A DNA stretch of 64,000 nt from Bacteroidales bacterium (GCA_003157015.1 PMIJ01000040.1:1604-65603), one strand, 5' to 3'. Shown: positions 1 to 64,000, counted from the stretch's first letter. The notes: a model not told the origin generated them from the sequence alone. Numbers and translations: made by a program.

Positions 1-802
1 GTCCCTCAAGTTCAGCAAGATTTTCCGGCCCGTCAACTCTGTGAATTCTGCTATCCGCGCTGCCTGTCCTGTAAAAACTACTTACACCGGGAGAATTTAC
101 AACACCTGATTTTGCTACAGAAACTGACAGGCTTGTCTCAACCGGATTGCCCGCCATATCACTTGCAGAAATCTCCATTCTTATCCTTTCCCTGCTACCA
201 TATACAGGTTTATCAAGTGTGATTTTATAATTAATCACTTTTTTATTATCACCGGCAGAAAATCGTTTTATAATCTGATTACCCTCAATGTCATATATAC
301 TGCCTTGTTGCTGAGCTCCTGCAATTGCATTAACTGAATCGGAACTTTTGTTATCCGGTGGAATTTTAAGATGATCGATACTTTCAAATGGATTGATTAC
401 AGAAATGGTCCGATAGAAAAATTCATCAGTTGAAAAATTTTTCATCCAGTTTGTATAGGCCCGGATCAAATAATTTCCTGAACTTATATTATCGGGCAGA
501 ATGAAACTTGCTGAACCGGAACTTTTTTCGATCTTTACTTTTACCTGTCTTAAAGGGAAGTTGTTTTTGTCGAGTAATTCCAGATAGACCACTTTGCTTA
601 TGTCATCTTGAGTATTAGCGAGCCCGTTCAATGTATAAGCTTTGAACCAGACCTCTTCACCGGAAATATAAATATCGCGATCAGTCCTGACAAAAATCTC
701 TTCTTTAAAATTCCGAATATCAGAATCGCTGGTTTTATCAATTAATTGCTGGGAGTATGATTGGCGGCTGAAAAGAAAAGTGAGAAGAAATAAAATTCTC
801 AT
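1..802 (-). CDS. Secreted protein with MG2/macroglobulin-like N-terminal modules (5' part only; gene runs off the window start)
   Basis: Not in the ORF track because no stop lies in the window. My reverse-complement reading from the ATG at 802..800 stays open to position 1. It begins MRILFLLTFLFSRQSYSQQ (signal peptide), then shows TDRDIYISGEEVWFKAYTL and LDKPVYGSRERIRMEISASD, which resemble MG2-type domain starts. It is on the same strand as the DUF4249-like array and 55 nt downstream of it. Confidence 0.5.
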   Translation of the reverse strand, partial: MRILFLLTFLFSRQSYSQQLIDKTSDSDIRNFKEEIFVRTDRDIYISGEEVWFKAYTLNGLANTQDDISKVVYLELLDKNNFPLRQVKVKIEKSSGSASFILPDNISSGNYLIRAYTNWMKNFSTDEFFYRTISVINPFESIDHLKIPPDNKSSDSVNAIAGAQQQGSIYDIEGNQIIKRFSAGDNKKVINYKITLDKPVYGSRERIRMEISASDMAGNPVETSLSVSVAKSGVVNSPGVSSFYRTGSADSRIHRVDGPENLAELEG

Positions 803-857
803 ATTCAGTTTAGGTATCCGGCCAATCAGATCATAATATTTTTTCAGATTTTGCATA

Positions 858-2090
858 TTATTTAAGATCGATCCAGAAATCTGGTTTGGTTATAGTTCCG
901 GTTATTGTACAATCAGCACATTCAGGTCTGGCAAATACCATCTTTTCAAGATTAAACGTTCCTGCAGAGTACTGAGGTTCAACAAAATAATAATCTGAAG
1001 TTATACAATACATTGAATATAAATCATCCCAGGTAGGGGGAGGCGACTCATATCCATGCGGAATATCAGTCGGATCTTTTACCAGTCGTTCACATTGATA
1101 TTGATAAATAGGCAGATTCATACCCGAAATTTCGCCGAAAGTTATGTTTTTTCTTTTTTGTTTCATACCTGAAACCTGGAAATAACCCAGAACCCTTTCA
1201 GTCGGGTCACTGACATTATGAATATTGCTGAGAACCGTAAATGGTTGTTTAGCGAAGATATCGCCGCCGCTTTCATTTACCTGTTTCAGATTATTCCAAA
1301 AATCGTATTCTTCTTTTGAAATCGAATACTGGCTTACAAGAATGCTATATTGAATGAGCAACCTGTCGGATTGATCGGTTGCAATGAAATTTACGGGCTC
1401 CTTCTTAATTGGGGCAGCCTGACCTGAATAGTTGGAATATATCAATATTTCACTGGATCTTTGACTTTTCCAGCAAAATTCCTTGAGATCAGTAACCGCA
1501 GTAATTGCGCTGTCAGCCATATTAAAATTAAACTTCTTGGGATCCGGCACTTTAAATTTCCAGGTCTCGTTGAAATCCCACCGATAATATTGGTTATTAT
1601 CTCCCTCTTTTGAGTCAAGATAAATTTCTACCCCTTCCTCGGTCTGAGTTTCATTATTGATCACCTGATCATCTTTTGCAAAATAAATGCTGTCAATGTC
1701 GGGAACGGATTGCATCAGACAAGCGTCCGATTCATATTCCACCCCGTCACTGGTCCTTATATGCAAAACATATGTTCTCCCCGGAATGCCATTAAATTGA
1801 GTACTGTCTGTTTTATAGATCCCGTTTCCTCTATTAATCAAATTGCTGTTGCCACCGGCATCATTGGTAATGAATACGATTGCATCAGAAACCAACGACG
1901 GCATAGAATTCTGTACCTGGAATGTTCTGGATAGCTTAACTGTATATGAGGTATTTGCATCTGTAATCAAACCCTCAACAACCAACAGAGAGCTGTACCC
2001 TTTAAGTTGTGGACTATAAGGGTCAATACACGTAGAAAGCAAAAAGAGAGCAAACAAAGCAATAATATATTTATGCTTCACTTTTAACAT
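858..2090 (-). CDS. DUF4249-like lipoprotein, tandem paralog 1
   Basis: 410 aa ORF. Lipoprotein signal ends ...LLSTC-IDPY, followed by LVVEGLITD. Cys-rich C-terminus ends RPECADCTITGTITKPDFWIDLK. Paralogous to the next three genes. The family label is from memory of DUF4249 (lipoprotein linked to CarboxypepD_reg TonB receptors). Confidence 0.85.
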   Translation of the reverse strand: MLKVKHKYIIALFALFLLSTCIDPYSPQLKGYSSLLVVEGLITDANTSYTVKLSRTFQVQNSMPSLVSDAIVFITNDAGGNSNLINRGNGIYKTDSTQFNGIPGRTYVLHIRTSDGVEYESDACLMQSVPDIDSIYFAKDDQVINNETQTEEGVEIYLDSKEGDNNQYYRWDFNETWKFKVPDPKKFNFNMADSAITAVTDLKEFCWKSQRSSEILIYSNYSGQAAPIKKEPVNFIATDQSDRLLIQYSILVSQYSISKEEYDFWNNLKQVNESGGDIFAKQPFTVLSNIHNVSDPTERVLGYFQVSGMKQKRKNITFGEISGMNLPIYQYQCERLVKDPTDIPHGYESPPPTWDDLYSMYCITSDYYFVEPQYSAGTFNLEKMVFARPECADCTITGTITKPDFWIDLK

Positions 2091-2238
2091 GAAGCAGTAG
2101 TTATATGATTATTCATGTCTATTGAACTGTAATTAATAGGGAAACAAAAATAATATTTATTATGTACCCAGTACCATCCAATCAACAAGAATCTGATATA
2201 AAAATGAGAACGCTATTATTTATTGCAAAAACAAATCA

Positions 2239-3483
2239 TTATAGATCTACCCAGAAATCTGGCTTTTTTGAAGTTCCGGTTAATTCGCAATTTGCACACT
2301 CGGGCCTGGCAAAAACCAAATACAACAGAACATCTGACACATTATTATAGATCGGCTCTGTAAAAGTATAATCTAAAGCTATACTCAAATGCCAGTAAAG
2401 GTCGTCCCAGGTCGGAGGTGGGCAGTTTAGACATCCTTGAGGTAGATACAAAAGATCAAGTTTCAATGTATTGCATGGGTATGAATAAAAAGGCAGACCC
2501 ATTAAAGCAACATCTCTGTAAAGTATATATTTTCTTTGTTGCGATACTGCTGACACCTGGAAATAACCTAAAACACGTTCTTTAGGATTATTAATGTTTT
2601 TGATATTGCTGAGAATAGTATATGGTTGTTTTGCGAATATATCACCGCCAATTTCATTTATCTGTTTCAGATTATTCCAGAAATCATATTCATTTTTTGA
2701 AACAGAATATTGCTTTACCAGAATACTGTATTGAAGCAATAACCTGTCTGATTCACCAGTTGCTATAAAAATAACCGGTTGCTTACTTATTTTTTTTGGT
2801 TGCCCCTCACTGATTGATCTTATCAGTATTTCGCCAGATTGGCTGTTCTTCCAGCAGAATTCTTTAACATCAGTAACCGGCATAAAGATGGGATTTTCCG
2901 GATCGGCTGTTTTTATATAATTAAACTTCTTCGGACTTGGTACTTTAAATTTCCATGTCTCCTCATATTCCCAGCGATAATACTGGTTATTATCTCCCTC
3001 TTTTGAATCGAGATAAACACTAATACCATCCTGGGTCTGAGTTTCATTATTGATCACCTGATCATCTTTTGCAAAATAAATGCTGTCAATGTCGGGAACA
3101 GGATTCATCAGGCATGCGGCTGACTCATATTCCGACCCGTCGCTGGTTTTAATATGCAGAACATATGTTCTCCCGGGAATGCCATTAAACCGGGTGCTGT
3201 CTGTTTTATATATCCCGCTTCCCTTGTTAATCAAGATTGTGCTGTTCCCTGCATTATCGGTTATGAATACAGTTGCATCAGAAACCGGGGGAGGAGTTGA
3301 ATTCAGGTCCTGAAATGTTCTTGATAACCTGACGATATATGAACTATTCGCATCAGTAATAAGGCCATCGACTACCAAAAGAGAAGTGTAACCCGAAAGA
3401 TTGGGAGTATACGGATCAATACATGTGCTAAATATAAAAACAAATGCTAAAGCAATTATTGATTTGAGCCTCAGCTTAAACAT
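2239..3483 (-). CDS. DUF4249-like lipoprotein, tandem paralog 2
   Basis: 414 aa ORF. Lipobox ...IFSTC-IDPY. C-terminus RPECANCELTGTSKKPDFWVDL. Closest to paralog 3. Confidence 0.85.
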   Translation of the reverse strand: MFKLRLKSIIALAFVFIFSTCIDPYTPNLSGYTSLLVVDGLITDANSSYIVRLSRTFQDLNSTPPPVSDATVFITDNAGNSTILINKGSGIYKTDSTRFNGIPGRTYVLHIKTSDGSEYESAACLMNPVPDIDSIYFAKDDQVINNETQTQDGISVYLDSKEGDNNQYYRWEYEETWKFKVPSPKKFNYIKTADPENPIFMPVTDVKEFCWKNSQSGEILIRSISEGQPKKISKQPVIFIATGESDRLLLQYSILVKQYSVSKNEYDFWNNLKQINEIGGDIFAKQPYTILSNIKNINNPKERVLGYFQVSAVSQQRKYILYRDVALMGLPFYSYPCNTLKLDLLYLPQGCLNCPPPTWDDLYWHLSIALDYTFTEPIYNNVSDVLLYLVFARPECANCELTGTSKKPDFWVDL

Positions 3484-3620
3484 GTAGCTTGATTTGATTT
3501 ATTTAACATATCATTTGTACTGAAATTGACGCGTAAACTAAAGATAATAATTAATAACTACACCATACTCCTTTCAAAATGACCAGGATATGAGAACTTT
3601 ATTATAAAGGTTAAAACAAA

Positions 3621-4862
3621 TCAGTTCAGATCAACCCAGAAATAAGGTCTTTTCGAAGTTCCGGTTAACTCACAATTTGCACACTCCGGTCTGGTAAATA
3701 CTAATTCCAGAAGAATATCTGAAACTTGATTAAATGTTGGCTCAATAAAAGCATAATCTTCAATTATACACAAATGCCAGTAAACGTCGTCCCAGGTCGG
3801 AGGTGGACACATACACAGGGTTGCAAAATCCATGGGATTATATTCCAATGTTCTGCACGGATAAGAATAAAAAGGCAGACCCATCAAAGCAACATCTCTG
3901 TAAAGTATATTTTTTCTTTGTTGTGATACTGCCGACACCTGGAAATAACCTAAAACACGTTCTTTAGGATTATTTGTACTATGAATATTGCTCAGAACAG
4001 CATAGGGTTGTCTGGCAAATATGTCTCCTCCGGTTTCATTTACCTGTTTCAGACTATTCCAGAAATCAAATTCATTTTTTGAGATAGAGTATTGCTTTAC
4101 CAGAATATTGTATTGAAGCAATAACCTGTCAGATTCACCAGTTGCTATAAAAATAACCGGTTGCTTGCTTATTTTTTTTGGTTGCCCATCACTGATTGAT
4201 CTTATCAGTATTTCATCAGATTGTCTGTTCTTCCAGCAGAATTCCTTAACATCTGCAATTGGCATAAAGATAGGATTGTTGGGATCGGATGTTTTTACAT
4301 AATTAAACTTCTTCGGATCTGATACCTTAAATTTCCAGGTCTCCTCATAAGCCCAGCGATAATACTGATTATTATCTCCCTCTTTTGAATCAAGATAAAT
4401 ACTAATGCCATCCTGGGTCTGTGTTCCATTATTGACCAGCTGCTGATCCTTTGCGAAATATATGCTGTCAATATCCGGAACAGGATTCATCAGGCATGCG
4501 TCCGATTCATATTCCGATCCGTCACTGGTTTTTATGTGCAAAACATATGTTCGCCCTGGAGAGCCATTAAATTGAGTACTGTCTGTTTTATAAATCCCGT
4601 TTCCCCCGTTAATCAAATTATTGTTGTTTCCTGCATCATCAGAAATGAATACAGTTGCATCAGAAACCGGTGGAGGAGTTGAATTCTGGTCCTGAAATGT
4701 TCTTGATAACCTGACGATATATGAACTATTCGCATCAGTAATAAGTCCATCGACTACCAAAAGAGAGGAGTAGCCTGAAAGTTTTGGAGTGTACGGATCA
4801 ATACAGCTGCAAAGTAAAGAGAGAACAACTATAGTAATAATTGATTTGTGCCTCTTTAACAT
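3621..4862 (-). CDS. DUF4249-like lipoprotein, tandem paralog 3
   Basis: The ORF track extends to 4985. The paralog alignment and the signal peptide MLKRHKSIITIVVLSLLCSC-IDPY support the ATG at 4862 instead. The upstream 41 codons align with the non-coding spacers of the other units. Confidence 0.8.
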   Translation of the reverse strand: MLKRHKSIITIVVLSLLCSCIDPYTPKLSGYSSLLVVDGLITDANSSYIVRLSRTFQDQNSTPPPVSDATVFISDDAGNNNNLINGGNGIYKTDSTQFNGSPGRTYVLHIKTSDGSEYESDACLMNPVPDIDSIYFAKDQQLVNNGTQTQDGISIYLDSKEGDNNQYYRWAYEETWKFKVSDPKKFNYVKTSDPNNPIFMPIADVKEFCWKNRQSDEILIRSISDGQPKKISKQPVIFIATGESDRLLLQYNILVKQYSISKNEFDFWNSLKQVNETGGDIFARQPYAVLSNIHSTNNPKERVLGYFQVSAVSQQRKNILYRDVALMGLPFYSYPCRTLEYNPMDFATLCMCPPPTWDDVYWHLCIIEDYAFIEPTFNQVSDILLELVFTRPECANCELTGTSKRPYFWVDLN

Positions 4863-5007
4863 TATGCAGTTGTTATCCTTTTTATTCACGTCAATTGAAC
4901 CGTAATTGACCGGAAAACAAATATAATACTTATTACTTCCTCTAACGGTCAATACAGTAAGAATCTGACACAAATTTGAAAACAATACAATTTAAGGTTA
5001 AAACAAA

Positions 5008-6240
5008 TCAGTTGAGATCAACCCAGAAGTCTGGTTTATTAGAGGTTCCTGTCAATTCACAATCTGCACATTCCGGCGTAGTGAACACCAAGGCTTCAAT
5101 GGCTCCGGTTAAAGAATTGTACTGTGGTTCAATAAAATAATAATTCGATCTTATACAAAAAAGCGAATATAAATCGTCCAATGTGGGTGGAGATCCGCCA
5201 TATCCGGTTGGATAATCATTCGGGTCTTTTACAATCCTTGCACATTGATCATACAGGAAAAAGGGCAGATGCATTTTTGCAAATTCACTGAATGGAATAA
5301 ATAATCTCATTTGTTTTACAGCTGAAACCTGGAAATAACCCAGTACCTGTTCTTTCGAATTGTTGATATTATGGAGATTACTGACTACAGGGAATGGCTG
5401 TGATGCAAATATATCTGCCCCGCTTGCATTAACTTGTTGTAAATTATCCCAAAATTCGTATTCATTTTTTGAAATGGAATACTGCTTTACAAGAATGCTG
5501 TACTCAATCATTAAACGGTCGGACTTATTACTTGCTATAAAAAATATAGGTACATTTTTAATCGGGCCAGTTTCTCCTGAATTAACCGAACGGATTAATA
5601 CTTCATCACTTTTATTGCTTTTCCAGCAAAATTCTTTAACGTTTTTAACCGGAATAACTGTACCTCCGATAAGATAATCATACTTTTTAGGATCCGGCAC
5701 TCTGAATTTCCAGGTCTCTTCATATGACCACCGGTAATATTGATTTTTGTCGCCCGGCTTTGAATCGAGATAGATTCTGATTCCATCCTCGATTTCAGTA
5801 TTGTTGTTTACCAGCTCCTGATCCCTCGCAAAATAAACACTGTCGATGTCAGGAACAGGCTGCATTGCACATGGATCTGAAATATATGTATAGCCTTCCT
5901 GGGTAATAATATGTAATGTATACGCTCTCCCGATGATTCCTATAAATTGGATACTGTCTGTTTTATAAATCCCGTTTCCCCCGTTAATCAAATTATTGTT
6001 GTTTCCTGCATCATCAGTTATGAATACAGTAGCATCAGAAACCCAGGGAGGGATTGAATTCTGGTCCTGAAATGTTCTTGATAACCTGACGATATATGAA
6101 CTATTCGCATCAGTAATAAGTCCATCGACTACCAAAAGAGAGGAGTAGCCTGAAAGTTTTGGAGTGTACGGATCAATACAGGTGCAAAGTATAAAGACTG
6201 TAATTAAAACAACACCAGACTTCAGCCAAGTTCTCTTCAT
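5008..6240 (-). CDS. DUF4249-like lipoprotein, tandem paralog 4
   Basis: 410 aa ORF. Lipobox ...ILCTC-IDPY. The N-terminal ~100 aa are almost identical to paralog 3. The C-terminal Cys-rich part is most like paralog 1. Confidence 0.85.
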   Translation of the reverse strand: MKRTWLKSGVVLITVFILCTCIDPYTPKLSGYSSLLVVDGLITDANSSYIVRLSRTFQDQNSIPPWVSDATVFITDDAGNNNNLINGGNGIYKTDSIQFIGIIGRAYTLHIITQEGYTYISDPCAMQPVPDIDSVYFARDQELVNNNTEIEDGIRIYLDSKPGDKNQYYRWSYEETWKFRVPDPKKYDYLIGGTVIPVKNVKEFCWKSNKSDEVLIRSVNSGETGPIKNVPIFFIASNKSDRLMIEYSILVKQYSISKNEYEFWDNLQQVNASGADIFASQPFPVVSNLHNINNSKEQVLGYFQVSAVKQMRLFIPFSEFAKMHLPFFLYDQCARIVKDPNDYPTGYGGSPPTLDDLYSLFCIRSNYYFIEPQYNSLTGAIEALVFTTPECADCELTGTSNKPDFWVDLN

Positions 6241-6407
6241 TTAACAATTTTTACTAAATTTATAACTTCTTTTGAAACTATGTTATAACCAAACCTGAAT
6301 AAAGCCTAAACAAAAACACAAGTTTCAGCTTTAATAAAGATAATACCGGAATTAAAAATAATAGGGCCAAAAGTATTTCAGATTATAAAAATTTGTTATT
6401 TCGGGAA

Positions 6408-7223
6408 ATGAAATTCGAGTGCTTTGCCTTTAAGTTGAAAATTCTCTTCCTGCTCATTCTTCTTCCATTTGTTCTTCCTTCCCGGGGTCAGAATGGTAAT
6501 CTGTTAAATAATAATTCAATAAATAACTTGGAAAATAGTAATCTGGGGTCTCTTACTAACAGACAGATCAGTTATATAAAAAGCTCATACTCAGAAAAAA
6601 TTGAATCGCGCGGTGAATTTATTAATGGGAAGGAATATGAATCTTATTATGGCCGTAGTATTTATAAACCACTATTATTCCCTGATAAAAAACGCAACTC
6701 TACACTATTTACCCGTACCAGGCGATATAGCAATATGACATTGCAATATGACACTTTCCTGGATGAGGTTATATATACTGATACAAGCAGGACAATAAAT
6801 TACATGTTCCCTCAAATTGCTTTAAATAAAGACATCGTTGAAGGGTTTAATCTTTATCTTGAAAATGACAGCTTAATTTTCAGAAATTTCCGGCTCGCGG
6901 AATCTTCCATGTACAACCTGAAAGAGGGATTTTATGAAATAGCTTACCTTGGGAAGAGCAAGTATGTGATAAAACACACTTCGTCATTTTATGTAAAAGA
7001 CGGGTTAAATGAGTACAAATATTCGCCTGAAAATTATTTTAGTGTCGGTGATGTTTTTTACAGATTAACTGGAAAAAGGAAACTTCTTAAGCTATTCGGA
7101 GAGAAAGCCCATGAAGTTAAAAAGTATATTCATATATCGCGGATAAGGATCAGACAGGCTGATAAAAATCAATTTATCAGTATTTTGAAATTTTACGATT
7201 CCCTGAGTGCTGTCGGAAAATAA
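6408..7223 (+). CDS. Hypothetical secreted protein (no family recognised)
   Basis: The ORF 6393..7223 starts on TTG. The first ATG at 6408 gives MKFECFAFKLKILFLLILLPFVLPSRGQ, a signal peptide. The stop lies 5 nt before the TonB-receptor ATG, so co-transcription is likely. Confidence 0.65.
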   Translation: MKFECFAFKLKILFLLILLPFVLPSRGQNGNLLNNNSINNLENSNLGSLTNRQISYIKSSYSEKIESRGEFINGKEYESYYGRSIYKPLLFPDKKRNSTLFTRTRRYSNMTLQYDTFLDEVIYTDTSRTINYMFPQIALNKDIVEGFNLYLENDSLIFRNFRLAESSMYNLKEGFYEIAYLGKSKYVIKHTSSFYVKDGLNEYKYSPENYFSVGDVFYRLTGKRKLLKLFGEKAHEVKKYIHISRIRIRQADKNQFISILKFYDSLSAVGK

Positions 7224-7228
7224 AGAAG

Positions 7229-10009
7229 ATGAAAAAGGTTTTTTACATATTGCCGTTTTTATTCCTGGTATTTGATATACAAGCTCAGGATAATAACCTG
7301 TCGCTCCGTTTCAAACAGATACTTTTCAGGGACCTGGCTGATACAATTGAAAAAACAGTGGCTGTAAAGATCTATTACTCAAATAACTGGGTGGATAGCC
7401 TTTATCTGGATATCAATTCTGAAAATGAAAACCTTAATACCATATTTGACAAATCATTTGCAAAAAGCGGGCTTTCATTTATTATTACAGATAAAAATAA
7501 GATCATCCTTTCAAAAGGGTACACTATCAAGACCAATTTCAGAAAAGAATATCTTGAATATCTTGAAAAGAACCTGACGAAAGCCGATACTGTCAAATAC
7601 TCAAGATCTGTGCGGAAGACTGAAGATAAACAAATTAATGACGAGTACAAAGTATTTAAAATTGGTAATCCTTCAGGCCAGAGTAACGATGGAAAAGTTG
7701 TTCTTTCCGGGACAATTACCAAACCTGAAACAGGAGAAGCTCTGGCTGGAGTTATTATTTATATCGCAAAGTTGAAAATAGGAGCAGTCACCAATAGTGT
7801 TGGCTTTTACTCAATTGAGTTGCCCAGGGGTCAGTACCAGGCAGAGTTCAGGATGGTGGGCCTGCGTCAGACAGTCAGAAACATTATTATATATTCCGAT
7901 GGAGCTTTAAATGTTGAAATGGCTGAAAATACAAATCAGTTGAATGAGGTTATTGTTTCAGCAAACAGGGAAAATATAGTCAGAAACGTAAGAATGGGTA
8001 TTGAGAAAATCAATATTAAGATGCTTAAGCAAATCCCAATGGGGATGGGAGAAGTGGATGTATTCAAGAGTTCCTTACTTTTACCAGGAGTTCAGTCTGT
8101 CGGAGAAGCATCAAGCGGATATAACATCAGGGGAGGAAGCGCAGATCAAAACCTGATCTTATTAAATAGCGCTCCAATCATAAATCCTTCCCATTTTTTT
8201 GGATTCTTCTCTGCCTTTAACTCTGATATGATTGAGGATGTTACGCTGTACAAAAGCGGCATGCCGGCAAAATTCGGGGGACGGGTTTCTTCTGTTATGG
8301 ATATCGATTTAAAACAGGGAAGCATGGAAAAGTTTAATGTAAGTGGTGGAATAAGCCCGCTTACAGGAAGATTAATGATCGAGGGTCCGATAATAAAAAA
8401 GAAGGCTTCGTTTATTATCAGCACGAGAACAACTTATTCAGACTGGATCTTAAAACAACTTAAAAACATCCAGCTGCAAAAAAGCAGCGCCAGTTTTTAT
8501 GATATCCAGGGTCTTTTGACTTTTAATCCGAATGATAAAAACTCAATAACACTTTCAGGTTATTTAAGCAATGATTATTTTAATTATTATAAAGAAAGCA
8601 CCATAAGTTACAGTAACCTGGCCTCAACCCTTAACTGGAGGCATGTTTACACCCCACGATTCTCTTCCCAATTCTCAGCCATTTTAAGCAACTATGAGTA
8701 TCATGACAATTCAACACAGGATTCAACATCGTTTTATTCATTGTATTACCGACTGAATCAACAAATATTCAGAGCTGATTTCACTTACCGGCCCAATGAT
8801 CAACATAAAATTGATTTCGGTCTTGATGCCACAAATTATTACCTTATGCCAGGTGATCAGAAGCCGGTCGGAACATATTCTGTGATAGTGCCTAAACAAC
8901 TGGAAAGCGAGAGAGCGCTTGAGCCGGCAATTTATGCCAGCGATGAATATGAAATATCACCAAGGTTATTACTATCGGGAGGTTTGCGATTCACACTCTT
9001 TACTGAATTCGGACCTAAGACTCAACTGGAGTATAATCCTGATGGTCCGAGAAGTCTGGATAATATTGTTGATACAATACATTACGGAAGCGGGAAAATA
9101 ATAAAGACGTACCCGGGCCTCGAGTTCAGGTTTTCTTCAAGGTTTGTCATCGATCCCGACCTGTCGGTAAAAGCAGGGATCCAAAGGAACTACCAGTATC
9201 TGGATATGATCTCAAATACGACCTCTATGACACCGACAGATATCTGGAAGCTGAGCGATAATTATATTAAGCCACAAAGAGGAGATCAGTTTTCACTGGG
9301 AATCTACAAGAACCTGAACAATAAAGCTCTTGAAATATCGGTGGAAGGCTATTATAAAATATTAAAAAATATTCTCGATTATAAGGGAGGAGCGGAACTA
9401 CTGATGAATGATCATCTCGAAACTGATATCCTCAATGGGAACGGTAAAGCATATGGGATAGAATTTATGGTTAAGAAACAGCTAGGGATGCTCACCGGGT
9501 GGATAAGCTATACCTATTCGCGGGTTTTATTGAAAGTAGACGGAAAATATGAAGAAGAGAAAATAAACAATGGAAATTATTTTCCGGCAAACTATGATAA
9601 ACCCAATGATCTTAAATTCGTTGCCAATATGAAGTTTTTCAGAAGACTGAATTTTACAACTAATTTTGTTTACAATACCGGAAGACCAATAACATATCCG
9701 GTGGCTTACTATGATTTTCTTAACGTAGACCGGGTATTTTATTCGGAAAGGAACGAATTCCGCATTCCCGATTATATGAGACTTGATTTTGCTGCAACCA
9801 TAAACGGTAACCTGAAAGCAAAAAAACTAAATCACTCCTCTTTTACATTTACTGTTTATAACGCTCTTGGCAGGAAGAATCCGTACTCAATCTTTTTCAA
9901 AGACGAGAATGGTGTTGTGAAAGGCTACCAGATGTCAATTTTCGGCCAACCAATCTTTATGGTTACATATAATTTCAGGATACTTGGAAATGCTTCAACA
10001 GATTTCTAG
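7229..10009 (+). CDS. TonB-dependent receptor with N-terminal STN-like signalling domain, CarboxypepD_reg domain, plug and beta-barrel
   Basis: 926 aa with a signal peptide. STN-like segment: LSLRFKQILFRDLADTIEKTVAVKIYYSNNWVDSL...GLSFIITDKNKIILSK. CarboxypepD_reg segment: VVLSGTITKPETGEALAGVIIYIAKLKIGAVTNSVGFYSIELPRGQY. Plug-like segment: DVFKSSLLLPGVQS...GYNIRGGSADQNLILLNSAPI. The long C-terminal part alternates in beta-strand fashion and ends in a terminal F. Confidence 0.85.
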   Translation: MKKVFYILPFLFLVFDIQAQDNNLSLRFKQILFRDLADTIEKTVAVKIYYSNNWVDSLYLDINSENENLNTIFDKSFAKSGLSFIITDKNKIILSKGYTIKTNFRKEYLEYLEKNLTKADTVKYSRSVRKTEDKQINDEYKVFKIGNPSGQSNDGKVVLSGTITKPETGEALAGVIIYIAKLKIGAVTNSVGFYSIELPRGQYQAEFRMVGLRQTVRNIIIYSDGALNVEMAENTNQLNEVIVSANRENIVRNVRMGIEKINIKMLKQIPMGMGEVDVFKSSLLLPGVQSVGEASSGYNIRGGSADQNLILLNSAPIINPSHFFGFFSAFNSDMIEDVTLYKSGMPAKFGGRVSSVMDIDLKQGSMEKFNVSGGISPLTGRLMIEGPIIKKKASFIISTRTTYSDWILKQLKNIQLQKSSASFYDIQGLLTFNPNDKNSITLSGYLSNDYFNYYKESTISYSNLASTLNWRHVYTPRFSSQFSAILSNYEYHDNSTQDSTSFYSLYYRLNQQIFRADFTYRPNDQHKIDFGLDATNYYLMPGDQKPVGTYSVIVPKQLESERALEPAIYASDEYEISPRLLLSGGLRFTLFTEFGPKTQLEYNPDGPRSLDNIVDTIHYGSGKIIKTYPGLEFRFSSRFVIDPDLSVKAGIQRNYQYLDMISNTTSMTPTDIWKLSDNYIKPQRGDQFSLGIYKNLNNKALEISVEGYYKILKNILDYKGGAELLMNDHLETDILNGNGKAYGIEFMVKKQLGMLTGWISYTYSRVLLKVDGKYEEEKINNGNYFPANYDKPNDLKFVANMKFFRRLNFTTNFVYNTGRPITYPVAYYDFLNVDRVFYSERNEFRIPDYMRLDFAATINGNLKAKKLNHSSFTFTVYNALGRKNPYSIFFKDENGVVKGYQMSIFGQPIFMVTYNFRILGNASTDF

Positions 10010-10011
10010 CA

Positions 10012-10494
10012 TCACAAATCTTTAAGCATCCAGATATTGCAGCCGAAATGACCTGATTTACCCATGGGTCCTGAGATAAATATAAACCCAGCCTTCTCAT
10101 ATAAACTGATGGCCCTGTTTAATTCCGGAAGGGATTCCAGATATAATTGCCTGTATCCGTATTTTTTAGCTGACTCAAAGGTTTTTTCCATCAGGTTCCG
10201 TCCTATTCCTCTTCCCCTCTGTGTTGCTGAAATATAAAACTTGACAAGCTCGGCACATCCTTCAGGCAATCCGGGAGTCGGATAGACACCACAGCCTCCA
10301 ATTATAACTCCGTTTTCCTCCGCTATCCAGTATTCTGATCCGGGCGCCCTGAAAAGCTCAAAAAGATTGTCCGTTGTCGGATCGAAATAAACCGTTCCGG
10401 GTCTGTGGATATTAAATTCCCTGAAAACCCCACGTATAAGATTTGCAATTTCTTTATTGTCTTTTTCTTCAATAGGCCTGAAAATGATATCCAT
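10012..10494 (-). CDS. GNAT family N-acetyltransferase
   Basis: 160 aa. Acetyl-CoA motif A: QRGRGIGRNLME. Typical GNAT size and layout. Confidence 0.85.
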   Translation of the reverse strand: MDIIFRPIEEKDNKEIANLIRGVFREFNIHRPGTVYFDPTTDNLFELFRAPGSEYWIAEENGVIIGGCGVYPTPGLPEGCAELVKFYISATQRGRGIGRNLMEKTFESAKKYGYRQLYLESLPELNRAISLYEKAGFIFISGPMGKSGHFGCNIWMLKDL

Positions 10495-10510
10495 TTTAAT
10501 CCATTTTATT

Positions 10511-10587
10511 TACACCCCCTTCCCACCCTTCCCCCACGGGGGAAGGAGTTAATCATTTCCCCCGTGGGGGAAAATGAAAGGGGGTAA
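10511..10587. repeat. G/C-run nested palindromic intergenic element
   Basis: 'ttcccccacgggggaa' (10529-10544) has its reverse-complement partner 'ttcccccgtgggggaa' (10558-10573). These are flanked by 'acccccttccc' (10514-) and 'gaaagggggt' (-10586). The element is strongly GC-rich against AT-rich surroundings. It lies between the stop of 10621..13296 and the start of the GNAT gene. Confidence 0.8.
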
Positions 10588-10620
10588 TATTTAGAAAAAG
10601 AGAACAAATGATTATGACAA

Positions 10621-13296
10621 TCACAGAGAAAACCAGTAATTCAGTTTAATAAGAAAAATATTATTCGGGAATATACTCCTTATCTGTTTATAGGACTCAC
10701 CAATGGTCGCATTTGATTGAACAGTGTTCTCAGTCCGGTCCGATGACCATACAAAATAAATGAAAGATCCCAGACGGTATTCCCATCTGGCAACCAGATT
10801 AGACCTGAACTGATGAAAATTAAAATCAGGGTCGGCAATTGAATAATCAATTCTTGGTCCGTTATTGTAGTCATATAACTGGTACATACCTTCTGAAAGC
10901 GCCTGATCCTGATAAATTTCGAACCTGTTATTGTAATCTGATGAACGAGGATTTGTAACAAACTTTAGCTGTGAATATTTTCCTATAGAAACGAACGGGC
11001 TGCCATAGTATTGAATTGAAAATTCAGGAGTCACATTCAGATCAACTCTGAAAGTCAGCCCCAGTGTTTTCTGATCAATGGTACCGAGTATATATCTGTT
11101 GCCGGGTACATCATAGCTTGTGGTTACATACTGCAGCCTGTCATGATTATTCATATAATTCGCAGTCACTCCTATCTTAAGATTATTAATCGGTCGATAG
11201 GTTATTCCGGGTTCAACCTGATAGCTTCTGGCTGAATTATTACCCGTATACTGATAACTACCAAGCATGCTGCCAGTAATTTTTTTTGTCTGATCGGTAG
11301 CCAGGGTCCCGGTTGAGGTAATTGTATATGGCATTATCATGGCATACCCTCCGCGAAGAATTTTGGTGTCAAGAGTCTTCGTATGATAGATTTCATTTGC
11401 AGCGAAACTCCATTGATTTTTGAACACCGAGGTTAATGTGAGATTGGCGCCTGAGCCAAGATATTCTCCATTAAAGTCCCATGTATTGATTTGTTCGAGG
11501 CTTATATCACAGGTACTGAATATTGAAAAAGGCTGATTTATTCCGTACGAAACCACATTGTCCTGATTTATTACATCAGCGGTAGTCATATAACCCAGAT
11601 CATTCAATTCAAGGCCCGGGGAAAACCAAGTTGCTCCGGTTGCAAATTTCCATAGCCCTTTGGAACCTTTACCGATCATAAATTTGCCTCCGTATCCGCT
11701 GAGTGTAGTGGCTGTAGAATCAAATTTAAGATAGCTGGCGCCCGGCCGCTGGTAATAGCGGGCAGACGATTCCTGAAGCGCAGTGATCGACTGCCTGCTT
11801 CCGTTTATGAAGCTGCCGATAAGCCTGGCATCAATGTAAAACTCTTTGTCTTTCCAATGTGTTAAGAGATCCAGGCCTCCTGTATAAGCATTGGTGCTGA
11901 GCGACTCAAGATTCGTGTTTGAGATATCACGATTCGTCGATGTCAGCATTCCGCCAATTACCGTATTACCCGCATTATAACCTTTCTGTATACGTGCAAC
12001 TGTGTAACTTGTCAGAGGTTCAACTATTAAGCTGCTCCTGTTTCCATCTTTATCACTTAGCCTGGCAAATTCATTTGCAGTTACACTTTGTATTAATCCA
12101 ACTGAAAGTCCGTTTGAAGTCGTTCCGCTGAGTTTAAGAGCGCTGATGATGGCTGTCTTGTCAGGTGCATCCACAAAAAGGTTGTCATTCGGAGCAACGG
12201 AAAGCGACGGTGCATGACCTATTCGCCTGGAATAAAACAGAATATTGTTGTTAAATTTATAATCGAAAATAGTCAGTCCTTCAAGGAAAAAGGGTCGCTT
12301 CTCCTCATAAAAAGTTTCAAATGCTGTTAAGTTCATCACTGATGGATCGGACTCAACCTGTCCAAAATCAGGATTTACAGTAAGGTCAACAGTGAAGTTA
12401 CTTGAAATACCAATCTTTGCATCGAGTCCGGCATTTCCACCCCAGGTCCTTCCTTTTTCCGTAAAGGGATTCCCTTGTTCTTTTGGCATGGTTTTAAGAT
12501 CTCCCAGCGTGTATGGTGATATTTCAAGACGACGTGATTTTTTTAATCCTTTAATACCCCTCAGCTCACCAAAGTTAAAAAGTACTCCGGGACCTGTCTT
12601 ACTCTGTATCTCCCAATCGCTCTCTTCCTGGAGTCGCGATATCCAGCGCCAGACATGCATTCCCCACACTTGTTCATCTTTATTGCTATAACGCAACTGA
12701 CTGAGCGGAATCTCATATTCTGCAACCCACGCTGAATCTTCCAATCCGGTTTTTACCTTCCATACTGCATTCCAGTTTGTATCCCAGTTATTAGGGTTGA
12801 ATAATACAAGATCAACTTTCTGACCCCATGCGGTTACGGTAAACTCAAACCCTGTCCGATAATCACGGTAGCTGTCAAAATTTACACCTGCCATGTCTCC
12901 GACCTGTTCATCACGTGCGCCTGCCAGCCTCATAATTTTTCCTGGTTCTCCATCATATGCCCTGATGGCAACATACAGATTCTTGTCATCATACTGAATA
13001 TTCAATTCAGTAGGATAAGTGGGCTTAGCTCCCTCCTTGGGAATCCATTGGTGGAAGTTTGATGCCCATGTACCTTTCTTCCAGCATTCATCGTCGAGCT
13101 TTCCGTCAATGACCGGCTTTGAAGTTACCAGCCGGGTTGTTATATAGACAGGTTGCTTTGGAGAATTCTGTGTATGAACCGTATCCTGAAAGTTATTAAA
13201 CGAATTATGCGATGGCGATGAATATGTCCGGAAAGTAAACAGGACAGCAACAAGAAATAAATGAAGAATTTGGTTAACAGTACGGGCTAATTTCAT
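10621..13296 (-). CDS. CBM9/DOMON-like carbohydrate-binding domain protein with large C-terminal beta-rich domain (DUF5916-like)
   Basis: 891 aa with a signal peptide. The N-terminal segment VIDGKLDDECWKKGTWASNFHQWIPKEGAKPTYPTELNIQYDDKNLYVAIRAYD matches the CBM family 9-like pattern. The long C-terminal region is beta-rich and ends in aromatic residues. The family name is from memory. Confidence 0.6.
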   Translation of the reverse strand: MKLARTVNQILHLFLVAVLFTFRTYSSPSHNSFNNFQDTVHTQNSPKQPVYITTRLVTSKPVIDGKLDDECWKKGTWASNFHQWIPKEGAKPTYPTELNIQYDDKNLYVAIRAYDGEPGKIMRLAGARDEQVGDMAGVNFDSYRDYRTGFEFTVTAWGQKVDLVLFNPNNWDTNWNAVWKVKTGLEDSAWVAEYEIPLSQLRYSNKDEQVWGMHVWRWISRLQEESDWEIQSKTGPGVLFNFGELRGIKGLKKSRRLEISPYTLGDLKTMPKEQGNPFTEKGRTWGGNAGLDAKIGISSNFTVDLTVNPDFGQVESDPSVMNLTAFETFYEEKRPFFLEGLTIFDYKFNNNILFYSRRIGHAPSLSVAPNDNLFVDAPDKTAIISALKLSGTTSNGLSVGLIQSVTANEFARLSDKDGNRSSLIVEPLTSYTVARIQKGYNAGNTVIGGMLTSTNRDISNTNLESLSTNAYTGGLDLLTHWKDKEFYIDARLIGSFINGSRQSITALQESSARYYQRPGASYLKFDSTATTLSGYGGKFMIGKGSKGLWKFATGATWFSPGLELNDLGYMTTADVINQDNVVSYGINQPFSIFSTCDISLEQINTWDFNGEYLGSGANLTLTSVFKNQWSFAANEIYHTKTLDTKILRGGYAMIMPYTITSTGTLATDQTKKITGSMLGSYQYTGNNSARSYQVEPGITYRPINNLKIGVTANYMNNHDRLQYVTTSYDVPGNRYILGTIDQKTLGLTFRVDLNVTPEFSIQYYGSPFVSIGKYSQLKFVTNPRSSDYNNRFEIYQDQALSEGMYQLYDYNNGPRIDYSIADPDFNFHQFRSNLVARWEYRLGSFIYFVWSSDRTENTVQSNATIGESYKQIRSIFPNNIFLIKLNYWFSL

Positions 13297-13444
13297 TTCA
13301 ATTGAAAAAGACAGGTTAGTAGTTAAAAATTATCCAAATTTATAAGAATAACTTATAATTGGGTATGTTTTAAAAATATAATCTTCTTATATTCGGTGTT
13401 AATTATAAAATATTAATTGTGAATAAACACAAAACTAAATACTT

Positions 13445-15637
13445 ATGAAAAATATTTTTCTTTTAATCACCCTTATTTTTACAATCAGTTTTGGAACTTT
13501 GGGACAACCTCCAATCGGTCAACCTCCTGTCAACCAGCCACCCGATATCTTTATCCCGATATCAACTTTAAATACCGATCTGGTTTTTAAAGTCAATGGC
13601 AGGGATGGAAGACTTTATCAGGTCTATCTGGGTTCTAAACTTGACAATATTTCCGAACTGAAATTTGCTAGAAATGCAGATCATATTGCCTATGCAACTT
13701 TTGGTACCGATAATCTTTTCGAACCAGCTATCAGGATGACGCACAATGACGGAAATCCATCCCTTGAACTGAAGTATGTAAGTCACAATATTGAGAAACC
13801 AGATGGCGATTTAACTATTACAAATATCCTGCTTAAAGATCCTGAATATCCGGTTGAAGTTACTCTTCATATTAAGGCATACTCTGCCGAAGATGTAATA
13901 GAACAGTGGGTTGAAATTGTGCAGAAGGAGGCCAAACCTGTCACTGTCTTTAATTACGCTTCATCTATGCTTCATTTTGATGCAAATAAATACTGGCTCA
14001 CACAATTTCATGGTGACTGGGCTGAAGAGATGAAGATGCAGGAGAATGAACTTACCAGCGGAATCAAAATCCTCGACAGCAAGCTAGGTACTCGTGCCCA
14101 TATGTACCAGACTCCAGTATTTTTTCTGTCTCTGAATGGAAAATCAGATGAAACAAGTGGTGAGCTTATCGCAGGCACACTGGGTTGGTCGGGTAATTTC
14201 CGGTTCCTTTTTGAAGTTGATGAAAAAGGTTCTCTCCGGGTTATTTCCGGAATCAATCCTTTCGCTTCAGAATACTCAATTCAGCCGGGAAAACCATTTA
14301 AGACTCCTTCATTTATCTTTACATATTCTAATCAGGGAAAGGGATTAGCCAGCAGGAACCTTCATCATTGGGCAGCGAATTATGGAATCCTGGATGGTAA
14401 AGGAACCCGTCTTACGCTTCTGAATAACTGGGAAACAACTTATTTCAATTTTAATGAACCTAAATTAGTCAGCTTACTGAATGATACAAAAAAGATGGGG
14501 CTTGATCTCTTCCTCCTGGATGATGGATGGTTTGCCAACAAATATCCAAGGAATGACGACCGTGCAGGACTTGGTGACTGGCAGGAAAATAAAGCAAAGC
14601 TGCCCGATGGATTGGGTTATCTTGTCAGGAAAGCTGATAGTACCGGAGTAAAATTTGGCATCTGGATAGAACCTGAAATGGTCAATCCAAAAAGCGAACT
14701 TTATGAAAATCATCCTGACTGGATCCTTAAGCTGCCAAACCGTCCAGAGAATTACTTCAGGAACCAGCTCGTTCTCGATCTTACAAATCCAAAAGTTCAG
14801 GATTTTGTGTTTAATGTAGTTGACGGGATGCTTACAAAATATCCGGGAATTGCATTTATCAAATGGGATTGCAACAGGATGATGACTAATGCCTATTCCG
14901 TTTATCTGAAAGACAGGCAATCTCAACTCTATGTTGATTATGTGAATAGTCTTTATAGTGTACTTGAAAGACTTCGTCAGAAATTCCCTCATTTGCCAGT
15001 AATGCTTTGTTCCGGTGGAGGAGGAAGGGTTGATTATGGAGCTCTCAGGTATTTCACTGAATTCTGGGCAAGTGATGACACTGATCCGGTTGAACGAGTC
15101 TATATTCAATGGGGTTACTCATACTTTTTTCCTTCATTCGCTATATGCAACCATATAACTTCGTGGGGCAAACAATCGCTTAAATTCAGAACAGATGTGG
15201 CAATGATGGGCAAAATTGGTTATGATATCCAGGTAAACGGGCTCACAGAAAAAGAATTGAAGTTCAGTCAGGATGCAATAGCCAATTATAAAAGGCTAAG
15301 TGACGTGATATGGCATGGTGATTTGTACCGGCTTGTCTCACCTTATGATGAAAACAGGGCAGTCCTCATGTATGTAAACAGTTCAAAAAACAAGGCTGTC
15401 CTATTTGCTTATACCCTTAATGCAAGGTTCGGAGAAAAATTTAATCAGGTTCGTTTGCAGGGGCTTGATCCCGCTAAAACTTATAAAATACAGGAAATTA
15501 ATATCTCTTCTGATGGACGCCGGTTTGGTCCGTCCGAAAATGGAAAGAGCTATACGGGTGACTATCTTTTGAAAATAGGTTTGAATGTCGGATCAGGAGC
15601 AGCTCTTACCAGCTCAGTATATGAAATAACAGAATAG
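13445..15637 (+). CDS. Alpha-galactosidase, glycoside hydrolase family 36
   Basis: 730 aa. The segment GLDLFLLDDGWFANKYPRNDDRAGLGDWQENKAKLPDGLGYLV...GVKFGIWIEPEMVNPKSELYENHPDWIL...FIKWDCNR gives the classic GH36 catalytic-domain motifs. An N-terminal signal peptide is present. Confidence 0.85.
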   Translation: MKNIFLLITLIFTISFGTLGQPPIGQPPVNQPPDIFIPISTLNTDLVFKVNGRDGRLYQVYLGSKLDNISELKFARNADHIAYATFGTDNLFEPAIRMTHNDGNPSLELKYVSHNIEKPDGDLTITNILLKDPEYPVEVTLHIKAYSAEDVIEQWVEIVQKEAKPVTVFNYASSMLHFDANKYWLTQFHGDWAEEMKMQENELTSGIKILDSKLGTRAHMYQTPVFFLSLNGKSDETSGELIAGTLGWSGNFRFLFEVDEKGSLRVISGINPFASEYSIQPGKPFKTPSFIFTYSNQGKGLASRNLHHWAANYGILDGKGTRLTLLNNWETTYFNFNEPKLVSLLNDTKKMGLDLFLLDDGWFANKYPRNDDRAGLGDWQENKAKLPDGLGYLVRKADSTGVKFGIWIEPEMVNPKSELYENHPDWILKLPNRPENYFRNQLVLDLTNPKVQDFVFNVVDGMLTKYPGIAFIKWDCNRMMTNAYSVYLKDRQSQLYVDYVNSLYSVLERLRQKFPHLPVMLCSGGGGRVDYGALRYFTEFWASDDTDPVERVYIQWGYSYFFPSFAICNHITSWGKQSLKFRTDVAMMGKIGYDIQVNGLTEKELKFSQDAIANYKRLSDVIWHGDLYRLVSPYDENRAVLMYVNSSKNKAVLFAYTLNARFGEKFNQVRLQGLDPAKTYKIQEINISSDGRRFGPSENGKSYTGDYLLKIGLNVGSGAALTSSVYEITE

Positions 15638-15669
15638 TGACCTGCAATGTAGGGACGTCCAAATAATAA

Positions 15670-15698
15670 GTAGAGACGCCCAAATTGGGCGTCTCTAC
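15670..15698 (+). terminator. Rho-independent terminator-like hairpin between convergent genes
   Basis: Perfect 12-bp stem, gtagagacgccc / gggcgtctctac, with loop 'aaatt', followed by 'ttatata'. It sits 33 nt after the GH36 stop. Confidence 0.7.
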
Positions 15699-15761
15699 TT
15701 ATATAATCATTGATTTAAACCCTTCCAATTTGATTTTACATTCCTGTTTCTGCTGAAACCT

Positions 15762-16205
15762 TTAAATAATTCCAAGAATGGCCAGCAGAGCTATAACTAA
15801 TATTGTCAGACCCGAAATGCTTAATGGGAACCAAACCGGGGCTATCCAGGGCATTGGTATAAGAAACAGGACATCAATTGTGGTAAGTTTTGGAGGCCAT
15901 TTTATTAAGATGTAAAGCGATAAATAATAGAACAGGTCCCAGAAAGCAAAAGTCCAGAGAAAGAAGATTCCTTTTTCAATCCACGATCCACCTGTAAGAT
16001 AAGCAATTACAACAAGCATTATTATTGTAGCAGCCTCCCGTGACATCTCAATGTGCAGGTAACGCTTAGGAAATTTTTCTATTGATTCCTTGTTTGATTC
16101 TGAATCGAGCATCCCCAGAGCTTTTCTCAGATATACCACAACAACACCTTCTAAATGTGCCATAGAAATACCGAAAACCGCAAGAAGTAATAAATTGATA
16201 ATCAT
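15762..16205 (-). CDS. Small integral membrane protein (about 4 TM helices), unknown family
   Basis: 147 aa, hydrophobic throughout. It is the last gene of a same-strand run spanning 19353->15762. Confidence 0.6.
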   Translation of the reverse strand: MIINLLLLAVFGISMAHLEGVVVVYLRKALGMLDSESNKESIEKFPKRYLHIEMSREAATIIMLVVIAYLTGGSWIEKGIFFLWTFAFWDLFYYLSLYILIKWPPKLTTIDVLFLIPMPWIAPVWFPLSISGLTILVIALLAILGII

Positions 16206-16223
16206 AATGGAAAAGTATGTTAA

Positions 16224-17261
16224 TTACTTGTGACTCAGGACAAATGCATCGATCTCATTGCAGAAAAATTGCTTATCCTGAAATATCATATTATGTCCGC
16301 TTTTTACCGATACAGCAATACGTTTATCTGTCGAACTGATCCGGTTATAAAAATCTTCACCCAATGCCAGCGGACAGGTAAAATCATATTTTCCCCACAG
16401 CACAAGGACAGGAACTGTTACTATATTGAGGGAAGTTGAAAATTGTGTTACTGCCAGTTCTTTATTAAAATTTGAATCTTCCGAATAGAGAAGGTTACAT
16501 AGTACTGCTGTTAGAGGAATTTTATCAGGAATAGAATATTTTAATACGAGGTTTACAACATTATAATGATTTATGCTGTCAATATAGTTCTCTGCCTGAG
16601 TTGCGTATGTTTCCAGTTGCTGTGATTCTTCCAGGCTGAAATTACCTTTATGGTTTATACAGTAGCTGACAATGGGCGTCCAGTTGCTAACATTTTTTTT
16701 CTGTGAAATCTGATAATTTCCCTCGGTGAGTAATGCCTGTCGTGTAAGAGTATCATTCAGCGGGTAATTATGACTTCCGTCAACATCAATAAAACCTTTT
16801 ATCATATCCTGGTACCCAGGCCTGGTTATAAAATCAGCAGCTAAAAGGCCCCCGAAGCTGTGACCCAGTAAAAACAGACTCATGTCCTGCCCATACCTGA
16901 ACTTAAGGACCTCAATCACCTTTTTCAGATCATCAACCATCTGATCAAGATGAAGGTTTCCTCCATTGACTGTTCCCTGTGATGCTCCGGCGTTTCTCTG
17001 ATCCCAGTAAACTATTGCGTATTTATCCCCGATATTTTTGCTGATATATTTTGTGTCATAGAAGTATGAGCTTACTCCCGGACCGCCATGAATGAAAAGG
17101 ATAAATGTTTTGCTTGCAGTATTTCCCTGTACCAGGACTCGCATCGAGGCTCCTGCATTTTCAACATAGAACGCTTCGGAAACGTTCCCGGAAATAGTAA
17201 TTTGCTCTTTCTGACATCGTGAAAACAAAAATATTAAACTAAAGAAAACTACTTTTCTCAT
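16224..17261 (-). CDS. Alpha/beta-hydrolase fold lipoprotein/secreted esterase or peptidase
   Basis: 345 aa. Signal/lipobox FLFSRCQ. Oxyanion segment FIHGGPG. Nucleophile elbow GHSFGG. Confidence 0.8.
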   Translation of the reverse strand: MRKVVFFSLIFLFSRCQKEQITISGNVSEAFYVENAGASMRVLVQGNTASKTFILFIHGGPGVSSYFYDTKYISKNIGDKYAIVYWDQRNAGASQGTVNGGNLHLDQMVDDLKKVIEVLKFRYGQDMSLFLLGHSFGGLLAADFITRPGYQDMIKGFIDVDGSHNYPLNDTLTRQALLTEGNYQISQKKNVSNWTPIVSYCINHKGNFSLEESQQLETYATQAENYIDSINHYNVVNLVLKYSIPDKIPLTAVLCNLLYSEDSNFNKELAVTQFSTSLNIVTVPVLVLWGKYDFTCPLALGEDFYNRISSTDKRIAVSVKSGHNMIFQDKQFFCNEIDAFVLSHK

Positions 17262-17263
17262 TA

Positions 17264-24903: not shown

Positions 24904-25479
24904 TTAATTTTTGAGACACCGTACGGAATATTTATTAGACTTTTCTGTTCCATGAATATCTGCCATATCTTCTTTTCTTGAGATATCAATTACAGGCATG
25001 TCGTCAATTAAAAGATAACTGAAATATTCAGCATTGGTCTTATCATACTCAGTTGCAGTCCAGTAATAGCCACTTTCATCCATCTCAGAAAATGTACCCT
25101 CATAATCCTGCATCCCTCCCAGCTGAATACCGAATGAAAAGGGATCCGAGGTTATTTTACCCCAGCTCTTATTATGTTCAAAATTATTAATAAGAGTTTG
25201 AAATTCAGCTCCTGATGGAAGGTGCCAACCGTCAGGGCAAGTTTTCAAAGCTGTTTCCCACTCATAAAGCACACCGTATACCGGAATATTGTTTGAATCA
25301 TTATCAAAAAAGAATGCCCCGCTTTTTGCTTTGTACTTTAGATTCTCCGCCATCCAGGTAGCCCCTGCAATTGTAATGGTCCGGTAAACATTACCGTCGC
25401 GCTTATCCGTGAAAGTTGCCTGCCCGTATAAACCGGTAAAAAGGATCAGGAACAGAAAAACCGAAATTACCTTCTTCAT
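24904..25479 (-). CDS. FISUMP (Fibrobacter succinogenes major paralogous) domain protein
   Basis: The start is taken at MKKVISVFLFLILFTGLYGQ (ATG at 25479). Supporting segments: FTDKRDGNVYRTITIAGATWMAENLKY, GVLYEWETA, CPDGWHLPSGAEFQTL, GYYWTATEYD, VRCLKN. Confidence 0.8.
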   Translation of the reverse strand: MKKVISVFLFLILFTGLYGQATFTDKRDGNVYRTITIAGATWMAENLKYKAKSGAFFFDNDSNNIPVYGVLYEWETALKTCPDGWHLPSGAEFQTLINNFEHNKSWGKITSDPFSFGIQLGGMQDYEGTFSEMDESGYYWTATEYDKTNAEYFSYLLIDDMPVIDISRKEDMADIHGTEKSNKYSVRCLKN

Positions 25480-25698
25480 AAATCTTCTTTTCAAATAAGA
25501 ACTTCTGAGTCTGCATTTTTGATCAGAAATGATCACATAATACAGATGACCTGGTGCAAAATTATACCTGGTTTTTTTAAAAAACGGTTGATAAGTCAAA
25601 ATGTTATTAACCGATCACATCAAATAATCGGTATATTTTACTTCTGATTAAAGAGCCGGGTAATTTACAATTGGGAAATATTTTAGAAACCAATCGAA

Positions 25699-26133
25699 TT
25701 ATCCCTGACCCATCATGAAATCATAGACCATTGAACCGCCCATAAATCCAGTGAATACTACGGCAATAAAAGACATCAGATAAAAGCCGAAAGCTATCCA
25801 TTTTAAGCCGGTCTCCTCTTTCTTTTTTATCATCAGCCAAATTCTGAAGATGGTTCCGGCAACTATAAGAATCATTGTAACAAGTGCCCCTGTTTTATGT
25901 TTCAGGTATACGTTTAAAATCTCACCCTGAGTAGGTGCCTCAGTGAACAGATGACCGGAGGACCATCCGGCAATTGCGGCAAGTGATCCCAGCACCATCA
26001 GATAAAATCCGGTTTTTGAAAGGCACTTTTCGCTTTTAAAGAAGAGTGAAACTACTTCAACAAAAAATCCAACAGTTATCAGTGCAACCGGGAAGTGCAC
26101 TATAATCGGATGTAAGTGGTCAGTATTGAACAT
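25699..26133 (-). CDS. DUF2231-like membrane protein
   Basis: 144 aa, 4 TM helices. The N-terminal segment HPIIVHFPVALI is typical of the family as I recall it. Confidence 0.55.
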   Translation of the reverse strand: MFNTDHLHPIIVHFPVALITVGFFVEVVSLFFKSEKCLSKTGFYLMVLGSLAAIAGWSSGHLFTEAPTQGEILNVYLKHKTGALVTMILIVAGTIFRIWLMIKKKEETGLKWIAFGFYLMSFIAVVFTGFMGGSMVYDFMMGQG

Positions 26134-26346
26134 GATTGCAATAATTTTGTTAGCTCGAATATTTCTTTTCTTTCAATCATACAAAATTAGTCTATTCCAT
26201 TATAACTTTAACGAAATGAATTTATGAATAATTGTGATCATGTGAATTTATGCAGAATCTCAAAGGCCTATATTTTCAAACAGGGTTGTTTAATCTTATT
26301 AGTAAAACAATTATAAATTAATTACCTTTAACGCCTTTTAAAATTG

Positions 26347-26835
26347 ATGCAAACTCAAGTTATAATGCCAGATAAAACTGATCTGAAACCATACGGTGAA
26401 AAACAGGTTGCATTTGATAAGCGCTATCTGGAAATGGCTCTTATATGGGCGCAGAATTCATACTGTTTAAGAAGACAGGTAGGTGCGTTGCTCGTTAAAG
26501 CAAAAATGATTATTTCAGACGGATATAACGGGACCCCTTCAGGATTTGAAAACGTCTGTGAGGATGAGAATAATGCTACAAAACCATACGTTCTGCATGC
26601 AGAAGCCAATGCTATTACAAAAGTTGCCAAATCGCATAATTCAAGTGAAGGGTCAACCCTCTATGTGACAACATCGCCATGTATGGAGTGCTCAAAACTT
26701 ATAATTCAGTCTGGCATAAAAAGAGTTGTATATTGTAACAGATATCACAATACTGATGGGCTTGACCTTTTGAAGCGTGCCGGAATAGAACTGGTATATA
26801 TTGACCCTGAAAAAAACATTTATGAATTACAATAA
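26347..26835 (+). CDS. dCMP deaminase (ComEB-type cytidine/deoxycytidylate deaminase)
   Basis: Zinc motifs HAEANAI and PCMECSKLI. About 160 aa. The ATG at 26347 follows a TTG at 26344. Confidence 0.85.
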   Translation: MQTQVIMPDKTDLKPYGEKQVAFDKRYLEMALIWAQNSYCLRRQVGALLVKAKMIISDGYNGTPSGFENVCEDENNATKPYVLHAEANAITKVAKSHNSSEGSTLYVTTSPCMECSKLIIQSGIKRVVYCNRYHNTDGLDLLKRAGIELVYIDPEKNIYELQ

Positions 26836-28420
26836 CTCAAAAAGAATTGTCTTTCTCCCGGTAATTCTTGGAATTACTATGGTTCTCGGTATTATTATCG
26901 GCCGATATCTTCCTTCTAATAAGGACTTTTCAGCGCATTCACCGATCAGACCGAGGAATGATAAACTCAACAGTATCCTGAATGTCATTGAGTCTAACTA
27001 TGTCGATTCCGTAAATCGTAATGATCTGGTTGAGAGTGCCATTCCAGCTATACTTAAAAAGCTGGATCCCCATTCGGTTTACATCCCGGCAAAAGATCTT
27101 GCCCGGGCCAACGAACCCCTGCAGGGCAACTTTGAGGGAATTGGTATATCATTCAGCATGCTTACAGACACGATTCTGGTAATCAGCACCATACCGGGTG
27201 GCCCTTCCGAGAAACTTGGTCTCCTGCCCGGAGATAAAATTCTTTATGTCAATGATTCGCTTGTTGCAGGGAAACATATAGCTGACGAGAAGATTATGGG
27301 AAAGCTCAAGGGCCCCAGGGGGACGGTTGTCAAAATAAAAATACTTCGCAGCGGTCAGAAAGAACTTATCCCTTTTGAAATAACGCGCGACAAAATTCCT
27401 ATCTACAGCGTTGATGTTGATTATATGGTGAATGATCATATAGGATACATTAAGATCAACACATTTGCCATGACAACCTTCGATGAGTTTATGAAGGGAC
27501 TGCGCGAACTTAGAGATCATGGAATGACCAGTCTTATCCTCGATCTGAGAGGAAACTCAGGAGGAATCATGGAAGCAGCTGTTCAGGTGGCTGACCAGTT
27601 CCTGAAGGAAGGCCAGTTGATTGTTTATACAAAAGGCAGAGCCTCCCCGCGCAGTGATGCAAAAGCAACCGGGAAAGGCGAATTTAAGACGGGAAATCTT
27701 GTTGTACTCATTGATGAATGGACAGCATCTGCAAGCGAAATACTGGCAGGGGCGCTTCAGGATAATGACCGTGGAACAATCATTGGTCGCCGTTCTTTCG
27801 GCAAAGGACTGGTCCAGGAACCTATACCTTTCTCTGATGGGTCGGGGATGAGGCTTACAATTGCGCGTTATTATACTCCTACCGGCAGATCAATACAAAA
27901 ACCATATAAAGACGGATTTGAAAAATATTTCGATGATCTGAACCAAAGATATACTCATGGCGAATTTGAAGTTTCAGACAGTATTCATTTTTCTGATTCT
28001 CTGAAATTTACTACTCCAGGCGGACATATAGTTTATGGTGGAGGGGGGATCATGCCAGACAAGTTTGTCCCGGTCGATACTTCGGGTGTATCCCCATATT
28101 TCGTCAAGGTCAGATCTTTTATCTACAGATTTGCACTAAAATATACTGAGAATAACAGGGAGGCGCTCAAGAAATACAATGACCCGGTGCAGATGGAAAA
28201 ATATCTCGATAAACAGGCCCTTCTTGATCAGTTTATCCGGTTTGCTGCTGCAAATGGCGTCAAGGAAGATCGGTCAGGATTAAAAATATCGGGAACAATA
28301 ATTCATACTCAGCTAAAAGCATATATTGCCCGTAATATACTGGATAATAAAGGGTTTTATCCAATCTGGGAACATATTGATACCACTCTCAAATACGCGA
28401 TAGATTTTCTGAATAAATAA
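26822..28420 (+). CDS. S41 family C-terminal processing peptidase
   Basis: The ATG at 26822 gives MNYNNSKRIVFLPVILGITMVLG, a TM anchor. There is a PDZ-like segment (GGPSEKLGLLPGDKILYVND). The catalytic region reads LILDLRGNSGG...DEWTASASEILAGALQD. Confidence 0.85.
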   Translation: MNYNNSKRIVFLPVILGITMVLGIIIGRYLPSNKDFSAHSPIRPRNDKLNSILNVIESNYVDSVNRNDLVESAIPAILKKLDPHSVYIPAKDLARANEPLQGNFEGIGISFSMLTDTILVISTIPGGPSEKLGLLPGDKILYVNDSLVAGKHIADEKIMGKLKGPRGTVVKIKILRSGQKELIPFEITRDKIPIYSVDVDYMVNDHIGYIKINTFAMTTFDEFMKGLRELRDHGMTSLILDLRGNSGGIMEAAVQVADQFLKEGQLIVYTKGRASPRSDAKATGKGEFKTGNLVVLIDEWTASASEILAGALQDNDRGTIIGRRSFGKGLVQEPIPFSDGSGMRLTIARYYTPTGRSIQKPYKDGFEKYFDDLNQRYTHGEFEVSDSIHFSDSLKFTTPGGHIVYGGGGIMPDKFVPVDTSGVSPYFVKVRSFIYRFALKYTENNREALKKYNDPVQMEKYLDKQALLDQFIRFAAANGVKEDRSGLKISGTIIHTQLKAYIARNILDNKGFYPIWEHIDTTLKYAIDFLNK

Positions 28421-28623
28421 GAAGTCTGCCTGTTTGTTGAGATTGCGTCAGAAAGACCGCAACCCGGCAGGTCCACTGTAATAACCCTGAATGCTGATGC
28501 AAGTTTCTCTGAAAAACCATTCCATACTTCAGCTGATTCAAGGTAACCATGAAGAAGAACAATAACACTTCCTTTTCCGGAATCAGAATAGTGAATTCTG
28601 CCTCCTTTGAATGAAAAAAACAT
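28357..28623 (-). pseudogene. Truncated alpha/beta-hydrolase gene remnant (N-terminal ~60 aa only)
   Basis: From the ATG at 28623: MFFSFKGGRIHYSDSGKGSVIVLLHGYLESAEVWNGFSEKLASAFRVITVDLPGCGLSD. This is a typical hydrolase N-terminus. The frame then runs into the 3' end of the convergent S41 peptidase gene and stops. No nucleophile elbow is present. Confidence 0.6.
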
Positions 28624-28798
28624 ATTGATAATTATTATAATTTTGTAAAGGTAGCCAATTATCAATAAATTGGAGAGGGCGTTGTGGCGGCATGGGATTG
28701 TGATATTTAGCATAATATTGTAAATCTGATTTAATACATCTAACTTTGATAAACTTCCTTCCAGGGCAAAAAGATAAACTCTAAACATTTAATATCCA

Positions 28799-29443
28799 AT
28801 GAGTAAAGTTTTGTTTTCCTCAATAACGAAGAAATTCACAATGGCATTGGCCGGTTTGTTTTTACTCACCTTCTTACCGCTTCATCTGTCTATCAACCTT
28901 ATGCTTCTCAAAAGCGAACCCGGTCCGTTTAACGCCGCAGCACATTTTATGGCAACTTTCCCGCTGATAAAGATTATGGAAGTCGTTCTGTTTGGAGCAA
29001 TACTCATTCATATTACATATGGGATCTGGCTCCAGATCCAGAACTGGTTGTCAAGACCTGTAGGATATGTTAGTGGCAACAAATCGGAGGTATCGTTCTT
29101 TTCAAGATTTATGATCTGGACGGGAGCCATAATCCTTACTTTTCTCATCCTTCACTGGTTCAATTTCTATTTTATAAAACTTGGAATAGTTAAAGGGAAC
29201 GCGGAAGATTTTTATTCTGTAGCTCATAGCCTGTTTAAGATTCCAGCATATGATTTCATTTATCTCACCTGCTTTGCCTTGCTGGGATTTCACCTTTTTC
29301 ATGCCTTCTATTCAGCCTTCCAGACACTTGGCCTTAATCACAGGTTATGGAATCCTGTTGTTAAACCAATAGCATTGATCTATGCTATAGTTATTCCGGC
29401 AGGTTTTGCTTTTATTTCAATCTCTTTATGGTTTTTCAGATAA
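28799..29443 (+). CDS. frdC: Succinate dehydrogenase/fumarate reductase cytochrome b subunit
   Basis: 214 aa, about 5 TM helices with conserved His residues. It sits immediately upstream of the flavoprotein and Fe-S subunits, the Bacteroidota frdCAB order. Confidence 0.8.
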   Translation: MSKVLFSSITKKFTMALAGLFLLTFLPLHLSINLMLLKSEPGPFNAAAHFMATFPLIKIMEVVLFGAILIHITYGIWLQIQNWLSRPVGYVSGNKSEVSFFSRFMIWTGAIILTFLILHWFNFYFIKLGIVKGNAEDFYSVAHSLFKIPAYDFIYLTCFALLGFHLFHAFYSAFQTLGLNHRLWNPVVKPIALIYAIVIPAGFAFISISLWFFR

Positions 29444-29467
29444 ATCCAAAAAGAAAAAATTATAATC

Positions 29468-31387
29468 ATGGGAAAATTAGATTCGAAGATACCGGAAGGT
29501 CCGCTGGCAATGAAATGGACCAACTATAAAGCATCTGTAAAACTTGTCAACCCCGCGAATAAGAAAAAACTTGAAATAATTGTCATTGGGACTGGCTTAT
29601 CGGGAGCAGGAGCTTCATCAGCACTCGGTGAACTCGGATACAGTGTAAAAACATTCTGTTACCAGGATTCACCAAGAAGAGCACATTCCGTTGCAGCGCA
29701 GGGAGGAATAAATGCGGCAAAAAACTATCAGAATGATGGCGACAGCACTTATCGACTCTTCTATGATATGATAAAAGGAGGCGACTTCAGGGCCCGTGAA
29801 GCTAATGTTTACAGGGCAGCTGAAGTAAGCAACCAGGTAATTGATCATTATACTGCCCTGGGAGTACCCTTTGCACGCGATTACGGCGGGACACTCGACA
29901 CCCGGTCGTTCGGAGGGGTACAGGTCTCAAGAACTTTTTATTCAAAAGGTCAGACAGGACAGCAGTGTCTGCTTGGGGTTTATTCATCTCTGAACCGGCA
30001 GATAAAAAAAGGGACAGTTACGATGTATCCACGTCGCGAAATGCTGGATATAGTATTGATTGATGGAAAGGCTCGCGGAATTATTGCCCGCAACCTGTTG
30101 ACGGGAGAAATTGAAAGACATGCTGCACATGCAGTTGTGCTGGCTACCGGAGGTTACGGCACAATTTATTTTCTTTCAACACTTGCAGTTAATTCAAATG
30201 CTTCTGCAGTGTGGAAAGCACATAAGAAAGGAGCTTTCTTTGCCAATCCAAGCTTTATTCAAATTCATCCTACCTCGGTTCCACAACTCAATGAATTTCA
30301 GGCAAAGCTTACACTGATGTCGGAATCCCTTAGAAACGATGGACGGATCTGGGTACCCAAATTAAAGGGAGATAAACGTCCGGGAAATGAAATACCCGAG
30401 GATGAAAGAGATTATTATCTTGAACGCCGTTATCCTGCATTCGGGAATCTTGTTCCACGTGATGTTGCTTCGAGGGCAGCTAAGGAACGCTGCGATGCGG
30501 GTTATGGCATCGGTGATACCGGGCTGGCTGTGAATCTCGACTTCAGGGACGCTATCAAAAAACAGGGTAAGGAAGCTATTGAGGAGAAATATGGTAATCT
30601 TTTTGATATGTATAAAACTATCACAGGTATTGACTCATATACAGAACCAATGAGAATTTATCCGGCCGGGCATTATACTATGGGTGGTTTATGGGTTGAT
30701 TATGAACTTATGACTACGATACCCGGACTTTATGCTATAGGAGAATCCAACTTTTCAGATCACGGTGCAAACCGTCTCGGTGCAAGTTCTCTCATGCAGG
30801 CTTCAGGAGACGGATATTTTATTATTCCAAATACAATAAATAATTACCTGGCAGATGAGATAAGGGTTCCAAAAATCTCAACAGACAGACCGGAGTTTGA
30901 AGAAACTGAAAAAAGTGTAATAGAAAGACTGAATAAATTTATCTCCATAAAAGGAAAACAAACTGCTTCTTCTTTTCATAAACGGTTAGGCAAAATTATG
31001 TGGGACTATTGCGGAATGATGAGAAACGAAGCAGGGCTTAAAAAAGCACTGGTACTCATTAAGGAACTCAGAGATGAGTTCTGGCGAGATCTTAATATTC
31101 CGGGAAAATCCAATGAACTCAACCAGGAGCTTGAAAAAGCCGGAAGGGTTGCTGACTTCTTTGAACTTAGTGAGCTTCTGATAACTGATGCACTTAACAG
31201 GAATGAATCATGCGGTGCCCATTTCAGGGAAGAATATCAGACCCCGGAAGGAGAAGCTTTGAGAAACGATGAAGAATTCGCTTACGTAGCTGCATGGGAA
31301 TATGGCGGTGCAGGTAAACCTCACATCCTGCATAAGGAAGAACTTAAGTTCGAGAATGTGGAGATGAAGGTAAGAAGCTATAAATAA
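29468..31387 (+). CDS. frdA: Succinate dehydrogenase/fumarate reductase flavoprotein subunit
   Basis: 639 aa. FAD-binding segment [12 protein letters not shown]. Additional segments: [12 protein letters not shown] (covalent-FAD His region), HPT, and [10 protein letters not shown]. Confidence 0.9.
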
Positions 31388-31390
31388 AGG

Positions 31391-31485
31391 CACAGAGCGC
31401 AGAGCACAGAGCACAGGGCACAGAGCGCAGAGCACAGGTCAAATCCTAATCCCTATACTCTTTGTACTGAGTACTGAGCACTGAG
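31391..31485. repeat. Heptanucleotide tandem-repeat element between frdA and frdB
   Basis: Seven tandem heptads span 31391-31439: cacagag cgcagag cacagag cacaggg cacagag cgcagag cacaggt. After a 16-nt spacer, heptads tactctt/tactgag/tactgag/cactgag span 31456-31485. A T5 run follows at 31488-31492. Confidence 0.9.
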
Positions 31486-31541
31486 CATTTTTCTAAAAGG
31501 ACTATTTATTATCGATAAGGACAATATAATTTTATAAGGAT

Positions 31542-32276
31542 ATGAAGCTTACACTCAAAATATGGCGACAGAAAAATGCAAATTCAAAAGGTGACTTTGA
31601 GACCTTCCAGATGGATAATGTGTCTCCCAGGATGGCATTCCTTGAGATGCTTGATGCACTCAATAAAAGACTAGTTGAAGAGGATAAAGATCCTGTGGCA
31701 TTTGACCACGATTGCCGTGAAGGCATATGTGGTTCGTGCGGAATGTATATTAACGGACATCCGCATGGGCCTGTTCCCGCTATAACAACCTGTTCTCTTT
31801 CAATGAGATATTTTAATGATGGAGATACAATATGGGTTGAACCATGGAGAGCAAAGCCCTTTCCTGTTATCAAAGATCTCATAGTAGATAGAAGAGCCTT
31901 TGACAAAATCCAGATTGCAGGTGGATTTATTTCAGTTAATACAGGGGCTGCACCTGAGGCCAATTCAATTCTGGTTCCGAAGAGTAAATATGATGACGCT
32001 TTCGATGCTGCAATCTGTATTGGCTGCGGAGCTTGCGTTGCAGCCTGTAAGAATGCTTCGGCAATGTTGTTTGTTTCGGCTAAAATATCACAGTTCGCTC
32101 TCCTGCCACAGGGACGTATCGAGGCAAGAGACCGGGTAAGAGCAATGGTTGAGAAAATGGATGAACTCGGTTTCGGAAACTGTTCAAATACCGGAGCGTG
32201 TGAAGCAGAATGTCCAAAAGAAATCAAACTTGCTAATATTGCCAGGCTTAACAGAGAATTCTTCAAAGCTTTCTGA
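31542..32276 (+). CDS. frdB: Succinate dehydrogenase/fumarate reductase iron-sulfur subunit
   Basis: 244 aa. Cluster ligands: [11 protein letters not shown] (2Fe-2S), [11 protein letters not shown], and [12 protein letters not shown]. Confidence 0.9.
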
Positions 32277-32306
32277 AAGAATTATTTGATTGGATAAATC
32301 CTTATT

Positions 32307-34037
32307 ATGAATCGCAAGAGATTCGTTGAAATTTCCACAGGATTCGCCGGTGCTTTCGCAACGATTCCCTTTTCGGGCCTTTATGAAATTTACCATCCTT
32401 CAGAAAAGAGTGCTGGTTCGCAGGATAATGCAAATGAACTTTCTGCCGATCTGGTAATCTGCGGGGGTGGACTCGGAGGATGTGCTGCAGCTTTGGCGGC
32501 CTTGCGTAATAATTTAAAAGTTATTTTAACCGAAGAGACAGATTGGGTCGGAGGGCAACTCTCACAACAGGGTGTGCCTCCCGATGAGCATCCGTGGATC
32601 GAGACTTATGGAGCCACACAACTTTATCGCGATTTTCGAAATTCCATAAGACTTTATTATAAGCAGAATTATCCCCTCACGCAAACGGCCAGGGCTGATA
32701 ATTATTTAAATCCTGGCGACGGTTCTGTTTCAAAACTGTGTCATGAACCGAAGGTTGCAATGAAAGTGCTCCTTAATATGCTGACCCCTTTCATTGAATC
32801 AAAGAGATTAATCTTATTGACTGATTATAAAATTGTGTCTGCTGATGTTGCTGGAAATAAAGTCAGGTCATTAAAAGCAGTCCATCAAATTCAGGGAAAA
32901 AGTATATTACTTACGGCATCATATTTCATAGACGCCACTGAGCTGGGAGATCTCCTGCCGCTTGCAGGTACCGAATTTATAACGGGTGCCGAATCCCGGA
33001 ATATAACACGGGAATTGCATGCACCTGAAAAAGCAAATCCTGAGAGTAACCAGGCATTTACGGCATGTTTTGCGATGGATTATATTCCGGGAGAAGACCA
33101 TTTAATAGAAAAACCGCGTGATTTTGATTACTGGAGCAATTTTAAGCCTGATCTTAAACCATCATGGCCTGGGAAACTCCTGGATCTTCACTACTCAAAT
33201 CCGGCCACACTAGAAACAAAAGAACTCGCTTTCAACCCTGAAAAAACTGATACCTCACCACTTTTAAACCTCTGGACCTATCGGAGAATAATTAACAAAA
33301 ATAATTTTAAACCCCTGACTTTCCAGAGTGATATCACTATAGTCAACTGGCCACAGAATGATTTTATGAGCGGAAATCTGATAGGCGCAGGCCCTGAAGA
33401 GTTTAAGAAATTAATTGAAAGTTCCAAACAATTGAGCTTATCACTTTTGTACTGGTTGCAGACTGAAGCACCGCGCCCCGGTAATGGTCGTGGCTGGCCC
33501 GGCCTTCGTCTCCGGAAGGACATAATGGGTACGGAAGATGGGCTGGCAAAATATCCGTACATACGCGAATCAAGACGCATAAAGGCGTTGTTTACAATTC
33601 TCGAAGAACATGTAGGCAGGGAAAACAGATCTCTTATAACCGGGAAAAACAATAATACCGCTGCTGATTTTTATGACAGTGTAGGTATCGGATATTATCA
33701 TATTGATCTTCATCCCTCCTGTACAGGGAATAATTACATTGATTTTGATTCTCTCCCTTTCCAGATACCACTTGGTGCATTAATTCCGGAACGTATTGAA
33801 AACCTTATACCTGCAAATAAGAATATCGGTACAACGCACATTACAAATGGCTGTTATCGCCTTCACCCGGTGGAATGGAACATTGGGGAATCTGCAGGGT
33901 CGCTGATCGCCTTTGCAATGAATAAAAAAGTCACACCGGCGAAAGTTCGTGAAAATAAAAATCTGCTTTTAGATTTTCAGAATCTGATCAGGTCTCAGGG
34001 AATTGAAACCAGCTGGCCTGGAATGCAGGAAAAATAA
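32307..34037 (+). CDS. FAD-dependent oxidoreductase (FAD_oxidored-type, PUL-associated family)
   Basis: 576 aa. Dinucleotide fold DLVICGGGLGGCAAALAALRNNLKVILTEETDWVGGQ. The N-terminal segment MNRKRFVEISTGFAGAFATIP is a possible export signal. Confidence 0.7.
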   Translation: MNRKRFVEISTGFAGAFATIPFSGLYEIYHPSEKSAGSQDNANELSADLVICGGGLGGCAAALAALRNNLKVILTEETDWVGGQLSQQGVPPDEHPWIETYGATQLYRDFRNSIRLYYKQNYPLTQTARADNYLNPGDGSVSKLCHEPKVAMKVLLNMLTPFIESKRLILLTDYKIVSADVAGNKVRSLKAVHQIQGKSILLTASYFIDATELGDLLPLAGTEFITGAESRNITRELHAPEKANPESNQAFTACFAMDYIPGEDHLIEKPRDFDYWSNFKPDLKPSWPGKLLDLHYSNPATLETKELAFNPEKTDTSPLLNLWTYRRIINKNNFKPLTFQSDITIVNWPQNDFMSGNLIGAGPEEFKKLIESSKQLSLSLLYWLQTEAPRPGNGRGWPGLRLRKDIMGTEDGLAKYPYIRESRRIKALFTILEEHVGRENRSLITGKNNNTAADFYDSVGIGYYHIDLHPSCTGNNYIDFDSLPFQIPLGALIPERIENLIPANKNIGTTHITNGCYRLHPVEWNIGESAGSLIAFAMNKKVTPAKVRENKNLLLDFQNLIRSQGIETSWPGMQEK

Positions 34038-34166
34038 TCAATAAACAAGTTTCTGTATTTAAGATATTGTATATTTGTCAGGGGACAGTATTTACCATAT
34101 CGGAGAAATAACCATTGCATAAGATTTTCCTGTTACGATCATTTAATCCTTATAATATTTAAATCC

Positions 34167-35258
34167 ATGAAAAAAGAGCAATCACGCCGTGATTTCCTCA
34201 CAAAATCGGCATTAGCTGGAATGGCCACACTGGCAGTTCCAATAGCTTCATGTGCAGGTAAGGAAAATATTCCTGCGCCTGTAGTCTATCCCGAGTCGAA
34301 ATTAATAGTACCTAAGGGAAATGCTTTGACTATCACAGGTACCTTTCTTGATGAGATATCGCATGATATACCTCATCAGAACTGGGGAGAAAAAGAGTGG
34401 GATATTGAATTCGGCCATATCAAAGCAATAGGCATTGATACTGTGATAATGATACGTTCAGGTTATCGGAAATTTATCACTTTCCCTTCAGAATATTTGC
34501 TTAAAAAAGGGTGTTATATGCCTTCAGTTGATTTACTCGAGTTGTTCTTGCGCTTAGCTGCCAAGTACAGCATGAAGTTTTATTTCGGTTTATACGACTC
34601 CGGAAAATACTGGGACACAGGCGATATGTCATGGGAGGTGGAAGACAATAAATATGTCATAGATGAAGTCTGGAAAAACTATGGGAGTAAATTCAAAAGT
34701 TTTCAGGGATGGTACATAAGTGGTGAAATAAGCCGGAAGACAAAAGGAGCCATCGGAGCATTTCATGCCATGGGTAAACAGTGCAAAGATGTTTCGGGAG
34801 GTCTTCCTACATTTATATCACCCTGGATTGATGGTAAAAAAGCTGTAGAGTCTGCTTCGGGGGACCTGACAAAAGCAAAATCAGTGTCGGTTCAGCAGCA
34901 TGAAAAAGAATGGGGAGAAATATTCGATGGGATACATGATGTTGTGGATGCTTGCGCTTTTCAGGATGGCGACATTGATTATGACGAACTCGATGCATTT
35001 TTCTCAGTAAATAAGAAACTTGCAGATAAATATAAAATGAAATGCTGGACAAATGCTGAAACCTTTGACCGTGATATGCCTATCAGATTTCTTCCGATAA
35101 AATTTGACAAGCTGAGGCTAAAACTTGAAGCTGCCAAGCGTGCGGGTTACGATAAAGGTATCACATTCGAGTTTTCCCATTTTATGAGTCCACAGTCAGC
35201 TTATCTCCAGGCAGGGCACCTGTATGACAGGTATAAAGAATATTTTAATATTAAATAA
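34167..35258 (+). CDS. Tat-exported lipoprotein, DUF4434-like putative glycoside-hydrolase-fold protein
   Basis: 363 aa. Twin-arginine motif SRRDFLTKSALAGMATLAVPIASC, with a lipobox Cys. The family label is from memory and uncertain. Confidence 0.5.
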   Translation: MKKEQSRRDFLTKSALAGMATLAVPIASCAGKENIPAPVVYPESKLIVPKGNALTITGTFLDEISHDIPHQNWGEKEWDIEFGHIKAIGIDTVIMIRSGYRKFITFPSEYLLKKGCYMPSVDLLELFLRLAAKYSMKFYFGLYDSGKYWDTGDMSWEVEDNKYVIDEVWKNYGSKFKSFQGWYISGEISRKTKGAIGAFHAMGKQCKDVSGGLPTFISPWIDGKKAVESASGDLTKAKSVSVQQHEKEWGEIFDGIHDVVDACAFQDGDIDYDELDAFFSVNKKLADKYKMKCWTNAETFDRDMPIRFLPIKFDKLRLKLEAAKRAGYDKGITFEFSHFMSPQSAYLQAGHLYDRYKEYFNIK

Positions 35259-35260
35259 TT

Positions 35261-36676
35261 ATGAAGGAACATTCAAATCAAATTATTTATGTTGTCTGGT
35301 TATCAATTGTTGCGTCATTAGGAGGATTCCTTTTTGGATACGACACTGCAGTAATATCGGGAACAGTGGACCAGGTCTCATCGCAGTTCCATCTTGATAA
35401 TATAACAAAGGGATGGTATGTCGGATGTGCTCTTGTAGGATCTATCGGAGGTGTAATGGTTGCAGGTTCACTTAGCGACAAATTCGGTCGTAAAATAGTT
35501 CTGCTCCTTTCTGCAGTATTGTTTTCAATATCCGGTATCGGATGCATGGTGGCAGGAAATGAGGTACAACTGGTTATTGCCCGTATCCTGGGAGGTATCG
35601 GAATCGGTGTGGCTTCAGTTATCTCCCCTCTTTATATCGCTGAAGTTTCAGTTCCCAGCTTTCGCGGAAGACTGGTTTCAATGTACCAGCTGGCAATCAC
35701 TGTAGGATTCCTTGGAGCATACCTTGCCAATTATGGATTGCATCAATATTCGGTAACGCTATTGGAAAAAGGCGCAACCACAGGCTTATATAATAAGATC
35801 TTTGGCAGCGAGGTATGGAGAGGGATGCTGGGGATGGAATCTATGCCTGCATTACTCTTTTTTATTGTGCTTTTCCTCATACCGGAAAGCCCCAGATGGC
35901 TTATAGTTAAGGGGCAGGAATTAAAAGCTTCTGTAATTCTCAAAAAAATCTACGGAGAAAAAGAAGCCGGAATCCAGATCAGTAATGTAAAAAACCTGGT
36001 CGCTTCCGAAACAAGCACAAACTGGAGAATGCTTTTCCAGCCCGGCTTCAGGTTAGCTCTGTTTATAGGAGTTGCCCTGGCAATGCTTGGTCAGTTTATG
36101 GGAGTAAATGCGGTTCTGTATTATGGACCAACCATTTTCAAAGAGAGCGGGTTATCGAGCGGCGATTCACTGTTTTATCAGTCCCTGGTAGGTCTTGTGA
36201 ATATGTTAACTACCATACTTGCGCTAATAATTATAGATAAAGTAGGCCGGAAACAACTCGTATACTGGGGAGTATCAGGGATGATAATTGCTTTGGTACT
36301 GATTGGTATCTTTTTTGCTTTTGGAACAAAACTGGGTATCCCCTCCGTTTTTCTGTTAATATTCTTTCTTTTCTATATCTTCTGCTGCGCCATTTCGATC
36401 TGTGCCGTGATATTTGTCCTTCTTTCAGAAATGTACCCGGTCAAGGTAAGAGGTGCCGCCATGTCAATAGCCGGTCTCTCTCTGTGGATAGGGACTTACC
36501 TGATTGGCCAGCTTACTCCACTTATGTTATCTGCATTAACGCCTGCAGGAACCTTCTGGCTGTTTGCACTGATGTGTGTCCCATACATGCTGATTGTTTG
36601 GAAATTATTACCGGAAACAACAGGAAAATCACTGGAAGAAATTGAAGAAATGTGGATTCAGAAAGGCAAAAAATAA
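35261..36676 (+). CDS. MFS sugar porter family transporter (sugar:H+ symporter)
   Basis: 471 aa, 12 TM helices. Signature segments: GSLSDKFGRK, PESPRWL, PETTGKSLEEIE. Confidence 0.85.
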   Translation: MKEHSNQIIYVVWLSIVASLGGFLFGYDTAVISGTVDQVSSQFHLDNITKGWYVGCALVGSIGGVMVAGSLSDKFGRKIVLLLSAVLFSISGIGCMVAGNEVQLVIARILGGIGIGVASVISPLYIAEVSVPSFRGRLVSMYQLAITVGFLGAYLANYGLHQYSVTLLEKGATTGLYNKIFGSEVWRGMLGMESMPALLFFIVLFLIPESPRWLIVKGQELKASVILKKIYGEKEAGIQISNVKNLVASETSTNWRMLFQPGFRLALFIGVALAMLGQFMGVNAVLYYGPTIFKESGLSSGDSLFYQSLVGLVNMLTTILALIIIDKVGRKQLVYWGVSGMIIALVLIGIFFAFGTKLGIPSVFLLIFFLFYIFCCAISICAVIFVLLSEMYPVKVRGAAMSIAGLSLWIGTYLIGQLTPLMLSALTPAGTFWLFALMCVPYMLIVWKLLPETTGKSLEEIEEMWIQKGKK

Positions 36677-36695
36677 CAACTTAAAACTTTTAATT

Positions 36696-37859
36696 ATGGA
36701 TTCCAACTCTTTATCAAAGCTCTACAAGGACGAACTACTCAATAATGTTTTACCCTTCTGGCTTAATAAATCGCAAGATACAAAATACGGAGGTTATTTT
36801 ACCTGTCTTGACAGGGCAGGAAATGTTTTCGATACTGACAAATTTGTCTGGCTGCAGGGTCGCGAAGTCTGGCAGTTCTCAATGCTTTACAACAACCTGG
36901 AGAAAAATCCGGAATGGCTGAAATGTGCTTTACAGGGAGGGGAGTTTCTGAAAAAGTTCGGACACGACGGAAACTATAACTGGTATTTTTCTCTAACACA
37001 GGATGGAAAGCCTATTATTGAACCTTACAATATTTTTTCATATACTTTCGCTACAATGGCCTTCGGACAGCTGAGCAAGGCAAGCGGAAACCAGGAATAT
37101 GCCGATATAGCACGGAAAACATTTGATATAATTCTTTCAAAAGTTAATAATCCCAAAGGGAAGTGGGATAAATCACATCCCGGAACCCGGAGCCTTAAAA
37201 ATTTTGCTCTGCCAATGATCCTGTGCAATCTCGCTCTTGAGATTGAACACCTTCTCGAAAAAGATTTTCTGAACAAGACCATTGATACCTGCATACATGA
37301 GGTCATGGATGTCTTTTACCGACCCGATTTGGGTCTGGTAGTCGAGAACCTTACTCGCGATAATAAACTCTCGGATACATTCGAGGGGCGTCTCCTTAAT
37401 CCGGGCCATGCTATTGAGGCTATGTGGTTCATTATGGATCTGGGGGAACGGCTCAACAGACCTGAACTCATTAAAACTGCTGCGGGTATCGCAGTACAGA
37501 TGGTAGAGTATGGTTGGGATAAGCAGTATGGAGGAATTTTCTATTTTCTCGACAGGAAGGGACATCCTACCCAGCAACTCGAATGGGATCAGAAATTGTG
37601 GTGGGTTCATATAGAAACATTAATTTCAATGCTCAAAGGATATCAGCTGACAGGATCAAAAGAGTGCCTGAAATGGTTTGATATCATTCATAATTACACA
37701 TGGGAACATTTTAAAGATAAAGAATATCCTGAGTGGTTCGGATATCTTAACCGACAGGGCGAAGTACTCCTGCCACTTAAAGGAGGGAAATGGAAAGGTT
37801 GTTTCCATGTGCCACGCGGACTTTATCAATGCTGGAAGACTCTGGAAAAAATCAAATAA
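36696..37859 (+). CDS. AGE-family N-acylglucosamine 2-epimerase
   Basis: The ATG at 36696 follows the transporter stop (the track ORF begins earlier, at 36594). Supporting segments are LPFWLNKSQDTKYGGYFTCLDRAGNVFDTDKFVWLQGREVWQFSMLY and a later HAIEAMWF. Both fit the renin-binding-protein/AGE pattern. Confidence 0.8.
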   Translation: MDSNSLSKLYKDELLNNVLPFWLNKSQDTKYGGYFTCLDRAGNVFDTDKFVWLQGREVWQFSMLYNNLEKNPEWLKCALQGGEFLKKFGHDGNYNWYFSLTQDGKPIIEPYNIFSYTFATMAFGQLSKASGNQEYADIARKTFDIILSKVNNPKGKWDKSHPGTRSLKNFALPMILCNLALEIEHLLEKDFLNKTIDTCIHEVMDVFYRPDLGLVVENLTRDNKLSDTFEGRLLNPGHAIEAMWFIMDLGERLNRPELIKTAAGIAVQMVEYGWDKQYGGIFYFLDRKGHPTQQLEWDQKLWWVHIETLISMLKGYQLTGSKECLKWFDIIHNYTWEHFKDKEYPEWFGYLNRQGEVLLPLKGGKWKGCFHVPRGLYQCWKTLEKIK

Positions 37860-37863
37860 AGTA

Positions 37864-38001
37864 GTCTTTGTGACACTCTGTGTGTACCCTCTGTGGCCCT
37901 CTGTGTAACTGATTTTTAAAACAAAGAACTTACACAACTTGTCCCGTAGAGCGGGAGAGTTATACAGAGGATGCACAGAGATTCACAGAGTAGTCACAGA
38001 G
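37864..38001. repeat. CTCTGTG/CACAGAG inverted-repeat intergenic element (copy B)
   Basis: The left arm has ctctgtg at 37876, 37889 and 37899. The right arm has tacagag at 37963 and cacagag at 37974, 37984 and 37995, spaced 10-11 nt apart. An inner hairpin reads tcccg-tagag-cggga. The element fills the whole gap between two convergent genes. Confidence 0.85.
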
Positions 38002-38005
38002 ATTG

Positions 38006-38692
38006 TTACTGCTGACAGGGAACTGAATACAGAATCATGCTGTTAACCTCAAGAGCAGAGAGATTTCCATAGCCACTCTCATTTGCATATACACATCCTG
38101 TATCTATAGGAATCACTTTTGCCTTTTCCGCTATTTGCTTTTTAACATAAGAAATGGTTTTCGGGCGATGGCCATGAATTATTGTCTTTCCTGAGAAAAC
38201 AGGATTTTTATAGGAAAGATGACACTCCCAGATCATGTATTGCTTGTCGTCAAAAGGATTATCAGCAAAATCATCGAATCCGGCATGAACAAAAACTGCA
38301 TTACCAATAATTTTATAATATTCAAGCGAGGTAAAAAATTCCAGATACTTTTTTTCAATTTCTCTGATATCCTGAATTCCAAAACTTTCCAGGGTCGACA
38401 TTCCGTTATTCATTAACCATAACGGCAATGCATTAGTCTCATAATATGAATCAACCAGCATCACTTCATGATTTCCGGTCAGGGTCGTAATATTAAAATT
38501 GCCATTTTTAAGTTCAAAAATGAAATCAATAACCTCTTTACTCTGTTCCCCGCGATCGATATAATCACCAAGCAGGATCAGCTGATCTGATTTTGTCAGT
38601 TTGATTGTATTTACAATAAGCTCATAAAATGGCTTATAACAACCATGGATATCACTTATTGCAAAAAGACGGCCCATGATTTTAAACTGCAT
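38006..38692 (-). CDS. Metallophosphoesterase (PPP-family Ser/Thr phosphatase / ApaH-like)
   Basis: 228 aa. Motifs: ISDIHG, LGDYIDRG, GNHE, HAG, HGH. An alternative start is M6 at 38677. Confidence 0.85.
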   Translation of the reverse strand: MQFKIMGRLFAISDIHGCYKPFYELIVNTIKLTKSDQLILLGDYIDRGEQSKEVIDFIFELKNGNFNITTLTGNHEVMLVDSYYETNALPLWLMNNGMSTLESFGIQDIREIEKKYLEFFTSLEYYKIIGNAVFVHAGFDDFADNPFDDKQYMIWECHLSYKNPVFSGKTIIHGHRPKTISYVKKQIAEKAKVIPIDTGCVYANESGYGNLSALEVNSMILYSVPCQQ

Positions 38693-38700
38693 ATTTTCTC

Positions 38701-38796
38701 AGTGGTACTCTGTGAACCTCCTGTGGCTTTATGTGTAACAATTAATAAGAACTATCACAGAGATACACGGAGCAAGCACAGAGATACACAGAGATT
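38701..38796. repeat. CTCTGTG/CACAGAG inverted-repeat intergenic element (copy C)
   Basis: Left arm: ctcagtg (38701), ctctgtg (38711), ctcctgtg (38721), ttatgtg (38732). Right arm: cacagag (38759), cacggag (38769), cacagag (38780, 38790). It shares 'tgtgtaac' at the inner edge with copy B. It fills the gap between the pepP stop and the phosphoesterase start. Confidence 0.85.
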
Positions 38797-40181
38797 TAAG
38801 AGCAAACAGATTCCACCTCTTTTATGGTTTTAGGTATGGGTTTACCCAGAACCTTATGACCTTTGTCGGTTATCAAAACATTATCCTCTATCCTGATACC
38901 TCCAATAGACATATAGGAGTCAATTTTATTGTAATTGATGTATTCTTTGAATTTCCCTTCGGCTTTCCACTTTCCTATCAATTCAGGAATGAAATAGCAT
39001 CCGGGTTCAACAGTAAATACATGTCCCGGTTTATAAGGCAGTGCAAACCTGAGAAACGCCGTACCAAACTGTTCACTTCGTTTTACCTTATCATTATAAC
39101 CTATATAGTTTTCACCAAGGCCTTCCATATCGTGAACATCGAGACCCATCATATGACCAAGTCCGTGAGGCATGAATAAAGCATGAGCCCCTGCGGCAAC
39201 AGCTTCATCAACATCACCTTTCATCAGTCCGAGGCTTTTCATCTCCGTTGCAATGATCTTACAGGCCATAAAATGCAGATCCCGGTTCGAGATACCCGGT
39301 TTTGTCGCTTTGATTGCATCTGTGTTGGCTTTCAGCACTATTTCATAAATGTCTTTTTGTTTCTCATTGAATTTTCCTCCCACAGGAGTTGTCCGGGTTA
39401 TATCTGAGGCATAGTGAAGGCTTGTTTCAGCACCTGCATCTGTTACCATCATCCTCCCTTTAGTCAGAATGTTCCCGTGTGAATGATTATGAAGAGTTTG
39501 TCCATTGATGCTCAGAATTATCGGGAATGAAGTTCCGCCTCCTTTTGCAAGCGCTATTCCTTCTATCATTCCAAATATATCCTGCTCTTTCACACCATGT
39601 TTGCACATCTTCATAGCGGTTACATGCATTTCATACGCAATATCCGCTGCTTTTTCTATCTCATCTATTTCAACTTTTTCTTTTATAGATCTCATCGAAA
39701 TAACTGCTTTTATCAGATCAACTGAAGCCAGTGTTTTCATCTGGCAGGGGTTTTCTTTCAACAGAACGCCCAGGGTCATCTTTGTTTCTCCTCTGTAAGG
39801 CGGGAGAAAATGAATTTTTCTTTTCTTTGACAGGGCATCTTTGATAGTATCACCAAGTTTAGACACCGGTGCTGTTTCAGAGATACCACATTTCTGGGCA
39901 AGCTCCCTGACTGTTAGCTGAGGACCCATCCAGATGATGTCATCCATATCGATGTCGTTTCCGAATATCCGGTCTTTGCCTGAATCAAAATCCATCATTC
40001 CGGTTAGTGCGGGAAGATCGAGTCCGAAAAAATATAAGAAATCGCTGTCCTGCCTGAAGTGGTAGGTATTATCAGGATAATTCATCGGCGATTCAGTGTT
40101 GCCTATAAAAAGTGCAATTCCGGATTTCAGCTTTTTACGGAGTTCCTCTCGTCTTTTGGTATATACTTCACTTTTAAACAT
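38796..40181 (-). CDS. pepP: Xaa-Pro aminopeptidase (M24B, aminopeptidase P family)
   Basis: 461 aa. Metal-ligand segments: VTDAGAE, HGLGHMMGLDVHD, FTVEPGCY, IRIEDNVLIT. Confidence 0.85.
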   Translation of the reverse strand: MFKSEVYTKRREELRKKLKSGIALFIGNTESPMNYPDNTYHFRQDSDFLYFFGLDLPALTGMMDFDSGKDRIFGNDIDMDDIIWMGPQLTVRELAQKCGISETAPVSKLGDTIKDALSKKRKIHFLPPYRGETKMTLGVLLKENPCQMKTLASVDLIKAVISMRSIKEKVEIDEIEKAADIAYEMHVTAMKMCKHGVKEQDIFGMIEGIALAKGGGTSFPIILSINGQTLHNHSHGNILTKGRMMVTDAGAETSLHYASDITRTTPVGGKFNEKQKDIYEIVLKANTDAIKATKPGISNRDLHFMACKIIATEMKSLGLMKGDVDEAVAAGAHALFMPHGLGHMMGLDVHDMEGLGENYIGYNDKVKRSEQFGTAFLRFALPYKPGHVFTVEPGCYFIPELIGKWKAEGKFKEYINYNKIDSYMSIGGIRIEDNVLITDKGHKVLGKPIPKTIKEVESVCS

Positions 40182-40472
40182 ATCACAATAATTAGTTACT
40201 GATTTTATTCTGCTAAATTACTAATCATCAGACTATATTCCTATTTAGTCAAAATATTATTTATTTTTTATAACTCCCTGAGATGGAATATTTTCAGGTC
40301 ATTTTCGTTTAAATATTGGATGTGAAAGTATTTAAACAACTCAAATTCGGATATTCAGAAATCAAACCAATTAATCATGAATACTCTTTTTTTGCGAATA
40401 GCCTTGGTTATTAACAAATATTTGTTACATTCGCTTCTCTTATGAACACATTATTAACAACCTGACCCTGAT

Positions 40473-41213
40473 ATGCCATACAGAAGATTGCCCAACACCG
40501 ATACTGCCCGGATAAAGGCTATGAAAATTGCTCTTGAAAAGGGGAAAGAGCTTCCTCCGAATAAACTGGCATTTTCGTCGAAAACAATTGTTAGCCTGGA
40601 GAAGTTTCTGCCAATATTTGAACATAACTTCAAGTTATACAGGCAGGCGTTATCTTCCCAGAATAAGAAGGGTAAGGATTACAACGAATCAATAAGAAAG
40701 GCCCGCATTTATCTGACTCACTTTGTCAGGGTCATGAATATGGCAATACTCCGCGGTGAATTGCCGGCTGAAACGAGGGCCTTTTACGGCCTGGCGACAG
40801 ATGAATCAACGGTTCCCTCATTTAATACCGAGAACGAATTAATGAGCTGGGGAAGAAGGATAATTGAAGGTGAAGAGTTCAGAATAAAAAAGGGAGCTAG
40901 TCCGATTACAAATCCTACAATTGCTGTTGTCAAAGTCAGATTTGAAAATTTCATTGAAGCCTGGACATACCATAATACACTTGCAAAAAAAACTTCCGAT
41001 TATATAGTAAAGAATTGCGATCTCCGACAAGAAGCCGATGAAATTATTCTTAAGCTCTGGAATGAAGTTGAAAATTTCCATAATTCACTTCCTGAATCAT
41101 TAAGAAAAACATTAAATGAGCAATACGGACTGGTTTATTTCTACAGAAAAGGGGAACTTGAAAAAGTTATTGCAGCTGAAGCTCAGACCATGACATTGAC
41201 TAATTCAAATTAA
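40473..41213 (+). CDS. Hypothetical protein, predicted all-alpha, no family recognised
   Basis: 246 aa ORF preceded by a 290-nt AT-rich gap. It overlaps the convergent CPBP gene by 9 nt. Confidence 0.55.
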   Translation: MPYRRLPNTDTARIKAMKIALEKGKELPPNKLAFSSKTIVSLEKFLPIFEHNFKLYRQALSSQNKKGKDYNESIRKARIYLTHFVRVMNMAILRGELPAETRAFYGLATDESTVPSFNTENELMSWGRRIIEGEEFRIKKGASPITNPTIAVVKVRFENFIEAWTYHNTLAKKTSDYIVKNCDLRQEADEIILKLWNEVENFHNSLPESLRKTLNEQYGLVYFYRKGELEKVIAAEAQTMTLTNSN

Positions 41214-42158
41214 ATCACCCTGAGTAATCTCAGGCCTGTCAATTATCTTACTCCTATTTCTGAAATAAAACAAAATTACCAGCCCTATTGCGACGGGCAA
41301 GGGAAGCGCAAGTGCCAGCTTCCATAAAGGAGTATCTGATGGGGCGTTGAATTTCTCCATACCCTGTATATATGCCATTATTACAGGAACTGCATTATTA
41401 ATAAAATGTGAAATTACCGGCATCCATAGTGTGCCGCACCAGAAAAACAGGTAACCAAAAATCAATCCTAGAATAAATCTGGGAACAAATCCAAAAAACT
41501 GAAAATGTATGGCACTGAAAATAAAAGCTGTGACCCATATTGCAACATGCCCCGATTTGAAAAGTTTAATTAATATCTTCTGTAAAACTCCCCTGAAAAA
41601 GAATTCCTCTCCGACTGCCGGAAGAATAGCAATGATAAAGAGATTTAAGATCATCATGGCAAAAGAAGGAGCAAATAATGCCTGATTTATTATACTGTTT
41701 GCATAATCTTCTTTTTCCTCCATCCACTTTTCCACACCTGAGAGCCAGTCCGGAAAATGCATTGCCGAGTTAATCTGTCCGGTAAAACTGGTAACCGGAA
41801 AGATGCAAAAAGCAAGAACAATGACAAGACCTATTTCCTTCAGTAGAGGTAATTTTAGTTCATCCAGCCTCCTTGCAAATTCAGGTTTCATCATCACCAT
41901 TATTATACACGAAGGAAGAATAAAAAGTGAAATATCCTGAATAATCAGCAGGTATCTCAGAAATCCGGAATCTGTATTGCTTAATGCGGCTCCTGATTTT
42001 TCCAGTACCGACATATCAGAATCAAAAATCGCAATTCCGGCAATAATCAGGATGATCATAGATACAATACCAACACCTGCGACTATAAGTATTGACACAA
42101 ATAGCTGATATGCAGGCGATTCATTGTATAATTTAAAGTGGCTATGCTTTTCTGGCAT
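41205..42158 (-). CDS. CPBP family intramembrane glutamic endopeptidase (CAAX protease/Abi)
   Basis: 317 aa, multi-TM. Motifs: EEFFFRGVLQ, FSAIHFQF, HFINN. Confidence 0.85.
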   Translation of the reverse strand: MPEKHSHFKLYNESPAYQLFVSILIVAGVGIVSMIILIIAGIAIFDSDMSVLEKSGAALSNTDSGFLRYLLIIQDISLFILPSCIIMVMMKPEFARRLDELKLPLLKEIGLVIVLAFCIFPVTSFTGQINSAMHFPDWLSGVEKWMEEKEDYANSIINQALFAPSFAMMILNLFIIAILPAVGEEFFFRGVLQKILIKLFKSGHVAIWVTAFIFSAIHFQFFGFVPRFILGLIFGYLFFWCGTLWMPVISHFINNAVPVIMAYIQGMEKFNAPSDTPLWKLALALPLPVAIGLVILFYFRNRSKIIDRPEITQGDLI

Positions 42159-42203
42159 TTTATTAATTTTGCATTCATTTAAATATACAAAAATTTCAGG
42201 AAT

Positions 42204-43217
42204 TTGAAAATTGGTGACATATTTCTGGGTGACAGGCCGCTATTTCTGGCGCCGATGGAAGACATAACAGATCCTTCGTTCAGGATGGTTTGCAAAAAGA
42301 ACGGAGCTGATTTCATGTATACTGAATTTGTCTCCTCTGACGGACTAATTCGCGATGGACAAAAGAGTGTAAGAAAACTTGATATCTATGATTATGAAAG
42401 ACCAATAGGTATCCAGCTCTACGGGCATCTAATTGATTCTATGGTTGAAGCAGCACTTATTGCTGAGGAAGCAAAGCCTGAACTGATCGATATCAATTTC
42501 GGTTGTCCAATAAAAAAAATTTCTAACAGGGGAGCCGGTGCAGGAATGCTCAGGAACATACCATTAATGATTGAAATGACTGAAGCCATAGTCAAATCGG
42601 TGAAGCTTCCTGTTACCGTGAAAACCAGGCTCGGATGGGATGATGCCAGCAAGAACATTGTTGAGATCTCAGAACGTTTGCAGGATGTTGGTATTAAAGC
42701 ATTGACAATTCACGGAAGGACCAGGGCTCAATTATATAAAGGAAATGCTGACTGGACTCTTATCGGTGAAGTAAAAAATAACGCAAGGATAAAAATCCCG
42801 ATAATCGGCAATGGAGATATTGACGGACCCATAAGTGCAAAGAAGGCGTTCGATAAGTATGGTGTGGATGGGATCATGATTGGCCGTTCGACGGTGGGAA
42901 GACCATGGATATTCAGGGATATAAGACATTATCTTAATACAGGGAAACTTTTACAGGAACCCTCAGTAAATGAGAAAGCTGATATTGCACTTTTTCATCT
43001 TGATAAATCACTTCAACATAAAGAGGGGAAAAGAGCAATATTTGAGATGCGCAGGCATTTATCAAATTATTTTAAAGGATTGCCCCATTTTAAGGAAATA
43101 CGTCTTAAACTTCTTACGGCTGTTGAGGCTGATGATGTCAGGAACATTATTCAGGAAATCCGCGAAAAATGGGGGGACTTCAGGACAGAGGATAAAAGTT
43201 CAGATTATAACGTCTGA
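42204..43217 (+). CDS. dusB: tRNA-dihydrouridine synthase
   Basis: 337 aa with a TTG start as tracked. Supporting segments: LAPMEDITDPSFR, IDINFGCP, TVKTRLGWD, LTIHGRTR. Confidence 0.85.
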   Translation: MKIGDIFLGDRPLFLAPMEDITDPSFRMVCKKNGADFMYTEFVSSDGLIRDGQKSVRKLDIYDYERPIGIQLYGHLIDSMVEAALIAEEAKPELIDINFGCPIKKISNRGAGAGMLRNIPLMIEMTEAIVKSVKLPVTVKTRLGWDDASKNIVEISERLQDVGIKALTIHGRTRAQLYKGNADWTLIGEVKNNARIKIPIIGNGDIDGPISAKKAFDKYGVDGIMIGRSTVGRPWIFRDIRHYLNTGKLLQEPSVNEKADIALFHLDKSLQHKEGKRAIFEMRRHLSNYFKGLPHFKEIRLKLLTAVEADDVRNIIQEIREKWGDFRTEDKSSDYNV

Positions 43218-43270
43218 AATATACCGATTTGATTATTATAATTCAGCTGAGACAGGTCTGAGACCTGTCT

Positions 43271-44209
43271 CTACAATTGATTAATCCTGATTCGTTCAAA
43301 CAGTAACGAAAATTTATCCCATTTGAAAATTATTTTCAGGATCAAAACAAAAATGAGGCCGGTAATTACAAGTGCCAGGAATTCAGTCCAGGGATGAATA
43401 TTAAACTGTTCATAAAGTGCATGTGTCTGCAGGGCCGATGACCGGTTGGTTACCATGATACACAGGAAAATATTGTTTGCCGTATGCGCACCCATTGCGG
43501 CTTCAATACCATCATCAAGGATTGTAATAATGCCAAATATCAGGCCAAAAGTTATATACTGTGGCATCATTGTGAAAAATCCAAATTCCTTTATTTCCGG
43601 ATTAAATCCATGCATCAGGCCGAAAAGAATTGAAGTCATAATCACAGGAAACCATCTGTTTTTAACCAGTGCGGCAAATCCCTGCATCAGGTATCCCCTG
43701 AAAAGTACCTCTTCGAATGCTGCCTGAAAGGGAATAAACAGAACCGAAACTATTGAAAGGAGAATCAGCGAAGAAGTCTTATTGTTAATAGAGAAGTTTG
43801 AGGGATCGAGTTTAAGGTAGAGCATCAGATAAAGGGCAGAAAGGATCAGCCATACGGTCCCAGATATAAAAAACCGGTTCCATCTGATGCCACCACTCCC
43901 GTTAATAGTAATTCTAAGTGTCCGGTTATTCAAAGGTTTAATCAGGAGAATGAATGCTATTAATCCGGCGATGAAAGGGAAAAGCATCATAACAAAACCT
44001 GTATTCTGACCCAGTCCTACCACACTGAAATCATTCGGATTGGCAGCGAGCTGAGAGAATACAGCCGGATTTGAAGCTGACTTAATCAGTGTCGCAATCA
44101 GCAAAGGAACTGCTCCGATAGTGTTTGAAACTATGAGAATAACAGCAAACATTACAATATATCTCCAGAAGCTGTTTTTACCTGCAAATGTGGATTCAAG
44201 ATGGTTCAT
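43271..44209 (-). CDS. CPBP family intramembrane glutamic endopeptidase (second copy)
   Basis: 312 aa, multi-TM. Motifs: EEVLFRGYLMQ, FGLMHGFN, HTANN. Confidence 0.85.
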   Translation of the reverse strand: MNHLESTFAGKNSFWRYIVMFAVILIVSNTIGAVPLLIATLIKSASNPAVFSQLAANPNDFSVVGLGQNTGFVMMLFPFIAGLIAFILLIKPLNNRTLRITINGSGGIRWNRFFISGTVWLILSALYLMLYLKLDPSNFSINNKTSSLILLSIVSVLFIPFQAAFEEVLFRGYLMQGFAALVKNRWFPVIMTSILFGLMHGFNPEIKEFGFFTMMPQYITFGLIFGIITILDDGIEAAMGAHTANNIFLCIMVTNRSSALQTHALYEQFNIHPWTEFLALVITGLIFVLILKIIFKWDKFSLLFERIRINQL

Positions 44210-44227
44210 AATAAAAAATAAAGTCTT

Positions 44228-45805
44228 TCAGAATTCTGAGGTTGCCCTCTTAGGATAATCTATTGAGTAATGAAGACCAACACTCTCATGACGGTTCTTT
44301 GCCATTTTGATTATAATATAACCAACATTTATAAGGTTTCTTAGTTCACAGATCTTCTTGGAAATAAGAGATTTTTTATAAAGCCTTTCCGTCTCTTCGT
44401 ATAATATATCAAGACGCACCATCGCTCTTTCGAGTCGGATATCGGATCGGACAATGCCAACATAATTGCTCATGATCATTTGAACTTCCTTGCAACTCTG
44501 GGTGATCAGAACCATCTCCTCAAGATGTGTTGTACCTTTATAATCCCAGACAGGTATCTGTTCTTCAAATGTCAGGGATTTTAGCCTGCTTCCTGAATGG
44601 ATTGCAGCTCTGTAAGCATATACAGCCGCTTCAATAAGTGAGTTGGACGCCAGCCTGTTTGCGCCATGCAACCCGGTCGAAGAAGCTTCTCCCAAAGAAT
44701 AAAGCCTGTCAATATTACTTTGTCCGTTAATATCAACTTTAATGCCACCGCACGAATAATGTGCGCAGGGAACAACAGGTATCATATCCCTTGTTATATC
44801 AATACCGCGATCAAGACAGTGTTCATAAACATTAGGGAAATGGTCCTTTAGTCCCTCAGCATTCAGGTGAATGCAATCGAGCCATACATGATCATCTCCC
44901 CAGATTTTCATCTCATTATCGATGGCCCTTGCAACGATATCACGCGGAGCAAGCGACCCTCTGCTATCGTACCTGTTCATGAACTTTTCTCCCGAAAGGT
45001 TCTTCAATACTGCGCCATAACCTCTTAAGGCTTCTGTAATCAAAAAAGAAGGTTTCCTTTCCGGATCGTACAAAGAAGTAGGGTGAAACTGGACAAACTC
45101 CATATTCTCAATTGTACCTTTCGCCCTGTAGACCATTGCCACGCCATCGCCTGTAGCTATTTCAGGATTTGTGGTGGTAAGGTATACATTCCCAATCCCA
45201 CCTGTAGCGACTATTGTAATCTTTGAAAGCAGGGTTATCACCTGCTGGTTCACAAGATCAGCCACGTAAGCGCCAAAACACTTAATATCAGGATAATTTC
45301 TCTTGACTATTTCTCCAAGATGATGCTGTGTAAGCAGTTCGATTGCAAAATGATGTTCAAGTATTTCGATATTTGCTTCATTCCTTACCCGATCCATTAA
45401 AGTCTTCTGAATGGTTTCGCCTGTTTTATCTTTATGATGAAGTATCCTGTGCTCAGTGTGTCCTCCTTCTTTTGCCAGATCGTAAGTGCCATCTTCTTTC
45501 TTATCAAATGAGACTCCCAATTCAATAAGATCTTTAATCCGTTCAGGTGCTTCAGTAACAACCATTCTTACAACTTCCTCATTACAAATCCCGCCACCAG
45601 CAATCAGGGTATCATTTATGTGTTTCTCAAAATTATCGGGTTCACTGAATACTGCAGCAATACCTCCCTGAGCGTATCGGGTATTAGTATCATTGAGGTT
45701 TGCCTTAGTTACAATTGTTACTTTGCCATACTTCACTGCCTCAAGAGCAAAAGTGAGTCCCGCAATACCTGAACCAATAACAAGGAAATCAGTTCTCTTT
45801 TTCAT
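44228..45805 (-). CDS. nadB: L-aspartate oxidase
   Basis: 525 aa. Supporting segments: DFLVIGSGIAGL, RYAQGGIAA, FVQFHPT, GANRLASNSL. Confidence 0.85.
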   Translation of the reverse strand: MKKRTDFLVIGSGIAGLTFALEAVKYGKVTIVTKANLNDTNTRYAQGGIAAVFSEPDNFEKHINDTLIAGGGICNEEVVRMVVTEAPERIKDLIELGVSFDKKEDGTYDLAKEGGHTEHRILHHKDKTGETIQKTLMDRVRNEANIEILEHHFAIELLTQHHLGEIVKRNYPDIKCFGAYVADLVNQQVITLLSKITIVATGGIGNVYLTTTNPEIATGDGVAMVYRAKGTIENMEFVQFHPTSLYDPERKPSFLITEALRGYGAVLKNLSGEKFMNRYDSRGSLAPRDIVARAIDNEMKIWGDDHVWLDCIHLNAEGLKDHFPNVYEHCLDRGIDITRDMIPVVPCAHYSCGGIKVDINGQSNIDRLYSLGEASSTGLHGANRLASNSLIEAAVYAYRAAIHSGSRLKSLTFEEQIPVWDYKGTTHLEEMVLITQSCKEVQMIMSNYVGIVRSDIRLERAMVRLDILYEETERLYKKSLISKKICELRNLINVGYIIIKMAKNRHESVGLHYSIDYPKRATSEF

Positions 45806-45876
45806 AATTCACAAATTCTGAATGATTGGCAAAGATACAAATAGATGTTATTGATTACTCCCAACTGCGTTTATAT

Positions 45877-45997
45877 CCACCTCTCCCCAACGCCCCTCCG
45901 AGGCGGGGCAGGCTCTCCCCCAGGAGGGAGGGGCTAAGAAGCTGTGAATGTTTTTGTTTCCCCCTTCTCTCCTGGGAGGGGGTCAGGGGGAAGAGGT
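45877..45997. repeat. G/C-run multi-hairpin intergenic element
   Basis: The outer arms 'cacctctcccc' and 'ggggaagaggt' enclose inner hairpins: gcccc...ggggc (45892-45909), ctccc...gggag, and ttccccc...gggggaa. The element is strongly GC-rich. It lies in the divergent nadB/glyQS intergenic region. The track ORF 45855..46076 is just its translation. Confidence 0.75.
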
Positions 45998-46121
45998 AAT
46001 AAAAATGGGAAGGTTCAAATTGTGTGTACATCTTAAATGTTAGGAATCTGTCACCACAAGAAATTGTATAACCCAACTTTTTGAATTACTTTTGTCTTCC
46101 GCAAAAACAAACAAAACAATT

Positions 46122-47672
46122 ATGGCTCAGGAAGATAATTTTAAAAAACTGGTCGCTCATTGCAAGGAATACGGGTATGTTTTCCCGTCGAGTGAAATTT
46201 ACGACGGGTTAAGTGCTGTTTATGATTATGGACAATATGGAGTTGAACTGAAGAACAACATAAAGAAATACTGGTGGGACAGCATGGTCCTGCTGAACGA
46301 TAATATAGTCGGACTTGATTCTGCGATCTTTATGCATCCTACAATATGGAAAGCATCCGGTCATGTTGATGCATTTAATGATCCGCTCATTGATAATAAA
46401 GATTCCAAAAAAAGGTACAGGGCCGATGTGCTTATTGAAGAGCATATGGCAAAGATTGACGACAAAATAACTAAGGAAGTTGAAAAGGCCAGGGAAAGAT
46501 TTGGAGAAGCTTTCGATGAAAAAAAATTCAGGAAGACAAATCCAAGAGTTCTCGCAAATCAGTCAAAAATTGATGAGTTGAATGCACGGTTTTCAAAAGC
46601 TCTCAATGAAACCAACCTGGTCGAACTAAAGCAGATTATCATTGATAATGAAATTGTCTGCCCAATATCCGGTACCCGAAACTGGACAGATGTACGGCAG
46701 TTTAACCTGATGTTTGCAACTGAGATGGGTTCAACTTCTGAGGGAGCCAATAAGATTTACCTGCGTCCCGAAACAGCCCAGGGGATATTCGTCAATTTTC
46801 TCAATGTTCAGAAGACAGGAAGGATGAAGATACCTTTTGGTATTGCGCAAATCGGTAAGGCGTTCAGAAATGAAATTGTAGCCAGGCAATTCATATTCCG
46901 AATGAGGGAATTCGAACAGATGGAAATGCAGTTTTTTGTTCAGCCCGGAAGTGAACTTGACTGGTTTGCAAAATGGAAAGAAACCCGGATGAGATGGCAC
47001 CAGGCACTTGGCTTCGGAAGTGAAAATTACCGCTTTCACGACCATGTCAAACTTGCTCATTACGCCAATGCTGCTACAGATATTGAATATAAATTTCCAT
47101 TCGGATTCAAAGAGGTTGAAGGAATACATTCAAGAACTGATTATGACCTGAAACAGCACCAGGAGTACAGTGGCAAGAAGATGCAGTATTTCGATCCGGA
47201 AAAAGGTGAATCTTATATTCCATATGTCATAGAAACATCTATAGGCGTTGACAGGATGTTTCTGCAGGTAATCTCCGCAGCATATCAGGAAGAGGAACTC
47301 AAAAAAGAAGATGGTAGCTCCGATATCCGTGTTGTTCTTCGATTGCCATCGTTCCTCGCCCCTGTGAAACTTGCAGTAATGCCCCTGGTAAAAAAAGACG
47401 GACTTCCTGATATTGCCAAAAAAATTGTACACGATCTTAAATTCGATTTTAACTGTCAGTATGACGACAAAGACTCTATCGGAAGGAGGTACAGGCGTCA
47501 GGATGCGATAGGAACACCCTATTGCATAACTATCGATCATCAGACTCTTGAAGACAACAGTGTTACGATCAGGTACCGCGATACTATGTTACAGGAGAGG
47601 GTTCAGATTAAGCAGCTAGTAGAAATCATAAAAGAAAAAGTCTCTTTACAAAGCTTGTTAAAAAAGCTTTAG
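46122..47672 (+). CDS. glyQS: Glycine--tRNA ligase (dimeric class II type)
   Basis: The ATG at 46122 gives MAQEDNFKKLVAHCKEYGYVFPSSEIYDGLSAVYDYGQYG. Further segments: FRNEI, RMREFEQMEMQFF, GIGVDR-like SIGVDRM. Confidence 0.9.
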   Translation: MAQEDNFKKLVAHCKEYGYVFPSSEIYDGLSAVYDYGQYGVELKNNIKKYWWDSMVLLNDNIVGLDSAIFMHPTIWKASGHVDAFNDPLIDNKDSKKRYRADVLIEEHMAKIDDKITKEVEKARERFGEAFDEKKFRKTNPRVLANQSKIDELNARFSKALNETNLVELKQIIIDNEIVCPISGTRNWTDVRQFNLMFATEMGSTSEGANKIYLRPETAQGIFVNFLNVQKTGRMKIPFGIAQIGKAFRNEIVARQFIFRMREFEQMEMQFFVQPGSELDWFAKWKETRMRWHQALGFGSENYRFHDHVKLAHYANAATDIEYKFPFGFKEVEGIHSRTDYDLKQHQEYSGKKMQYFDPEKGESYIPYVIETSIGVDRMFLQVISAAYQEEELKKEDGSSDIRVVLRLPSFLAPVKLAVMPLVKKDGLPDIAKKIVHDLKFDFNCQYDDKDSIGRRYRRQDAIGTPYCITIDHQTLEDNSVTIRYRDTMLQERVQIKQLVEIIKEKVSLQSLLKKL

Positions 47673-47673
47673 A

Positions 47674-48951
47674 ATGAATAAGGTTCTTATAATCACTTAT
47701 TATTGGCCTCCCAGCGGAGGATCCGGAGTGCAGCGCTGGTTAAAATTTTCAAAATATCTGCCTGAATCCGGATGGGAACCCTTAATACTCACAGTCGCTC
47801 CTGAATTTGCCGCTTATCCGGTAAAAGATAATTCACTTATGCAAGATCTGCCCTCATCAATCAGAATCTTCACAACCCCGGCAACGAATTATTTCAGAAT
47901 ATATAATAAAGATCAAACCCGTATACCTTCAGCCGGATTTGCAAATAGTATCGATAACTCATTAAAGGGTAAGATCCTACGATTCATAAGAGGTAATTTC
48001 TTTATCCCTGATCCAAGAAGAGGCTGGAATAAATATGCCTTTCAAAAAGCATGCGAATTAATTGAAACCGAAGGAATACAAAATATTATTACAACGAGCC
48101 CTCCTCATTCGACACAACTGATCGGACTTAAGATCAAAAAGAAATATCTGAATATAAATTGGATTGCCGATCTGCGCGATCCATGGACTGAAATATACTA
48201 TTACAGTCAGTTCTACCCTACTTATATATCTAAATGGATTGACAGGACATATGAAAAAACCGTACTCAGGAAAACTGATAAAATTATAACTGTCGGAATT
48301 TCCCTGAAGAAATTATTCCAGTCAAAAGTAAAAGGGATAGAATATAAGACAGAGGTAATAACCAACGGCTATGATGAAGATGATTTTTCAGGAATCTTTT
48401 CTTCCGATCCTCCGGTATTCACAATTACTTATGTAGGAACTCTTTCAGATATTTATCCTGTTGATGGTTTTCTAAAAGCTCTTCAGTCATTTAAAGAAAA
48501 GAATAATGAATTTATCCTGAGATTTATAGGTTCAGTAGTGCAAAGTCAGAAGGAGCTTATACAATCAGTGACCAGCGATTCAAACCGGAAATTTATAACA
48601 TATGTCGATCATTCTGCCGCAGTTCAGTTTATGCTTAATACCTCTGTCCTGTTGCTGATTATCCCTGATCATCAGAGTAATAAAAGCATTATAACCGGGA
48701 AGTTGTTTGAATATATAGCCTCAGACAGACCAATTATATGCCTGGGCCCCTCCGATGGAGATGCTGCAGAAATCATCAGAACTGGCGGGTATGGAAGGAC
48801 TTTTGATTATTCGGATTCCAAAGGGATTTATGAATATCTGATGCAACTGATTTCCGGAAAATCAATAACCCAAAATAACTCAAGCGCGTTCTACAGCAGA
48901 AGGGAATTGACAAAAAAGATAATCCCTTTGCTTATAAATGCCAAATCATGA
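47674..48951 (+). CDS. Glycosyltransferase (GT-B fold, GT4-like)
   Basis: 425 aa. The N-terminus KVLIITYYWPPSGGSGVQRW is typical of a conserved Bacteroidota GT family. The start lies 1 nt after the glyQS stop. Confidence 0.65.
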   Translation: MNKVLIITYYWPPSGGSGVQRWLKFSKYLPESGWEPLILTVAPEFAAYPVKDNSLMQDLPSSIRIFTTPATNYFRIYNKDQTRIPSAGFANSIDNSLKGKILRFIRGNFFIPDPRRGWNKYAFQKACELIETEGIQNIITTSPPHSTQLIGLKIKKKYLNINWIADLRDPWTEIYYYSQFYPTYISKWIDRTYEKTVLRKTDKIITVGISLKKLFQSKVKGIEYKTEVITNGYDEDDFSGIFSSDPPVFTITYVGTLSDIYPVDGFLKALQSFKEKNNEFILRFIGSVVQSQKELIQSVTSDSNRKFITYVDHSAAVQFMLNTSVLLLIIPDHQSNKSIITGKLFEYIASDRPIICLGPSDGDAAEIIRTGGYGRTFDYSDSKGIYEYLMQLISGKSITQNNSSAFYSRRELTKKIIPLLINAKS

Positions 48952-50147
48952 AGATTGGAATAGTTGTTGATAATGAATTGAATAATGATATCCGCGTTCT
49001 CAGGGAAATAGGACTTCTTAAGGAACAGGGATTTGAAATTTTTGTTTTATGCTTTGGGTTTGTCACAACCTATAAAGATCCATTTGAGCAGATTCATATC
49101 ACCAGAATAAACATTCCGAAAAAAGTCAAGAATATATTGTTTTTTATGCTTAACACCATTCCACTTTATGAGTGGTTCTGGGCAGCAAAAATTAAGAAAT
49201 TCATCATTCATAACGATGTTGAATATCTTCACGTCCATGATCTTTATATGTCGCGTGCTGCATACAAAGGAATAAGAAAGACAAATCTTAAAATCCCATT
49301 GATACTCGATCTTCATGAGAATTACCCATATACAGTCACGACTTATAACTGGACAAAGGGATTTTTAAGGAGACTTGTTTCCCGGCCGGATGAATGGGAA
49401 AAAAAGGAACCTGAATATTTAAGTTATGCTGACCGGATAATTGTTCTCAGCAACGATTTCAGGGATGTGCTGTTAAAAAAGTATCATGAACTGGAGAAAG
49501 ACAGGTTTGTCGTTTTACCGAATGTGCCGGATCTTTCGCAACCGGAATACCAAAGCAAAGGGGTTGCAAATAATCCATTTAAACAAGGATTCCCTATTAT
49601 TTTTTATTACGGAGCGATTGCGGAAAGAAGAGGAATCTTTGACGCGCTAAGAGTTTTCATCAACCTGATAGAAGAGGGCCGTTCCATAAATTTCCTGCTT
49701 ATCGGGCCGGTTGACAAAAAAGACTATCCTCTGTTTTCACAAATCGTAGAATCGGATCTTTTGAAAGATCGTGTACATTATATTCCATGGATAGATATGA
49801 AAGATTTCCCTTCCTACCTTGAAATATCTGATATCTGTCTGGCTCCTTTCCATAAAAACCCACAGCATGAATCGGGTGTCGCAAATAAAATTTACGACTA
49901 TATGCTCGGAGCTAAACCCATTATTGCCTCAAATTGCAAACCACAGCAAGATCTTATTGAGAAACATAACTGCGGTTTAATTTTCAATAATACGGCGGAA
50001 TTTCATGATGCGATAGTAAAACTTCTTGATGACAAACAGTTAAGAGAAAAAATGGGAGAAAATGGCAGGAAGGCGATTATTCTGGATTATAATATGGAAA
50101 TATTTAAAGAGAATTTGATAATGGTATTTAAAAATTCCTACCTTTAA
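48948..50147 (+). CDS. Glycosyltransferase family 4-like
   Basis: 399 aa. It overlaps the upstream GT by 4 nt (ATGA). The C-terminal half has a GT-B fold with an E-x7-E-like segment, ESGVANKIYDYM. Confidence 0.7.
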   Translation: MKIGIVVDNELNNDIRVLREIGLLKEQGFEIFVLCFGFVTTYKDPFEQIHITRINIPKKVKNILFFMLNTIPLYEWFWAAKIKKFIIHNDVEYLHVHDLYMSRAAYKGIRKTNLKIPLILDLHENYPYTVTTYNWTKGFLRRLVSRPDEWEKKEPEYLSYADRIIVLSNDFRDVLLKKYHELEKDRFVVLPNVPDLSQPEYQSKGVANNPFKQGFPIIFYYGAIAERRGIFDALRVFINLIEEGRSINFLLIGPVDKKDYPLFSQIVESDLLKDRVHYIPWIDMKDFPSYLEISDICLAPFHKNPQHESGVANKIYDYMLGAKPIIASNCKPQQDLIEKHNCGLIFNNTAEFHDAIVKLLDDKQLREKMGENGRKAIILDYNMEIFKENLIMVFKNSYL

Positions 50148-50272
50148 ATTGTTACTTCAGTGAAAGCAAATTAAAATATTTACAAATAATTAATGAAGTC
50201 TAGACTTATGTTTATTCTTTATATATATAACTGAATTTAAAAATCCAATTAACCATTTAAAAATTGTCTGAT

Positions 50273-51376
50273 ATGAAAAGCATAACATTTTTTTTGAAGC
50301 TTACCGCCTTATCGGTTGTTCTTATATTATCTTCATGTACAAAAAAAAATAGTCCACCTACCATAAACGATCAAACTTTTTCCATCGATGAAAACAGTAT
50401 TGCAGGAACTCTGGTTGGGAAGGTGGTAGCTTCCGATATAGATGGACAAGTAGTATCGTACTCAATAAAAAGCGGCAATACGAATAATGCCTTTGTTATT
50501 TCGCAGGAGGATGGCAAAATAACTATTAATAATGAAGATGCGATTGACTTTGAAACCAATCCTGTTTTTAACTTAACGGTTGAGGTAAAAGACAACAAGA
50601 ACAAAAGCTCATTTGGCGCCATTACTATTAATCTTAACAATATAGAACCTCCAACTACAGGACTTGTATTATATATGCCATTTGATGGAAATGTTAATGA
50701 TTTAAGTTCGAGCAACAATAACGGGATTGATTATACCTCTCATAATTTTGTTACAGGTAAGAAATCACAAGGGTTGGATTTTAATGGAACATCTGATTAC
50801 ATCCGGTTAACCAATACAATAAATTCCCAGAATGGGCTGTCCTTTTCTTTCTGGCTTTATACCAGGGGTGCTAACGGAACCGAGAATAATGGTGTTATTA
50901 TAAGTAAATACAGTAAGGTAAATAATACAAGATGTTTTATGGTTTATTCATTTGGATCTGCTGCATTACGAAATGATAATCGTTTGTCTGCAGCATTTTA
51001 TTCTGATGGATCTTCCTCAACTTATTATCATGATATGACAAAATCATACCTGGAACTATCAGAATTACAGGTTTACCCAAATCCATCACTCTGGACCATT
51101 ACAAATCCGACACGGTTGACAATTGGAACCTGGACACATTGTGTGGTTAACGTCACCCCAACTGCGGTAGAAACGTGGCTGAATGGAGTATTTTGCACAA
51201 AAAAAGCAAGGGAGTACAACACATATTTTAATAGCGATACGGAGCCGATCCTAATTGGAAACTGTTATGACAGCGGTGACGGAAGCAACAATCATTTCAA
51301 TGGAATTCTCGATGAATTAAGAATTTACAACAGGGCATTAACCAATGATGAGATAAAAACTTTGTATAAAGAATAG
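50273..51376 (+). CDS. Lipoprotein with cadherin-like repeat and LamG (concanavalin A-like lectin) domain
   Basis: The ATG at 50273 gives MKSITFF...LILSSC, with a lipobox. The cadherin-like repeat reads FSIDENSIAGTLVGKVVASDIDGQVVSYSI...FETNPVFNLTVEVKDN. The LamG end reads FNGILDELRIYNRALTNDEIKTLY. Confidence 0.75.
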   Translation: MKSITFFLKLTALSVVLILSSCTKKNSPPTINDQTFSIDENSIAGTLVGKVVASDIDGQVVSYSIKSGNTNNAFVISQEDGKITINNEDAIDFETNPVFNLTVEVKDNKNKSSFGAITINLNNIEPPTTGLVLYMPFDGNVNDLSSSNNNGIDYTSHNFVTGKKSQGLDFNGTSDYIRLTNTINSQNGLSFSFWLYTRGANGTENNGVIISKYSKVNNTRCFMVYSFGSAALRNDNRLSAAFYSDGSSSTYYHDMTKSYLELSELQVYPNPSLWTITNPTRLTIGTWTHCVVNVTPTAVETWLNGVFCTKKAREYNTYFNSDTEPILIGNCYDSGDGSNNHFNGILDELRIYNRALTNDEIKTLYKE

Positions 51377-51538
51377 CTCACCAGGTACATGTCCGGTATT
51401 CCTTTTTGCCAGTGATCTACTTTAAGAAAAAACAAAACAGGGCTTCCAGTATCTATTGAATTTCAGAGCAAAGTCTGGTTGCTGCACATTGTAAGCATGA
51501 AACTGGAAATTTGTTTTAGACAGTTATAATTCTATTCT

Positions 51539-52684
51539 ATGAATATACTGGTGCTTACACATTCATATCCTGAAGTAAACCTGAGATGGCGTGGCATTTT
51601 TGTACAGGAACAAGTTAAGGCTTTGAGTATAAAGCATACTGTTGCAGTAGTTTATTTTAAAGTAGATTATTCGCATTTTTCTCCGTTTTCTGATTATTCA
51701 TTTTTGAAAAGACAGGATGGAGGCGTAACTGAATATGTTGTTACAATCAATAAATCTTTTCCCGCCATTAATCAACTTAAATACTTGTTCAATACCTACA
51801 GGTTTATTAAAAATGAGATCCTGAGGCAAACTAAAATTGATATTATTCACAGCCATTTTTCATATCCGGCAGGATTCCTGGGAACTTTAATTCAAAAAAA
51901 AGCAAAGATTCCCAGTATCATTACGGAACACACATGGATAAAAAAATATTTCAGAAGCCCCATTCATAAGCAATGCGTCCTTTATGCACTAAGGAATTCT
52001 TCACTGGTTCTTTCAGTCAGCAAAGCCTTAAAAGATGATATCGCTCTTTATTGTGAACGAAATATCTCCGTAATTCCAAATGTTATTGATTCTGATAAAT
52101 TCCATACTTCTGAGAAACCACTTAGTTCGACTCTTAATTTAGGAATTCTGGGAGGAATGGGAAATTACAGAAAGGGGCTGGATATTTTAATAAAATCCGT
52201 TTCTCTTTTAAAAAATATGGATTTGCTGGTTCATATAGGGGGTGATGGCATCCTTCTTGAAAAATTTAAAATGCAGTCACAAGAATTAGGGGTATATAAA
52301 AAATGTAAATTCTACGGTGAGATATCAGCAGAAGATATCCCCGATTTTTACTCCCACCTGGATATATTTGTCCTGGCAAGTCGTGATGAAACATTTGGGG
52401 TGGTAGTTGTTGAAGCAATGGCAAGCGGATTACCTGTTATAGCCACAGATTGTGGGGGACCTAAGGAAATAATAACCAGCGAAACCGGAGTACTGGTAGA
52501 AAAAGAAAGCCCGGATGAACTTGCCAGAGCAATAACTCAAATGTCGGAAAACCTACATTTGTATGACAGGTTTATAATCAGAAAATACGCAGAAGATAAA
52601 TTTGGACAAAAGTCTTTTGTCGATAGTATTACCAGAATTTATCAGGAAGTTTTGCTGAAGGTTGATAACAGACGGTTCAAGTAA
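51539..52684 (+). CDS. Glycosyltransferase family 4
   Basis: 381 aa. The classic GT4 segment is ASRDETFGVVVVEAMASGLPVIATDCGGPKEII. Confidence 0.85.
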   Translation: MNILVLTHSYPEVNLRWRGIFVQEQVKALSIKHTVAVVYFKVDYSHFSPFSDYSFLKRQDGGVTEYVVTINKSFPAINQLKYLFNTYRFIKNEILRQTKIDIIHSHFSYPAGFLGTLIQKKAKIPSIITEHTWIKKYFRSPIHKQCVLYALRNSSLVLSVSKALKDDIALYCERNISVIPNVIDSDKFHTSEKPLSSTLNLGILGGMGNYRKGLDILIKSVSLLKNMDLLVHIGGDGILLEKFKMQSQELGVYKKCKFYGEISAEDIPDFYSHLDIFVLASRDETFGVVVVEAMASGLPVIATDCGGPKEIITSETGVLVEKESPDELARAITQMSENLHLYDRFIIRKYAEDKFGQKSFVDSITRIYQEVLLKVDNRRFK

Positions 52685-52724
52685 AGTTAAGGCCAGGCTT
52701 TTCTGTCCGTTTCACACGCTGCGA

Positions 52725-53513
52725 TTAATGAGAGTTACTCTTTAGTAAAACAAAATAATTTGAACCAATAATTTTGGCTGTGAATCCCTGGTTTAATAAT
52801 TTCATCCTGTCCTCGGCAAAATAATAAAAAGACCAGAACAATCTCTTTGGCAGTGGTTTCGACATTATCCTTTTCATACGGTTTCTTTTGTACATTTCAT
52901 AAAAGGCTTTATCGAAAAAGCCTATCGAGGTAAAACTCGTGATAACATCAAATCCGGCATTCGATACTAATCTTCGTGCATCTTCTTCATCATAACAACG
53001 AATGTGTCCTGATGGATCCTGTTCACCATACTGCCTGTTCCTTGTATTAAAAGACTTCTCAAGAGGTAGGTTAAGCAGCACATACGATGACATTTTCTGA
53101 ACCATTTTCATAAATCCCAGATCATCTGGTATGTGTTCGACAATATCTGAAAGAACAATTAGGTCATACCTGCGATTTTGAATTTCTTCCGGGATCACCT
53201 TGATGAAATCCTCTAATGTGCCACGGAAGAATTTACATTCAGGATAAAGATTTTTTGCAGCCTCAATATTATTACCTGAAATATCAATACCTGTCCTGTT
53301 TTTTAATTGAAGCCTGTCGGAAATATTATTTAATAATACACCGAATGCACATCCAACTTCAAGAATATTCTCAAACTTAAAACCATCAGGAATAAGCTGG
53401 ATGAGTTTCCGGACTTTCCAGTCTACTGTAATAGTGTAATCCTCCCTCTTAATTGCATCATTCCTGAACCCTTCATAATCAGGTTGCTTATCATAAAATA
53501 ATTCAAAATCCAT
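52725..53513 (-). CDS. Class I SAM-dependent methyltransferase
   Basis: 262 aa. Motif I is ILEVGCAFG. Post-I and motif II segments GIDIS and DLIVLSDIVEH follow. Confidence 0.8.
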   Translation of the reverse strand: MDFELFYDKQPDYEGFRNDAIKREDYTITVDWKVRKLIQLIPDGFKFENILEVGCAFGVLLNNISDRLQLKNRTGIDISGNNIEAAKNLYPECKFFRGTLEDFIKVIPEEIQNRRYDLIVLSDIVEHIPDDLGFMKMVQKMSSYVLLNLPLEKSFNTRNRQYGEQDPSGHIRCYDEEDARRLVSNAGFDVITSFTSIGFFDKAFYEMYKRNRMKRIMSKPLPKRLFWSFYYFAEDRMKLLNQGFTAKIIGSNYFVLLKSNSH

Positions 53514-53517
53514 ATTA

Positions 53518-54225
53518 TCAGTTTTTTCTTAAAATATAAACCAGGGACCTGCCTTTCTTTGGACCCGTCATGAACGGGTAAAAGAACGGAAGAATGAGAT
53601 TTCTGAAAACTGAAAAAGTCGAAAATCCGAATAAGTGAATAAAAGGAATGGTTCCTGCATATCCCTTCGTCAGAATTTCCAATTTATTAAAATTAAACAT
53701 GTTTTCCAGCTGAACATACGACAATGGAGTAATGTGTCCGTGGACAAGGTCTGTTTTCTCATATGCTAAAAGTGTGCCCCTCATGAAAAACCTGAGGCGC
53801 GATGGGAAACTGGAGATGTTAGGTGTACTCAGAACGATAATTCCGCCGGCTTTTAAAACCGACAGGCAGTCACTCAGATATTTCCATGGATTATTAAGGT
53901 GTTCTATTATTTCAACTGCCATTATCATATCATACTTTTCGGGAATCGAATTCAGAATATCTGGTTTATTCAGATCAAGTGTTATTTTCCCATGAACATG
54001 TGCCTTAATTTGGTCAGTATCAATATCGCAGCCATCAACTATCATTCCTTCATCGATAAGTCTTTGAGAAAAAGCCCCCTCGCCGCATCCGAAATCAAGG
54101 ATGTGCATTCCATTTTTAAGATAAGGGTTCACTATTTTGAAAATGTCTGAATGGAGTCCATGTGCAGCGAGTACCTTAATTCCTCTATAGTCAGGGGGCT
54201 TTATATCTCCTATTTTGATAAACAT
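53518..54225 (-). CDS. Class I SAM-dependent methyltransferase
   Basis: 235 aa. Motifs: ILDFGCGEGAFS, GCDID, DMIMAVEIIEHL. Confidence 0.8.
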   Translation of the reverse strand: MFIKIGDIKPPDYRGIKVLAAHGLHSDIFKIVNPYLKNGMHILDFGCGEGAFSQRLIDEGMIVDGCDIDTDQIKAHVHGKITLDLNKPDILNSIPEKYDMIMAVEIIEHLNNPWKYLSDCLSVLKAGGIIVLSTPNISSFPSRLRFFMRGTLLAYEKTDLVHGHITPLSYVQLENMFNFNKLEILTKGYAGTIPFIHLFGFSTFSVFRNLILPFFYPFMTGPKKGRSLVYILRKN

Positions 54226-54459
54226 AACATACAGATTAGACTATTGTTTGTAAAAATACCAAAAACTTGCTTCTCTTCGTCATGATCAACAGATTCTTCA
54301 TACAATCATGATTAAGATACGCTCGTCCTATTAATCGTGCTAATTTTACAAATCTTGTCACTACGTGATCTTAAAGGTAAATTGTATCTTCGCAATGATT
54401 TTAGAATTTTGTAACCTTTAGGATAATGGCTGAGGTTCAGAATTTTTAGGGATCTGAGT

Positions 54460-55977
54460 ATGTTAAAAACAATAAAAACCTCATTTAGAGACACAGTTAT
54501 TTATGGCCTTGGCAACGTGGCAGTTAAGCTCGTTGGGTTCCTTCTTATCCCTGTTTTTACAAACCAGAAGTTCTTTTCGGTTGACGATTTCGGGATCATG
54601 GGGATTCTCGATATTTCCGCGCTTGTTTTAACTGCCTGTATGGCATCAGCTTTACCTCAAAGCCTCACAAGGTGGTTTTGGGACAAGGATTATAAAGATA
54701 ATCAGAAGGGTATTTTTTTCATGACTTTTACCACACAATTGGTTGTTTCATTGGCATTTTGCCTGTTACTTATTCCTCTTTCTGACAAATTTTCAATTTT
54801 AATATTTTCAAAAACTGATTGGTCAAGGGTAATCAAATTTGTAATACTAGCATCCGGAATTCAGGCAATAAACAATATCATAAATACGCTGATGCGACTT
54901 CAGTCGAAATCACTGCTGTACACGATAACAAACCTGTTTAAACTTACTTCTGTTTTGGTACTGACGCTCTTCTTTATAATTTCAAAAAAGATGGGGCTTG
55001 AAGGCATCTACCTTGCACAGGTAATTGGAAACAGTCTTGTTGTGATATTCCTTCTGGGATATACATTAAAAAACTCACGGGTGTTCTTTGATAAAGTCAT
55101 TTTTAAGTCGATGAATGCTTATGGGTTTCCTCTATTCCTTGGAAATATTTCTGCAGTTCTCCTTAATGTCATTGACAGGTATTCGCTTAATTCACTGGCT
55201 CTTCTTAAATCAGTTGCTTTGTATACACTGGCATTCAAAATTACAAGTGTTTTAAAACTGGTTATAGTTGATTCTATGAAACTTGCGCTCGGTCCCATGA
55301 TGTTTAAACGGCTTGATACTCCCAACAATAAGAGATTCTATTCAAAAGTATTGCTCTATTCTTCTTTTATTATGATGTTTGCGATTATAGGTATATCCTT
55401 GTTTTCTTTTGAATTGACCAAAGTAATGACCAAGTCGAAAGAGTTCTGGGGTGCGGTTGTTATAATTCCCATATTAGCTATGTCTGTATTCTTTGTCAAT
55501 TTGAAAGACTTTTCAGTTTATGGCCTGCATTTTGCGAAAAAGACCAGGATAATCGGGACAATTGTTGTTCTTTCCACCATCCTGAGTCTTGTATTTAACT
55601 TCATTTTTATTCCTATTTGGGGTATAACAGGAGCAGCCATTGCCACACTCCTCTCTCAGTTTATTTTCTGGATCGCCAGTTACTATTTTTCACAGAAAGC
55701 ATTTTTCATCCCTTATGAAATCAGGAAAATAGCTATAATGTTCTTTTTCGGAGCAGCATTGTCTTTTTCCAGCCTGCTGATAAATGGTATGGATCTGATC
55801 CCAAGGATGTTTATTAAGGCTGCCTGCCTGATCAGCTTCCCTTTTATACTGTACCTGTTCAACTTCTACGAGCCTGTTGAATTACAGGCGATAAAAGGAT
55901 TTATAAACAAATGGTCAAAAATCAGAAACTTAAAAAGCAATCTGGGTTCTTTAAAAGGAATAACAGATGATTTATAA
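54460..55977 (+). CDS. Wzx-like oligosaccharide flippase (MOP superfamily polysaccharide biosynthesis protein)
   Basis: 505 aa, at least 12 TM helices, with a typical N-terminal segment (VIYGLGNVAVKLVGFLLIPVFT). Confidence 0.75.
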   Translation: MLKTIKTSFRDTVIYGLGNVAVKLVGFLLIPVFTNQKFFSVDDFGIMGILDISALVLTACMASALPQSLTRWFWDKDYKDNQKGIFFMTFTTQLVVSLAFCLLLIPLSDKFSILIFSKTDWSRVIKFVILASGIQAINNIINTLMRLQSKSLLYTITNLFKLTSVLVLTLFFIISKKMGLEGIYLAQVIGNSLVVIFLLGYTLKNSRVFFDKVIFKSMNAYGFPLFLGNISAVLLNVIDRYSLNSLALLKSVALYTLAFKITSVLKLVIVDSMKLALGPMMFKRLDTPNNKRFYSKVLLYSSFIMMFAIIGISLFSFELTKVMTKSKEFWGAVVIIPILAMSVFFVNLKDFSVYGLHFAKKTRIIGTIVVLSTILSLVFNFIFIPIWGITGAAIATLLSQFIFWIASYYFSQKAFFIPYEIRKIAIMFFFGAALSFSSLLINGMDLIPRMFIKAACLISFPFILYLFNFYEPVELQAIKGFINKWSKIRNLKSNLGSLKGITDDL

Positions 55978-56033
55978 GAAATTAAATACATAATTTTGTT
56001 ATTCATCAGGTCAGAAACCTTAAAAACACAGCA

Positions 56034-58502
56034 ATGCAAATAAAAGATAAAATCAAACCCATTCTGCCACACCTTATTGCCGTCCTGATATTTGTTGTGG
56101 TTTCTTTCACATATTTCTATCCGGTTCTGGAAGGGAAAGTACTGAAAGCCAACGACTCTACTGTAACAAAGATCAATACAAAGGAGATCCAGGACTTTCG
56201 TGATAAGTATGGGAGGGAACCTTTATGGACAAATTCGATTTTCAGCGGGATGCCTGCATATCTTATTTCTACAAGATATCCAGGGAATCTTATAAAGTAT
56301 GCAGATGTAACTAAACTCAGGATGTTCAAAATGCCGGTTTCAGTATTGTTTCTTTCTATGTTGGGATTTTATATTCTGCTATTGATTTTTGAAGTTGATC
56401 CCTGGCTTGCTATCGCCGGAGCACTGGCTTATGGACTTTCATCGTTTTTCTTTCAGATCCTCGGTGCAGGGCATAATACGCAGGCAATAGCCCTGGCTTA
56501 CATGGCTCCCATGATAGGAGGAATTTATTATACATACAGGCATGACGCACTTAAAGGAGCTCTGTTCACAGCTTTTGTACTTGCTCTTGAAATCCAGGCA
56601 AACCATCCGCAAATAACGTACTACGCAATGATTTGCCTTCTCATCTTCGGAATTGTTGAATTTGTTTACTCCTTGAAGAACAATTCAGTGGTAAAATTTC
56701 TAAAGACAACGGCATTGTTGGCAATACCTTTCCTTATTGCAATTGGAGTAAACTTCGCAAATCTGTATACGACTTATGAATATGGAAAATATTCAACCAG
56801 GGGAAAATCCGATTTGACAGGGGAAAATATGAACGTCACATCTGGACTTAATAAAGATTATATCACTTTTTGGAGTTATGGGGTTGATGAGACATTTAAC
56901 CTCCTGATACCTAATTACAAGGGAGGATCCAGCAAGCCATTTGATCGCACTTCGGAAACTTTTAAAGCATTAAGTCAGAATAACAATCAGTCGCATTTCA
57001 ATGAGTTTCAAAAATACTGGGGACTTCAACCCGGAACTGACGGCCCACATTATGTGGGTGCTATTGTTATTTTCCTCTTCATTCTGGGACTTGTTCTGAT
57101 CAAAAGCCCTGAAAAATGGTGGCTCCTGGCAGCAACAATACTGTCAATAATGCTTGCATGGGGGAAATATTTCATGCCTTTCTCCAATCTTTTTATTAAT
57201 CATTTCCCCGGGTATAATAAGTTCAGAGCTGTAACAATGACTCTTGTTATTGCGGAATTTTGCATTCCACTACTGGGATTTCTGGCTCTCAGGGATATTT
57301 TCAAAGGTACCATAACTAAGAAAGAGATAATAAGGGGATTAAAGATCGCTCTGGGAATTACCGGAGGATTTATATTACTTATCATCATATTTCCGGGTAT
57401 TGCCGGTTCCTTTCTTGGACAAGGGGAAGGTGAACTTCCCGGATGGCTCAAGACTGCCTTGATTTCAGACAGAAAGGACCTGTTAAGAAGTGATGCTGTG
57501 AGATCTCTGGTATTTATTTTACTTTCTTTGGGCGTTATTCTTGGCTTTATTTACGAAAAACTCAGAAAAGAATATGCGATCATTATTATTGCTTTGCTTG
57601 TTGTTTTTGATCTTTGGATTGTAGACAAAAGGTATCTTGATGCTGACCGGTTTGAGAGGCCGTCAACGATTCAAAAGTCTTTTGCACCATCAGTTGCAGA
57701 TGCGTTTATTCTTAGAGATCCAACCCAGCACAGGGTTCTAAATCTGGCTGCTTCAACATTCAATGATAATTCGCCGACATCATATTTTCATAAATCCATT
57801 GGTGGTTACCATGGCGCTAAAATGGAGAGATACCAGGAGCTTATAGATTCTTGCATATACCCGGAATTGATTCAGTTTGATGGAGCTGCAGCTAAGGCAA
57901 AGTCGGTTGAAGATCTGCAAACTATATTCGATAGCATACACTTTCCTTCTCTTAACATGCTAAATACAAAATATATAATTTACAATCCTGCTGCTCCTCC
58001 ATTAATTAATCCTGACGCACTTGGCAATGCATGGTTTGTAGAAAAACCCGTTATTGTGGAAAATGCCAACAAGGAGATTTCATTAATGAACTCATTCAAT
58101 CCGGCTAAGGAAGCAGTCATCGTAAATACCTTTAAAAATCAGATTACAAAATCATCCTTCCCTGTTCAGGAAAATGAAAGAATTGAGCTTATTTCATATC
58201 AGCCTGATGAACTACATTATAAATACTCCGCCCGTGAAGAAAAACTCGCAGTTTTTTCAGAAATATATTACCCTGCAGGGTGGAAATGTTATGTTGACGG
58301 GAAAGAGAGTCAGTATTTCCGTACGGATTGGGTTCTCAGAGGCATGATTGTTCCTGCCGGAGATCATGAAATAAAATTCACTTTTAAACCTGCTTCTTAC
58401 TATGTAGGGAATAAAATATCGCTGGCAAGTTCTATATTACTGATCCTTTTGTTCGCAGGCTATTTAACGGCAAAAATAAAGATGATACCTAAGTCTGAAT
58501 AG
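56034..58502 (+). CDS. YfhO-family polytopic membrane protein (putative glycan transferase)
   Basis: 822 aa. There is an N-terminal multi-TM region, a late TM helix and a large extracytoplasmic C-terminal domain. The architecture and N-terminus resemble the YfhO family as I recall it. Confidence 0.6.
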   Translation: MQIKDKIKPILPHLIAVLIFVVVSFTYFYPVLEGKVLKANDSTVTKINTKEIQDFRDKYGREPLWTNSIFSGMPAYLISTRYPGNLIKYADVTKLRMFKMPVSVLFLSMLGFYILLLIFEVDPWLAIAGALAYGLSSFFFQILGAGHNTQAIALAYMAPMIGGIYYTYRHDALKGALFTAFVLALEIQANHPQITYYAMICLLIFGIVEFVYSLKNNSVVKFLKTTALLAIPFLIAIGVNFANLYTTYEYGKYSTRGKSDLTGENMNVTSGLNKDYITFWSYGVDETFNLLIPNYKGGSSKPFDRTSETFKALSQNNNQSHFNEFQKYWGLQPGTDGPHYVGAIVIFLFILGLVLIKSPEKWWLLAATILSIMLAWGKYFMPFSNLFINHFPGYNKFRAVTMTLVIAEFCIPLLGFLALRDIFKGTITKKEIIRGLKIALGITGGFILLIIIFPGIAGSFLGQGEGELPGWLKTALISDRKDLLRSDAVRSLVFILLSLGVILGFIYEKLRKEYAIIIIALLVVFDLWIVDKRYLDADRFERPSTIQKSFAPSVADAFILRDPTQHRVLNLAASTFNDNSPTSYFHKSIGGYHGAKMERYQELIDSCIYPELIQFDGAAAKAKSVEDLQTIFDSIHFPSLNMLNTKYIIYNPAAPPLINPDALGNAWFVEKPVIVENANKEISLMNSFNPAKEAVIVNTFKNQITKSSFPVQENERIELISYQPDELHYKYSAREEKLAVFSEIYYPAGWKCYVDGKESQYFRTDWVLRGMIVPAGDHEIKFTFKPASYYVGNKISLASSILLILLFAGYLTAKIKMIPKSE

Positions 58503-58503
58503 T

Positions 58504-59400
58504 ATGGTGCATCATAGTGTATGCCCTATTTGTGCTTCTGAAAACATAGGTTTACAATTTAGCTGTAAAGACTATTTTACCAGCAGCAAGGATTTTGCAA
58601 TACTTAAGTGTTCTCAGTGCGGTTTCCTTTTCACACAGGATTATCCTGCTGAGAATGAGATAGCTGAATATTACGAATCGGATAATTATATTTCTCATAA
58701 CGATAAGGCTAAGGGCTTTTCCAATAAACTGTACCGTTTTTCCAGGAGCGTTATGATGAGCAGGAAGAAAAAGCTTATCAGGAAAATTACCGGGCTTAAA
58801 ACAGGAACCTTGCTCGACATTGGCAGCGGAACAGGCTATTTTGCCGGCACAATGAAAAAATCAGGGTGGCTGGCTAAGGGGATAGAAATAAATGAAAGAG
58901 CCCGAAAATTCTCAATATCACATTTTGGATTGGATGTAGCCACTCCTGATAAGATCTCCTCATTTGATAGCAATAGTTTTGATTGCATTACCCTCTGGCA
59001 TGTACTTGAACATTTCTACAATCCATTTACCTATATTTCAGAAATATACCGTTTGTTAAAACCAGGCGCTGAGTGTGTTATTGCATTACCCAATTGCAGC
59101 TCTTTCGATGCAGAACATTATAATCAGTTCTGGGCTGCCTGGGATGTCCCGCGGCATTTATGGCATTTTAATCCTGAAACTTTCAGTCTTTTTTCTGAAA
59201 AAACAGGATTCACTCTTGAAGATCTGAGAATTCTTCCGCTTGATGTCTTCTATATTTCGCAGCTAAGTGAAAAATATAAAGGGTCATCACTTCCTTTTAT
59301 TAAGGGAATCTCAAAGGCAGCGTATTTTGCAATTTTATCGGTGTTCAATAAAAAGAGGAGCAGCTCGGTAGTTTACATTCTTAGAAAATCTGGCGTTTAA
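58504..59400 (+). CDS. Class I SAM-dependent methyltransferase with N-terminal Cys4 zinc-ribbon
   Basis: 298 aa. Zinc ribbon CPICAS...CSQCGF, then LLDIGSGTGYF and DCITLWHVLEHF. Confidence 0.8.
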   Translation: MVHHSVCPICASENIGLQFSCKDYFTSSKDFAILKCSQCGFLFTQDYPAENEIAEYYESDNYISHNDKAKGFSNKLYRFSRSVMMSRKKKLIRKITGLKTGTLLDIGSGTGYFAGTMKKSGWLAKGIEINERARKFSISHFGLDVATPDKISSFDSNSFDCITLWHVLEHFYNPFTYISEIYRLLKPGAECVIALPNCSSFDAEHYNQFWAAWDVPRHLWHFNPETFSLFSEKTGFTLEDLRILPLDVFYISQLSEKYKGSSLPFIKGISKAAYFAILSVFNKKRSSSVVYILRKSGV

Positions 59401-60374
59401 TAACGATCGAGCCACCGGTATCTCCTGGAATTATCTCCAAACTTAAGGGCAACTGTTATTTCGTGAGTCCCATAGGTAATACTCTGAATTTCCTGTAATG
59501 TATAATCATATGCATATCCAAAAAACATATTTTGATACTTTACACCGACATTTGCTATCAAGGCACCACTTGTACGATAGGCCAATCCTACCCAGAAGCC
59601 CTGATTATATATATAGGTTGCACCTATATCAGCCTGGGGCTTAATCTGTTCCGACATTTTCAGGAGAAACCCGGGTTGGATAATTGTATTACTCCACCAG
59701 CTGAAATCGTAAGAACCGAAAAGATAATACTGCCTGCTCATAGCGAAGTTCTTGTACGCCGGACCTCCTATTTTAGCTGCAGCCTCTGTCAGCTGATCTG
59801 CAGAAAAACCAAGGCTGTATTTCGCATTGAGCAGGTAAGCCCCAAAAGTCAAATCAGGGACAAAAATGCCACGACGGAGATTATTATTCAGCCAGGGCTC
59901 ATTAGGGTCCTCAAAATTTATCTGTGTCTGGTCAATCTTGTAGTAATAGCCTGTAAAGGCAAGGCCTAAAGACAGCTGTGTGCTTTTTTGGATCCACATA
60001 TGATAAGCATAGGCAACCTGAATACCAGTTCTTTGGATCAATCCGTTCCTGTCGCTGAAGACATATCCTCCAAAACCAACTTTCCCATCGGATTTCGGCC
60101 TGTAAACCTGCCTTTTTATCCTGGTTTGTTTCAGTATGAAACTCTTTTTAAGCATTCGTGTCTGCCAGCTGAATGAAAAGGTTCGTGGTGCCCCTAAATA
60201 GCCAACCCATTGTTCCCTGGCAGTCAGACTGACACTGGTATACCCGTCGCTACCAGCTACTGCCGGATTAAGCAAAAACTTATTATAAAGGTACTGACTG
60301 AATAATGGTAGCTGTTGTCCGAAGGTTATGCTACCAACCAGCAGGAATAATAATATGAAAAAGAGTCTTCTCAC
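59397..60374 (-). CDS. Type IX secretion system membrane protein PorP/SprF family
   Basis: 325 aa. Signal peptide, then QQLPLFSQYLYNKFLLNPAVAG, the hallmark PorP/SprF N-terminus. Beta-barrel-like. It sits immediately downstream of a type-B-sorting adhesin gene. Confidence 0.85.
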   Translation of the reverse strand: MRRLFFILLFLLVGSITFGQQLPLFSQYLYNKFLLNPAVAGSDGYTSVSLTAREQWVGYLGAPRTFSFSWQTRMLKKSFILKQTRIKRQVYRPKSDGKVGFGGYVFSDRNGLIQRTGIQVAYAYHMWIQKSTQLSLGLAFTGYYYKIDQTQINFEDPNEPWLNNNLRRGIFVPDLTFGAYLLNAKYSLGFSADQLTEAAAKIGGPAYKNFAMSRQYYLFGSYDFSWWSNTIIQPGFLLKMSEQIKPQADIGATYIYNQGFWVGLAYRTSGALIANVGVKYQNMFFGYAYDYTLQEIQSITYGTHEITVALKFGDNSRRYRWLDRY

Positions 60375-60396
60375 AAAAGTCGTAATGTATAAAAAA

Positions 60397-63300
60397 TTAC
60401 CTTACAATAGTCACGTTGCCGACAAAAGGTCTGGATCCGTTATGCAGATCAATAATATAATGATAAGAGTCAATAGGAAGAGGAGAACCATTGCTTGTTC
60501 CATCCCACGGTCTAGGATATCCTCTTTCCGATCTCCATATAGTTTCACCCCACCTGTTAAATATTATTACTTCCATTTTCGGATATAGCTCCTTCATTCC
60601 AATGTTCCACACATCATTAATCAGGTCACCATTTGGTGATATTGCATTTGGAATAATGAGACAGGTTTCGTTTATAGGTTTGACATTAACAGAGTCTTTT
60701 ACCAAGCATCCGTTCATATCTGTTACTGTGACTTTATAATAACCTTCCGGAATGTTTAAGAGGTTACTGTTTGAAGAGTTATCTGACCATCTGTACAAAT
60801 AGCCTGCTCCCCTGACGCCACCAGTAACTTCAGTTCCTATGCTTCCGTCGGGTTTGTCAGGACAGAACGGAGGTACAACACTGAAGATAAGTTTCAGGGA
60901 ATCGGGTTGTGTAATTGCGATTGTTGCACTGGCATGGCAATTATTTGCATCTGTTATAATTAAACTGTAATTCCCTGCCGGAAGATCAGTCCTGGTTTGG
61001 CCAAAAATACCGTCAGCCCACAAATAATTGACAGTTTTTACCTGATTTACCGGTTGAATATCAATCGAGCCTGTAAGATCTCCGGCACAGTTAATATTAT
61101 ACCCGCCTGCGGTGCTTGACGATAAGCTGTATGTAAACCCAAGTTTCCCGGGTTCAGTAAGATCAAAGGTTTCTGAAGCTTTGCATTCATTGCTGTCAAC
61201 TATCAACAACTGATACTCGCCTGAAATAAGATTTGAAATATTATTTGTTGAAGCGGCATATCCGTTAGGTCCGGTCCATGTATAAACAAATGGAGCTGAT
61301 CCTGTTGTCGGATCAACGTTTATAAAACCATCAGCGAGCCCATTACAACTTATGTTAAAGCCGTTATAATCCGACAGATTCTTTGTATACTTCAGAGAAG
61401 GAGGGAGATCGATTCTTGCCGAGTCTTTTATAATACACCCGTTAAGATCTGTAGCGGTAACCGTATAAATTCCAGGCGTAAGGCCTGTTAGATCTTTTGA
61501 GGTATCTCCGTTCGACCAAAGGAAAGTATATGGAGTAATACCACCTGAAACTGTAAGAGTAATTGAACCATTATCAAAGCCAGGCGACTTGCAGGTAATA
61601 TTTGTGGCGGTAAGATGAGTAACTAATGCAGGTGGTTGGGTAAGAACTATATCTTTTGTAATGACACAATTGTTAGAGTCTGTTACAATAAGATGATATG
61701 TACCTGCCGTAAGGATCAACTGATCTTTCTGCCCGTTGATTATTCCTGATCCGTCTGTAGTAATCCAGTTATATTTATATGTCCCAATGCTGCCTCCTGT
61801 TACGGTAATTCTGATCCAACCGGAGTTAGCACCATGACAGTTGACATTATATGCTCCATCTGTTGAAACTGATGTCAGAGGTGTGCTTAATACCAGCGGG
61901 GTAGGTTCTGTCAAAGTAAATGAGGGAGAAGGAGTTAGAACGCAGTTATTCTGGTCAGTGACTATACAGGTATAAACTCCTGCCTTAAGACCTGAGATGT
62001 CTTTTGCAGATGAAGTAAACCCTGCAGGTCCAGTCCATGAATATGAATTATTGCCTGATCCGCCTGAAATCGTCATTGCAATTGAACCATCATTTCCTCC
62101 ATTGCATGAAATATTGAAATTGCCATCAGCAGATTTAGACAACTGATAACCAGCCAATTGCAATCCATCAGGTTCTGAAATTATTGTGCTGTCAAGCTTA
62201 GTACAGCCTAAAACATCTTTTGTCACCAGGAAATATGTTCCGGCTGTAATAATATCTATTCGATTAGTATTAACAGGACCCGGAATATTTCCGTTGAATG
62301 TATACCAACTGTAAGTAAAACCAGTTCCGCGTCCACCGGATGTCACAACTGATACCCATCCGTCATTATAACCTTTGCATGAAATATTATAACCTGCATG
62401 TTGAGATTTAGAAAATGAGGAAACTATTGGCGGAGGAACTCTGAAAGCTATCTTGTTGATATTAATGCAACCATTCACATCCTGGATAACAAGGGCATAG
62501 GTTCCAGCACCAAGATTATTATAGTACCTGTAAGTAGTCGGATCCGAAAGTATCAGATTATTGGTAAATAAACCACTATATAAAGTATCAGCAAAAGTAT
62601 CAGGATTTTTAATAACCCAATACTTATATGGAGGAGTTATACCACCTGTAACTGAAACAAGGATTCTTCCGTCAGTAGATCCTATACAGCTGATATTGTA
62701 ATTTCCTGGCGGAATTACATCAGCTGAAATATACGCCCTGGCTGTTACAGGAACTATGCTTATGGAATCTTTGCGGTTACAACCAAGATTATCTGTCACT
62801 TTCACAACATACTTGCCACTTGACAAATTTGCAATGGCCAGTGAATCAACCTTGTGATATCCTACAGGTCCATCCCATACTATCTGATACGGATTAGCCC
62901 CTTTTGAAATTACAGCCTTTAAAGCTGCCAGACCTGCTCCTCCGGAACATGTAAGTGGTTTTGTAACTACAATGCTTTGCAGCGGACGGGCGTGGATTTT
63001 CACTTCGCTTACAACACTTCTTCCGTGAACGCAGATTGCATTATCAACTTTTGGAATAATTGAATAATAGACAGATTGTACTGTATCTGAGTTATTTTGA
63101 TACTGGTAATTTATTGTATAACCTGGGGTCTGATTGAATGCAGGGGAAGTGTTTCCGACTACAACTCCCGGTTCTCCTGATACATTTACTGTGTAATCGA
63201 ACCTCATTGATCCTGTTGTCATTACAGTCGGAGATGTCAGGACAACCTGAGTATTAACCGGAGCCAGAAGTGTTCCGGTATAACAAATTGAAGGGTCAAG

Positions 63301-64000
63301 ATTGATCGGGATGACACGCGGAGTCGGATTAACAGTTACAGTTACGCCCCGTGCAGTACCATCACTACAACCCAGAGGACTTACAGGCACAACTTGATAG
63401 GTTACGATTTGGAAGTGATCTGTGTTATTAATCAGTTTGTCACCAATGACCTGATTATTTGACAATCCGGAGACAGGGCTGCTGTATCCAGATATGGAAC
63501 CGGTTGTAGTTACAGTATACTTAAATGTGATTAACCCGCTTGTAAATATACTGGGACTCTGTAACCTGATATTTGTTGTTAAACTATCACATTGCGTTGA
63601 ATTTGAAGGAACGGGGAAAATTCTTGGTGTTGGGTTAACTATAATATTAACTATTTTAATCGGGTCTGATGTACATCCCATTGGACTGATAGGTACTATT
63701 TTGTATGTAACTGTCTGAGGAGCATCAGTTGGATTATGCAGAACATCAGCTATTACATAATTATTCGGTAATCCTGTCACCGGTGTTGTAAAGCCTGTTA
63801 CTCCGCCCATGGCAACTACTGTATAATTAAAAGTGATAACTCCATGAGTAAATGTACTTGGACTGCTTAATATTACATTTGTTGTACCATCATTACAGAT
63901 TGTCTGCGACATTGTGCTCGGTACTACCTGAGGTGTAGGGTCAACTGTTATAACTACTGTCTTGCTTGGTCCTGCTGCACAACCTGTCGGACTTATCGGG
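60397..64000 (-). CDS. Large T9SS cargo adhesin: PKD-like modules, ~8-9 SprB repeats, C-terminal type B sorting domain (5' end off window)
   Basis: The frame remains open upstream of the tracked Met at 63912, to the window end (...PISPTGCAAGPSKTVVITVDPTPQVVPST-MSQ...). SprB-type repeats include FNISCNGGNDGSIAMTISGGSGNNSYSWTGP. The C-terminus IPNAISPNGDLINDVWNI...IFNRWGETIW is the gliding-motility-associated C-terminal (type B) sorting domain. Confidence 0.85.
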   Translation of the reverse strand, partial: PISPTGCAAGPSKTVVITVDPTPQVVPSTMSQTICNDGTTNVILSSPSTFTHGVITFNYTVVAMGGVTGFTTPVTGLPNNYVIADVLHNPTDAPQTVTYKIVPISPMGCTSDPIKIVNIIVNPTPRIFPVPSNSTQCDSLTTNIRLQSPSIFTSGLITFKYTVTTTGSISGYSSPVSGLSNNQVIGDKLINNTDHFQIVTYQVVPVSPLGCSDGTARGVTVTVNPTPRVIPINLDPSICYTGTLLAPVNTQVVLTSPTVMTTGSMRFDYTVNVSGEPGVVVGNTSPAFNQTPGYTINYQYQNNSDTVQSVYYSIIPKVDNAICVHGRSVVSEVKIHARPLQSIVVTKPLTCSGGAGLAALKAVISKGANPYQIVWDGPVGYHKVDSLAIANLSSGKYVVKVTDNLGCNRKDSISIVPVTARAYISADVIPPGNYNISCIGSTDGRILVSVTGGITPPYKYWVIKNPDTFADTLYSGLFTNNLILSDPTTYRYYNNLGAGTYALVIQDVNGCININKIAFRVPPPIVSSFSKSQHAGYNISCKGYNDGWVSVVTSGGRGTGFTYSWYTFNGNIPGPVNTNRIDIITAGTYFLVTKDVLGCTKLDSTIISEPDGLQLAGYQLSKSADGNFNISCNGGNDGSIAMTISGGSGNNSYSWTGPAGFTSSAKDISGLKAGVYTCIVTDQNNCVLTPSPSFTLTEPTPLVLSTPLTSVSTDGAYNVNCHGANSGWIRITVTGGSIGTYKYNWITTDGSGIINGQKDQLILTAGTYHLIVTDSNNCVITKDIVLTQPPALVTHLTATNITCKSPGFDNGSITLTVSGGITPYTFLWSNGDTSKDLTGLTPGIYTVTATDLNGCIIKDSARIDLPPSLKYTKNLSDYNGFNISCNGLADGFINVDPTTGSAPFVYTWTGPNGYAASTNNISNLISGEYQLLIVDSNECKASETFDLTEPGKLGFTYSLSSSTAGGYNINCAGDLTGSIDIQPVNQVKTVNYLWADGIFGQTRTDLPAGNYSLIITDANNCHASATIAITQPDSLKLIFSVVPPFCPDKPDGSIGTEVTGGVRGAGYLYRWSDNSSNSNLLNIPEGYYKVTVTDMNGCLVKDSVNVKPINETCLIIPNAISPNGDLINDVWNIGMKELYPKMEVIIFNRWGETIWRSERGYPRPWDGTSNGSPLPIDSYHYIIDLHNGSRPFVGNVTIVR

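Follow-up and report, generated by a model that had tools for sequence, protein, structure and literature searches.

In Bacteroides thetaiotaomicron, cofitness and AlphaFold-Multimer contacts led to the proposal that the DUF4249 lipoprotein BT2173 is the lid of the transporter BT2172 (Price et al., bioRxiv 10.1101/2023.03.17.533168; PMC11003636). The initial annotation of the locus described here treated the family as one without known function, a view that this proposal supersedes. In the cobamide system, several surface lipoproteins are reported to serve one transporter (BtuB/BtuG with BtuH and BtuJ).

The locus lies in the window, by which we mean the whole 64,000-nt stretch of Bacteroidales DNA that was analysed. 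Compared at the family level, its lipoproteins belong to PF14054 like BT2173. Its transporter carries a CarboxypepD_reg-like domain, a Plug and an N-terminal extension like BT2172, and transporter and DUF4249 genes are conserved neighbours in both systems. In contrast to the single lid gene of the Bacteroides pair, we find four tandem DUF4249 genes (c1 to c4) and one dispersed paralog (c5). The array and the transporter gene are divergently oriented, and the array copies are of a long-form subfamily with an extra ~90-aa C-terminal domain (C...CxxC), which ~327-aa short members lack. The BT2172/BT2173 lid papers make no mention of two further proteins, p276 and an MG2/Plug protein, as constant cassette members. 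The genes of the locus are as follows.

2-856, minus strand: 5' part of the MG2/Plug gene (617 aa in full, the remainder past the window start; MG2 E 1.8e-10)
858-2090, minus strand: c1, DUF4249 lipoprotein gene, 410 aa, last of the array (PF14054 E 2.5e-40)
2239-3483, minus strand: c2, DUF4249 lipoprotein gene, 414 aa (PF14054 E 1.3e-41)
3621-4862, minus strand: c3, DUF4249 lipoprotein gene, 413 aa from the ATG at 4862 (PF14054 E 1.9e-42)
5008-6240, minus strand: c4, DUF4249 lipoprotein gene, 410 aa, first copy, adjoining the divergent promoter region (PF14054 E 2.9e-42)
6241-6407, no strand assigned: divergent intergenic region between c4 and p276, without invertible promoter or riboswitch
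6408-7223, plus strand: p276, a conserved secreted protein encoded immediately 5' of the transporter (AF2 pLDDT 78)
7229-10009, plus strand: TonB-dependent transporter, 926 aa, with a ~150-aa N-terminal extension, CarboxypepD_reg-like domain, Plug and presumed barrel

The expectation of four same-strand DUF4249-like lipoprotein genes of 410-414 aa is confirmed by a Pfam scan at E ~1e-40. PF14054 matches residues 22 to ~315 of c1-c4 (E 2.5e-40 to 1.9e-42; 139-146 bits against a gathering cut-off of 28.5) over profile positions 1-267/269 of 269. The mechanical ORF of c3 begins farther upstream, at a TTG. As read from the sequence, each N terminus has a hydrophobic h-region followed by a lipobox, (S/C)(T/S)C-IDPY, whose Cys21 is unchanged across 64 homologs. 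After the lipidated Cys, IDPY(T/S)P with its one acidic residue resembles the Bacteroidota lipoprotein export signal only weakly. All four copies share this start and the ending PECA(D/N)C..TGT..KP.FW.DL, although the arginine first given as part of that ending is missing from c4 (TPECADC in place of RPECADC). SusD-type Pfam domains are absent from c1-c4 at E<0.01, and a real SusD in locus L010 was easily found by the same search. An AF2 model of c4 (mean pLDDT 83.7) predicts two β-sandwiches and a small α/β Cys domain; the PDB neighbours of the monomer are uninformative (TM<0.2, generic Ig/FnIII).

The tandem array is an uncommon yet recurrent expansion within a conserved four-gene uptake cassette, which comprises p276, a ~925-aa TonB-dependent transporter, N copies of DUF4249 and a barrel-less MG2/Plug protein. 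This cassette is kept across the Bacteroidales, Marinilabiliales, Sphingobacteriales and Chitinophagales, with N ranging from 1 to at least 7. The usual state, as the initial annotation stated, is one gene next to a CarboxypepD_reg TonB receptor (N=1 in 58 of 82 bounded loci). Batteries of four or more are uncommon (4 of 82), but this one has counterparts: elsewhere in the Bacteroidota the same cassette contains arrays of 3 to at least 7 genes, and large arrays arose independently in Mucilaginibacter.

In nearly all of 80 transporter-anchored loci, the p276 gene immediately precedes the transporter gene; the p276 protein has no Pfam or NCBIfam match, and its AF2 model finds no PDB fold at E<0.1. 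The transporter matches CarbopepD_reg_2 (E 4.7e-15) and Plug (E 2.6e-7) and no Pfam barrel model. Some 570 aa follow the Plug, the C-terminal residue is Phe, and from the size of the protein we presume that it ends in a barrel. It is strongly conserved (dN/dS 0.05), and its homologs adjoin DUF4249 genes in four orders. The full-length MG2/Plug gene (from L001) encodes MG2 and a Plug match at E 6.5e-4; among 22 family members, all match MG2 and nine match Plug, the best Plug E-value being 7.8e-6. Its likely true start is the ATG at 802, ahead of a signal peptide. As a candidate receptor this protein was rejected, because the ~120 aa that remain after the weak Plug match, in 617-aa and 798-aa forms alike, leave no room for a barrel. 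The gene that follows it has the opposite orientation.

The array is co-oriented with the MG2/Plug gene and abuts it with a gap of at most 55 nt, and its divergence from the transporter gene counts against reading the copies as lids of that transporter. They might instead serve the MG2/Plug protein or distant transporters, or act as free-standing surface binders. Some close homologs do follow SusC/SusD/BT_3987-like genes (L010, L013), adjoin unrelated genes or are orphans such as c5, and this transporter is therefore not required by all members of the family. We nonetheless consider another partner unlikely for the array. In the Sphingobacteriales and Chitinophagales the cassette runs on one strand in the order p276, transporter, DUF4249, MG2/Plug. 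Among ~80 transporter-anchored loci the transporter almost never lacks a DUF4249 neighbour, the divergent orientation being that of this clade, and BT2172 and BT2173 are cofit. The MG2/Plug gene comes after the last DUF4249 gene in almost every cassette.

Units repeat every 1381, 1382 and 1387 nt from stop to stop, within the range first given. The spacers between array genes are 148, 137 and 142 nt long; those 5' of c1, c2 and c3 align with one another, as anticipated, and the region 5' of c4 does not align with them.

2091-2238, minus strand: spacer 5' of c1, with a candidate -7 box of the Bacteroidetes type, TATTTTTG, at 2145-2152, 54 nt before the ATG
3484-3620, minus strand: spacer 5' of c2, with TATCTTTA at the homologous position, 55 nt before the ATG
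4863-5007, minus strand: spacer 5' of c3, with TATATTTG at 4918-4925, 55 nt before the ATG

These boxes were called by match to consensus only, and by comparison with Bacteroides promoters they are candidate -7 elements. Phase variation through invertible promoters, as in the Bacteroidales, was ruled out: no inverted repeats flank a promoter segment 5' of the genes or bracket any spacer. The inverted repeats near the array are weak and scattered (75-93% complementary, 465-1444 nt apart). A search for a riboswitch in 6241-6407 found none.

The same four-copy structure is present in five independent metagenome assemblies (JGI, ENA) at 99.93-99.99% identity, and a sister species has a syntenic five-copy array (L007_p1 to p5). 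A false array made by the collapse or expansion of repeats has one point in its favour, contig L004, in which c5 and c3 were probably fused into a chimera within their 136-nt exact repeat. However, copies that are only 66-82% identical overall are easy to assemble, and together with the five assemblies and the sister array this makes an artefact extremely improbable. The c1 ortholog L007_p1 has 95% protein identity (dS 0.11), c2 has the orthologs L007_p2 and L007_p3, and other species carry orthologs of each of the c1, c4 and c2/c3 types. The four copies are intact, old paralogs of three or more types, and copy number shifts through unequal crossing-over (four here, five in the sister species).

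Identity between the copies is patchy, as first noted. Over whole units c2 and c3, which are nearest paralogs, share 82% of nucleotides and every other pair 66-70%, whereas c3 and c4 are 98-100% identical at unit alignment columns ~211-420 and then drop to 48-55%. Two pairs of exactly matching tracts stand out.

1641-1706, minus strand: 66-nt block in c1, a second conversion tract, identical to 3034-3099 in c2
3034-3099, minus strand: matching 66-nt block in c2 (exact identity, run statistics, ortholog comparison)
4679-4806, minus strand: matching tract in c3, the probable donor (exact identity, run statistics, sister-species comparison)
6054-6181, minus strand: conversion tract in c4, the recipient, 128 nt identical to 4679-4806 in c3

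The 66-nt identity is exactly as first reported, and the 126 nt noted for c3 and c4 (4681-4806 and 6056-6181) run on to 128. In a GENECONV-like permutation of polymorphic sites, scored by the longest matching run, c3/c4 have 37 matching sites in a run (global p<2e-4) and c1/c2 have 25 (pairwise p 2e-4, global p 0.004), and recombination is also significant by the PHI test (p=5e-4). These formal tests bear out the suggestion that recombination between copies underlies the mosaic. Region-wise trees likewise reproduce the conflict between N-terminal and C-terminal groupings. The conflict is real, but of the proposed C-terminal groups, 1+4 against 2+3, c1+c4 is simply what remains in a four-taxon tree once c2 and c3 pair, and is not in itself evidence of recombination.

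Over codon-alignment columns 64-190, c4 is 98% identical to c3 and 69% identical to its own ortholog, and region-wise trees and identity tables against the five-copy sister array show it leaving its ortholog for the c3 type only at columns ~64-260. Comparison with the sister species thereby shows c4 to be the recipient of the N-terminal tract, relative to its ortholog L007_p5, and c3 is the likely donor. In the 66-nt block c1 is 100% identical to its ortholog F_p1 while c2 falls to 87% against F_p2, which makes c2 the probable recipient. The dispersed copy c5 has 136 exact nt in common with c3 and is 97-100% identical to it over columns 91-510, except at columns 271-330 (87-88%). Gene conversion repeatedly rewrites the N-terminal third (~codons 20-170) among c2, c3, c4 and c5. 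The initial annotation had recombination diversifying the central and C-terminal parts; instead, the N-terminal third is homogenised, and the differences in the other parts reflect the age of the copies, which are long-established paralog types with orthologs beyond this species. Conversion may be N-terminal merely since that region was already the most alike, in which case it is silent on docking.

Over 12 kb, all differences among independent assemblies lie within the array, and most are a paralog's base. All 26 map to the N-terminal-coding 5' portion of c3 or c4 (codon-alignment columns 88-381), clustered in near-identical repeats where metagenome assemblers may mis-phase paralogs. In haplotype L003/L005 the conversion tract in c4 is 35 nt longer, and 7 of 7 changes are the c3 base. 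This confinement to the array is what might be expected of a surface-variation system of the vls, pilS or opa type, in which conversion would generate new variants of exposed phage, predator or bacteriocin targets; phages and bacteriocins often use TonB-dependent transporters and the associated lipoproteins as receptors. We judge such a system very unlikely here. Conversion acts in the conserved N-terminal part, and the variable central and C-terminal regions are identical in all assemblies. In addition, dN/dS is below 1 in every region of the mature protein, and no invertible-promoter repeats were found. Every copy is a whole gene with start codon, lipobox and promoter-like box, and none is a silent cassette. 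The copies are not a hypervariable cassette system, and a cassette-type antigenic or contingency variation locus was rejected on the completeness of the copies and the identity of their variable regions across assemblies.

Each copy is under purifying selection: dN/dS between orthologs is 0.16-0.29 over whole genes and at most 0.40 in any mature-protein region, which gives no sign of diversifying selection. Paralogs are saturated at synonymous sites (dS 1.2-1.6). For c1 against c2/c3, omega is 0.13-0.14 in the N-terminal domain (dS ~1) and 0.37-0.40 in the C-terminal domain. The latter (~90 aa) has a conserved Cys and a CxxC motif, and 40-60% of its residues differ between copies. That this Cys-bearing domain is the most diverged, as first observed, extends to independently expanded arrays: of nine arrays examined, eight diverge most in their C-terminal quarter, and in the ninth this quarter comes close to being the most diverged part.

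These data bear on whether the copies are simply redundant, retained for dosage or not yet lost after tandem duplication and concerted evolution, with no specialisation. Homogenisation of part of the genes, a copy number free to vary in relatives (1 to at least 7) and fragmented DUF4249 copies in some of them (L019, L071, L077, L138) would fit such a history. Paralogs this old that are each held by purifying selection, whose types each have orthologs elsewhere and whose C-terminal domains differ so widely, do not, and redundancy seems to us improbable.

On balance we think it probable, by analogy with the BT2172-type systems, that the array supplies a single transporter with a set of alternative lids, which have a common conserved front end and diverged specificity domains. 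The copies are encoded beside a non-SusC TonB-dependent transporter with a CarboxypepD_reg-like domain, as are lids of the BT2172 type. BT2173 is cofit with BT2172, and the contacts predicted for it lie on the outer face of that transporter. By homology with BT2173, each copy may be lipid-anchored and dock on the extracellular side of the one adjacent transporter, as its lid or to capture ligand. The homogenised N-terminal part would be a common structural or docking module, and the diverged central and C-terminal parts would confer differing ligand preferences; the putative role of variable surface-exposed specificity component put forward initially is plausible. A battery of lids, each possibly with its own promoter, could broaden the uptake range of one barrel. 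Several lids per transporter would also fit genomes in which a single cassette transporter is accompanied by additional orphan long-form DUF4249 genes (fen_980, L008 and L041; MFD02809, L026, L027 and L040). More tentatively, one barrel might be served by interchangeable tandem and dispersed DUF4249 lids, with gene conversion keeping the docking module compatible, the Cys/CxxC domains setting specificity and MG2/Plug and p276 as obligatory parts. If true, this would amount to a four-component outer-membrane machine conserved across the Bacteroidota.

Such lids would resemble SusC/SusD, BtuB/BtuG (BtuH, BtuJ) and XusA/XusB, in which a surface lipoprotein caps a TonB-dependent barrel. The DUF4249 copies have no sequence relation to SusD and no SusD-type Pfam match, and their modelled β-sandwich and α/β Cys architecture differs from the TPR-like fold of SusD and the β-propeller of BtuG. 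The several lipoproteins here are also paralogs of one another rather than members of different families. The Staphylococcus aureus lpl cluster (PMC2568036) likewise is reported to have head-to-tail lipoprotein genes with homologous spacers, a copy number that varies between strains or species and mosaics made by recombination; protein family, cell envelope and presumed function are all different, and only the evolutionary mechanism is common. Gene conversion among paralogous surface-protein genes is also seen in Borrelia vls and Neisseria pilE/pilS, but here there are no silent cassettes and no single expression site, and conversion acts in the conserved region while the variable regions are monomorphic in the population.

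The lipoprotein genes of the window form a tandem array of four, c1 to c4, encoded on the minus strand:

c1: 858-2090, minus strand, open reading frame with DUF4249 profile match
c2: 2239-3483, minus strand, open reading frame with DUF4249 profile match
c3: 3621-4862 (from its ATG), minus strand, open reading frame with DUF4249 profile match
c4: 5008-6240, minus strand, open reading frame with DUF4249 profile match

All four match Pfam DUF4249 (PF14054) across the entire profile (E 2.5e-40 to 1.9e-42), so a Pfam scan bears out the family call of the initial annotation. Each protein has a signal peptide followed by the lipobox Cys and IDPY, and each ends in PECA(D/N)C..TGT..KP.FW.DL. The genes are evenly spaced, with stop-to-stop distances of 1381, 1382 and 1387 nt and spacers of 137-148 nt. 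Nucleotide identity across the genes is 82% for c2/c3 and 66-70% for all other pairs. Two exact repeats, both previously reported from inspection of the sequence, are present: 128 nt shared by c3 and c4 (4679-4806 = 6054-6181) and 66 nt shared by c1 and c2 (1641-1706 = 3034-3099). Identity between c3 and c4 is 98-100% for around 200 nt near the 5' end and then falls to around 50%.

The c1 protein occurs in 54 blocks of the assembly collection and is present in all 23 contigs that were read. Five independent assemblies (JGI and ENA) have the same four-copy structure, with 99.93-99.99% identity across 10.5-12.1 kb, showing that the array is not an assembly artefact.

Recombination between the copies, also proposed in the initial annotation, has statistical support. 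We permuted the 565 polymorphic sites of the codon alignment and scored the longest matching run for each pair. The c3/c4 pair has 37 consecutive matching polymorphic sites (global p<2e-4) and the c1/c2 pair has 25 (pairwise p 2e-4, global p 0.004); a PHI test on the copies gives p=5e-4. The direction of transfer can be read from the nearest species-level relative, the Bacteroidales MAG fen_983, which has a syntenic array of five copies, p1 to p5 (locus L007; L numbers designate the homologous loci and contigs compared). Trees of the central and C-terminal regions pair c1 with p1, c4 with p5, c2 with p2-p3 and c3 with p4, and these clades also take in c1-type, c4-type and c2/c3-type genes of other species. 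The N-terminal tree instead groups c4 with c2 and c3, away from its ortholog. By codon-alignment columns, the nucleotide identity of c4 to p5 is 84% in the signal peptide, 69% in columns 64-190, 53% in columns 191-260, 75% in columns 261-385, 99% in columns 386-520 and 92-94% in the remainder of the gene. Across columns 64-190 c4 is 98% identical to c3, as against the 69% to p5, which identifies c4 as the recipient; on these identities it received a c3-type tract after the window and fen_983 species had split. The recipient of the 66-nt c1 block looks to be c2.

Copy number has changed as well. From the left flank c3 aligns with p4 but from the right flank with p3, a shift that unequal crossing-over or recent duplication would give; dS between p2 and p3 is 0.28.

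Across the shared 10.5-12.1 kb, the five good assemblies depart from the window sequence at just 1 or 8 positions, and every difference sits in the 5' part of c3 or c4. One haplotype (L003/L005) has a cluster of seven changes in c4 (6019-6053) right beside the identical block; each is the base that c3 has at the homologous column, which makes the conversion tract 35 nt longer in this haplotype. Gene conversion thus appears to be ongoing, although the sequences compared are consensus assemblies of near-identical repeats, in which mis-phasing is possible.

Exchange may also extend across lineages. Comparison of c1 with its fen_983 ortholog (858-2090 versus L007:10001-11233) gives 96-100% nucleotide identity and a dS of 0.11, whereas the flanking transporter and MG2/Plug genes are only 86-92% identical (dS ~0.5). 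Part of c4 is likewise 99% identical to its ortholog. These identities suggest that lid genes were recently exchanged between the two lineages.

A fifth paralog, c5 (protein P0008, 411 aa), is encoded elsewhere, at a locus recovered in at least five assemblies of the same sample type, with the gene order topoisomerase IV, shikimate kinase, HEAT-repeat protein, nSTAND/WD40 protein, c5, Y1 transposase. Its coordinates are L054:8001-9236, outside the window; the nSTAND/WD40 neighbour is an NTPase, and the neighbouring transposase is IS200-like or REP-associated. Across columns 91-510 c5 is 97-100% identical to c3, except for 87-88% at columns 271-330, and the two share an exact match of 136 nt; the central part of c5 is nearest to c1 (67-79%). 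These identities indicate that c5 exchanges sequence with c3. It is probably carried by the same genome as the array, since the two co-occur in samples and the MAG fen_980 has both the cassette (L008) and a second locus, L041, orthologous to that of c5.

A sixth contig (L004) carries three copies that lie behind genes unrelated to the array locus. Its segment 7226-8470 joins the c5 locus to c3-c2-c1, with the junction inside the 136-nt exact c5/c3 repeat. This contig carries c5-type bases to column 381 and is identical to the window thereafter, and a chimera inside the exact repeat is therefore the simplest reading. We consider L004 probably an assembly chimera of c5 and c3 and disfavour a three-copy structural variant; a genuine recombinant is the less probable alternative.

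All four array genes are under purifying selection, with dN/dS of 0.16-0.29 against their fen_983 orthologs; the corresponding values are 0.05 for the transporter and 0.17 for the MG2/Plug protein. Synonymous sites are saturated between paralogs (dS 1.2-1.6), with a lower value of 0.46 for c2/c3. In comparisons of c1 with c2 and c3, omega is 0.13-0.14 in the N-terminal domain, where dS is ~1, and 0.37-0.40 in the C-terminal domain. Given this dS, conservation of the N-terminal domain is not solely due to conversion. Omega is at most 0.4 in every mature-protein region and exceeds that value only in a 21-codon signal-peptide segment, in which the estimates are too noisy to interpret. We therefore reject positive selection at the level of the gene and of mature-protein regions. 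The mosaic array described in the initial annotation is confirmed as an observation and its interpretation is supported in part: recombination stands, and diversifying selection is not supported at this resolution.

The AF2 model of c4 (mean pLDDT 83.7) has two β-sandwich domains, a helix and a small α/β C-terminal domain (around residues 320-410). A PDB sequence search with c4 returned no match at E<=1, and a Foldseek search of the model against the PDB returned only generic tandem Ig/FnIII matches (TM<0.2), with no functional lead. The Pfam DUF4249 domain stops at around residue 315. The C-terminal domain is absent from short canonical DUF4249 proteins (~327 aa; L051-L053), and so are residues C206, C333, C391 and C394, the last two of which form a CxxC motif. 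All four Cys co-occur in every long-form member, down to 28% identity, and an intermediate form (L049) has equivalents of C206 and C333 only. Two disulfides or a Cys4 metal site are possible roles for these residues.

The array is part of a four-gene cassette, the other members of which are:

p276: 6408-7223, plus strand, 271-aa secreted protein, directly upstream of the transporter in nearly all 80 transporter-anchored loci
Transporter: 7229-10009, 926 aa, with a CarboxypepD_reg-like domain and Plug
MG2/Plug protein: 2-856 in the window, covering its first 285 aa (full gene L001:11235-13088), minus strand, 617 aa, secreted; ~800 aa in other orders

We mapped cassette membership by profile searches of ~125 loci from three scans, two DUF4249-anchored and one transporter-anchored, with one genome per GTDB species. 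The cassette, comprising p276, the transporter (~925 aa), a variable number of DUF4249 genes and the MG2/Plug gene (~600-800 aa), was seen in Bacteroidales, Marinilabiliales, Sphingobacteriales, Chitinophagales and one MAG labelled Chlorobiota. In the Sphingobacteriales and Chitinophagales one strand carries all four genes in collinear order; in the clade of the window the DUF4249-MG2/Plug block is inverted, so that the two halves are divergently transcribed. Copy number was counted where the array was bounded on both sides, after loci fetched twice had been removed by contig name. There is one DUF4249 copy at 58 loci, two at 16, three at 4, four at 1 locus plus the window, five at 2 and six at 1; an unbounded array (L121) has at least 7. 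Arrays of at least four copies are thus rare (~5% of loci), and arose independently at least twice, in the lineage of the window and fen_983 and in Mucilaginibacter and other Sphingobacteriaceae (L097, L110, L121 and L125). These last arrays, of 4 to at least 7 copies, are in the same cassette, some of them in cultured strains and complete genomes; Mucilaginibacter sp. McL0603 (NZ_CP188251.1), the carrier of L125, has four full-length copies and one fragment. Cultured carriers of single-copy cassettes include Carboxylicivirga and Marinifilum. In eight of nine arrays, paralogs diverge most in their C-terminal quarter (33-59% amino-acid identity); in the remaining one (L125) the identity of this quarter is no more than two points from the lowest. 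In Marinifilum caeruleilacunae (L088) the entire cassette (MG2/Plug, DUF4249, p276, transporter) occurs twice in tandem, so here the whole unit is duplicated and not the lid gene alone. Long-form homologs number more than 1300. Two further loci (L010:1327-11224 and L013:3120-12589) have long-form DUF4249 pairs downstream of a SusC-like/SusD-like/BT_3987-like PUL with no cassette there; these are 65-68% identical to c1/c2, apart from one L013 member at only 41%, and the L010 genome has the cassette at another locus (L062). Within open-access papers and bioRxiv we found no literature on DUF4249 arrays or on the four-gene cassette.

The transporter is very conserved and has an N-terminal extension of ~150 aa, for which the sole match was FecR_C-like and non-significant (E 2); we do not claim a signalling domain. 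p276 has no Pfam match even at E<=5 and no NCBIfam family, and a fold search of the PDB with its AF2 model (pLDDT 78) gave no neighbour (best E 0.12). It evolves fast between the sister species (dN 0.20, dS 1.65). An NCBIfam search with six cassette proteins gave no match. Across four orders, the MG2/Plug gene comes after the final DUF4249 gene in almost every cassette. The encoded protein carries a signal peptide; MG2 is detected in all 22 members and a divergent Plug in nine of them (best E 7.8e-6), and the architecture is an N-terminal MG2, Ig-like or CarboxypepD_reg-like repeats and the divergent TonB Plug. Only ~120 residues follow the Plug, and the protein therefore has no barrel. BLASTP finds no similarity to the transporter; a profile search against the PDB gave just two matches, one to MG2 of complement C3 (E 7e-7) and a weak one to the plug of the colicin I receptor (E 0.46). 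The protein would be a barrel-less plug partner of a TonB system.

The array units may each be transcribed from a promoter of their own: c1 and c3 are preceded, at 54-55 nt, by a TAnnTTTG-type box, and c2 has TATCTTTA at the corresponding upstream position. A scan for sigma-70 promoters and intrinsic terminators, with a promoter model that does not cover Bacteroidetes, gave no enrichment and no terminators. We found no invertible promoters and no evidence for phase variation, and a riboswitch and RNA search over 1-14000, aimed at the substrate, gave nothing relevant. Positions 10494-10609, between the DUF5916 and GNAT genes, hold a structured element with weak, sub-threshold Rfam matches (E 0.02-0.7), probably a hairpin or terminator. 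The minus strand at 60397-63912 encodes a protein of 1171 aa that combines SprB repeats and PKD-like domains with a CHU_C type IX secretion signal. Elsewhere the window carries ordinary chromosomal genes, among them those for a GH36 α-galactosidase, an S41 peptidase, and fumarate reductase and succinate dehydrogenase-type flavoproteins.

Several families have recently been proposed as lids, surface lipoproteins capping non-SusC TonB-dependent transporters, and DUF4249 is among them. To our knowledge, a ligand is known for none of these families. The array is a real tandem expansion of this gene family, under selection and inside a widely conserved cassette, with gene conversion at the N-terminal end that includes the dispersed copy and deep divergence in the C-terminal domain. 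Here it is the lid gene that expands and diverges, next to a transporter that remains single and highly conserved (dN/dS 0.05), the pattern expected of a specificity subunit. In a plausible functional reading, the copies would act as alternative lids on the one transporter beside them; the conserved front end would be a module they share for docking or structure, and the C-terminal domain would set specificity. Against this, the export signal of the copies is weak, and some homologs adjoin SusC/SusD genes or stand alone.

The evolutionary and genomic finding is solid and of moderate interest. The locus is a clean natural case of apparently ongoing intragenomic gene conversion in an uncultured peat/fen Bacteroidales population. 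Its copies are a natural variant set for testing lid specificity, the cassette is a unit worth studying together, and cultured Mucilaginibacter strains with multi-copy arrays, such as NZ_CP188251.1, offer a tractable model.

The closest described system is that of the DUF4249 protein BT2173, proposed as the lid of the non-SusC transporter BT2172 (Price et al., bioRxiv 10.1101/2023.03.17.533168; PMC11003636) on the basis of cofitness, AlphaFold-Multimer contacts at the outer face and adjacency kept across dozens of genera. In a second preprint, BT2172 is described as a signal-transducing transporter belonging to a PUL that has no SusD.
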